Shown: one piece after another, positions 1 to 64,000 of the stretch
Numbering within the stretch: the stretch's first letter is position 1
How the letters are laid out: each line of letters begins with the position of its first letter
NCBI GenBank assembly: GCA_030704615.1
Contig: CM060732.1
Span: 82,398,001 to 82,462,000 of the forward strand
Length of the DNA stretch: 64,000 nucleotides
Direction of reading: 5' to 3'
Source of the DNA: Takakia lepidozioides
Taxonomy: Eukaryota > Plantae > Bryophyta
Notes under the pieces: generated by a model
Databases searched by the model: none
What the model was told of the DNA's origin: nothing
The model's input: the letters and a program-made list of their open reading frames with translations, nothing else
Made by a program: the position numbers and the translations under genes

Positions 1-571
1 TGCATTGGAAGCAGGCACTGAGCCTACTGGCGAAGATTTGTTCGTAAATTTTCACATGCATTGGTTCATACAAATTGGTTTATTGGTATCCACAAATATT
101 TTATACCATCACTAAAAATAAAATTGATATGTATAGCATTGCATATTTGACAAAGGAGTGGCATGCAACTATGGCCATTGGGGATATTGTTACACCTTAT
201 ATCCATATACAAGGAGCACATGCTGGACAGATTGCTGCTTTGTTGCATGTCGGTGTGACTATTGGCCGCATGAAGAACGAGGTGCTTGAGAGAAACACAG
301 AGAGATGAAAAACTTGCGTACAGCACAAGGGACCGGTCGAGGTGGTCCGGATGCTCATGTCCGACAGGTACAAAATGCAAGTTTATTTTCAGGTTGCATC
401 AGCTTTGTACTATACATATGATATAATGAATACGTAATTATAATTTTGTTGTGGTCATATATAAACTGCAGAGTGGGATCGTATGTGCTTTGACGCAAAG
501 ATGAGAACGTTATACATCAAGTTACACTTGATTCTGGATGATCTCATATCGGTGAGTACATATCATTTGCA

Positions 572-3500
572 CCCGGTTATCAGCGTCACGTCCGTCAGTC
601 AGCGTCAGATCACGTCAGACGCTGACGCTGACGGGACCTCCTTCACGTCAGGTTTCGGGAATATTCTAGTAAAAAAAGTATCAGGTAAAATATTGTCACT
701 TAAGCAGCCACGTCGCCGACACGGTGGCGGTGGCAAATACATTTTGAAAAATAATAAAATGAAAGCGACCGCCAATTATGGCGGTCGCTTTATATTTCAA
801 AAATTTAGAAATAAGAGCAACTGCCAATTCTGGCGGTCGCTTTATATTTCAGAATTTTAGAAATAAGAGCGACCGCCAACAAGGCGTTCGCTTAAAAAAT
901 ATTTATAAAAAAACAAAATTGGCGGTCGCCTAATTCTTAAAAAAGAAATAGCAACCTCCGTACTGGCGGTCGCATAATTTTAAGAATATATAAAAAACAA
1001 GCGACCGCCAGAATTGGCAATCGCTTGTTTTCAATAATATATAAAAAACAAGCAACCGCCATAATATGGCGGTCCCTTTATCTTACAAATATATTAAAAA
1101 AACTAGCAACCACCTTACTATGGCGGTAGCTTTATTTTAAAAATGTATTAAAAAAAACCAGCGACTGCCATAATATGGCGGTCGCTATATTTTAAATATA
1201 TTAAAAAAACCAGGCGGTCACTTTAATTTAAAAAAAAAACAAAACAAAACAAAACAGCGACTGCCATAATATGGTGGTCGCTTTTTTTTTTAAAAAATTA
1301 GAATATTTTAAAAATAACTATTTTAAACTTTTTTAAACTTTTTAAACAACTAAAAAATAATATTAATTTCAGAAAATGCAGCGGCCGCCAGTAATATCGG
1401 TCGCTGCATTTTATTCATTTATTCACTTCATTTATTCATTTTGTTTTTCTTTTTTTTTCTTCTTTTTTCTTCTTTTTATAAGGGATAAGGGGCCCTGAAA
1501 ATTTAAAATAGAGCGACCGCCAGTAATGACGATCGCTTTTATTTTTTATTTATTTAAATAGAGTGACCGCCATTATTGGTGGTCATTTTTTTAAAAACAA
1601 AATAAACCGGCCGCCATTATTGGCGGTCGCTTCTATATTTTTAATTTCTGAAAATACAGCGACCGCCAGTAATGGCGGTCGCATTTTTTTTTAAAACAAT
1701 AATAGAGCGACCACCATTATTGGCGGGCGCTTTTGTTTTTTATTTATTTTTAAATAGAGCGACGACCATTACTGGCGGTCGCTTGTATATTTTTAATTTC
1801 TGAAAATGTTGCGACCGCCTGTTTCGGTGATCACTTTTATTTTTCTTTTTTTAAAATAAAACGACCGTCAATACTAGTGGTCGCTTGTATATTTTTAATT
1901 TCTGAAAACATTGCGACGGCCAGTAATTGCGTTCGCTTTTATTTTTTTTGTTTTTTTAATTGAGTCATTACTGGCTTTTTTGTTGTTTTTTTAAAATGTA
2001 GCGACCGCTATGGTGGCGGTCGCTTCTAGAAGGTGTACCTTACGCGTGGACCGCGAAATGGGAGGGGTAGGGAGATAAGCAAAGGGAGATTTATTCTCCC
2101 CTCATTTCCTCTTCACACAACTTATGTGCGACCGCCATTATTGGCGGTCGCTTTTGTTTTTTATTTATTTTTAAATAGAGCGACGGCCTTTACTGGCGGT
2201 CGCTTGTATATTTTTAATTTCTGAAAATGGTGCAACCGTCGTTAATTGTTTAATTTTTTAAATAGAGCGACCGCCATTACTGGCGGTCGTTTTTTTGTTG
2301 TTTATTCTAAATGTAGCGACCGCCATAGGATGGTCGCTTCACTTTTTAGAAAAACTTAACAGAGCGACCGCCGTAATGGCGGTCGCATTATCTTTTAAAA
2401 AAACGAAAATAAAAGACAGCCATAAGGCGGTCGCTTCATTTTTTTTTCTAAACGATTTAAGGAAATTGAAAAAAAAAAACGTAAGCAAGCGACCGCCGAA
2501 TTGGCGGTCGCTTCAGTTTCTTGGAAAGTGAAGAAGAGCGACCGCCGTATGGCAGTTTTTTTTTGTTTTTTTTTAAAACTAAAATAAACAAATTTTATTT
2601 ATATTAAATTTACTTATTTTTTAATGTTTGTTTTGAAGGAGCGACTGCCATATTGGCGGTCGCCCTAGTTTTTTTAAAAGCGAAAAAGAGTGACCGCCAT
2701 CGGGCAGTGGCCTCATTTTTTAAAGAAATAATAAATTTTATTTTTAATTTTTTAATTTTTTTAATTTAAAGGATCGACCGCTGTATTTGCGGTCGCTTCA
2801 CTTTCTTAAAAAGCGGAGAAGAGCGACGGCGGTCGCTTCATTATTTTATTTTAAAAAAACTTATTTTAAAATTTAACTTTATTTTTTTATTTTTTTTAAA
2901 AAAAATAACAAAAACTAAACTAAATACCTTAAAGGAGCGACCGCCGTATTGGTGGTCGCTTCAGTTTTTTAAAAAGCGAAAAAGAGCGACCCCAATATGG
3001 CGGTCGCTTCATTTTTAAAATAAATAAACGAAAATGAGCGACCACCATAGTGGCGGTCGCTCCATTTTTTATTTTATTTTTTAAATAATGACCGCCGTAT
3101 TGGCGGTCGCTTCATTATTTTAAAAAACCAAAAAAGAGCAACCGCCGTATTGGCGGTTGCTTTATACATGTTTTTTTTTTTTTTAAAGACTGCCATAGTT
3201 GCAGTCGTTTCATTTAAATTTCTTTTTTTAAAAAACGACTGCCGCTAAATGGCGGCCGCTAAATTTAAAAAAACAAAACGAGCGACCGCCATTTGGCGGT
3301 CGCTGCATTTTGTTTTTAAAAATTAATGAAGCGACGGTTTGGCGGTCGCTTCATTTTAGAATCAAAATAAAAATATGCGACGGCCGGCGAATGGCGGTCG
3401 TTGTGTTTTTTAAGATATTCTTTAAACTACGAGCGACTGTCAATTTGGGCAGTCGCTTTATTTTTAAGACTAATAATTTTCAAGCAACCGCCCGTCGTTT

Positions 3501-3904
3501 AATTTAAAATATATTAAATTGCTAGCGACCGCCAATATGGGCAGTCGCTCCATTTAAAACTTCATAAATTGCCGGCAACCACCAATATAGGCGGTCGTTT
3601 AATTTAATAAAATATTAAATTACAAGCGACCGCCAATATGGGTGGTCGCTTGATTTAAAAAATAATAACTTTTAAGCGTCCGTATTTTTGGGCGGACGTA
3701 TTTTTTCAAATAAATTAATAAATTTTAATAATTGGTCACGTCTGTGTTACACCGTGGCTGCCATGTTATTAAAAAGGATAAAAATAAATCGTAAAAATCA
3801 AATATATTATTTTTTAAATTACTTGGGTAAACGTCCGGATTCGACGTGAAGTGACGTGACGGCTGACGTGTCCGGGCCACGTCACGTCAGGAATGATAAC
3901 TAGA
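572..3904. mobile_element. Non-autonomous TIR DNA transposon made of a hairpin-repeat array, inserted in an intron
   Basis: Perfect 8-bp TSD CATTTGCA at 564-571 and 3905-3912. Ends are CCCGGTTATCA and TGATAACTAGA, an 11-bp TIR with transition mismatches. TGACG/ACGT clusters lie next to both ends. Confidence 0.8.
760..3700. repeat. Array of roughly 45-50 palindromic GCGACCGCCA-N(2-8)-TGGCGGTCGC units separated by A/T-homopolymer-rich linkers
   Basis: Directly visible with about 55-65 bp periodicity. Short unique core at about 2030-2125. Copy number is an estimate. Confidence 0.95.
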
Positions 3905-4839
3905 CATTTGCATGTATATTCATTCCATCACAATAATGTTTGTAATTGTGAATATGTACTAATTGTATTTGCAAATGATTGTTGTAATACTTATTTGTTG
4001 TCAATTTAGTTATATACTACTATCTATGATCAATTCAATATTCTCATGTTGTGTATTTGAACCGTGTATTTATTCTAAATTTTCCTATAAGGTTTACAAG
4101 CAGCGGCGTTGGCATGGCCCTGCAATCCTTGCGGCTTTGATGAAGGAATTTACAGGGCGTCAACTATTGGTAAAAATGAGAGCACACCCTTGCAGATACA
4201 ACAGACATTTCGCAACTGGATATATCATAAACGTGCACAGGAACACGCCCCTTTGCAGGTAAATACCACTCCATGACTGTACATGTAATGGATATAATTG
4301 TAAGTTTGATTTTCAAATCTGTATGTTATTTGGATTTCTTGACATTCATTTCGGCATGTGTTACATATGTAGTGGAGGATGTTGGTGAGGTAAAGATCCT
4401 TGACAAGTGTAGCCCAGGAGGCTGAGGCTAACCGTCATGTGTTTTCTCGGTCGAAGAGGCGTGCGCAACCTCTTCCACCTCACGAAAGTATTGACCCTTT
4501 AGCCCCGATTACACATGCTATAGTTGTAGGTCGTGGAGGCCGTGTCAGCCGTGGAGGTCGTGGAAGTCGGGCACTACCTCTTCCACTTGACGAGAGTATT
4601 GATCTTTCAGGCCCCATTACACATACTACAGTTGCAGGTCGTGGAGATCGGGGCCGTAGAGGCCGTGGAGGTTGGGCACCGGCGAGACCACGGCCCTCAT
4701 TTACACATTCCATTATGGATTAGTTCACTACGAGCATATCGGATATACACCATTATATTCACATAGTGATGTATCTCTCATATATTGTGGGTGGTGATGT
4801 GTCAAATTATGTGTGTATATGTGTATTATGTGTGTACTT

Positions 4840-5690
4840 TGCACGAGCAAGTAACACCTACATTCATACGTCCTATAGTACCATATACCATAAAAGTCAT
4901 TGCACTCGTGAACTTACAAAACACGATCCATATTATTTTAGTTGAATTTGAAACTTTACATGAGCAACTAACACCTACATTCATAGGTCCTGCAACAATA
5001 TCATGAACAACAAAAATCGTTGCACCAGTGAACTTTAAAAACACCGTCCGTATGATTTTTGTTCGATTTGAAACTTTACTTGAGCAACTAACACCTACAT
5101 TCATAGGTCCTGCAACAATATCATGAACAACAAAAATGGTTACACCAGTGAACTTAGATAACACCATCCGTATGATTTTAGTTCGATTTGAAACTTTACA
5201 TGAGCAACTAACACCTACATTCATATATCTTGCAAAAGTATCATGAACAACAAAAATCATTACACCAATGAACTTAGATAACACCATCCGTATGATTTTA
5301 GTTCGATTTGAAACTTTACATGAGCAACTAACACTTACATTCTTATGTCCTGCAAAAGTATCATGAACAACAAAAATCGTTACACCAGTGAACTTAAGAA
5401 CAACATCCGTATGATTTAGTTGGATTTGAAACTTTACATGAGCAACTAACACCTTCATTCTTATGTCCTGCAAAAGTATCATGAACAACAAAAATCATTA
5501 CACCAGTGAACTTAGAGAACACCATCCGCATGATTTTAGTTGGATTTGAAACTGTACATGAGCAACTAACACCTACATCCCTATGTCTTGTAAAAATATC
5601 ATAAGCAACAAATTTTATTACATCGATCTATTTACAAAACTCCATCTGTATGATTTTAGTTGGGTGTGACACTTTGCACAAGCAATTACA
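4840..5690. repeat. 120-bp tandem repeat, about 7 copies
   Basis: GAGCAACTAACACCTACATTC recurs at about 4843, 4962, 5082, 5202, 5322, 5440 and 5559. It gives the 40-aa periodic ORF 4826-5491(-). Confidence 0.95.
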
Positions 5691-5799
5691 TGTCTCTATA
5701 TATATATATATATATATAGTTGATATGGTCATGAATAACTAAAACTCGTTGCATTTCCAACAATACATCCACACAAATAACAAAACAATGTATACATCA

Positions 5800-8603
5800 A
5801 TGAAAGTGATGTCTCATACGAAAGTCATGGCCTTACGAGTCTGCTCAAGCTCATCAATCTCCATAGTTGTGTACAGACCTGTGTATCGACCCAATCTGTG
5901 ATCCCATGTGAATCTATCTCATGTGAAAGACACCTGTAAATGTGGCCAACGGGCACTATGCCGATACTAACGAAAAGTCATAGTCGATGCTACTATCACT
6001 TAAGCAGGATGAGGGATCTCATCTGTAGGCTCCATGATGATGCGCTCTGGAAATGAACTCCAAAGATAGAAAATATGCTCACGCAACCGATCATACCCTC
6101 AAATGGTGATCTCAATGTAGTGGGGGTGGCGCACAGCTAGAGTCACAGCCAACAATGGACCGAAGACACTAACCCATGTATCACTATCACAAGGCACATC
6201 TACATACCCAAAAGATCGATAATGACCTCGAAAAATACACGCGCGTAAATCTGCAGATCCACCACTATCATAAATAAGATGAAACGCACATGAGGCTATG
6301 GGATGAGTAGAGAAAATGACAATGCACCAGCGGCAGCAGTGAACTCACGACTACTGGCCATACGTCTCACAATGGCCTCATCGAAACCCCTCTGTCGTAG
6401 GCGAGTCCAAGATGGAACTGGAGAGGTGGGAATGACAAAATACTCGCAAAAATATGTCAACTCAAATGGCACCCGACTAGACCACCTCTCATAACTGCGA
6501 CGTGTATAAAACATGTCCACAATACCAACAAGTTATACACACACGTGATTTCGAATCAGATGCATGCGTGAGTTATGTAAATAAAAAAATGCAACATGCA
6601 TCATTGCAGAACAAACTCTATTCAAGATTATACATATTTTTTACGCACGATCAATAACTATATACATATCATGCACGTCGTCCACATGACAGATAAATCC
6701 CTCGGTCGTGTAGTAGACCTCCGTTCGTTTCGATCGTCGAGCAGTTGGAGACAACGCCGAATCAATGGAGTCTGGCATTGTACAACCTCTATCTCTGAGA
6801 TCGCTCAAGGTCATAAATCGGCGACCACAAACGTAGGGAACACCAGCCTCATCCATCACACACTCTAAGACCTCAGTGATTCGCAACAACCCATCCATCG
6901 TGACTCCCACACCATCACGAACCACATACTGTACATATGAACCTGGATATAAATATGTCATCACCCCCTATACTGTAATCGCATGTGCGTCAACCCTAAG
7001 AAAGCGATGACCCTCAAAGTATGGAACCCCTCCCGCAACACACAACAACGGTGGAACGACATCGTGAGTGCCGCCTACGTAAGACGTCCGACGAGACCAC
7101 AATGCATGGGGCGCATCAATAGGGATACTCAACAACAATTGCTCCAACTCGTCATACTGAGGGGAAATGAGCATAAACCCTCCAAAGTCATCCGCATAAG
7201 CCATCCGTGTAGTGATAACAGCATGTGAAGGCTGCTCGTAGTAAACCCCCCCAACATAAAAATATGGACTGGCATGGCCACGATCCAATCCTAACAGCAA
7301 TAACGGATGAGGGGTGCTCACTGGCCAAGGAAGAACCTGGGCTAGCTGTACTCGCCTACGCATATCATCATCCATGACCAAAATCGTAACAATATGCTGC
7401 TCAGGAATGACCCCAATGCAAGAGCGAATATAACTATTAACCGTAAACGTATCGTCATGACAGTCCGCCTGTGATGGTTGACACGGATCTAGTATGGCTG
7501 CATGGATCAGAGGCTCCTCGTGTACTGGTGAATCAGGGCAATGATCCTCAGAAAATAGAGATGATAGTCCTCCATGCAAGTCTGTGAACGCGAATCTATC
7601 GTCCTCTAGGCTGCCTCTCGGTCAAAACCTCTCACTGTCTCTGTACCTCTCGAGTCTATATCTCAAGCTCATGTTTCTGTCTCTCGATATCCTGTCTCAA
7701 ACTCTGCAGCTCAGAACGCTCTCTCAGTATCTCCCGCCTATCTCTTTGCACATCGAGCCTGTCTCTCTCAACCTCTCGACTCTGTACAAGCAATCTTGGT
7801 TGAGACACAAGTAATCGCCTAATGCGATCTCCCTGAGTACCGGACGCAGAATTGGCTGGCACCTGACGTGTAGAATGAGGTGATGTAGGAATGACTCTCT
7901 GTGACGTGGAAACATTATGCATGATCGAACAATAAGCATCTGCTGTACGTGGGATGTCACGAGGTGGAAGACCTAAAATCAACCTCTGCTGAGGGGTAGA
8001 AATGGTGGCTACTCTCATACGACAACCATATGACTCTTCGCGATGGGCATCAACAACAGCCGTCACGATACCAGGCCTAATGTACTGATGTCGACGTGGT
8101 CTACTAACATCATGTATGCCCTCGTGAGCCACACGGACACTCAAAGGAGTGGGACTGTGCACGACTGAATGTACAGCTCGAGGTGCATAAGCAGCCGGAG
8201 ACGAAAGATCGGGCAAAAGTGCAGAATGCATAATACCCTCTTGTCGTTCTTGCTCATTCTCTCTCTCACGTATCACCCTGTCAACTTCTCTGTCCACCTG
8301 AGCTTGTCTATCACGAGATGCCCTATTTATTCCCTAAGCCTCTTCAATCAAACCATCAATCTTGTCTGGATCAGACAATGACAAAGCAAGTGAGTCAGAG
8401 CGGGATCCAGACTCTCGCTTGTGCCTCAAAGTCTCTTGTAATGCATGCAAATCCGCACGTGCCCTGCTAAAATCTCTCGAGGGACTAGATAGATCTGTTG
8501 CTTTACCTCTGTTTCCGAGTAAAGCACCATCACCCAGCAAGCTGTCGGCCAAGTTGCGAACAACCCGTTTCAGAGACTCTTGACCCTCCGCCATTTGAAT
8601 CAC
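5800..8603 (-). pseudogene. Decayed multi-ORF gene of unknown function, convergent with the transposase-like gene; probable TE accessory gene
   Basis: Colinear minus-strand ORFs 8334-8603, 7656-8297 (coiled-coil-like), 6968-7579, 6641-6964 and 6296-6520 with protein-like composition. Recurring GVPY motif. No family recognised. Confidence 0.45.
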
Positions 8604-9639
8604 CTACAAATGTTACACACAATACACATGATTTGTACATACAAAGTATGGAAGACAACATGCGTGTATATTTGACATGTTTTAAAAATATATATTAATT
8701 GTGTAACCAAGATGTCCAAGCCAGGATTTGAACCCGGGATGCAAGGACTTCCTACACGACGACACAGAGAGAATATGGCAACGAGCTTCACCCCTCGAGA
8801 AAGAGCTACATCATATCTCTGATCTGGCCCGCAGGCCAGCCATGCACTGCCACCAGCACACTGACGGAAGTACCATCGCTTATAACCATATCTCTATCAT
8901 CCGTGCCGCGTTGCAAGAAGCCACATGTGAAGCCCAACTTGCTTCCAAAGACTTGTTTTTCATTTCAGTGATGGATGAATTGTTATGTAGTCTAAGCAGT
9001 TACTTCTCACAACGAACATGGGAAACAACTATATTGATCAAATATACAACATGAATCTTAGAAGTGTTATACAGACCTTAACCTCATAAGAACAATATCA
9101 AATTATGCAAACTTTCATTGCATGTGATGTGTATGACAGACACATACAACAAATGACGGAAAGCCGACTTCGTTCTCAGACACCTTGTAAGTAACCGGGC
9201 CTCTAACTGTCTTGCTCTTTCCACGACCTATTGTGGGCACAATAACAATCACAGGAAGGGTATGATAGCAATCAGACAATATACATGAGCAATTGATGCC
9301 TGTGCAGCCACCCATCCAATAAACATGGCGTCTCGCTGCGCATCAGCACACATAGCTCTCCCCCCTCGGGGTTTAGAAAAATTGAGGGGAGCAGGAGGGG
9401 AAGATTAAAAAACACAAAACAAAAAGAAAGAAGAAAGGGAGAAATGAGAATGGCAAGGAGGAAGAGATAGTGGTGAAGAAGAAAAAACATCAAGCAAAAA
9501 ACCAGCGAGTATATTGATTTTTATGTTGCGGCGGGGGTGTGTTTGCTGCTGCAGCAGCCTGATTGCTCCCGCCCGCGAGCTACCTGCTAGCCAGCAACAC
9601 ACCACCAACCACCAATGCACCACCATTCAAGGTCAAAAG

Positions 9640-10330
9640 GAAAGAAGATAGGAAGAAAAGATAGTGACAAAGAGCTGATAACAGGGAAAAGCAAACTGAA
9701 ATGTATTGAAGGAGGTGCCTTCATTGCAGAACTCAACCTTCAAATCTAGGGACAACTCTGATAACAGGGAAAGAACAAGCTGAAATGTGTTGAAGAAAAT
9801 GACGCAATTACCAGTACGTGGTTCTATTAATTGTGCTGCTGCCGCTGCTGTTTTCAGTTGACCATCTACGCACACAGATTTCTTCCCTGGTCCTTCACCT
9901 ATCCCTGACCGTGTACAAATCATAAATGCATCTCTCAGCTTTGCTGCTAGCATGAGCTGACACTGATGGCGTGAAGTTCTTCTAGCAAATACCCCAACCC
10001 TACTTATTCCAGCAAACACCCCAACCCCACTTATCCACCAACGAGCTAACTTCCAAAAATCAACCAAAAAACTTGGGGACGACTCTGATAATAGAAAAAA
10101 AACAAGCTGAAATGTGTTGAAAAATGTGACATCTTACCAGCGCTTGCAGTTTCAACGTGCCATCACCACATAGTCCTTCACCCAACCAGCTAACTGACAG
10201 AATTCAACATGCATCTCAGGGCCGAGTCTGATGAGAAGGGAAAACAAGCTGAAACACGTTGAAGAAGAAGAAGGCCCTCACCACATAGTCCTTCACTTTG
10301 TGTCATGACCCATGGAGGATCTGACCTCGC
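9640..10330 (-). pseudogene. Isolated paralogous 5' fragment of the PPR gene at 38-41.6 kb
   Basis: VDGQLKTAAAAAQLI matches VDGQLKAAAAAAQLI at about 40940-40980. GCATCTCAGGGCCGAGTCTGATGAG and TGTGTCATGACCCATGGAGGAT are shared with 41518-41625. Confidence 0.8.
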
Positions 10331-10787
10331 AGCAACGACGACGGAGTTCTGCAGGCAGGAGCAGCAGTAGGGTTCACACCTTCACCAAAGGACTCCGGAC
10401 TTAGATGGAGGGAGAAGAGAAAATAAAAGTGGCACCGCAGGAGAAAAACAAGACACCACGGGAGAACTTAGAGAGTGTTGGCGGACAGGCTTGAGTAGGC
10501 TTCACTCTGTTGGTGGACCAACAATCCGGCATGGACTAACGCATGAACTACAAAATAGTTCATCTCGAGTTGTCGGGAACCTTTGTCGTCTGGGCATTAC
10601 TTCATTTTGGACCAATTTGGTTATTAATTGTGTCATTGCACCTAAGGTAACATGCTACTGCTTAGGCTAAATACTAGGCTATCTTGGTCTTTACAAAAAG
10701 AGAAACCACATTCAACTCTAGAATGTTATGACTAGAGATACCTAATCCTACATTATAAATATAGCGATTTCGAACAAACGAGCAATA

Positions 10788-11434
10788 CCGTAGTGGAACG
10801 ACAAATTAGACACAATAATTATTAAATCCAAAATATTCTCTTTAGGCACTTTCAGAAAGAATTTATATAAATTAGGCACATGTCATCCATCATTTCTCAT
10901 GTTTACGCGCCTTTCATCAATTGGAACTCTCTCCTTGCATCCCCTTCCTCTTTTTTCAATGTGAGGCTCTGAAAGCCAATTTTACAGAGGCTTTGTTTAC
11001 AGCCATAGATTCTCAAGTGGAAGGGATTCCTAGTTGCTCATAGATACCAGACTTCTCTCTTGATGTTGAGGTGTGTTTAGGTGGTGGAGAGCATGAGTCG
11101 TTGCCTTGGAAATTTGCACATCGAAGACTGAGATATACCTAACTTGAATGGTGATCAAGAATCAATGATGGACATTTGCAGAATGTTCGGGACTCATTGG
11201 AAGGTCCTATGGAGGTTCTATGGACCTAGGGAATTGGCCTATATTCTTTGAGTATTTATGAAGATTTTTATTTTTATTTTTATAAAAAATATATAGAGTT
11301 TAGAGAATTTTACTGAATTATGTACTTTCATGCTATTTTTCTAGCATTTTAGGCATAAATATTGAAAAATTGCATATTTGCTTAGGCATTTTTTTTTTAA
11401 AAAAAATTGTGCATAATCTGCCGGTCTACTACGG
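10788..11434. mobile_element. MITE, Tc1/mariner superfamily (Tc2/pogo-like CCGTA ends)
   Basis: TA|CCGTAGTGGAACGACAAATTA ... TAATCTGCCGGTCTACTACGG|TA; imperfect TIR of about 30 bp, TA TSD. Confidence 0.8.
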
Positions 11435-14382
11435 TATATACAACTAAACAAGAAAATCAAATAGAGAGAAGAGGAAATGACCTTGACAAACACCTTTCGG
11501 TAAGCTATCCTTGTCGAAGTAAATCGATGATCTACAATTGAATCGTACGAGGCCAATCTAACTCCAAATCGCATCGACCGAGTTGGGGCTATTGTTTTGG
11601 GGCATAGTTGCACCATCTTGACAGGCGTTGAACAAAAAATGAAGTCGTCCCTAATATCCACTAATCACACTCCCAAGCTCTCTCAGACTAGACTAAACAA
11701 AAATTCTCTATCACACAAGCTGTCACCCCCATTCCAACTGAGACTCTCAAAATGTATTGGACTAGAATACAATACATCTCCAGCAAACATGAACAGACTG
11801 AGCAAAATTCCATATATCTATGCTGACATCGGAACGCATCCTCGTATTCGCCATGTAAAGGGGCACCGACATCTTCTGTCGTTAACGACATTTAATGACA
11901 CGTAAGGTTAATATAATAATATTAATTAAAATAAATGAGAATATCTCGATCTTTCGCGCCACAAAATCGTTTCAAATTGAAACCAATGTGGTGTATATGA
12001 TGATTGTCTTTCAAGTCTAATCTTTGGAAGCAAGAGCCACACGTCTATTATGTTCAGGATCATCGATATCCAAATTATATCATAGCAACTCTGCGAGAGA
12101 CATATCTCAAACTTTCGCATTGCGAAATCGCACGAAATTGAGACCATTGTACACGATAATCAGCTATCTTCCCAACTCGAGGTTCCATACAAAATGTCAC
12201 ATGTATACCCTAAGGCCTAGAGAGTCTACATTTGGGAGCTTTGACCACTACCAGACATCAAAATAACTAGAAACACAACTGGACAGTGGAAACCCAAGGC
12301 AACAGCTATCATGTTGAGGATCTGCAGCCTTGGAAAGAGATACGATGTGACTTTGATATTGATCCGTAAGATAATTTCGCAAAGTTGAGTCAAATTACTA
12401 CAACTCAGTTGATAATATTTGTGTGGTTTACATGATTACAGATTATGATTGCAACAACGACACATCTGTGAAATTTTGTTTGAGAAACTTTATACCTAGA
12501 GAGACTATTTGCCATTCGGCCATTTTCCAACACATTAAGCAAAAACGAGATTAAATTCCACATGTTAGGCAAGAACATTTTGAAGTTTTTTATAAATTGA
12601 CACTCATTACTCTCTTGATTCTGAAAGAATTTCCTCTTCTGCAATGCGAAAGAAAATAAGTGGTGCTATGAGCTCATTTTGAGTGGTGTTATAAGCTCTG
12701 TTCTCTCTGATGCTATAATTATTTGGCATGGAGAGGAGTCTCTCGGTTATTATAAATTGTCTTCAAATCTCCATTATTTTCATCCGGATTACAGATTAAA
12801 TGTTGTAACGGATGTTTTGGGATCCAAGCTATGTGGATATTTCAGCGTTTGACCTATATCCATATTATTCTTTCGCATTATGAAATTCAGATAGTGCAAT
12901 GCTTTATGACAGATAAATATATAATCCATAGCTTTGATTAAAGCATATTTAGAGTATTCAATTCATGCCCGTGGATGTAAATATACCCATTGATATTTCT
13001 GGATATTTTTGCTTTACGACATATATATTTAATAAAATACTCAATTTCCACGTTATTTTTGGGATCACGAATAAAAAAACCCTAAATTAGCACCCATATT
13101 CTGGACATGTTCAAGCAGATGTGGTCATTGTAGCTCAATTGGAGTGTCACTCGTAGGTCAATTAAAAAGGTCTGATCCTTCATAAGGGGGTGAAAGCAAG
13201 CTACAGTGTCCCAAAAAAGTCCCAAGGTAGCCTCCCAAGAAGTCCGAATAATCCTTGATTTAATAATTACAAAAAAGATATAGTCGTTGGATTCATCCAT
13301 GCCGAAAGATTTGAACCGTCTAAAGTTGACAATGTCAGACATTAGAGTGTTCAATTGTTTTTTTTTTAATAATTGTTTTTAGATTAATATCAGGAACGTC
13401 ATTGCAAGTATTTGTTTTTTTGTTTTTTTTTGTTTTTTTAGAGAACAGGGGCAATGTCCTCGTAGAACTTTATTAAGATTATTTTGGGGAAAAAAAATTA
13501 AAACCTGTCATACATCATAGAGATACACACACCGTGATCAGTGAAAGATGATCAATCCTCCTATCGGAATCAACAGAGTACAACTAGCCTCCGGAGTGGA
13601 CAGACAAAAACTTTGTCGTCAAGAAACCCTACTTGGGGTTTCAAACCCCGTAGGGGATTGAAGAGAACCATTATATTTTTTACCCTAGATATCGAGATGG
13701 CAGCCCAAGTGGACCCTGGATTTAATTTTTTTCATTAGTACATTAGGTGGGACCGCCAAGTTTTGACAGACGCTTCAATTTTTATTTTATTTTATTTCCT
13801 TGAAAATGGATACAGCCGCCAATTATGGCGATCGCATCTATTAAAAAAAAACATTACATGCGACCGCCAATTATGGCGGTCACATCCATTTAAAAAAAAA
13901 TTATATACAACTGTCAACGTCAGTGATCGTATCAATTTCCTGAAAATATGTGGAACCGCTAGGACTAGCGGTCGCATGTAATATATATATTTTTTAATAG
14001 GTGCGACCACCATATTTGACAGTCGCACCTATTTTCAGAAAAAATAAAATCCTAAAAATTGATGCACCCACCAAGATTGGCGTTCGAATGCAATTTTTTT
14101 ATTTTTTTTAATAGTTACGACCATCGAGTCTGGCAATTGCATATATTTTTTAATTGTTTTTAAAGGGACGACCCCTATAATTGGCGATCTCACCCATTTT
14201 CAGGAAACAAATAAAAAATAAAAATACTATAATTTTTTTGAGAAAAAATGATGCGACTGCCAATGTAGATTAATGTATATAATCTTTTATTTTCTAAACA
14301 GTAACCTAGAAGAGCCCAAAAGAACGAGACACAACCTAGGTATAAATACCAAATGATCAATGGAAATAATCTTAGACATCAT

Positions 14383-14670
14383 GCAAGATTGCAAAAGTAT
14401 TTATATTTCTGCCCGAGTTCATATTGGTTGAATCATTCCCTGACTGAGTTACCCTATTGAACTTTTCAAGACGCGACACACTTGATTCATTGTTAAGGGG
14501 TTTTGAGATGTCAAACTAATCCTCTAGCAAGATTGCAAAAGTATTTATATTTCCGCCCGAGTTCATGTTCGCTGAATCATTCCCTGACTGAGTTACCTTA
14601 TTGAACTTTTCAAGACGCGACACACTTGATTCATTGATAAGGGATTTTGAGATGTCAAACTAATCCTCTA
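14383..14670. repeat. 144-bp tandem duplication
   Basis: GCAAGATTGCAAAAGTAT...CTAATCCTCTA occurs at 14383-14526 and 14527-14670. Confidence 0.9.
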
Positions 14671-15164
14671 GTTACCGTTGTTCATTGACAGTGAGTAACA
14701 TTGATGACTGGAAGAATATTTATCTAAATGAAGGAAAAAATTTGTAATTACACCACAGCTCGACCAGGCTGCTGCATGTGTCACACCCCACATGCTGTCA
14801 GAGGTCTTGCCGCCTCGCACCGTGCGGCTTCATTACAACGCGGTCACACAAAATTCAAGGCAGCGAACGAAAGAAAGAAAGAAACGTCATCCTAGAAGAA
14901 GCGTAATATTGTATTCTATCTGTCGCCTAAGAGAAGTTTGGTAACTTGCTGGACTTCTAGACTTTCTGTTGACATCATCATTGTGAATGAACTTACTTGT
15001 GGCGTCCCAACGGTCATATTCATCATATTAGAAAAAAAAACATTATTCTCAAACCGACAAGAGTTATGTATCTGCTCATACCAGGGGAGTTATCTAGGGG
15101 TGCAGTTGTTTTGAATTATTTTTCTTGACCTTGGGCTTCATAGATGACACTTGTTGTTCACTAT

Positions 15165-15880
15165 TCACAATGTCGGCGTTGTTCGAAATTTTATAATATA
15201 ACCCTTTTCTTGAATCGGTCGGTAAAGATCTCGAATAAGATCCCGGACAATTCTCCTCGTATCTTGGGCTTCTTCGATTGGAAACAATAACTTTCGAAAA
15301 AAAAATTCAGATATATTGGTATGCAACACCATCACATTACAAACAACTTGCATGAACTTCAGGACAAACCATCCGATTGTGGCCATTTGTTTGCTGAAAA
15401 ACTTTACATTCTCCTAAGTGCATATTTCTTATCTACTCAGACATTTCTCTTTAGAGGTTTTCAAACTCACCTCGAGTAGAAATGTAACTTTTATATGGCT
15501 CTCGATATTTTTGTGAGTTCCATTCAAGGAATTCAAGTGCCACATTTTTGTGGCGCTCGGTATCGACAATGACTAAGCTGCAATGATGTACACGAAAGAA
15601 GGGTATGAGCCAATAGTCTAACTCGAATAGTTTCAACCACCTCGCCCAGTGGGAAACCACACCAGGCTTGTCGTCCATTGCTTTTCGTAGAAAGAAAGAA
15701 ACAATTAGTAGTTTTCTCCTCAATGAGATTTTTTTGGTACCTAAACATTATGATGGCATCATTCACCATTGTTGTAGGGCTCCCCATTATAATAGTTTCA
15801 TGACTTGTTATCTCAATATTATAATGAAAATTCTCCAGCAAAAAAAAATGTCATTCTCGTCAAAAGTGCGGCCATTTCTT
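15165..15880 (-). pseudogene. Ulp1/C48 SUMO-protease domain remnant
   Basis: MVNDAII..Y, NCFFLST, KLFELDYWLIPFFRVHHCSLVIVD, and frameshifted QQTNGHN-GWFVLKFM correspond to the Ulp1 (W)LNDxII, HWSL and QxNxxDCG motifs. Confidence 0.75.
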
Positions 15881-15949
15881 TCACTCTATATGCATTGAAG
15901 GGTGACTGCTTCGAAACAGGTCATGCCTTGTTTGCCGCATAGGATCTGA

Positions 15950-17030
15950 GACATTGTAGTCACCACAGAAAGAAAACTTATATGTATTTCATGACATAAA
16001 AGTGGATAAAGGATGCTATGATCATCAAAGTCGGCAACGACTATCAAGAATAAAAAAAAATTGTAGCTCTTTCACGTTTTGTATTTGGCTTCTATTTTGA
16101 ATGAAGTGTTGTGCTTTTAACTGTTTTGTTCAGTTGGAAAATGCTTGGACACGTCATTTGATGTTTCCCTAGTAACCTTAAAATCAGCAACGACTTTAAG
16201 AATCCGTTCCAAGTTTCTGAAATGAAAAATACGATGATTGTGAACATGCGTTGAGGTGTATGGACATTGTCTCGCAGCTCTCATCTAGATCTATTACAAT
16301 ATAGGTAGTCGGCAACGACCACAAAGAGATCAAAACGGATATGCAGGTTCCGGCAAACGTGAATAAGGTACATTTTTAATCAGTTTTATTTCATCCCCAA
16401 TATGCAACCTGCGAAACTCATTTCAACTGTAGAAGGTGTTTCCTCTCACATATGTAGTCTCACGTCTCTATAGTCGGCATCGACTTCAATGATTTCAAGT
16501 AGATGAGCTTAATCACAACATCCGTGCTTCACACAAACAACTGTGAACCCATGGAAAACTCGACAATCCTGTCAACAACTCCTCACAAAATGATCGGTAC
16601 TGTATTGATTTCCATGACAATTATTTTGGTGCACGTTGTTTTGGCCATGTCAGCAACAAATTCCGGTGTGTGAATAATTTGTGTGTTAGGAAATGCTGTT
16701 GGTAAGATTGTATATCCGGGACGCCAATGTCTTGTAGTCGACACAGACTACAAGAATTAAGTGAAAGAAGATGGATGGAGTCATATTTAATCGCAAAAAA
16801 GTGAGAGTTGAAAAATGAGCTCATCTGAGCAAAGAGTTGGAGTTAATAAATTCATCCAAATGGTCATGCACTTTGTAGTCGGCACAGACTACAAATAATC
16901 TAAGCATGTTCATATTTCCAAATCTGTTTAAAAAATGAGCTTATTCGATGAAAGAGTTGGAGTTAACAAAATAATCCAAGTTGTCATGCACTTTATAGTT
17001 GGCACAGACCATAAGAATTCAAAACATGCA
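15950..17030. repeat. Degenerate irregular repeat, about 9 copies of a GTAGTCGGCA(A/C)(C/A)GAC core
   Basis: Core seen at about 15955, 16030, 16185, 16305, 16470, 16570, 16735, 16875 and 16995. Confidence 0.6.
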
Positions 17031-17099
17031 GGATATCCAATGCGTCTCTATGGGATCCAAGGACAGGGATCACGAACTAACATACCCATGACTTCAGAT

Positions 17100-18420
17100 A
17101 CGGTGAGAGTTGCGTGATCGATGACCTCCTGATCTTCCCGCATCTTCAAACGTCGCAGCATAATATAATATAAGTGCTTGCAGTAGGTGTAAGATCATTT
17201 TGCTTTCTTCATTTTGTCAAAATCAAGGCATGTGCACTACGGACTTCTAGAGATGCAAACATTGTACACCTCCCCTATTTTTGCTGATCCCGGTGTGCAC
17301 AGTGTGTACACACGTCCAATTTCAGGGCGAGGAACATCCTTGAATGATTGCACCGTGGCCTACAAAGACTGAGCTAACTCCATCTTCTTACAAGCGATTG
17401 CTGACCGTTTCTTCCGCCAGTATATTATGTCTCATATTTTCGTCGCGTACGAGTCCGGATCCAGATTATTGATATCTTCCGTAACACAGTCCCATTCACC
17501 TTGGGAATTACCCACGTCATTTGGGGGAACAAGTCGAAAGCCTGCTTTTGTGAAGAAGTCAACCTCTGCCTGAGTTAAGTTCGTCCCAACCATCACAAGC
17601 CAAACATCCGGAATATCAGGTTTGTCCAGCACATATTGGCTCGATTCGCCACCGACACAGTAAACGATGTCTGTTGGGTAATGTCAAATCTCCATCATCT
17701 TCGGCTTCACCAGGGCAGGAGGATAGTGCCGACCAACAAACCTCAAAGCCGGAACACCCAAACTCTAGAGTAACCTGATTTCCTGTTTACATGCCTTCCC
17801 ACTGTCAGAGCGCACTGCCCATCACTTCACCCGTGATGTGTTAGAAGTTCGTGCTATGTGTCAGCATGCCGTTGACACAAGCGACTCCAGAATTGGCTTT
17901 TTGTTCTGAACTGGAAGATCATCCTCCAAAGTCTCCACTAACATGTCAGTAGTGCATTTGGTCACTCTTGGTCCACCAGCACCTTCACGACGTCTCGGTG
18001 TCATTCGGAGATTTAAGTCAGACCTCCAGAAGTGAACATGTTCCTCTTTGTGCAAGTTGCTCAGAACAATCTTTCATTTTGTTGTTCGAGTTTGGAAATC
18101 ACCCTCGAGCCCTGGATTTCGTCCATGAAGCTCAGTGTCATCTACGAAAGACCTGACCGCTTCTGCCATTTTAGTTGGATCAGACAATCGCGATGCAGCA
18201 CGGGTAAGCAGTTATGCCCGGTCGGGTCCGGAACCCTTTGCTCCACCCTTCAGATAATTGTGGTTGTCACACGATTGCATAATTGTCCTCGTCAAATCGT
18301 TCCTGGTGGCTGTATAAAGGTCGACCTTCGATACACCGCTCCCAGCCTGCCAACTCGCATGCACGGCCTCGGACATGTTCACATTTGACATTGCAGCGTT
18401 CTCTTCTAGCTCCAAATCCT
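17100..18420 (-). pseudogene. Transposase C-terminal remnant with SWIM zinc finger
   Basis: SNVNMSEAVHASW resembles the N-x2-E-x2-H catalytic-Glu motif of Mutator-like transposases. Also WLVMVGTNLTQAEV and VYNVCIS..CTCLDF...CKHLYYIM (SWIM CxC-xn-CxH) at about 17150-17290. Several stops and frameshifts. Confidence 0.7.
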
Positions 18421-19789
18421 GCAGTACACATGTACAAGTCAGCATTGAAACATAGTCGGTGCAGACTATTAAACAGCATAGGTGTAACCGTCGATTATGA
18501 CGATCACATGTAATTTTTTAGTTTTTATAATACGTACTACCATCAATTATGGCGGTTGCATGTAGCTCTATATTTTTATAAAAAACATGTGACCGCCGAG
18601 GCCGATGACCGCATATAATCTTTTATTTTTTAATAGGCGTGAACGCCCAAGGCTGACGATCATATATAATTAAATTAAAAAAATAAAAAATAAAAAATAA
18701 CATACAACCGTATTTTTAAATAAAATAAAAAATTACATGCGACTGCTTTAATTGGCTGTCGTACCTATTTTTTTTAAAATTAAAAAATATGCGACCGTCA
18801 GCCTTGGCGATCGTATCAATTTTAAGAAATATTATTTTCATTTTTTTCCTAAAAGAATGAAAACTTACATTCGACTATCTGCATTTGCGGATGCATCAGT
18901 TTTTAAGAATTTTTTTTTCTTGAAAATTGTAGCATGTAATTTTCATTTTTTTACTTTCTAGTAATCCTTCACGTTGTATTGCACAGAACAGTCGATATCA
19001 TCTTAAAAACGATGAGATTGACAGTGTTGTCACTGCCCACACAACATTCATACCTAGCAAGTGGGTGGTCCGTTACTGACAGATGAATTGAATCGAGAAA
19101 AGGTATATCTGGAGAGCATTGGGCATCCTGACATATCAAAGCAAAAAAAAAAAAAAAAAACGAAGACTTACACCACTTCATGAGGACATCAAAGATTCAC
19201 TGGATGATGAAACGATGGAAGAACCAATTCTTGGTCTTATCAAGCTTGAGGGTGCTCACACTTTAAACCCTTTTATTATTATCATTACCGTAGGTGGAAT
19301 TCCAGGTTTGGTTCTTCCAGATCCATTAAAATTCTTTTGTAATTTTGCGAAAGGTTTAATCAGCCAAATGAAGAAGCTCATCAAACAAAAGGTTAGAACA
19401 TCAACACTCATTTTGAGAATTTTGGTCCACGAGGATATAAACAAGCGTGACCGATTTGTTTTCCAAACGCATCCGAGGTTGGCGTTGACTTATGAGCTTT
19501 TGGATATTGCTCTTACAATCGCAAAAATGAAAAATTTGTCAATGAATAATACGATTTTAGTATGATGCACAACATGTTGACAGTTCTAAGTATAACTTGG
19601 ATTCTGAGCTCAATGACTTAAGAATATGTTTGAATACAAAAAATTTATGTGACAGATTGGTGAAGATCAACAGAGCTATTCAGTTTTGCAAGGCAAACCG
19701 TCGTCGCACAATCCACCACTTTACTCTCCATCACAATGAAGCATTTATCTAGCTTTAGTGTTGTGGCGTCTTCAACAAATCACCTACTT

Positions 19790-21810
19790 GCCGTCAGATC
19801 ATATTCCGGTGGTCTAAAATTTTATAAAATTATTTTCAAAAAAGATTTGGGATTGATAGATGTAACGATCAAATTTTTTGTAAAATTATTAATAAATTGG
19901 GACCGTCAAAATTAGCGGTATCGAATTTTTAATAAAACTATTTAATAAATCGAGACTGTCAGCTTAAGAGGTCTCGATTTTTAAAAATTATTTAATAAAT
20001 TTGGGATCGTAAGCTTTTAACTGTACTTATTTTTATAAATTATTTGATAAATTTGGGACCATCAGCTTTGGTAGTCCCGATTTTTGAAAAAACAATTCAT
20101 GTAAATCACGTCTGTATGACCCATTTAAAAAAGTACATATAGTTTTGGTGGTCTACATTTTATTTTTTAATCGAATAAAATCAGGACCACCAGCTTTGGC
20201 AGTCATGATTTTATTTTTTTAATCGAATAAAATTAGGACCGCCAGCTTTGGCAGTCCTGATTTTAATTTCTAATCAAATAAAATCAGGACCGCCAGCTTT
20301 GGCAATCCCGATTTTCTTTTAAGTGTATTTTTCTGGATAAAATCGAGACTGCCAACTCTGGTGGTCCCGATTCTGGTTTTTTTTTAATATTTAAAAAAAA
20401 CTTATTATGTGCGGCAGCTTTGGCGGTCCCAATTTTAAAACCAAAAAATTAAAAATAATATAAAAATGAGGACTGTCAGCTCTAGTATCTGATTTAATTT
20501 AGAAATTTAAAAAAAAAATGACTGTGAGCTTTGATGGTTCTGATTTTAATTTCAAAAATAAAAATATGATATCGACGGTTTGGGTGATTTTTATTTTAAA
20601 TTAAGAAATTTTAATAAAAATTGTGACCGCTAGTGCTAGCGGTCCCAAAGTCTAAAGCTGATAGATTATCACAGCTAACATAATTTTTTTGTTTGTTTGT
20701 TTATGTCATGTAGTTAATTTATTATTATTTTTTAAGCTCATACGTCTTTTTTTACTCTTCTGTATTTATTTATTTTTATATAAAATAAATCACCGTAGGT
20801 CTGCGTCACGTCAGTTAAGAACTGGATATATTGAGTATATGAGAAAGGTAGTAGCCTTCTCTTATCATACTTCTGGAATTGAAACTCATTTTTATCAGTA
20901 TTTAATACAGTGACCTGGATCTAAACTCAGCCTGATGAAAAATAGAATGAGAATGGAAGCTCTGGGAGCTTCAATTAACCTTTAATTTGTGAAACCCAAG
21001 GTCTAATTGGAGTCTAGGGTGGAATACAACAAACCATGTGTTCCTACGGTTGAGACGAGGGAAGTTTCATGTCAACCACATTGAGTGGATAAATCTACCA
21101 TGGGATTTTTGATGTTTCTATCTGCACAAGGATTAAGGAGCAATATAACATCACTAGTATTTAGCCCACAGATATTATCAATGTATCGAAAAACATATTT
21201 GAACCTAAACATCAGCTGGAACTGCCCAAGAGATGCAAATCTTAAAATGAATCTGAGCTCATATGATATGAAATAGATGTTACACCATAGTGATGAACAT
21301 GAGAAGCCCATATGAATACCTGAGATTTGTTGTCATACTCGGTCTCCCAGAACAACATAACAATGGGACATCAGCCACTTATGGAGCTTAAGCAGTTTTG
21401 CTTCAGAAAGCTTGATCCAAGTTCCAGTTTTTGGGGGAGAAAGACTTCACCCGCATTTCTTGAAGGTTCCATTTCTGGCTTGAATCCATAGTGCGTGATG
21501 GGACCGAGGATGAGGTGGTATTGAAGGCAATCTTTGCCAGAGCTGACGGCCCCAATTTTATCCGATTATATCTGATTTTTTCCGATTTCATGCTTTTTAA
21601 AAATCGGGACCGCTTGAGCTTGCGATCAGCATTTATTAATTATTTTATTGATAACCGGGGACCGATACGGCTGGCGATCTCGATTTTTTAAAATTCGAGA
21701 CCGCCAGAGCTGGTGTTTTCAAAAAAAAAATATAAAAAAATTCGGACCATTATAACTGACTGTCCTAAAAGTTTTGGAAAATTTTGGACTGCCGGATATG
21801 ACATGGCGGC
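19790..21810. mobile_element. Non-autonomous TIR element with GGGACCGCCAGC/TTGGCGGTCCC hairpin arrays
   Basis: Imperfect inverted ends of about 33 bp (GCCGTCAGATCATATTCCGGTGGTCTAAAATTT vs AAATTTTGGACTGCCGGATATGACATGGCGGC). Hairpin arrays at 19850-20650 and 21530-21780. No TSD identified. Confidence 0.6.
21000..21400 (-). pseudogene. Penelope-like retroelement reverse-transcriptase fragment
   Basis: QQISGIHMGFSCSSLWCNIYFISYE ... FKYVFRYIDNI corresponds to the PLE RT motifs GxxMGxxxSP..N.Y...E and RYIDD (second Asp mutated). Confidence 0.7.
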
Positions 21811-21954
21811 CTACGTATTACTATGATAAATTATGCAATATAAAAGTTAAGATTAAAAAAAAGTAGACAACGTAAAGTCAATTTTTGAGGTGACGTGACT
21901 TCGTGTTATTATTACGTCGCATCATTATTGATGATGATGATGTGATTCGTGCTA

Positions 21955-22120
21955 AGAAAGTTTCTTAGGAAGTTTCCTAACCGCATATGGACGAAGCTTC
22001 TTAAGAAATTTCTTTATTTTGCAGGAAGTTTCTTGGGAAGTTTCCTAGCTAGCTTACAGATCTTCTAGAAGTGTCTAGAAAGTTATAGATTAAAGTTTCT
22101 AGAAGCTTCTAAGAAGGTCG
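21955..22120. promoter_or_regulatory. Cluster of heat-shock-element-like GAAnnTTC motifs (possibly an LTR remnant)
   Basis: Several GAAnnTTC units, including a perfect three-unit TTCtaGAAgcTTC at 22097-22109, about 1 kb upstream of the nucleotidase gene. Confidence 0.4.
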
Positions 22121-23090
22121 TAGATATATGGTGTAGTTTTATTTATGTCTCTGACAGAGGATATCATGTTCCATTTTAAAGCCAAGTAGAAGAAGAAGAA
22201 GAAGATACTTGTTATTGATATAACAAATAAGTAATAAACCAGGAAAAAATAACCTGATAGAAAGCCATGAAGGTAGAAGTGGGGACAGTGTGCCTCTTGT
22301 TAGGTTTATGAAGATTGATATTAAATCTCATAATTATCGTAGAAGAATTGTAATTCATGTAAAAGAAAAATTAAGGAGGTTTACATATTACAACTACATG
22401 TATTCCTCTATGGAAAAATACATAAATGAATAGAAAATAAACAAAGAATATAACAATACTAACATCTGAATAGACAAAACTTGTAGTGCTATGGAGTCAT
22501 AATCCATGGAGAGTAGCCAAAAACTGGAGAGTCTATGATAGAGAAAGACTTCAATGCGTGGACTAGAAACAACGACAGATTAAAATTCTTACTCTAGACC
22601 ATTGGTCTAAAGGCAACGTGCAACAAATAAACCATAATACAAGCAAAGTTTTCTCTTTCCCTTTTGTTTTTTTTTGCCTTCCATAGTCCTTTTCCATGTT
22701 ATATCAACAACTCGAAGAAAATAGATGCAAAAATAAATAAAAATGCAAATGAATCTGTTGCGGATGCGGATGCACAGAGTTTTGTAATGATGTAACATCA
22801 TCTGAGAGTGGAGATGGGGAGCGTGTCATCATCCGTTTCATTTGATAGACCCATGTTGGGTTCTTCGGCATTTCTAAAAACCCCTCCCTTCCAATTTCAC
22901 AAGAGGTCATGATCTTGGGTGAAATCTCATGAAGGGTGAAATCTCGTCAACTAGAATTCGAATTATGTATGCAAGCAAATCGTGGATGATGGGTATTTAG
23001 ATAACATGCATTGCAGACAAGAATCTGCCAAATGACAGAGTTGTCCAAAACATTGCAATTCTCTCAAAGCTTGCTAACAAATCTAGCCAA

Positions 23091-26000
23091 ATGGGCTCCG
23101 CTCTATGCAGACAGCATGATGTTTCAAAGCCGTTGCCCAAGGAGAAGAAGAAGGTGTCACATCCCAAGGAGAGGAAGAAGTCGCCGCTGTCTGATCCCAA
23201 CAGAATGGTTAGTGTTCTTTGTCTCTGCCAGTTTGTTTCTTTCTTTTTTGAGTAATGGTTCAAGCTTGATCCACCACGGTCCCCCTTGCGGCCTTGGTTT
23301 GTATGGGATTACTTAACGTCCAGTTCACTTGTGTTTTGACATATTACGTGTTGATGAAATCCTACTTAGAATTGACATGTGATGCATGCATTGTTTCCAT
23401 ACTTAAAGTTTGGTTGAATGAACACTTGGATATCATATTGCTCACAGTTCATGTGAATGTTGGTCTTGTGGGTCTGTGACTGCAATCAGCGAAAGCGTGT
23501 GTCTTCAGTACAGAGCCAGTCTTCACAAACAGACGTGGTGGTGAAGCGGGCTGTCATGTCTGCCCAAAATACCTTTAAGCGGCCAGACCTTGGGCATTTG
23601 GGAGGAGGTGCACCATCAGAAGGCTCTACGTCCACTAGCAGGGAAGCCTCAACGCGGGGTAAATTTAAAAAGAAAGCAAATAAGAGCCCTGCACCCTCTG
23701 CGGAGAAGGACATATCAGCGCCTTTGGGACCGTTAGAGAGAAGGGGGACGTTTGCACAATTTCCCGGTGAAATGACAGAGGATGCCAAGAAACTCAAGGA
23801 AGAGTTTGAGGCTGTCAAGAAGTGCTTTGACTCCATCCCTCCGGCACTTTATGAGCTTCCTAAAATGGACCCTCATGGTAGGCACCGCCTTTGTGCCTCT
23901 ATTCATGTCTATGGATATTTTAAAGTTTCTATCTTTCTCTGTCCCTCTCAATCTCACCCTTGGTCTGTCTCTCTCTCTCACACAAAAATCTCACATATTT
24001 TGGGGTTAATTTTTTGTATCCGATTGATACTGTGGTAAGGACATTACATGAGTAAATCTGGATGGCCAGAATTAACTTCATTTGAGGGGAATGCCCTACC
24101 TTCTGGTCCCTATCTTCTCTCCCACCTTTATCTCCCTCTCTTCTGAGGGCATTGGGGCGATTTAGGGTGGGCTCCCACAATTTAAGTATGTATTTTGGCT
24201 ATGTCTAATGTGCATGGGGCATATGGGCAAAGATCAAGTTCAGTATCTGAGTGCAGTTCGTCTATGTTTCTGTCACTCTTTCAGTCATGGCTCTTTTCCT
24301 ATGTTTACCGTGTGGTTATTGTTGTTTGTCTTGGTCTCTTCATCTGTCTTTTTAATACCCAATCATTCTCATTATCATCATTACAACTCCGAGGTCCCGC
24401 CTCAATATCCAGCAGTGTGTTACTTCTCTTGCCCAACAAATTTTCCTTGAATCAGTAACCCAGGAATCTGAATGTTTTATTTTCTTTTCAGGTGTCTATG
24501 CCAACCACAATCTGAGATTAGACAAGATACATGTTTACGGATTCGATTATGACTACACACTGGCCCATTACACCAAGAACTTGCAGACTCTGATCTATAA
24601 CCTAGCAAAGGAGCACCTTGTGAAGGAGGTGACACTTGTGCAATTTGTGATTTAGTGCGAACTGCAAACACTAAAATAGAAATTGATGATTTGATAGTGT
24701 GCCAACAATTTGGCTACATACTTGAAGAGGATAGCCAACATGTAATACCATATTCGCCACTGTCCAACTTTGATATGGATGAGTAACATGACAAATGTAA
24801 TTATTATTTAATGGATAATGTTGCACAAAGTGGGCATTGAGCTTTGAGAAAAGGAGAATTTTTTTTTTCAGGGGTTGTCCCCACATCTGATTCTAACCAG
24901 AATTATTGGGGTGGATGGTGTCACAAACAGCACAGGTATCCAGAAAGCTGCCTGAAGTTTGAGTATGATGCGACATTTCCTATTCGAGGTCTATATTATG
25001 ACAAGAAAATGGGGTATTTGTTGAAGCTTGATTTCTTCCACTCCGTTCAGCCTGCAGGCTGCTTCTTCGGCCGCCGTAGGGTCAGTGGATTAATCTTTTT
25101 TCGCACTCTCCCTTTGAATTTTTGTATAGACATAATGCACAGTGCTTTGGACGAGTCCAGTGCTTGTCATTTTCTTAGTTGTGTGAGTCACAATGAGAAA
25201 GCTATTGCGGTTTCACATTTTGTACACCTAGTGGAAACAGAGTTTGGAGGGGGATAGTATGTCCAGTTGCTTCGCTCATTTTTTTTGACCTGGCAGATCG
25301 ACGCAGAAGAGTTGGAGGAGGCATACCCAGGGAAGCACGTAAGCGCAGACCACATGACAAATCTGGTTGCCCTTATGGACCTTTTCTGCCTCAGTGAGGT
25401 AAACATGGTGTTTTGAGATGGTTTCAATCCATGCCTGAAAGTAAATCATTTGAGTGTTGGGTGCAATCCTCTATTTTGTGAGAACAGATGCCTTTGGGAC
25501 TTCTATGTAGTTTCAAAGTCCATTTCTATTCACTTATAGGCAGCAGCAGGTATGAGAGGTTTATTAGCATATGACCTTTATTTATAACAACTGATGTCTG
25601 AGGCACTCATAGATGGCTGCCTTTTGGCAGTTTTTGAGAGATATGTACACCATGATTGATTCAGGAAAGATTTAGTTAGTACAACCTATGGTCATCAATT
25701 TGTTGTATCATGAACAGTTGTTGCATGAAGTATAAGAGTGAGCTCATCGTAACCTTTATGCCATTATGTCTTGGTTGGCCGTTGTAGAGAAACCATGATC
25801 TTTCAAACACGAGCTAGGGAATGATGGGATGTTGTAGGTGTGCCTACTATCAGATATCATCCAACACTTTGTAGACCAGAAGATGGACTTCAGTTCTGCA
25901 TATGTTTATGAGGATGTGCAACGCTCAATTGAGCATGTTCACCGCAGCGGCAACATGCACAAACAAATTCTGAGCGAACCTTCAAAATACCTTGTCAGAA

Positions 26001-27350
26001 ATGTGGGTTTGTGATCAATTCAAACATTTCTTCATTTTTTTTTAGCTCTGAACTTGTGGTCTGTCAGTATCGAAGCTCTATGAGCTTTCCGCGGACGTTA
26101 TAAACACCATTTCATTTCATTTCCTATTTGGTGCTGCTTCACTAAATTGCCATCAAATTTGTCAGGGCTATTCAAGGCTATTTAGATGGTAGGGTTGGTC
26201 AACATCTACATAGCTTGGCATATGCGCTCATAGTTGGACATTTGTTTGGACGGATTCAGAATGATATATTCCAGATGTTAAAGATGTTGAAAGACAGAGG
26301 CAAGAGGCTTTTTATTTTGACCAACTCGCCCTTCCCTTTTGTTGATGGTGGTATGCGTTATCTCTTCCAGGTATGTTCAGGTCCCTGGTGCCACTGTCCG
26401 TAACTCTCTTTCTGTACAATGTGAGTGACGGTGGTAGATATCATCAGTGGCATATCACCTACGGTATAGCTTTGATCAATACCATCGTGCCGCCACTGCC
26501 AATAATTATCATTATGCTGGATACCAACTTAGTAGTTGTCACTTTGTCATTGTATATGATGCCAAAGCCGCGCACACCTTCTCATAGCTAATCCACCCCT
26601 TGATAAAACAGTCTCTTGCTGACATCTGTCTTCACAGCAGAAAACCATTTGAAATGTTGCACTTGTATTAGCCTTTGAATCTGGGTTGCCCCAATCTCTC
26701 AAAGATTAATAGCTATGTATGGGGGGTGGCATAGGACAATATAGAGAGCTGGAGAGATCTTTTTGATGTGGTCATTGCGTTGGCAGACAAACCCAACTTT
26801 TACACCTCACAGCGGCCGTTCAGGTTTTGTTGCCCCCCATATGCGTCTTTCATATTTCTGGTTCATGAGGCTTACACCAAGTTCTTCATACCTAGCACCT
26901 GCATGCATAGAAGCACTATTTTGAAACATATGAAAGTTACATCAATACCTTAAAGTTGGGGTTGAAATCACTTAGGCAGTGAATTTCATCTCACCAAACT
27001 TACATATCTAAAGTATCAATTTCAAGCATCATTTGACATGCATACTGAAGACGTTTCTACACACCCACAAGATATATGTATAGACTGTAAGATCCTATTT
27101 TTCCCGGTAATTTGAAGTTGTTCACATACTTAAGGGCCCACCTGCCTTCTTTTGTGAGGTATATGTATATTTTAAAGCCCCAGCATTGTACGCTTTTTTG
27201 TTTGTAGGAAAAAAATGGGTAGATAGGCATTGCCACTATGCAGTGAACATGGGTGATGCATCCCGTGAAGGATTAATGAGTTGGCTCATGGCACCTTATA
27301 TCTGTTCTTTTCTATCTGTTTATAGTGGAGATGTAGAGATGTATCTCTGC

Positions 27351-27389
<39 letters not shown>

Positions 27390-29278
27390 GTATTAGTGAC
27401 TCATAGGCTCTGGACAACCCAATGTTAGGTTCTACAATTCTGGAAAAGACGTATTGGCTTTTAGTAAAGTGGTTGAATTTCAACCTCATGGTGTGTACTA
27501 CCATGGCTGCCTCAAAGAATTTGAACAGATTACCAAATGGAAGGGTTCTGAGGTGGGTTCTTGTGCCACATTGCTATTTACATGTAATATACATTTGAGA
27601 ATAAAAAACTGTTGTCCAAACTAGCTTCTTGGTTTTGCATTTGTAACAAGAGTCTATAAGCATTTGATGTATTGGGGTTTGTGCCTCTCTCTCTCCCCCG
27701 TGGATGTTGTAAAGTTTCTTTCCTACATCCCTTTCTCTCATGGATGCTTAAACATCTCTCTCTTCTGTGTCTGCTATCTCCAATTGATCCTCTGGGGTCT
27801 CCATTCACTTTCTAGCCCTCATTTGCAAAGAAATTCACGTCCTCTGACAGCAGGGTGGTATGTGCAGGTGTTGTATTTTGGTGACCATTTGTACAGTGAT
27901 TTAAGAGGTCCTGCAAAGGCTGGATGGCATACTGCAGCAATTATTCGAGAGCTTGAGGTGGGCCTTGGCTACGCATGCTACCTGAAGCCTAGATGGACCC
28001 AATCTTGGGTCTGGCCTGTTCAAGGCAACCGTTGTTTAAATCAGATAGCCGGCTTCCCCAGCCCATTGTGTATGCATTCGTGTACTTTAATTTGCTAGTA
28101 CACATACATATGTATGTGTATATATGAGGGCTGTAATAGATGCCGTTGTGTGAGGAAGGCCTCAGCTATACAATGGTGGGTTTGATTTTTTTGGCAGAAA
28201 GAGATCTCAACACAAAACGAGCTTGAGTATCGGTTCCAGCAAGTAGGTCTGCCTACCCTTTTGGTCTCTTTGATGTCTGTACCGATCTGATTTTGAACCT
28301 TGGATCATGTATAGTTGCTCGAAAGCATGCACAATACAATACGTGTATTTCTTTTTTCCTTCATGTTCAGGCTATTTGGAAATGTACGTAACCTAAAACC
28401 CTGACTAGTGTTGGTTAGTACCCCAAATGCATCTTTTGTAGGACTTAGGAAGCATATTTGCTGACAAAGAAATCTCACAGGCAAAGTACAATAAGGTAAA
28501 GGAACTCCTTGGAAAGTTCCATGGAATGCCCAGCACAAGAAGCCTGCTAGGAGAAGAGGAAAAAACTCTGCTGATGGCGTTGAGAGCTGAACGCCATGAG
28601 GCACGGAATACAATGAAAGCACTATTCAATTCCAACTTTGGATCTACCTTCCTCACAGATACAGGGAAAGAGTCGGCTTTCGCTTTTATTGTGCAGAGAT
28701 ATGCAGATGTCTATACGAGCCGCCTTGAAAATTTCCAAGCGTTTTCAAGCGATGCATGGCTGTTTACTCCATTTGATGTCAAAATTCTTCCTCACCATCT
28801 CAAGGTTAGGTTTTCTCTACTTTCACATTCAAAAGAGTAACTTGTGGTGCTTGGTTATTACATGTATGCATGTGTACTTTAGAGTCTAATACCCTTGGGG
28901 CTAGGACACTGTAGGCTTCAAAGAAATCTTATGGGGCCACTTCAAGATGCTTATTTTTTCGTCACTTATCATCATTCTTTCAAGTTGAAGGGTTGACCAC
29001 CAAAGTCAGTAGAAAAGTGACGAAAGGTTACCAATTTATCAGATGAGCCTCCTTGCAGCTGTAATATCCATGTATGGCGGACTGTGCAGATATGATACGA
29101 GAGTAGCCAGTGTGCCCTAGTCACCTGTATGTATGTTGGACTTGGCTGTTCAAGTATGCGGGTTGCAGAACTAAGGGCTTGTGCACTGCAGCGATGCTAA
29201 GAATGTGGCACATTTTAATGCACTTTCTTACTATTGCTGTCAATATTGGTGCAGGTGATGCCCTTCAAGACTAGTTAG
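23091..29278 (+). CDS. HAD-superfamily subfamily IG 5'-nucleotidase (NT5DC/cN-II family), 13 exons
   Basis: Exons 23091-23207, 23490-23877, 24492-24628, 24931-25080, 25297-25398, 25838-26002, 26260-26370, 26735-26823, 27429-27552, 27868-27957, 28198-28242, 28481-28804 and 29255-29278, all GT-AG. Motifs GFDYDYTLAHY, LFILTNSPFPFVDGGM, WRDLFDVVI..A.KP, VLYFGDHLYSDL and RYADVYTS. Exon 1 is the least certain. Confidence 0.92.
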
Positions 29279-30168
29279 GGATGAAGAGTTCCAGGGAACC
29301 TACTGGTACTGCATGTACACATTGAAGCTGAGTTGGTGGTCTCTTACCACCTCAAATAGCTGGCCTTGGGGGTTGAGTGGATTCTGGAACAGATTGTAGT
29401 GTTTGCAGTAACGTAGGTGTACAAGTAATTTCTTAATCGGACAGAACAATTACTAGCCAACAAAATGTGGTTCAGCTCAATTTTGTTGCCAATTGTCCGC
29501 ATGAGTAGGGTGATGAATTTGCTCTGCCAAAGTCAGTGTTGAAGAAAAACGCTTTTGCATTGGTTCATGAAGGGGAGTGCAGGTGTGGGTACTCAGGTTA
29601 GGGAATTTTCCAAGTGGAATTAGAAATGCCTCTCCCATTCTATGTGTTGTATTTTCAACATCGTTATCTTCTGGTCCTTGATGTTAGTGGCCCTATTGTT
29701 TTGTTCTTCAGAAATCAAATAGAGTTTTAGCCTCGTTCAGCCTAAAGTGAAAGAATCACAGGGTGGGGGGGAAGGGAAAGAACACTCTTTGTGCACTAGA
29801 ATTTATATGCCATGTGACCTTCCTACAAAATATTTATCGACAAGTGCACCAGGGGTGCATTGCTAACTTCAACTATAAGCTCTGAAACTGCCAACAACAT
29901 GCTATGCTAGCTAGTGACATACTAAGTATGCATTTTCATGCTCGGTGGGATTGATGGAAGGTGTTTGTTTGAGCCTGGGTGAAATATTTGCATTTGGGAA
30001 CGAGACAGAAAGTTCATGGAATACTCTATCGAACTTGTATTGTAGTCTGTCCCATTCATGACTCACAAAACCGGTGCGCACCGTCCCAATGTGTGCGGTG
30101 ACGAGATTGCTGCAGATTGTGACGGTGGGGCAACTTGCCATCTGTTGAAAGAGCCATTCCCTGACAGT

Positions 30169-30833
30169 GCTGGTCCAAACCAGTGTTGGACTGGTATCGT
30201 ATTTTCAACACACCAGGCTGGTATTGGTATATAGGCCTCTAGCCAATTGTGATACCAGGGAGGTACTGGTATTGGCAAAAATCTGAGGTTTGGATACCAT
30301 TGTGGTATCAATAATACATGATTGGTGTGGTGTTTTACGGGTATCAATAGCAATAGTATTTAGAAACTAATACTATAGTATTATCAATACTGGTCTGGTA
30401 TCAAACAAATTCACGATATGGTAATATGGAAAGGCCCACTTCTCATATAAATGTGTACAAAACATGCTTCTCATTGAATTTGAGGCTCCATGGTACAATC
30501 ACATATCACACCCCAAGACCTGATTTCTATTTTGCTTATTGAAAGCTGCATCCATATCGTGCATAGTGCATATTGCGCCCTCGATATTGATACCTAGGTT
30601 TTTTCACAAAAATGGATTTGGTACTGGTATCAAGTACCAGATTTTCAACCACCTACCAGACTGGTAGGGTATCGTCCACAATATTAGGAAGCAGATATCA
30701 GGCCAATATGGGTATATGCTAGGTAGTGGCCTGAGGTGATACCAGACTGGTCTGGTACTTCATACCAATATACATACCAGTATTGATACCAGTTTCCTAT
30801 TGGTATACCAGTCCAACACTGGTCCAAACCATG
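30169..30833. mobile_element. MITE-like element with GGTAT/ATACC subterminal repeats (possibly hAT-derived)
   Basis: Inverted ACCAGTGTTGGACTGGTAT / ATACCAGTCCAACACTGGT near both ends and many TGGTAT/ATACCA units. TSD not resolved. Confidence 0.55.
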
Positions 30834-31007
30834 AAATGACAAGCGTCCGTCCTTATGCAAGCGTATGAAGAAAGTGAGGAAGTCCCTCCGCGACACAACG
30901 ACTGATTTTTGCACATAAATGGTACAGTTAGACAAAACTTGATTAGAAGAAAGTAAAGTTGAAGTTTGTCTGACGCTCAGCAGATTTACAGCGGATTTAC
31001 AAAGCTA

Positions 31008-31383
31008 CCGTACTAACCTAGCCGCGCCTAACGATAAAAATGGAATATTATTAGGCAGATTCGTTTTTATTATTTAGACGCCTCACCTAGGTAATTTCCA
31101 AACATTAGGCATGTATTATAGTCGACCCTAGACAATAATGAACAATTATTTTTGACCTCCCTCAAAACTATTGTTGAGGTAATTTTCTTGTAAAGAAACA
31201 TAATGGTCTTGAAAATAGATATTACCTCAACAATAGTTTTTGAGAGAGCTCACAATTTTCGAGCAATTAGGCACTTCTCAGGATTTTTTTCCAATTTTTA
31301 GGCACATTTTCCAAAAACCTTCTAAATTTATTCAGGCACTTGATTTTGAATTAATTATTGCCTAATAAGCTAGGTCAGTACGG
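31008..31383. mobile_element. MITE, Tc1/mariner superfamily (Tc2/pogo-like CCGTA ends)
   Basis: TA|CCGTACTAACCTAGC ... GCTAGGTCAGTACGG|TA; TA TSD. Confidence 0.85.
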
Positions 31384-31727
31384 TATTGCTCAATGAATGA
31401 CCCCAGCCTGTAAATCGTAGTGCCTACATTTGAGGGTTTCCTGCAGTTATGCAACAATCGCCTGTAGAATAGCTGTAATTACCTCTCACTTCCGTCCAAA
31501 GGATTAGTTAAGTGCGTCAGTGGTAAAGACGTAAAGAGCGTGCTGTTGTCTGAATGTTGACAGACTGCTACTTTCAGTCTATAGGCCTATTTGGCCAGCA
31601 CACACTAGCAGACTAGCACCTTCATGCGTTTCCATCAAACAAATACTGCCCAACCCACTCAAGGAGATGTTTGATAACACACGAGACCTCAGATGATGTC
31701 TCATACGATGTTCACAACCAGAGAAAC

Positions 31728-34700
31728 TACAACAACCCTGGGTTTTGACAGGAATCACTTTGAACAATCCTTTTACAGTTCAGGTCTTGATGGAACCATG
31801 ATCACAAGATCTCCACAGTCCTTTTGTAAAAAAAGTGAACCATAGTCCCTGTCCTACAAAAGCCAGTGACTATTTCTAGATTAACCAACTCTAATATGCA
31901 CAGCATCGGTTATCACATCCGGTCCACCCAGCCACCACGCCGTGCCTATCTCCTGCATCAGTTCTATCATATCATAGTGTCCTCCAGGCCACCGTCCTCA
32001 ATCCTCTTCTCCTCTCTTCGTGTCTGCCAGAACCGCCGCTCTTTCTTCGTGTACAGGTGACCTTCACCACCTATTGACCTCTTTGGCAGGTGATCAGTAC
32101 TCAAAGTTGGTAGTTGTCTCTCCAAACCTTCACGTGACACTGCTCCAGCTTTCCCCCACCTGTCATTCACACCACCCCATGGCCTTTTCCACCCAGAAGT
32201 CATTCAGAGTTGTTATCTAGAGGGCCATAACAAACTCCCCCACTAAAGATTCATCATTGTCCGCAATGATAGTGAAATGGGGAAAATCCAATTGCAGGTC
32301 ACTCTCTTTTTCCCACGTAGCTTCAGATTCTGGATAGTGATACCACTTGACAAAATGTTCACGATATGAACGATTTTGAAGGTGTTTCATTCTTGTCTCC
32401 AGAATAGATTCAAGTTCAGCTAATCACTGAACTTCATTCATAACTTTGGGTAGTTCGAGTAGAATATGACTGGGGTCTGCCACATATTTCCTTAGGAGGC
32501 TGACATGAAAGACGTCATGGATTTTCCAAGTAGCTGGCAGATCTAGCTGGTATGCCACAGATCCATAACACTGTAAGATCACAAAAGGTCCACAAAATTT
32601 TGGGGACAGCTTAGGACACTTGCCCAATTTCAATTGGCTTGAACTTCGTGTCCCTGTCACAAATGATCTCACAAGGTATCCCGTGGATCCGAAAGATTTC
32701 TTTCATGAACAGTGAAGCCATCTCAGGGGCAGTGACTGTCATTTTTGTGGGAATCAAGTGTGTTGTTTTAGACAATCTATCAGCAACCACCATGATGCTA
32801 TTATGTCCATTTCTGGTCCGTGGCAGTGCCACTATAAAATCCATACTTATCGATTCCCAGTTTCCACCGGGAACACTTAGTGGTTGTAATAATCCAGGAG
32901 GACGTATCCTTTCTGATTTTGAGACTTGACATGGGAAGCATCTATCCACATACTCTTTGATCTGTCTCTTCATTCCTGGCCAGAAATATTGTTTTCTAAC
33001 GGCCACATAGGTTCTTTGAAAGCCCGGATGTCCAGCTATTGGAATATTATGACAGTCATAAATGATACGCAATCACAAATCCTGTAAAGAAGGAATGCAC
33101 ATACGCATGTGATAATATAATATCCCATCATGCAACAAGTATGGTCAGTACTTGTCAATCTCAATAGAGGTCCGACGGTCATGCAAGAGGCTTTCATATG
33201 GTGCTTTTGAAAAACACATCATCAACATAATGATTCTTCACATCATCAATCATAGAGCTTTTCACAAGCGACACAGCATTGACCATCGGCCGTCTAGAGA
33301 GTGCATCTGCCAGTACATTCTCTTTTCCCTTCACATACCGCAGATCATAATGAAACTGCTGAAGGAATTCAACCCATCGAATCTGACGACGACTCAAATT
33401 GGGTTGTGTACTGAGATATTTTAAACTCTCATGATCCGTTTCAATTGTAAAGTCCACAAGAAGCAAGTAGTGCCTCCATATCTTCAGTGCGTGAATCATA
33501 GCCAAAAGTTCTTTTTCATGAACATGATAATTCTGTTCAGCTGGACTAAGCTTTCTGGACTCATAGGCAATGACCTGACCACTTTGCATCAATACTGCTC
33601 CAATAGCGAGGTCACTTGCATCAATACTGCTCCAATAGCGAGGTCACTTGCATCAATGCAAAGCACTATCTCATTCTTGGTAGGATCAATTAGCTTCAAG
33701 ATTGGAGCATGAGTCAATGCAAACTTTAGCTTGTCAAAGCTAATATCACAATCTGGAGTCCAAGCTTTATTTCAATATTTAGAAGTAGAGTTCTTTAGTA
33801 GATCAGTCATCGGGGCTGCAATGCGAGAGAATGATTTGACAAACTTTTGCAGAAAGCTAGCACACCCAACAAAGCTTCTGACTTCTGTTTTATCTTTGGG
33901 TTTGGGCCATTCGACCACAGCCTGAATCTTCTTTGAATCAATGGACACTCCATCCTTTGAGATATGAAATCCCAAATAGTCCATATGCTACAAAGAACTC
34001 ACATTACTCTTCTTTGCAAACAGATGATTCTGCCTTAAGATATCCAAGACCATTCTCAAATGTTGTTCATGTTCTTCTTCTGTTTTAGAAAATATCAGGA
34101 TGTCATCCATGAATACAAGAACCATCTTGCCAAGGTATTTTCGAAACAGAGAGTTCATCAAGTGCATGAACGTAGCCGGAGCATTGGTAAGTCCAAATGG
34201 CATCACCGTATATTCATAATGGCCAAAGCGTGATCGGAATCCAGTCTTAGGAATATTTGCATCTTTAATTCATATCTGGTGGTAACCTGATCGCAGATCA
34301 AGTTTGGAAAAGACCTTACTCGCATATAGGTGATCAAAGATATCATCAATGCGTGGAAGTGGATATTTATTCTTGATTGTCATTTTGTTCATCCACCTAT
34401 AGTCCACACATAGTCTTAACCCACCATCTTTTTTCTTTCTGAACATGACTGGAGCGCCCCAAGGGGATTTGCTAGCCCGAATATACCCCTTCTCAAGTAA
34501 GTCACTCAATTGTTTTTCAAGTTCTTCAGTTTTTGCAATTGAGTGCCGATAGGGTGCTCGCACAAATGGTATTGAATCAGCCACCAACTCGATGGCATGA
34601 TCAATATCACGTACAGGAGGCATTAATCCAGGAATTTCCTCGGGAAACATATCCCGATAATCATTCAGAATTGCTTTTGTTCTGACATGTACTCCTGCAC

Positions 34701-36608
34701 TTTTAGTACCTGATCCAGACAGACTTTCATGCACATTCAGGGCAAAAATCTGACCATTTCCCTTACGCGCACACTTTTTCATCTGAACAGCAGACATCAG
34801 AGGAACATTGGGGAGGGCTCGAGTACCTTTTAATTCAAAGGTTTTGCCAGAGGGTAAGGTACCGCTCACCAACCCACGCTTGCAAGCCACCACCGCATCC
34901 ACAATGTCAAGCCATTGCATCCCCAGAATGCAGTCGTAGCAAGCGCCGTTCCAGATTTCAAAATTTGCATTCGTGTGCACCTCTTGCATGACAACTGGCA
35001 CAGCTGAAAGATGTTGTTGTGTGGTCTCCACCCCACCATTTGGTAGCATAATCTGAGATGGCTGCACCTCCTCCTGAGATAATCCCAACTTGTCTGCAAA
35101 GGACTTTGATAGCATGTTGTGGGTGCTGCCAGTGTCAATCAACAACATTGTTGGTTTCCCCGCCACCTGTCCCTGAACTCGAATAACATTGAGGTTGTAG
35201 GCCACTCCACCATCGACAACTGTAGCTGACACTCTCATATTGGGACCCTTTCCAGTGGCCGATCCTAAACAATTTCCGAGGTCTGTAATGGTTACGGGCT
35301 CCACCGGTTCTTCCACTACCAAGGCTGCAGTCTGTCGGAATTGCCGTTCAAGACAATTTGCTGACCGATGGCCGGGCTTATGACAATTGAAACAGAGCCC
35401 CTTCCTAAGATGTTCTTCTTGTTCCCTGGGACTTAGGCGCGGTGGATTTCCAACAGTTGGTTTCTGTCGTCCCTGATTGTCTTTGTTCTTGTAGGGTTTG
35501 AACCTCTTCCAATTTCCCTTCCTTGATGGGGTGATCTTGGGAGAAAATGTCATCGTCTTCTCATTTTCCCCTGCACGAGCCGAGTATGCCACTCATTGTG
35601 CCTTGATTTCACATTCAAAATTGCAAGCCAATCTATAGGCTTCAACCTCAGTGCGGGGATTGTGGGCTTTGACCTTATATTTCAAAGAGTCATTTAGGCC
35701 ATCCACAAAAAAATCCACCCTGTCATCTTCACTGAGAGTTGGAAAATAGCTCGCATGCATTTCGAATTTGGTCTTGAACTCAACCACATTAGAACTTTCA
35801 TGTTTCAGGGTGAAGAGTTCAACCTTCATCTTATGAGCGTAATCTCCAGGGAGATAGTGGGCCAGAAACACTGATCGAAACTTCTCCCAAGTATCAATTG
35901 GGGGTTTGCCATGTTCACGGAGTTCTTTTTTCTGACGAGACCACCACAATTTTGCTGCATCCCGAAGTTGTAGGGTTGCCGTTCTAATTTTTGCTTCTTC
36001 AGGGTAATCCTCTTCAAATAATCCTCAAGTGTTTCTAGGAACGACAAAATCTCTTCAGGCTTGACAGAAGTCTTACCCACAAATTCCAACAGCTTCACCA
36101 TTCGTTTGATCTCGCGAGTTACATCTTTGTTTCTCTTAGCTCTGAACTCCAAGGAGCTAGCGTCAGATTGTGATTCGGCCTGGCTTCGCAATTCGTCATG
36201 TGAAGTCCCTATGGTTCTTTTCGCACTCGATTTCTCTTTTGCAGATTGAAGTTTCTGGACTTCAGATCGAATGAGTGAACCTAGGGCTTCCATCTGTGCA
36301 TTAGAGAAAAGCTCACCCTAGCGATCTTCCTTATGCCGAGAGCTATGAGCATCTGAAGGTTCCATCTCTTCTGAGTTATCGTACGAGCTGTGCCGCACGT
36401 TACTCTCCGATCCTGGCAACGAGAGCTTGCTCATAAATCCAAACGTTCCTTTTTCTGCCCTTATCGTACACAGGCTCTGATACCACTTACAACAACCCTG
36501 GGTTTTGACAGGAATCACTCTGAACAATCCTTTTACAATTCAGGTCTTGATGGAACCATAATCACAAGATCTACACAGTCCTTTTGTAAAAAAAGTGAAC
36601 CATAGTCT
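31728..36608 (-). mobile_element. Chromoviral Ty3/gypsy LTR retrotransposon, degenerate; 5' LTR broken by a rearrangement
   Basis: 3' LTR 31728-32232 follows the PPT (TAGTGGGGGAG). 5' LTR remnant 36488-36608 is nearly identical to 31728-31848. tRNA-iMet PBS TGGTATCAGAGC at 36474-36485. Confidence 0.92.
32250..36430 (-). pseudogene. gag-pol: gag-pol of the Ty3/gypsy element (gag, CCHC, protease, RT, RNase H, internally deleted integrase, chromodomain)
   Basis: [63 protein letters not shown]...CFPCQ, SMDFI, KFCGPF, and the chromodomain-like HFVKWYHYPESEATWE. Multiple stops and frameshifts. Confidence 0.92.
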
Positions 36609-36609
36609 T

Positions 36610-37143
36610 CCCTGGGTCGAGATCATGGCCTCACTCGTATAGTGGAGCACTTTGGCTGCATGGTGGACCTTCTTGGCCGTGCGGGGCAATTGGATGAGGC
36701 TGAGGACTTCATTAATGAAATGCCAGTCCAAGCAAATGTGGTGGTGTGGAAAGCCTTGCTTGGTGCCTGCAAAATGCATGGCAATGTGGAGGATCGACAG
36801 GATGCTACTACTTATGTGATGCTATCAAACATCTATGCTGCAGCTGGCAGGTGGGATGATACTGCAAAGGTGATAAGAATGATGAAGGTCAGAGGTGTTA
36901 GAAAGTAGCCAGGTCGCTGCTGCATTGAGGTTGGCAACAGGGTGCACACCTTTGTCGTAGATGACAAGTTGCATCCCAGAATTAAGGAAATCCATGCTGA
37001 GCTGAGAAGATTGTCTGGGCAGATGGAGGAGGCAGGGTATGTGCCTGACACGCGCTTTGTCTTGCATGATGTGGGGGAGGAGGAAAATGAATTTTCTCTT
37101 TGCCACCACAGTGAGAAGCTGGCCATTGGTTTTGGGCTATGGT
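36610..37143 (+). pseudogene. Inverted 3' half of the PPR gene: S2/E/E+ and truncated DYW domain
   Basis: EHFGCMVDLLGRAGQL, VVWKALLGACKMHG, YVMLSNIYAAAGRW, RK*PG (premature stop), GYVPDTRFVLHDV and CHHSEKLAIGFGL*; ends before the CxxC and DYW motifs. Confidence 0.9.
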
Positions 37144-37499
37144 AGTAGGCGGTATGTGTCTTGTGCTCTTTAAAGGGTCCATTCCATCTTTTGAAAAAAC
37201 TTGGGAGTCCTAACAACTATTTTCATTATAATCTTTGTAAGAATCAGGACAACACTCTGATTTCCATCCACTGTAACCAGCATCAGTCAAAAATCACCCC
37301 TTCAGTCAAGTGCAATTATGGGCTGACTTCCCACCTATGCCGGGTAGACCCCACTATCATTTCCTGTGGATATGCCACAGGAAATGCACTCAACAGTACA
37401 TGATGGCCATCAATCGATGAATTTGGTAGAGGTCTGGCAGTCACCACACACTTGAAGATTCTTGATGAGGGTTCTACCTCTCTAAAGCTTGAAAACAAA

Positions 37500-37900
37500 A
37501 GCCCAATGGACTGAAGGCATGCTCCACACATGCCCCACTCTCACCACAAGAGAATCAGCCCCTTTGCTTCCTTTCTTGCACCCACCGACCTGAAAATACA
37601 AGCTTCAGTGGGCTGGAAGCATGCTCCACACATGCCCTACAGGGAAACCAGCCCCTTCCTTCCTTTCTTGCACTCCCAAACCTGAAAGTACAAGCCTTCA
37701 ACGGGCTGAAAGCATGCTCCACACATGCGTTGCCCTCACATAAGAGAAGTCGGCCCTTCCCTCTGCCTTTTTGTGTATCGATTGTGTGGACTAGTGACTG
37801 CCATAGTGGGCAGCATAGTGGCAGCCTAGTGACTGACTAGTTGTAGCCTAGTGGTTGGACTAGTGGCTGGACTAGTGGTGGACTAGTGGTATACTAGTGT
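37500..37900. repeat. Three ~105-bp tandem units followed by a GACTAGTGG micro-repeat
   Basis: GCATGCTCCACACATGC at about 37517, 37619 and 37712. CTAGTGG repeats at 37790-37900. Confidence 0.75.
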
Positions 37901-38064
37901 GTGGCGTGCATATGTGTTGTGTGGTTTTGGACAGCGATGTAGTTGTGTAGCGATATGTATGCGCACGACATGGCAGACACGAAGAGAGGAGAAGATGATA
38001 CCACGCCGTGCCTATCTCCTACATCAATTCTATCAGATCATAGTGCCCTCTAGGCCACCATCCT

Positions 38065-41000
38065 AGTCTGCCTTCATCCACTAGGCCCCCATGGCTACAT
38101 GCTTGGAGAACACTTATAAAGGTGATACTATCTAGCTTGAAGCCTTCCTTTTGCATACCTTTAAATAGTTGCAGGGCTTCCCTACGACAACCATGCTGGG
38201 CATACAATTCTAGCTTTCTTGACATCAGCATGGACCTGTTTGCCTTTTTCCAGGGCTGCCAGGTTTGCACATGCATTATAGATGTAACCGAACATGACCT
38301 GGTTGGGCTTCACCCCTTCCCGCATCATCTGCTCATAGGTCTCCAAAGCCTCTATCCCAAACCCATGTTGGACATATCCTGCGATCATCGCACTCCATGA
38401 CACCACATTTCGTTCAGCCATTTTGTCAAAGACTCCCTTTGCATATTTGATGCTCCCGCATTTGGCATACATGTCTACGAGGGCAGTATCCAGAATGACA
38501 TATGGTACAATTCCGGCGTTCATGATGTCAGCATGGAACTCTTTGCCCTTTTCTAGGGCTGCCAGGCTCGCACAAGCATTGCAAAGACAAACAAACATGA
38601 CATGGTCAGGCTTCACCCCTTCCCGCATCTTTTGCTCATAGGTCCCCAAAGCCTCCATCCCACACCCATGTTGGGCATATCCTGTGATCATCGCATTCCA
38701 CGACACCACATCTCGTTCAGCCATGTTGTCAAATACTCTCTTTGCAACCTTCATGCTCCCGCATTTCGCATACATGTCAATAAGGCTATTGTTCAAAATC
38801 CGATTTGGTACAAGTCCAGCTTTCATGATGTCAGCATGGACCTCTTTGCCCTTTTCCAGGGCTGCCAGTCTCGCACAAGCCTTGAGTATGCAAACAAATG
38901 TGACCTGATTGGGCATCACCCCTTGCTGTATCAGTTGATCATATGTCTCAAAGGCATTCCTACCACAACCATGCTTGGTATATCCTGCCACCATATTGTT
39001 GAACACTAGACAGGCCTCCCCTACACTCCCATATTTGGCATACATGTTAACAAGGGCAGTCTCCCAATTAATATATGACAAAATTCCAGCTTTGATAATG
39101 TCAGCATGGATATCTTTGCCCTTCTCCAGGGCCACCATGCTGGCACCAACATTGAGAACACAAATGAATGTGGCTTGCACACGCATTACAAATGCACACA
39201 AACGTGATGTGGTCGGGCTTCCCCCCTTCGCCCATCATGGACCTCTTTGCCCTTTTCCAAGGCTGCCAGGCTTGCACGAGCATTGCAAACGCTCACAATC
39301 GTGATGTGGTTGCATTTCATCCCTTCCCCCATCATTTGCTCATAGGTCTGATCCAAGGCCTCCATCCCGCGCCCCTGCTGTGCATATCCTGCAAGCATGG
39401 CGTTCCATGACACCAAATCTCGTTCAGCCATATTGTTGAACACTCCCTCCGCATCCTCAATGCTCCCACATTTGGCATACATGTCCACGAGGGTATTGTT
39501 CAGAATCACATCTGGTACAATTCCAGCTTTGGCGATGCAACCATGCACCTCTTTGCCCTTTTCCAGGGCTACCAGGCTTGCACACGCACTGCAAACGCAC
39601 ACAAACGTGATGTGGTCGGGCTTCACCCCTTCCCCATTTGCTCATAGGTCTCCAAAGCCTTCATCCCACGCCCCTGTTGTGCATACCCCTGCAAGCATTG
39701 CGTTCCACGACACCACATCTCGTTCAGCCATAGTGTTGAAATTAACTCCCCTTTGCATCCTTAAAGCACCCACATTTGGCATACATGTCCACCAGGGCAG
39801 TGTTCAGGATGACATCTGGTACAATCCCAACTTTGATGATGTCACCATGGACCTCCACAGTTCCCAAACTTGCACACGCGTTGCAAATGCAAACAAACGT
39901 CATGTGGTTGGGCTTCACCCCCTTCGCACATCATTTGCTCATAGGTCTCCAAAGCCTCCATCCCGCGCCCTTGCTATGCACATCCTGCAATCATCGCACT
40001 CCATGACACCACATCACGTTCAGCCATACTGTCGAACACTCCCTTCGTACATGTCCACGAGGGTATTGTTCAGAATGACATTTGGTACAACTGCAGCTCC
40101 GACAATGTCGCCATGGACCTCTTTGCCCTTTTCCAGAGCTGCCAGGCTTGCACACGCACTGCAAATGCACAGAAACATGATGTGGTCGGGCTTCACCCCT
40201 TCCCTCATCATTTGATCATAGGTCTCCAAAGCCTCCATACCATGTCCCTGTTGTGGATACCCTGCAAGCATTGTGTTCCATGACACCACATCTCGTTCAG
40301 CCATAGTGTTGAAAACTCCCTTCGCATCCTTCATGCGCCCACATCTGGCATATATGTCCACCAGGGCAGTGTTCAGAATGACATCTGTTACAATTCCAGC
40401 TTTGACGATGTCACCATGAACCTCTTTCCCCTTTTCCAAAGCTCCCAGGCTTGCACACGCATTGCAAACACAAACAAATGTGATGTGGTTGGACTTCACC
40501 CCTTTGCGCAATATTTGCTCATAGGTCTCCAAAACATTCCTACCACAACCATGCTTGGTAAATCTTGCCCACATTATATTTCAAGTGATCAAAGATCGTC
40601 TGTTGAACACTTGGTGAGCATCCATGATGCTCCCGCACTTAACATACATGTTGACAAGGGTGTTGAGGAGCAAAATATTTTGCGTGAATCCACTTTAGAT
40701 AATGTGAGTGTGCATCTGTTTTCCAGCTTCCAGACTTTCCACCTTGATGCATTTAAGCAAGAGACAGACATACGTATCTGAAATGTCTCTTTGGTTTAAA
40801 GTTTGTAGAGCCTCTGTCAGTCTGCCTGCCGCACAAAGCATCTTTATATGCCCAAAAGTGCCAGAAGAGGCATTGTGGACTCCCTCTCTTGATCCTCTTT
40901 CAGAAGCTGTGGTCATGGTTGAGGTGCCTGATTTTATCAACTGTGCCGCTGCAGCTGCTGCCTTTAGTTGACCATCTACCCATGCAGGTTTCTTGTAGCT

Positions 41001-41620
41001 ATTGATCCACAGGGAATCATAGGTAATCCGGAGCTTGAAGTCAGGACTCTTGGATGAATCTGGACCCACACTGTATCCCTGCTCCTTCAGCGACCTCTGC
41101 ACAGATCATACATCCTTGCCTTACTGCTAGCAGCTGACAATGACAGCCTAGATTTGTTCTAGGAAACACCCAACTCAACATATCCCACTAGTTCCAATGC
41201 TCAATTGCATCTGCTACTCTCTGTAATCCAACAGGCATTGACCTTTATGCATCGATTGTCCAATTGACTGGGGTCAGAAAAGTATTCATTCCACAGCTTT
41301 TCCTCGTCTCTGTTACTGACGGTGTGAAGTTATTCCAGCAAACACCCCAACCCTCCTTATCACACTAGTTCCTATACTAACTTGCATATTCATTCCGGAG
41401 CTTCTCCTCGTTATCTGTTTTTGGATACTTTCCTGCTGCCACATCGGCAGTAACTTGTCAAGGTCACTCCAAACCACCACAGATCTACCCAACGAGCTCA
41501 CTTACAGAATTCAATTTGCATCTCAGGGCCGAGTCTGATGAGTAGGCAAAGCAGGCTGAATTAGGTCGAAGAATGTGCCCTCACCACATTGTCCTTGACC
41601 TTGTGTCATGACCCATGGAG
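38065..41620 (-). pseudogene. PLS-class pentatricopeptide repeat gene (organellar RNA-editing factor type), frameshifted
   Basis: Many P-L-S triplets (ALVDMYAKCGS, ERDVVSWNAMI.GYAQHG, KPDHITFVC...ACASLAALEKGKEVH) spread over several broken ORFs. Ends at LQACSHGGLVDEGRL. Confidence 0.92.
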
Positions 41621-42859
41621 GATTTGACCGACCATCAACCGAAATGACCTCTTGTGTGTGCTGATTGTGTATGTAGTTAGGTAATGTCGGATTGGTCTGT
41701 CAGAACCACCACGGTGCAGCTGAGCAGGCAGAGATTGAAAACACGGCCTGCTAAGACCAAACTGAGTCTCCCAAGAACCTTGTGAACATCAGGAAGAAAA
41801 CCAAATCATGGTACTAACAGGAGCCAAAACCTCACATTTGCAGGATGGACAAACATCTTCATATCGTACATTAAGAAAAGCCACACTTTGCGATTGCGGT
41901 TGTCCCACCATCGTGCAAATTCCAGCTCTCATGCGGTGGACTCATAATCTGCAAATGTCTCCCTCCGCGGTCAAGTGCAAGACGTCTCTTCCGGTTATTG
42001 TCGGGCGTTTCGGGCATTTCGGGCAGGTTCCAAAGAAATTGACGACGACGATGACGTGTCTACGAAACGTGGCGACGATGGCGTGGTGATGATGATGTGG
42101 TGACGATGACGAGGCACTATGACACCCTATTCCTACTCTATGCTAAGCTAGATTCCGACCTTCGGTCGTCGCTACAATTGCGCTCTCTTATTGTGGGTCC
42201 AACTCTGCCTATCATTGATTTTCTTGTGTAGTTTTATTTCATCATATTACAAATGTTAACCCTTAAGTTCGGAAGCGACCTGAATCGGGTCACTTTGAAT
42301 TTGCAGTTGGACCAAATTTTTGCAGATCTAGTCTGATGGGGCCCACTCCTGAAGCTTTAATGACAAGGGATTTGTCTCGAGTATGATGCAAAAAATAAAA
42401 CTAAGAAAAAAAACAAAAGCTACTACCTACAAAAAAATATCTTAGATCTCTCATTGAAGAAAAAGGAAAATGATCCACACCTTTTTCCATTGGGCCAGAC
42501 CAATTTGCCCCACCCATATGATATACAAAATGCTAAACACCCTTTCATTTTTCATTAATTTTTAACAAATAAATGAATTCTGTCCCTTTTTTTCTGTCCC
42601 TTTCCTAACCCACAAATATATATATAAGATAAAGAAAATAAATAGGTAATGGGCCTCGACGTACACGTGCCGAGCGTTATGACCGGCCCGCTAGGGCTGA
42701 CTGGGTATAGCCAGTATCCACCTGGGACCTGCTGTCAGACTCGGTACAATTGTAAAGTAGTAAATGTTGAGTTAGGTTTATCTGAAGCAGGTTACTAGTA
42801 GAATGTAAAGTAAAGTTTGTTTACCGTCCAGTGAATTTACAGAGCCTACTGCCTACACA

Positions 42860-43020
42860 CAACGTAGCTGACTACAGTAGTTACTATGCACCGGTAAGTA
42901 ACAACGTAGCTGACTACAGTAGTTAGTCTGCACCAGTAAGTAACAACGTAGCTGACTACAGTAGTTAGTCTGCACCAGTAAGACACAACGTAGCTGACTA
43001 CAGTAGTTACTATGCACTAG
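42860..43020. repeat. 42-bp tandem repeat, 4 copies
   Basis: CAACGTAGCTGACTACAGTAGTTA at about 42860, 42902, 42944 and 42986. Confidence 0.9.
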
Positions 43021-43690
43021 GAAGGTGGTAAGTTAGTAGTCGGTCTCTGGTAAGAGAGAAGGTGGGAGACTGACAGCGTGGGGGCATCATGTGGGCCGCC
43101 AGTCAAGCTCCAGCGAGCCCTGCAATTATATGGCCGCTTACCTACACGTTCCTGTCTGCTTTTTTGTCGACCCTTTGCATCTCTCATAACCCACAAATCA
43201 CAAGACTGTTTTTCTTTGATTATCTTTTGCTTCTGTCATAACTCACAAATCAGAAGACTGTTTTTCTTTGATATTGTTTTGCTTCTGTGACAAGTCAGAA
43301 GACTATATTTACATAACTGTGTTCAAGTGTAATCAAGGGCCACCATCCTTCTTCCAGGAACAAGGAACAGAAGATTGGTTGGGAGCAAACAGCAAACATG
43401 TGAAAGTGGTTGTATGATGAAGTGGGAGAATTGAGAAAAAGAAGGGAGGGTGGTAAGAGGGGGGAGATTGAGTGAGGGCAGGGCCATCTATGAAAAATAA
43501 TGGCAGTGTCCTTTTGGCACCTACAACAAATGGGGGGTGCTCCAGCTGGAATGTGTGTCTGACGCTATCAGTGCTCGTCTCTCCCGCGCCTGCTAAGCTC
43601 TGGCTGAGGCTGGTAGGCTCGTGGGGAGAGATCGGAAGGAGTTCTGGAGTCCAATGCAGGATGCGCACCACGGGGGTGCGCGAAAGGGGA

Positions 43691-45028
43691 ATGGCTTGGG
43701 CGATTGCGCGGGTAGCTGCTGGTGTGTGGGTGGTGATGGTGGCTGTAGTTGTAGCTGGAGCAGCAGAGGGGGTGGCAGGGAGGAGAGATGGTTTGGGGGG
43801 TGGTAAAGGCTTGAGCTTTGTTGAGGGGAAGGTAGGTGGTAGGGAGCTTCTTAGTGAAACCGATTTGCAAGGGGAGAAATCCGGTAGCGGGCTTGGTAGT
43901 GGGTCTATTCTTTTCGCGCTGCTCGATTCGCAGTACTCGGAGCTGGTTGTGTTGCTAGATAAGGCGTCGTTACTTGAGTCGCTGGAGAAGCAGGTGAGCC
44001 ACGGAAATGTCACGATTTTTGCTCCTAGGAACACGTTTTTGGAGCAGCATTTGGATGCAGACTTTCGAACGTTCCTGCTTCAGCCTGGCAATGTCAAGGC
44101 TCTGCAACAGGTCCTGGACTTCCATGTGCTGCCCATGCGCCTAGAGGCCGGCGACTGGAGCAATAGGACTGTGAAGACTCTTGCAGGTGAGAACATCAGC
44201 TTGCGCTCTTTTGGACTCAAGCGCTATGTCGACTTCTCTCGTGTGATTTCGCCAAACTCCATCGTTCGCCCTGATGGGATTGTCCATGGCTTGCAAGGAT
44301 TGCTGATTCCAAAGGGAGTCTCTTTCCTTTACGAAGGCTGGAAGAGGGGGGACAAGTTTGCGGTGTTACCTGCCAGCTCCCCTCCAGGATCTCGGTACTA
44401 CTACCCCCCATCTCCGTCGATATTCTATGGACCAGATGGCTCCGCTCCTGCTCCTGCGCCCTCTGCTCCTGCGCCCGGCCCTGCACTTGCTCCCGCCCCT
44501 GGGCCTTCTCAGGAGGTTTTCAACTGGAATGAGGAGGAAGAAGTTCTGCATTTCATTAACTCACTTGTGAACTACGGTGGGTATAATGAAATGGCTGATC
44601 TACTTGTCAACTTCACATCACTAGCTCCAGAGCTTGGAAAGCTCGTGAAGGAGGGCTACCGCTTGACGATTCTCGCGCCCAACGATCAGGCCATGTCACG
44701 GTTGACTTTCGAACAACTCAATTCGCCGCTGGAGCCCATCATTTTCTATCACGTTCTCACAGAGTATCAAACGGAGGAAAGTCTCTACAACACTGTCCGA
44801 AGGTTTGGAAAGACAACCTACAGCACACTGCATGTACCTCTCAAATTGACTGCAATGGAGGCAGATGGGACGGTGCAATTTGGGGAGGGGGAGAACTCAG
44901 CACAAATATATGATCATGACATCTACACTGACGGTCATGTTTCCGTCCAGGGAATTAGTAAAGTACTTAGCATACCATCCGCAACAGCATCTACAACAGA
45001 GAAAGACACTACTACAGAGGTGCCATAG
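43691..45028 (+). CDS. Fasciclin-like arabinogalactan protein, group B (FLA15-18-like; two FAS1 domains around an AP/PA-rich AGP module)
   Basis: Single ORF (track 43472-45028). Signal-peptide-like MAWAIARVAAGVWVVMVAVVVAGAAEG from 43691. Motifs VTIFAPRN, VRPDGIVHG, APAPAPSAPAPGPALAPAPGP, YGGYNEMADLLVN, EYQTEESLYN.VRRFGK and DIYTDG.VSVQGI. Start codon is inferred. Confidence 0.93.
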   Translation: MAWAIARVAAGVWVVMVAVVVAGAAEGVAGRRDGLGGGKGLSFVEGKVGGRELLSETDLQGEKSGSGLGSGSILFALLDSQYSELVVLLDKASLLESLEKQVSHGNVTIFAPRNTFLEQHLDADFRTFLLQPGNVKALQQVLDFHVLPMRLEAGDWSNRTVKTLAGENISLRSFGLKRYVDFSRVISPNSIVRPDGIVHGLQGLLIPKGVSFLYEGWKRGDKFAVLPASSPPGSRYYYPPSPSIFYGPDGSAPAPAPSAPAPGPALAPAPGPSQEVFNWNEEEEVLHFINSLVNYGGYNEMADLLVNFTSLAPELGKLVKEGYRLTILAPNDQAMSRLTFEQLNSPLEPIIFYHVLTEYQTEESLYNTVRRFGKTTYSTLHVPLKLTAMEADGTVQFGEGENSAQIYDHDIYTDGHVSVQGISKVLSIPSATASTTEKDTTTEVP

Positions 45029-48000
45029 GTATGTCTCACACTCCCCCATCTCTTTCAACTGTTGCACATAGTCTGGATATGGGCAAAACAGTTTCCTTGA
45101 GTTCCCCGGCTGAAATTTAACCTCTGCCCAATCGGAAGATGGAATACCTTTATGCATTATCTCAGGCTGGCATCCTTCTCCAACCCTTTCAGTACTCTTT
45201 TCCTGGTATCTTTAGTCCATGACCAATAGCAGTTTCGAAGTCTTGATTTTATTCTATCTATGCTCTCCATTGTGGACATACTTCCCAAAGTTCCAGGCTT
45301 TATATACCCACACATAAATTTTTGGTGGTGTGAACTCTCTGCTCCTGTGAGTTATACAGTACAGCCGTCCTGCTTTGCCTCATGGTGCAGTTTGCTTAAC
45401 ATCACAGATGCATCCTCCTCAGGATTTAGGTCGTTTACAATTCAGTCTATGTTGCTTATCAAGATATTTTGTGCTCAAGCACCTTGCTTATAGTTGCATA
45501 AATTCACAGGCAAATCTACCAGTGGTCTACTCGGTGTCGAATAAGTTGCCCAGGCTTGAGTGCTTGGGTCTTCTTTCTACTATGGCAGATGTCGGGCATT
45601 TTGAATCATTCAGTTCATTGGGTCCTCATCTCAGGCCATATGGAAGGGGTCTGATAGGAAGGTTTCTCATAAGATATTACAACTGCCTACTGTAGGCAGG
45701 TGGTTCAGTCGGTGAGGTGCGGAACAGATCTTTAGTGAAGAGCAAACACACTAGTGAGACACCTGTGTGATAGCAATTGAGGGGAAGAAAAAATGTCTGT
45801 ATTTGTGCATTGCTGAGTGATTACCTGATTAGGTTTTAGGTGGGTAACTCATCATGGTCATTTGTGCCAGGGACAGTGGCCTCACGATTGACGGCAGGAA
45901 ATATGCTTACCAGTAGCAGTTGTTCTTGTGAGGTGGGAAGTGACAACTTTCAACTATTGAACGTTGGTGTGTGCTTGTATATACCAATGCCTTGGCTGAC
46001 GAAGAATTGGAAGGCAACAGACACCAGGGCTGTCAAGAAAATAGTTCAAAGATGAGCTCTTTTCAAGTTGGAATGATGGCCAAGTGAGGAGCTACGATTC
46101 AAAGCTGTGCTCTACAGACCACACTAAACGTCTTCAGACAACAATCCCATCTAGAGATGCGAAAAGCACAACAATCTCACAGCGGTACATAATTCATCGT
46201 TGTGGAAGAAAGAGAGAGAGAGAGAGATTGACCCTATTGTGCCCTCTCATTTATTGTATTGGTGGTGGGGCTTTGCCTTCCTTCTCTTGGTTTTTGGTCC
46301 ATCCATGCTCTCTGAAATGTGACGTCTGCACTCTATCGTATGTAACAAATTTAGATGTGGAAAGTGTGCATTGGAAGTAGGCTGTCATTTATTGAGGGCT
46401 GGGGGAAGCTCACCTATGGGTTCCATGCTTGTTACGAATCCAATTCAGAGAAGAATTATAAGCCTAAGTTCCTTTGTTTGAGGAACCGCACTCATCACGG
46501 GCATGGAAAATCTCCATGAGCATCTGCAATAAATGGATGAGATTGCCGTCAACGTGACATTTCCTTCTATTGATTGCCTCTGTGATTTTTTTTGTAGTTC
46601 TGAGTAGGGTAGGATGGAATGAGTGAACGACGTGCTGTCTAGACTTGAATGAGGCCCAGCAGTAAGTCATTGACCTGAGGCATGATTGTGAATAGCGAGC
46701 GAATGATGCACATGTTCTTGTGGTGGCAACTGCAACGTCTGGGCTGTGTGATGGCCAGACCATTGTGGTTGTAGATCATTGGACAGATGAACACAGTACC
46801 AGTTTTAGCACTTGGCTAAACCAGAGACTAGAGTTCATGGATCTAACCCACAGTATTTCTCTGAAATTGACCACCTTATGGACGAAGCAATCTCCCTTAG
46901 CGGATCCAGCGGCCAGCCCATAGATATGTTTTTTTCGCTTCCATAATGCATTTTCCAGCCTTTGCGGGTGGGCCCTGGTCACTTTGCAACTAGCGCAATT
47001 TGTCTTTTGTCTCCAATATTTTAAGCGGATCCCCTTCATGTTTGTTAGACCCAATGCATTAATGATTGTTGGGCTTCAGCTCTTATTGCCCCCACGTATG
47101 AGTCCTTGGTCCCACATGCTTTGAACTATGTAAATCGCTCCCAAGTTGAACCTTCTCCTTTCTGTTAAGGGAAGTTCCAGTCTAATTTTCACTGTTGGTA
47201 AAGCTTATCTCATCCGAAAAGAGCTCAGACGACATTCTTCCAGCAATTGTTATGTTTGGACAACCTGCTCTTTTTGCCTACATGCACTATCTGCGTAACA
47301 GACGGCAGACCTCTTCACGCCTCACTAATAAAGTCTGCATACCAATCAGTGGTCTATGTTCCTCCGCAATAGTATCATGACACTTTGAAGTCGAGACCCT
47401 CGTGGTCTGCAACAGGTAGCACCCAACGACCATGTAGCCTAGTTAGACTTTTCCTGTCTGAGTGTCCCCCCCACCAGATATCCTTGCACACTTCCACTTC
47501 CACTATTTGCTTGCAGGACAGCGGGAGGCTTTACACACCTCCATCATCCATGTCTACTATTGATTCTCTTCAACTCTCCCTCCTCATCCTCAGCCTCCAG
47601 ACAGCCACGACCGTGGTAGCAGGAGAAGCTGCCAGACAGATGTGGCCCACACACTCTCAATGGGGCTGCCAAGTCCACTGCTGCCTACGAAGATGGCCTC
47701 TGGCTTTTTTTGTTTTGTTTTTCTTTGTTTTTTTTGTTTTTGATAACAGGGGAGGTCGGAAGCCCTGGAAATGCATTAGCACAAAGCGAAAGATGTACAA
47801 AGATGTGATATATATTATTATCTTATATATATCTTGATATTTAAAAATTAGATCCAATTATTCCAGTCTTATGGGGTTCTCCAGAGTCTCTTGGCAAAAA
47901 AGATAAAAATAAAAATAAAAATCATTGTGATCTTTTACATTTTCATTTACAGTTGGTTCAGATGTTAGATGGATCGCATTTGGATTCAATGTGACGATTT

Positions 48001-48979
48001 CTGGAACTACACTTTGTTGTTTTTTATTTAATGCATATTTGTTCCGCCGTTCAACATTTATTTTGTCTTTATTTAATGTATAATTTATCCCTCTCCTGGC
48101 ATTAGCAGCTTGTTTTCCCATATTAATTTGGAGTTATACACATATGAAGATTGATATGTTTTACAAATATTTAATTGTAGTTGCATTCGACTTTAGCCTT
48201 TTGATAAAATAGATAATGGATGTATAGATCTAGATAAAATTTTGATAAAAATAATTGGCTTTGATAAAACAAAGCTTGTCAACTGTCTTTTATAAAAATC
48301 ATTAGCTTGATAAAAAACAAATGTCTTTGATAAAAATCATATAGGAAAGAATGGAGAAAGCGAGGGCGTCGCAAAAGCTCCGTGAAGTGCGGTGAGTGAA
48401 GAAAGGACTTAGCCACTAAGTCATCGCTCACTGCTCAACATATGCATCCCTGATCCCCTCATCTATCCCTCTATGTTCTACGATTTGGCTCGAGCGGTGA
48501 GCGATGGATTACGTCTATCGCTGCTAACATCTCTATGCGTTTAAAACTACTTTAAACGAATGTCCTCCTTCTGATTCCTCTCTTCTCCTCTTCCTCCTGG
48601 ATGTGTTCATCTCCCTCATCTCTAACTGCTCCTCGGGTGTTGCATTTGAGGGTGTTATGTCCCTTGTCCCTTATTCTTCAAGTACTGCATCGTTCTCGGG
48701 ATTCAGTCAGGAAAGAAATCGCTCTCCTCATTGCCCGTTGCAAGTCTTGAAGTGAATGCGTGCGGACAACTACTTTTCTGAATCATGGTGTTGTTCTGCT
48801 TCAAGGGTATGGCTACATACAGATAAGAGCCAGCTTCCCGCCCCTCTATCTCCTACCACTCCACTTATATCTTCCTCATTCCTCATTTCCTTCCTTCCGC
48901 TCTCCTTGCTCGTCTCTCTTTCGGACGTTTGTGGCTCACTTGCCTCTTCTAATGTGCTTGGTCGACTGTCTATCCGTAA

Positions 48980-51566
48980 TTTTTTTTCTAGGCTTCGTGT
49001 TCTCTGTGTACTTTTCCGTCGTCACTATGGCTCCGAATGCAAGTGTCATTTTTGGAGGTCCTCCCAAAAACTTTGGGTTTAGGAATAATAGACAGCAGCG
49101 TGAGAGACAAAAAAAATAGAGGGTTTTACAGTCAAAATGGTGTGGGTCTTCTGGGCTCAGCCCCGCTCTCCCCTCCAGGCAGACAGGTGGAGCTGTGGAG
49201 TGAGGAGGCGGCGGTTATGAAAGAAGACCAAGTTGTCTTATCTCTGGATATGGAAGTCTTAAAAAATCTCTCTGCTGCTATCTAAAAGAGGAATCTTGCT
49301 CCTCTTTCCTGGTAGGGTCAGAGATCGTCATTGGGTCAGAACATGGGCTCAGGAGCATTTGGGCCCGGATGGAGGCCTCACCAAGCATTTTTGTCACCCC
49401 CTTGGAAGGGGCTTCTTTTCTTTTCTGTTCAGCTTTGAGGAATTTGCTGCCAAGGCCCTCAAGTTTAACACTCACAAGTCCCACTATCGAGTCCATATAT
49501 TTCCATGGTCTTCTGATTGGGGTCATAAAATGGGGGTTACTTGTAAACCCAGAGTGCTTGCTTTGCCTTATCTCCCTGCCATCTATCTAAAATCTCTACC
49601 TGAAATAGGTGCTCACTTTGGTTCATATATTGGATCTATGAATGTGGATGACTTGGATGAAGAGGATCTCCTCAACATTGATTCGGTGGCCAACATGGAG
49701 CATTCTTGGGATTCAGGTCTTCCAAAGATCGTTGTATGGATGCCTGAGAATGTGAACTTAGAACCATCCCTGAAACTCCCAACCTTGGACAACATGTTCA
49801 TCACGGTGGCTGTGCTGGAAGAGTCACTTAATGTGCTTTGTCACCAGTGTCATAGGGAAGGGCACATTAAAGTGGATTGCCCACAGCTAAAGAAGGCCAG
49901 AAGCTCTAATGTTGTGACTCCGTCTGTTGCAGCAGAACAGGCTGCTATGAATCATCATGGTCAGAGGGGTAGTGGCCCAAGTGAAGGTGGCAGTGCCAGA
50001 ATGCGAATAAACAAGACGATGCCCGAGACGATGGCTTTCCGTCCGTTAGACATCAGGCCAAGAGGCCTAGGGTACTGTCCACCCCTGCCTCTGCTTCCCA
50101 GTTCAATGCAAGAGAATTCTTGCTCTCTCCGGTTCCGCTGATTGCAAGGTCCAGGGCTGAGGCTCTTATCGATAAGGTTGGCCATGATGAAGAGGACAAC
50201 CTAGGAGCCTTCTGCTGCCGGCTCAAGTCCTTTCACAAGCTAAATCTCCCGGATGACCCCTCTCCTACAGATGGCCCGGTTTATCTGGGTGTGCGCATCA
50301 CTCCTATAATCTTTACTCTCATTGATGGTAATCCTGCAATCTTGGCTACAAGCAAGGAAACATTCGTGGGATCGTGGATATTCCCAGAGGATGTAGTGGC
50401 TTTCTCACCAAGAGAAGAGATGGAGGTCATTTTGGCTAAAATCAGTAGCATCTTCTTGCATTATCTTCCTAACTTAATTCTCAATGAAGGTACACAAATT
50501 TTCTTCGGTGCTTTCCAGCACCAAAGCACCTCTGGAGATTACAGTGTCCAACTCCTCCCTACCATACGCATTTCTGATCTTAAACTCTTGGACAACTCCT
50601 CCTCTGCACTAACCTGGTTGTCTAGAAAGAACATTCCAGAGGGTTTTGGAGATGTGGGGAACAGAAAATTCTTGGCTTCAATTTATAAAGCAGGAATGGA
50701 GATTGTAGAGGAGTTCCATTACTCCCAAAGGAATCTCCCCTCGGAGGACGAACCTCCATCAAGTGCCAAGTTCTTCACCATTATGGATCTGGCCACCACT
50801 GCCCCATCCCCGGTGAGCTCGAATAATCTCTGCTGCTCTCACTCGCTTCTATCTCTTTCCCCCACTTCTTTCTCTTCCCTCTTTCTGAGACCTATCTACT
50901 GTTATAAAACCAAGCTTCATATGTGTTGCAGTTCTCCCTCTTGGACTATTCTATTCCTCCCCACTATTGTCATCCCTGCTTGTGGACAATTGCTATGCCC
51001 TGTTTCTTCCTTCTCTTGCAAAGTTAAAGGGCTTTTCTTGGTCAAACTCTGGTTGGACTCTCTCATTTATGCAATTCCCTTTCTTCATCTCCAGCTTTCC
51101 TTGGCTCTGTTTGATCAGCCATCATTTCGTTGGATCTCACCAACGGGCTGGGAAAAATTCCCCACATGACCTGGTCCCTATTCTCTTGGAACATACGTGG
51201 TATGGGCTCGGATACCACTATGCCTAAAAGACGACGAGTAAAATTGTGGGCTTCTTCCCTTATGTCTACTTCAGCTATCATTTTTCTCTAAGAAACTAAG
51301 TTAGATGATGTTAAGATCGGATCCATTGGAAACAGCTTCTGGCCCTCGCATGTTGCATTGTGGAACCCCACTATTTCCTCCTTTCGTGGAGGAACGGCGA
51401 TACTGGTATCTCCGACCATTGCTGGTTCAATAAACAAAGTAGAAATCTGGATCCAAGGTCGTGTCCAAAGCCTTTTCACGGACCCCTCCTCACCCTTTGG
51501 CCCCACTGCTTTCATAAATGTGTATGCGCCGAATCTATCTCAAGAAAGAGCTGTTCTCTGGGATGC
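48980..51566 (+). mobile_element. L1-clade LINE, 5' part: ORF1 (DUF4283-like + zinc knuckle) and start of the APE endonuclease
   Basis: PLGRGFFSFLF and CHQCHREGHIKVDC in 49296-50141. TWNIRG...IIFL*ETK, GGTAIL and INVYAPN from about 51190. The frame resumes at 60393. Confidence 0.85.
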
Positions 51567-53499
51567 TGTCACGGACATAGCCCAGAGGAACTTATCAGGA
51601 GTAAATACCAGAAGTTACCATGTTACCAAAAGTTACCATGACTTACCGTGATTTACCATGATCTACCATGATTTACCATTACTTACCAAGTTACCGGAAG
51701 TTTACCAAATTACCAAGAGTAACTTGGGAAACTACTCAGAAAGCTTCATTTGGAGGAAACTTCTCTATCAAGATACCTTCTTTGTTTAAGGAAGCTTCTC
51801 CATCAAGAAACCTTTGTTTAATCTTGGAAACTTCTCCAGCAAGAAACCTCTATAGGGGAAGCTTCTTGGGGAAGCTTCTTAGTAGCCAGTATATATAAGA
51901 GGCGAGACTCGACACTCTTCAGTCTCGCCAACACAAGTTCAAGCTACTCTTGTTCCAAGTCCAGTATTCCAGTCCAGTTTCCAGTATCTGGTATTCCAGT
52001 TCAGTTTCCAGCATTCCAGTATCCGAGTCGAGTTCCAGTATTTTGTATTCTTGTCCATTGTTATAAAGATCATCTTAATTCATGTTCACCTACCATGCAT
52101 TCGGCCACACCGACCTTGACTTCTTGTCTAGTCTCGCCAAATTGTCAAGGACGAGAACATGACATAACACAAACACGAGATCAGACTAGAGGTACATTGT
52201 CAAGGACGAGAACATGACTGAACACAAACAAGATATCAGACTAGAGGTACAAGACTAGGCAAGAAGTCAAGGTCGGCGTAGCCGTATGCACGATGAGTAA
52301 ATAGAAATCAAGGTGATCTTTATAACAATGAACAAGGGTACAAGATATTGGAACACGGCTTCAATACTGGAATGCTGGAAACTGAACTGGAGTACCAGAT
52401 ACTGGAAACTGGGCTAGGGTATTGGGAACTGGACTGGAGTACTGGGAACTGGAAACAAGAGTAGCTTGAACTGGTGTTGGCGAGACTGAAGAGTGTCGAG
52501 TCTCGCATCCTATATATACTGGCTACTAAGAAGCTTCCCCTATAGAGGTTGCTTGCTGGAGAAGTTTCCAAAATTAAACAAAGGTTTCTTGATGGAGAAG
52601 CTTCCTTAAACAAAATGAGGTATCTTGATGGAGAAGTTTTCTTCAAATGAAGCTTCATGAGCAGTTTCCCAAGTTACTCTTGGTAATTTGGTAAACTCCC
52701 GGTAACTTGGTAAATAATGGTAAATCATGGTAGATCATGATAAATCACAGTAAATCATGATAACTTCCGGTAACATGGTAACTTGGTAACTTCTGGTATT
52801 TACTCTTGGTAAGTTCCTCTGGGCTATGTCCGTGACATCACCCCCTCCTCTAGCACCGAGTTCCTCGAGGAGCGGTAAAATCTTGGACTTGCTTAGAGTT
52901 GGAGAAAATCCAAAATTCGACGAATGGTACTTGTCAAGTATTCGGCTCTTCGTTCTTGACTCAAATGATTTATAGGTCTCTACAACCATCGATAGTGTCC
53001 AACACCTTGAACTTGGGACCACGCAGTAATTTGAGCATTCTAATTTTTGAAGCTGCCTTCAAACATGATTTCGTTGCCTTCTCGGTCCGAAGCCTCAACC
53101 TCCAACAGAATTATCAGACTTCGAGTAGGCTCCACTTGCCGTCGTACGGGGTCCAGACGAGGAAGTACGCGTCGCATTGGTGGCCCATCGTCTCGAGAGC
53201 GTCGACGTGATGTTGAAGGTCGTAAGAATCGGAATGGCTGATCTGGTAGTTGGGTAAGCGACAACTCCAATGTATCTGGTTCCCGTGACTCCATGCTGCA
53301 AATACAAGATGCAAGAGTGCTGGAAGTGTAGCTATATATACTGATATTTGGTGTTCCTCCCTCCTTAGCGTGTATCAGGTACATTGAATGTGGAGTCTTC
53401 ACCTTGAAGCTAACTTGACTGACATCATCGTTGTGACGTCTATTGACGTGTAGCTCGGGGCTTAGCTGGATATCATTGATAAAACTCTTGGACTTTTTC

Positions 53500-56400
53500 A
53501 GAGGCATTGGTGAGGTTGGATGAAGGTTCTCACGTTCGTTCGCTGATGTCGTAGCCTATCCAATGTACGAAATACTCAAGACGTTTATACTTTATGCGAG
53601 AATTTAGGACTTCGTCGACTTCATACTCAATTTCTTGATTGACTTCGATTGGTGGAGGTGGTACGGAAACTCTCCCTGGAATATTCGATGGATGATACAA
53701 CTCCAACAATGAAACATGAAAGATTGGATGAATGTGCATACTTCGTGGGAGTTCAAGCCGAAAACTGACCGGATTTATTTGTCGAATAATTTTGAATGGT
53801 CACAGGCGTTGATAATCCAACTTCTTTAATGGTCGCGAGATTTGTATGTCTCGTCGAAGAAACCACACACGATCTCCGACCTTGAACTGGGGTTGGAGTT
53901 GGCGACGTTGATCTGCATACTCCTTGTATTGTTTTTAAGCTTCTGCGAGGTGGAATGTAAACTCCTTGTGAATCGTAGCAAGATGAGTAGTAAGGTTTTT
54001 TGCAGCAGGGCTTCCAACAGTCTTCATATGGAATGGGTTTGCTCGAGCGAGGATGATGACCATAATTGCAGAAAAATGGAGTTTGTTTGGTCGAAGAATG
54101 TATAGTATTGTTGTAGGCAAACTCAGCCAATGACAGAAGATCCGTCCAATTATCTTGGTGATATTGTGGTCCTCGATCAGATACGATGTCCTTTGGGAGT
54201 CCATGAATGCGGTAGATATTATTGAGGAAGAGTCTTGCAGTTTCCTCGCCGGTAACCGTCTTATTACATGGTATGAAATGTGTCATCTTCGTAAAATGAT
54301 CTACAATAACAAGGATTGAATCGGTGATCTTGGAAATTGGAAGGTCCGTAATAAAGTCCATAGACACGGACGACCATGGACCCTTAGAAATGGGTAATGG
54401 TTGAAGAAGGCCGTAAGGTCGATGTCGTGGTCCCTTCACTCTAGCACACGTGTCGCAAGATTTTATAAATTCTTTCACGAGTTTCCACATCTGTGGCCAC
54501 CAATAGTCCCTGGATATCTATTCCATTGTTTTGTTGAAGCCGAAATGTCCTATAGCTGGAAGATCATGATATGTTTGAAGAATTCGAAGTCGTATAGGTC
54601 CTGGAGGTACATAGAGAAGTCCCTTGAAATAAAGTAAGTCATCTTTGAATTTGAAGTCGTTTGTAACATGTTGATTGTATCGAGGTCGATTTAGTTGACT
54701 TCGTAGTGTCGTAGCAAATTGGTCGTTCTTCAGTGCTTCCTGAATCTCCTTTATGATCTCTGCATCGTCATAGGTGGACATGGATAGCATATTCAAATGG
54801 AGATTTGCTGGTTTCAAGATGATGGATTTTTGTTGGTCAAAAACTGCATCCCCTTCTTTTGGCGCAAGATATGATCGTCGAGAAATAGCATCTGGTTTTC
54901 CTTGAAGATGTCTGGGACGGTAAATAGATAACGTCATTCCTCAAAAGCATCGATAATCGCTAGAAGTTCTTTGTCATGGATTTCATAATTGATCTCCGTA
55001 GCGGAAAATTTGCGAGAACGAAAACCAACAGGATGGAGTCGGCCATCTGTACCGTATTGAGAGAGTACCGCGCCAAGTGCAAAGTCCGATGCATCTGCTT
55101 CTAAGAAGAATGGTTTAGATGGGTCTGCATGTACCAGTATGGGAGCCGTTGTAAATGTCTGCTTCAGCCTTTCAAATGCCTAGTCAGCCTATCGTCCCAT
55201 ACAAATTTGTCCTTCCCTGTAAGTCGTGTCAATGGTGCAACAATTTTGGAGTAGTCATTGATGAAGATTCTATAAAAATTTGCAAAGCCCAGAAAACATT
55301 GTGCATCTCGGACCGAAGTTGGTTTAATCCACTCGATGATGGTTTGTATTTTTTTCTGATCCATAAAGACGCCTTTGTCGGAAATAATGTAGCCAAGAAA
55401 TTCGACCTCGGATTGATAGAAAAGACATTTCTCCAACTTGGCATATAGTCCTCTTTCTTTTAATTTATCAAGGACAAAGCGTACATGGCGGCCATGTTCT
55501 TCTTCATTATGTGAAAATATCAAAATGTCGTCCAAATAGATGACTACAAAGTTATCTAAAAATTCTCGAAAGATGTCATTCATCATATGTTGGAAAATTG
55601 CTGGAGCATTTGTAAGACCGAAAGGCATAACATTGTATTCAAAATGTCCATACCTTGTTCGAAAAGTTGTTTTCGATTCGTCTCCTTCTTTTATCCGTGC
55701 AAGGTTATAAGCTCCTCTCAAGTCAATTTTGGTGAAAGTCTTCGCTCGTCCCAGCTGGTCGAGAAGCCCAGAAATCAGCGGCAATGGATAACGATTCTTG
55801 ATTGTGACTTTGTTGAGACCGCGATAGTCGACACACATGCGTAATGATCCATCCTTCTTTTTCACAAACAAGATAGGCGTCCCCGCGGGTGATTTTGAAT
55901 GTCGGATGAAGTGCTTCGACAAATTTTCATCAATGTATTCACGTAATGCAACCAACTCCGTCTGGGATAAGTTATAGATTGGGCCGAATGGTGGTTGGGC
56001 TCCTTCTTGTAACTCAATTGCACAGTCATAAGGTCGATGTTCTGGCAATATGTCTGCATTTTTCTTCTCGAAGACATCTTTGAAATCTTGATATTGAGCG
56101 GGTAATGTTGAAGTACATTTGTCTGTTATGGTCTTAATCAGAGTCGCATAAAGTGCAAATGTCGCCTCTTTTTTGGTAGCTCTCATGAAAGCTATAGCTC
56201 CAAGGAACAGGGGTTGAATACCTTTGATAGTTCTATATTTTTGTCTCGCGGAAATTTTTCGCGACCGCCAGTCGATGTCGGGATTGTGAAGTACGAACCA
56301 GGGAAGTCCAAGGATCACAGGATTCGTTGGAGACTGGATGACATTGAAAACAATATGTGATGCTTGATCTTTAAGCTTCACTTCAAGTGATCGAGTTTCA

Positions 56401-56696
56401 TGGTCCACATTTCCTGATGCTAATGGTTGTCCATCGATGACTTCAACGGGGGCCGAGAGTTTCTTCTTTACGAGCATTAAATTGTGTTGTTTCGCAAAGT
56501 TTTTGTCCATAAAACAAGCTGAAGCTCTTGAGTCCAAAAGTGCTTCTATAGTCATATCTCGATTTTGCACTCTGATTTTTACCGGAACTGTGAAGCAAGG
56601 TGCAGGGTCTGGAGGTAGAAAGAGACATTTTTTCGGTAAGGAATTTGTGGAGTCCAGCCGCATGGTCCTTACTGTGACTGGACATCTTCGTTTGCC
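53500..56696 (-). pseudogene. pol: pol (protease, RT, RNase H, integrase, chromodomain) of the Tcn1-like element, disrupted
   Basis: [42 protein letters not shown]...[32 protein letters not shown]...[10 protein letters not shown]. Deletions in RNase H and integrase. Confidence 0.92.
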
Positions 56697-57709
56697 GACC
56701 TCCTCGTATCAAACACTTGAGTTGTGCTCCGAGCTTTGAATCTTCTCTTGTTGGGGCAGTTTAATGCTATTTGATCTTCTTCTCCGCAATAGAGGCATAA
56801 TCCATTCGAGCGCCGTCTTTGTTTTTCATGTGGCGTCAATGGCTTGAATCGGACAGCATCAATCTGCATAAGATCACTACTGGATGTCTGATGGATCGTT
56901 GTGTTTGGTGCCGTAGTAGCTGTGACATGATGCGTCGTCGACCATCTAGATCGCTTCTCTTGACGTCTTTCGAACAAACGATTATCGCATGCAATGATTT
57001 GGGTGATGAATTCACTCAGTGTGCTCACGTTTTGCATTGTTAGCAACAAATCTTTTACATCATCTTTTAGTCCACATCGAAACTGACTAATGAGGCTCTT
57101 CTCATTCCAGTCGAGGTCGCACGCAAGTTGTCGAAATTCGGCAGCATAAACGGAAGCAGGACGTGCTCCTTGCCGAAGATTTCGCATCTTTGTTTCTGCA
57201 ACTCTCTCTCTATCATTCTCTCCAAACGTTGCAGTGAACTCGGACATGAATGCTTCAAAATTGTATAGTAAATGCGAATTTTTTTCTAATAGCGGTGCAA
57301 ACCAAGATAGGGCAGTGCCTGATAGAAGGGTGCCCACGAATCCCACTTGAATATCTTCATCGGGGTAACGTTATGGATTTAGTCGTAGGAACAGTCGTAC
57401 TTGTTGAACAAAACCGCGAAATCTTGATCTCGTCCCATCAAATTTCTCGGGCATGCTGATCTTTGGTTCACTCGTAATCTGTTGAAGATGAACCTTTGCA
57501 GTATGAGCTGTTGCAGTAGGGACTCGTATGGTTGAAGATCCATTGTTCGACTCCTTTAACTCTGAAATTTGTTGTTGCAAATTGTGGAGAGCGTTGCCAA
57601 GATCTTGAGACTGATCAGCTTGCAATTGGGCGGTAGAGGTATGAAGTTTTTGCATCTGGAGCTGAAGACTCTGCAATGTGGTGACCATTTCCGCAAATGT
57701 GCCTTCCAT
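56669..57709 (-). pseudogene. gag: gag of the Tcn1-like element (sushi/PEG10-type capsid, degenerate CCHC), one premature stop
   Basis: EPKISMPEKFDGTRSRFRGF, LLSGTALSW, LRQG..ASVYAAEF, MQIDA and LCLYCG. TAA at 57371 where the copy at about 63950 has CAA. Confidence 0.9.
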
Positions 57710-60392
57710 CTTAACTAACTAACGAACAAACTTGGGCGAGAACATGACAGAACACAAACAAGATATCAGACTAGAGGTACAAGTAAACAAGAAGTCAAGG
57801 TCGGCGTGGCCGAATGCATGGTAGGTGAACATGAATCAAGATGATCTTTATAACAATGGACAAGAGTATAAAATACTGGAACTCGACTCGGATACTGGTA
57901 TGCTGGAAACTGGACTGGATACTGGAAGCTGTATTGGAGTACTGGACTTGGAACAAGAGTAGTTTGAACTTGTGTTGGCGAGACTGAAGAGAGTCCAGTC
58001 TCGCCTCTTATATATACTGGCTACTAAGAAGCTTTCCCAAGAAGCTTCCCCTATAGAGGTTTATTGCTGGAGAAGTTTCCAAAATTAAACAAAGGTTTCT
58101 TGATGGAGAAGCTTCCTTAAACAAAGAAGGTATCTTGATGGAGAAGTTTCTTCCAAAGGAAGCTTCATGAATAGTTTCCCAAGTTACTCTTGGTAATTTG
58201 ATAAACTCCCGATAAGTTGGTAAGTAATGGTAAATCACGATAAGTCATGATAACTTTTGGTAACTTGGTAACTTCTGGTATTTACTCTTGGTAAGTTCCT
58301 CTGGGCTATGTCCGTGACATCACCCCCTCCTCTAGTACCGAGTTCCTCGAGGAGCGGTAAAATCTTGGATTTGCTTAGAGTTGGAGAAAATCCAAAATCG
58401 ACGAATGATACTTGCCAAGTGTTGGAAGAGCATGTTCATTTACAAATCATTCTGCTCACTCCTCCAGTGGTTTGAAACAGTGGTTTTCAAAATATCATTC
58501 ATGCTAGGTATTTTTTGCTCAATAATGCAATACTTCATTGCTAACATGTGTCATTCTTGTTGCCATTTTGTGACAAAAAGTATGCAACAAAGAAGGCACA
58601 GTTCACAGCAGACAGAGAAGCATGTGGTGATGAGTGACGTGCCAATCGACGTCTACCTTATCAGATCAGCCAATACCTAGGTCATTAGATGGTCCCACAG
58701 CTCTAAATAAAGAAGACCTGACTATGTTGGCTACCATTCAAGCGGCATTTGTGCAACCAACCGCTATTCCAGTTGAGCACGTTCTTGACTCAAATGATTT
58801 ATAGGTCCCTGTAACTATCGATAGTGTCCAACACCTTGAACTTGGGACCACGCAGTAATTTGAGCATTCTGATTTTCGAAGCTGCCTTCAAACATGATTC
58901 CGTTGCCTTCTGGGTCCGAAGCCTCAACCTCCAACAAAATTATCAGACTTCAAGTAGGCTCCACTTGCCGTCGTACGGGGGCCAGATGAGGAAATACGCG
59001 TCGCATTGGTGGCCCATCGTCTCGAGAGCGTCGGCGTGATGTTGAAGGTCGTGAGAGTCGGAACGGCTGATCTGGTAGTTGGGTAAGCGACAACTCCAAT
59101 ATATCTGGTTCTTCTGATTTCATGCTGCCAATACAAGATGCAACAGTGCTGGAAGTGTAGCTATATATATACTAATGTGTGGTGCACCGAGCTACACGTG
59201 AATGAGACGTCACAACGATGATGTCAGCCAAGCTAGCTTCAAGAAGAAAACTCCACATTCAATGTACCTGATACACGCTAAGGAGAGAGGAGCACCACAC
59301 ATCAGTATATATAGCTACATTTCCAACACTCTTGCATCTTGTATTGGTAGCATGGAGTCATAAGAACCAGATACATTGGAGTTGTCGCTTACCCAACTAC
59401 CAAATCAGCCGTTCCGACTCTCACGACCTTCAACATCACGCCGACGCTCTCGAGACGATGGGCCACCAATGCGACGCGTACTTCCTCGTATGACGGCAAG
59501 TGGAGCCTACTCGAAGTCTGATAATTCTGTTGGAGGTTGAGGCTTCGGACCCAGAGGGCAACGAAATCATGTTTGAAGGCAGCTTCGAAAATCAGAATGC
59601 TCAAATTACTGCGTGGTCCCAAGTTTAAGGTGTTGGACACTATCGATGGTTACAGGGACCTATAAATTATTTGAGTCAAGAACGAAGAGCCGAGTACTTG
59701 GCAAGTACCATTCGTCGGATTTTGGATTTTCTCCAACTCTAAGCAAGTCCAAGATTTTACCGCTCCTCGAAGAACTCGGCGCTAGAGGAGGGGGTGATGT
59801 CACACACATAGCCCAGAGGAACTTACCAGGAGTAAATACCATAAGTTACCAAGTTACCATGTTACCGAAAATTATCATGACTTACCGTGATTTACCATGA
59901 TCTACCATGATTTACCATTACTTACCAAGTTACCGAGAGTTTACCAAATTACCAAGAGTAACTTGGGAAACTACTCAGGAAGCTTCCTTTGGAAGAAACT
60001 TCTCCATCAAGATACCTCTTTTGCTTAAGGAAGCTTCTCCATCAAGAAACCTCCATAGGGGAAGCTTCTTGGGGAAGCTTCTTAGTAGCCAGTATATATA
60101 GGAGGCGAGACTCGACACTCTTCAGTCTCGCCAACACAAGTTCAAGCTACTCTTGTTCCAAGTCCAGTATTCCAGTCCAGTTTCCAGTATCTGGTATTCT
60201 AGTCCAGTTTCCAGCATTTCAGTATCCGAGTCGAGTTCCAGTATTTTGTACTCTTTGTCCATTGTTATAAAGATCATCTTGATTCATGTTCACCTATCAT
60301 GCATTCGGCCATGCCGACCTTGACTTCTTGTCTAGTCTTGTACCTCTAGTCTGATCTCTTGTTTGTGTTCTGTCATGTTCTCGTCCTTGACA

Positions 60393-62525
60393 TATGCTAT
60401 CAGAGATAAAATTACCAGTTTTCCCAATGTTCATAATTGGGTCCTAGCTGGGGATTTTAACATGGTAGATAATTGTAATGATAGGCTGCAGCACGCCTCA
60501 CATTTTTTGTCTGATGAAGAGCAAGTTGCTTGGGATATGTTATGTTTCTCAGTTGGATTGGTGGATATCCTTTCAGACTCCTCCTCTGGAATAAGATTCA
60601 CGTGGTCCAATTTGAGGAATCCTCCCGACCTTTGTATGGCTTGGCTGGACAGAATTTATTGTTCTCAGTCCCCCCTGGCCTGGTCTAAAGGTATGGCTCA
60701 GACCCCTATACTAGCGGACTTTGATCATGCCATGGTTGCTGCGGAGTTTTATCCACATGGATTGCATGCTAGAGGTCGAGGTTATTTTAAACTCAACCCA
60801 AGCATTCTGAAAAAACAAGACTGTCTGCAGAAGCTGAAAAATGAATGGATGGAAGCAGGGGCTGGGTTTCACCCCCCCTCCATTTCCTTTTTAAATAAAC
60901 TTCAGGCTACATGCAGATTGGCTCAAGACCTTTCCCGCTCTGTTGCTGCTGAAAGAACACAACATCAAGGCATTAACTAAATATCTGCTGCATTGCCAAA
61001 GAAGAATTGAAGGGGGGAATCATGGTGTAATTACAATGGAATCCTATCTTGCAGCTAAACGTAATTTGGCAGTATTGGATGTTGAAAAGGAGGAATTTCT
61101 TCGTATTAGAGCGGGAGTGAATTGGTCGTTGAAGGGGGAGAAGATGACTGGTTATTTCTTTCAGAAAGTAAAACAGCAAAGGGAAGCAACGCACTTTCAC
61201 GCGATTACAAACCCCAGCGGGGTGACCTTCTCCCAACCCAAGGAGATGGCTGCAGCAGCTGCAGACCATTTTGCCAAGCTCTTTTGTGCTTCTCAAGAGG
61301 AAGTTAATTTGCTGGAATTTCGTTATGAGGTTATCCAATACTTCCCAAGCTTTTTCTCTGTTGACGAGCAGAATGCCCTTGTTGTTCCCTTTCTTTCTGA
61401 TGAGTTGTTGAACGCTGCAGAAGCGCTGAATATGTTTAAGACTCCAGGGCTAGATGGACTGCCTGTGGAATTCTTCACTGCCTTGTGGGAGAGAGGCAGG
61501 GGAAGACTTTACGCGAATGGCCAATGATATTTTATCTAAGGGGATCATGCCTTCGCAACTGGCGCAAGGAGTCATCACCCTGGTTCATAAAAAATGTGAC
61601 CGAGAACTTCTTTCAAACTATAGATCTATCACCTTGTTGAACTCTACTTACAAAATAATTGCAAAGGCTCTTGCTCGCCGTTTGCAACCCTTGTTACAAA
61701 AGTTAATCAGACCAGAGCAGTCAGGGTTCCTGTAAAACAGAATGATCCTTGATAACATTCTTCTTATCAATGAGGCATTGCATCTGGCTCGCATTGATAA
61801 CCAGCCTATAGCTTTGTTAATGTTGGACTTCGAAAAAGCCTTTGATAACATTAATTGGGACTATCTTTTGAAAGCCCTAGAAGCTGTTGGGATCAAAGGG
61901 AACTTCCTTAAGTGGATTCAAATCCTTCTTTCTGTAGCTTCCAGTAGAGTGGTGGTCAATGGAGTGGTCTCCAAACCCTTCCCTCTATTCAAATCTGTAA
62001 GACAAGGGTGTCCGATGTCCCCCTTTCTCTTTCTTAGAGCAGCAGATGGTTTGGGTCACTTACAGGATAATAGAAAAGACTCCTTGGGTCTGGTTGTTCC
62101 TAATTCCCCGAATGACTTTTCCACTTCCATTCGCTCTTCGCTATATGCTGATGACACATCATTGTTCATTAACAACTCTTCTCTTTCCAATGTCCATGCG
62201 GCTCTCAACTCGTTGAAGGCATTCTATGCAGCCTCGGGTCTCAAAATCAATTGGAATAAATCTGTTGGTTTATTAAATCGACTGGCAGACCCATCTGTTG
62301 CAGCTCACATTGCCCCATGGGGCATTGAATTTGGTTTAAGATGGCTATTGGATGGGGAATTGCACGAGCTCTTAGGTCAGTTAGTGGGAACTGATCTCTC
62401 AGATGATACCAGGTTTGTTGCGGTCCTTACAAAACTTAAAAGGAAGCTTGCACATTGGTGTTCCTTGCATCTGTCACTCGTGGGTAGAGCTTTAATTGTT
62501 GACCAAGTGCTCTTGGCTAGTATTC
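60393..62525 (+). mobile_element. L1-clade LINE, 3' part: rest of endonuclease and RT; frameshifted and 3'-truncated
   Basis: WVLAGDFN, FTWSN, LDRIY, DHAMV, KTPGLDGLP.EF, NYRSITLLNSTYKI, LDFEKAFD, VRQGCPMSP and LYADDT. Confidence 0.92.
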
Positions 62526-62972
62526 AACACTATGGCTGAACGAGATGTGGTGTTGTGGAGTGCGATGCTTGCGGGGTATGCACAACAGGGGTGTGGGATG
62601 AAGGCTCCAACCTATGAGCAAATGATGGGGGAAGGGGTGAAGCCCGCCGACATAAGGTTTGTGTGTGTTTACAGTGTGTCTGGCAGCCCTAGAAAAGGAC
62701 AAAGAGATCCTTGGTGGCATGATCAAATCTGCAATTGTTCCAGATGTCATCCTGAACATTGCTATGGTGGCCATGTATGCCAAATATGGTAGCATTGAGG
62801 ATGCCAAGGGAGTGTTCAACACTATGGCTGAATGAGATGTGGTGTTGTAGAATGTGATGCTTGTAGGGTGTGCAGAGCAAGGGCGTTGTATAAGGCTTTG
62901 CAGACCTGAAAGCAAATGATAGGGGAAGGGGTGAAGTTCGACCACATCATGTTTGTGTGCGTTTGCAGTGCG
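62520..62972 (+). pseudogene. PLS-class PPR fragment between the truncated LINE and an LTR
   Basis: VFNTMAERDVVLWSAMLAGYAQQG and MYAKYGSIEDAKGVFNTMAE; very similar to repeats at 39.2-40.4 kb. Confidence 0.85.
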
Positions 62973-64000
62973 TGTCACGGACATAGCCCAGAGGAACTTA
63001 CCAGGAGTAAATACCAAAAGTTACCAAGTTGTCATGTTATCAAAAGTTACCATGACTTATCGTGATTTACCATGATTTATCATGATTTACCATTACTTAC
63101 CAAGTTACCGGGAGTTTACCAAATTACCAAGAGTAACTTGGGAAACTACTCAGGAAGCTTCATTTGGAATAAACTTCTCCATCAAGATACCTCTTTTGTT
63201 TAAGGAAGCTTCTCCATCAAGAAACCTTTGTTTAATCTTGGAAACTTCTCCAGCAAGAAACCTCTATAGGGGAAGCTTCTTGGGGAAGCTTCTTAGTAGC
63301 CAGTATATATAGGAGGCGAGACTCGACACTCTTCAGTCTCGCCAACACAAGTTCAAGCTACTCTTGTTCCAAGTCCAGTACTTCAGTCCAGCTTCCAGTA
63401 TCCAGTCCAGTTTCCAGCATTTCAGTATCCGAGTCGAGTTCCAGTATTTTGTACTCTTTGTCCATTGTTATAAAGATCATCTTGATTCATGTTCACCTAC
63501 CATGCATTCGGCCATGCCGACCTTGACTTCTTGTCTAGTTTTGTACCTCTAGTCTGATCACTTGTTTGTGTTCTGTCATGTTCTCGTCCAAGTTTGTTCG
63601 TTAGTTAGTTAAGATGGAAGGCACATTTGCAGAAATGGTCGCCACATTGCAGAGTCTTCAGCTCCAGATGCAAGAACTTCGTACCTCTACCACCCAATTG
63701 CAAGCTGATCAGTCTCAAGATCTTGGCAACGCTCTTCACAATTTGCAACAACAAATTTCAGAGTTAAAGGAGTCGAACAATGGATCTTCAACCATACAAG
63801 TCCCTACTGCAACAACTCCTACTGCAATGGTTCCTCTTCAACAGATTACGAGAGAACCAAAGATTAGCATGCCCGAGAAATTTAATGGGACGAGATTAAG
63901 ATTTCGCGGTTTTGTTCAACAAGTACGACTGTTCCTACGACTACATCCACAACGCTATCCCGATGAAGGTATTCAGGTGGGATTCGTGGGCACCCTTCTG
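62973..64000 (+). mobile_element. Another Tcn1-like copy: 5' LTR (62973-63589) and gag start (ATG 63614), running off the window
   Basis: LTR nearly identical to A/D. MEGTFAEMV...EPKISMPEKF...GFVGTLL is open to the window edge. Confidence 0.92.

Follow-up and report, generated by a model that had tools for sequence, protein, structure and literature searches.

The window analysed here comprises 64,000 nucleotides of contig CM060732.1 of Takakia lepidozioides (Bryophyta; assembly GCA_030704615.1, positions 82,398,001 to 82,462,000). Its first part contains a transposase gene on the forward strand, which is truncated by the window start, interrupted by a nested element and faced tail-to-tail by a partner gene on the opposite strand (Table 1). 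The region 1–4723 (+) likely corresponds to the 3' half of a transposase gene that contains introns and has decayed; its catalytic exons, further upstream, are located outside the window. A preliminary description had already placed the diagnostic peptides in a spliced gene. This context was corroborated by a GT donor and by further exons, but the gene had been drawn too narrowly, as it reaches 4723.

Elsewhere in the window, ORFs for Ty3/gypsy-type protease and reverse transcriptase (34270–35592 (−), 55164–56663 (−) and 61742–62539 (+)), a PPR gene (38182–39201 (−)) and a fasciclin-domain gene (43472–45028 (+)) were identified, all of which represent ordinary plant genome content. A search of the window against Rfam yielded no match, and no second copy of the transposase gene or of the ends of the nested element was detected within the window.

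Table 1 Features of the transposase gene, the nested element and the facing partner gene
Feature	Position	Strand	Evidence
Exon a (probable), cut by window start, ..ALEAGTEPTGEDLF	2–42	+	Open frame to GTAAAT donor at 43
Exon b	137–367	+	Motif of the preliminary description; homologues P0001–P0006; protein and DNA alignments
One-base deletion (frameshift)	294–296	+	Lys codon between ER and HRE; DNA alignment
Lost splice acceptor	463–464	+	AA versus AG in three homologues; DNA alignment
Exon c, TAEWDRMCFDAKMRTLYIKLHLILDDLIS	465–554	+	GT donor at 555; tblastx matches to L001, L007 and L010; DNA alignment
Nested non-autonomous element, 3.3 kb, in intron	572–3904		8-bp direct repeat; comparison with L007
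Exon d, ..IQQTFRNWIYHKRAQEHAPLQ, boundaries approximate	4091–4258	+	tblastx match of 4169–4225 to L007 2256–2312
Last exon, ..AQEAEANRHVFSRSKRR.., Arg-Gly-rich tail, 5' boundary approximate	4412–4723	+	Stop at 4721–4723
Tandem repeat of 120 bp (7 copies) separating transposase and partner gene	4836–5675		Tandem Repeats Finder
Partner-gene exon, tail-to-tail with transposase	5877–6062	−	Similarity to L001 8852–9037 (−)
ORFs of 107, 203 and 213 residues, possibly upstream partner-gene exons	6641–8297	−	ORF listing

Exon b and its frameshift

The preliminary description had pointed out three peptides, all of which were recovered at the indicated place, i.e. within exon b: TPYIHIQGAH containing a His-x4-His pair, IGRMKNEVLER containing the proposed catalytic Glu region and, following a change of reading frame, KHREMKNLRTAQGTGRGGP (HREMK..TGRGG). 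The exon reads IAYLTKEWHATMAIGDIVTPYIHIQGAHAGQIAALLHVGVTIGRMKNEVLER, with frame 0 of 138–305 giving IAYLTKEWHATMAIGDIVTPYIHIQGAHAGQIAALLHVGVTIGRMKNEVLERNTER up to an in-frame stop. The other frame continues as KHREMKNLRTAQGTGRGGPDAHVRQ, with frame 2 (296–367) reading HREMKNLRTAQGTGRGGPDAHVRQ and the GT donor following directly at 368.

DNA alignment with the homologous loci L007, L001, L010 and L014 revealed one base to be absent from the window copy only (GAG AGA AA- CAC, at about 294–296). The corresponding stretch KNEV(V/L)ERKH(R/Q)E.KN... is encoded in a single frame in all four intact homologues, which originate from four other organisms; likewise, P0001 and P0006 read NEVVERKH(Q/R)E.KNL.T..GAGRGGP in one frame. 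Since the intact homologues read through, a single base has been deleted from the copy in the window, and the frameshift postulated beforehand is genuine.

A 56-residue piece of exon b was compared by phmmer with 1.84 billion representative proteins. Six exon-sized fragments of 47–108 residues were retrieved (E 2.5e-5 to 2.7e-4), none of which carries a functional name, the JGI entries being annotated solely as 'hypothetical protein'. One long repetitive protein was also retrieved and was taken for a chance match. Comparison of the window with the fragment-bearing contigs by tblastx yielded linked matches across three successive exons. As judged from these sequences, the match of the exon b motif goes beyond chance.

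Further exons of the transposase gene

The open frame at the very start of the window (exon a) is probably an upstream exon: joining it to position 137 would preserve the frame of exon b. This short piece has no homologue match. Downstream of exon b, the next AG after the lost acceptor is located at 470–471, and its use would shift exon c out of frame. Homologous exons follow the 3.3-kb block, and the region around exon d bears IQQTFRNWIYHKRAQ. The motif of this exon (IYQLFRNWAYKAKRA / IYQLWRNWYLRSQ) also occurs in ORFs of L007 and L002. The last exon resembles, by eye, the final ORFs of L002 (AMEAEERRQAFRRMPKR) and L007 (ALEVEEARQRFRRMPER), both of which are terminated by a stop codon.

The copy in the window is dead. 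It cannot work because of the one-base deletion, the lost acceptor, the transposon in its intron and the stop codons in the facing gene.

Nested element and facing partner gene

The 3.3-kb block is flanked by the 8-bp direct repeat CATTTGCA (564–571 and 3905–3912). It harbours the palindrome GCGACCGCC-N-GGCGGTCGC 39 times at a spacing of about 50 bp and terminates in CCCGGTTATCA and, reverse-complemented, TCTAGTTATCA, which constitute short imperfect inverted ends with CACGTCA-rich subtermini. In L007, only about 100 bases separate the ORFs with the two exons corresponding to the flanks of the block. Because the block possesses its own 8-bp repeat and the homologous exons resume beyond it, it represents a foreign, non-autonomous transposon residing in an intron; on the same grounds, the palindrome array was rejected as a subterminal region of the transposase element itself. 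The 8-bp duplication suggests a hAT-type insertion. Smaller clusters of the GCGACCGCC-N-GGCGGTCGC palindrome were observed at 13750–14260, 18739–18814 and 20345–20646 of the window, which identifies it as part of a repeat family that is dispersed.

The exon of the facing partner gene shares 43.5 % identity over 62 residues with its minus-strand counterpart in L001, which is likewise located downstream of the homologous transposase gene. In the window, this exon contains three in-frame stops. Neither the partner gene nor the minus-strand ORFs yielded a Pfam match or a PDB sequence match. The copies of the 120-bp tandem repeat located between the two genes are 87 % identical to each other, and the repeat gives rise to a spurious minus-strand ORF of 221 residues.

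Homologous loci and the ECHH clade

All sequence searches were run exon by exon. The homologous loci comprise one locus represented by L001–L005 as well as L007, L010 and L014, which together provide the four intact versions of exon b. Upstream exons of these homologues encode FKLAID with the first Asp, ECHD with the second and, about 20 residues after ECHD, FCPWC. Hence, two upstream Asp residues and a CxxC, which the preliminary description had proposed to look for, are present in the homologues, with the window holding none of the respective exons. The E-x2-E motif is retained in all four intact copies of the transposon clade, and spliceosomal introns are conserved in the transposase gene of several organisms. 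A search of metagenome contigs for relatives returned L009 as sole locus; it has only the queried GFRVDSIQAW pattern in common, looks unrelated and was dropped.

A second clade is represented by the orthologous, syntenic loci L006 (5258–10700) and L008 (4989–10950) from two related organisms, which share about 87 % DNA identity and the same DNAJC11-like neighbour gene. In all nine proteins of this clade ECHD is replaced by ECHH. Furthermore, L006 seems to be devoid of E-x2-E, a reading that hangs on an unconfirmed splice junction. Judging from these sequence features, the clade probably consists of domesticated relatives of the transposase in which catalysis is altered and apparently lost.

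Predicted fold of the family core

Structure prediction was performed with P0014, a member of the domesticated ECHH clade rather than a transposon copy, covering the core without the C-terminal His/Glu region. This clade is useful for folding, since a single exon holds 292 contiguous conserved residues. An initial AlphaFold model based on an alignment of 11 rows was discarded (pLDDT 41.7). Prediction from a 25-row alignment that also took in exon fragments from transposon-clade members resulted in a model of middling confidence, with a pTM of 0.57 and residues 80–226 at a pLDDT of about 60–89. In this model the first Asp (D144) is located within strand 136–148, and the position of the second Asp (228) directly follows the fourth core strand (217–226). 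This predicted placement would correspond to that in RNase H-fold transposases.

Comparison of the model with the PDB by Foldseek yielded HzTransib or RAG1 for all of the ten best matches, with weak E-values of 0.0045 and up. VIA-align returned Z-scores of 9.1–7.6 for 34 entries of HzTransib, RAG1 and BbRAGL (rmsd 2.7–4.4 over 119–163 residues), followed at a distance by the P element transposase (Z 3.9) and by ISCth4 and Hermes (Z about 3). The structural comparison with RAG1 and HzTransib recommended at the outset thus turned out positive, both being the top PDB matches of the homologue core. The structures compared were HzTransib (6pqy, 6pqr, 6pqx and 6pqn), mouse RAG1 (6cik, 6oep and 4wwx) and BbRAGL (6b40). 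Several of the VIA-align alignments end at RAG1 residues 708–711, beside D708, the second catalytic Asp of RAG1. Altogether, the core model of the homologue displays a RAG1-type pre-RNase H and RNase H fold with Asp residues on strands 1 and 4, and a RAG1-type fold of the family is well supported by this prediction.

We know of no PDB structure for CACTA, Chapaev, Mirage or Lanisha, and the PDB ranking can therefore not separate these groups from each other. Among predicted structures, unnamed Mucoromycota clusters matched the P0014 model best (TM 0.51 and 0.48). Transposase_21 (CACTA) clusters of arthropods and plants reached TM 0.42–0.49, those of Streptophyta 0.48–0.49. According to ESM Atlas features, the core is nearest to RAG1 clusters (0.96), along with an unnamed cnidarian cluster. 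The homologue P0001 of exon b has unnamed clusters of Porifera, Mucoromycota and Nematoda as neighbours (0.92–0.95); the named families nearest to this exon are the CACTA family DUF4218 (0.79) and RAG1_ZnH2 (0.77), which are effectively tied and both below match level.

Sequence searches at family level did not link the transposase to a named group. At E-values up to 10, the window pieces, the homologue exons and 11 family members had no relevant Pfam match, including none to Transposase_21, DUF4218 or Transpos_assoc. The same pieces also had no match at E up to 10 to RAG1 families in the Pfam copy used, which may not hold the newest RAG1 models. When PDB sequences were queried with the profiles A1, A3 and A4 as well as with individual pieces, no RAG1 or Transib chain was retrieved and the matches were due to chance only.

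Affiliation of the transposase family

The combination of a CxxC and His-pair zinc motif with a subsequent Glu is common to the entire CACTA-Mirage-Chapaev-Transib (CMCT) clade, members of which have 5'-CA..TG-3' ends and TSDs of 2–5 bp (PMC12730594). Within this clade, Lanisha is listed as a cut-and-paste superfamily beside Transib and RAG1, the motifs given for it being C(2)C and H(3-4)H; the published tree contains Lanisha-cDNA-1_DrEr, Lanisha-1_RhIr and Lanisha-2_StPi, located with weak support between Transib and Chapaev (PMC12730594). The superfamily was described by Carey et al. in 2021 from the moss Ceratodon purpureus, where its share amounts to 1 % on the autosomes but 5.8 % on the V chromosome; the deposited element is MT647524 (PMC8245031).

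Taken as a whole, the evidence places the present family in the wider CMCT clade and not in Transib, and the family probably constitutes a RAG1-fold transposase of this clade other than ordinary CACTA. The preliminary description had proposed a Transib/RAG1/Chapaev-related transposon. Of this proposal, the relatedness is upheld by the RAG1 fold of the homologue core and by its proximity to RAG1 clusters, but membership in Transib/RAG1 is not, considering the missing sequence-profile match and the TM values of 0.42–0.49 obtained with CACTA models. Within the clade, the family is best assigned, with reasonable confidence, to the Lanisha superfamily, as distinct from Transib proper and from ordinary CACTA. 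This assignment is circumstantial, Lanisha having been compared by description only. The features given for Lanisha are found here: FCPWC and H-x4-H are present, the fold is of CMCT type and no EnSpm Pfam match was obtained. For Lanisha, a moss host is reported, and the gene content of the window (PPR, fasciclin and Ty3-type genes) is plant-type. The nearest unnamed Atlas clusters of core and exon, from Mucoromycota, Cnidaria and Porifera, fit in as well: two of the listed Lanisha families would have a fungal and a coral host, provided that the labels RhIr and StPi denote Rhizophagus and Stylophora, as we presume. Introns, partner gene, ends and TSD of Lanisha are not described in PMC8245031 or PMC12730594.

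The idea put forward earlier that such a group was undescribed in land plants and might form a new lineage does not hold, with Lanisha already named from a moss (PMC8245031) and assigned to the same clade (PMC12730594). Nothing points to a horizontal acquisition, which had also been considered; the spliceosomal introns are conserved in several organisms. The window copy is genuine, but probably not a new kind of element.

Genuine membership in the Transib/RAG1 lineage, as a newcomer to land plants separate from Lanisha, appears unlikely. It would agree with HzTransib and RAG1 being the best matches among solved structures and with the language model setting the core nearest to RAG1. In sequence, both have a CxxC some 20 residues beyond the second Asp, then His-x4-His and Glu, motifs that belong to the whole CMCT clade. 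The x4 spacing of the His pair is as in RAG1, and the mouse RAG1 segments NYFHKTLAH and EGNESGNKLF presumably line up with YFH...AH and E-x2-E-x5-F, in agreement with the residue-level match to mouse RAG1, IG included, drawn in the preliminary description. However, the PDB ranking is blind to CACTA, Chapaev, Mirage and Lanisha, and predicted CACTA models match about equally well. Identity in the superpositions with Transib/RAG1 amounts to only 10–18 %, and neither RAG1 Pfam families nor Transib/RAG1 sequences of the PDB were matched, profiles included. In contrast to Transib/RAG1, the family studied here has many spliceosomal introns and a facing partner gene devoid of Pfam and PDB sequence matches. 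Moreover, a moss superfamily with such motifs has already been named.

A very divergent CACTA/EnSpm transposase is even less probable, despite the abundance of these elements in plants. The En-Spm TnpD type (Transposase_21, DUF4218) has the clade-level fold and the order D, D, CxxC, His pair and E in common with the present family, Streptophyta Transposase_21 clusters come close by shape and, among named families, DUF4218 lies nearest to the exon. Against this stand the complete lack of Transposase_21, DUF4218 and Transpos_assoc matches at E up to 10 for any piece or any of the 11 members, and the best shape matches, which are to unnamed Mucoromycota clusters. In addition, the His residues are spaced by x4 instead of x3 and a WMYPFER-type motif is missing, the two differences from plant CACTA transposases named in the preliminary description.

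It is highly improbable that the window contains, instead of a transposon copy, the decayed duplicate of a host gene that was domesticated (L006/L008 type). A conserved relative with a fixed genomic position and altered catalysis does exist, and the window exon is 58–60 % identical to the exon of this clade. Yet the window retains the E-x2-E that is apparently absent from L006, its exon has no intron after KN, as in the transposon clade, and its best exon match is L010, a member of the transposon clade. The facing partner gene is present as well, as it is downstream of the L001 copy.

Assignment to Lanisha remains the preferred reading. If it holds, the locus adds one more dead copy to a superfamily that already has a name, and by itself has few implications. 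The family as such is barely characterised, with protein databases holding only exon-sized fragments that lack names and a Pfam family. Its fold links plants to the transposon clade which gave rise to RAG1, and transposon classification would gain a piece that it truly lacks if the ends, the partner gene and the domesticated relative were properly described. It is unlikely that the family differs from Lanisha as deposited and forms a branch of its own, rich in introns and with two genes, next to Transib/RAG1. Were this true, the family of the RAG1 ancestor would reach land plants, with an unrelated partner gene and a domesticated, catalytically dead offshoot.

Putative roles of the conserved motifs

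According to its position in the order of motifs, exon b would encode the region following the zinc-binding CxxC, and its His-x4-His pair would bind a structural zinc jointly with the upstream CxxC. The first Glu of KNEV(V/L)ER may provide the third carboxylate of a D-D-E cut-and-paste site, as suggested by the motif order and the conservation of E-x2-E. The family is also presumed to be mobile.

By eye, the stretch located after the CxxC in the homologues (V..H...DT..S......M....L..V) may resemble a LysM-like motif, for example in L007 26–289 and P0011 residues 415–456.
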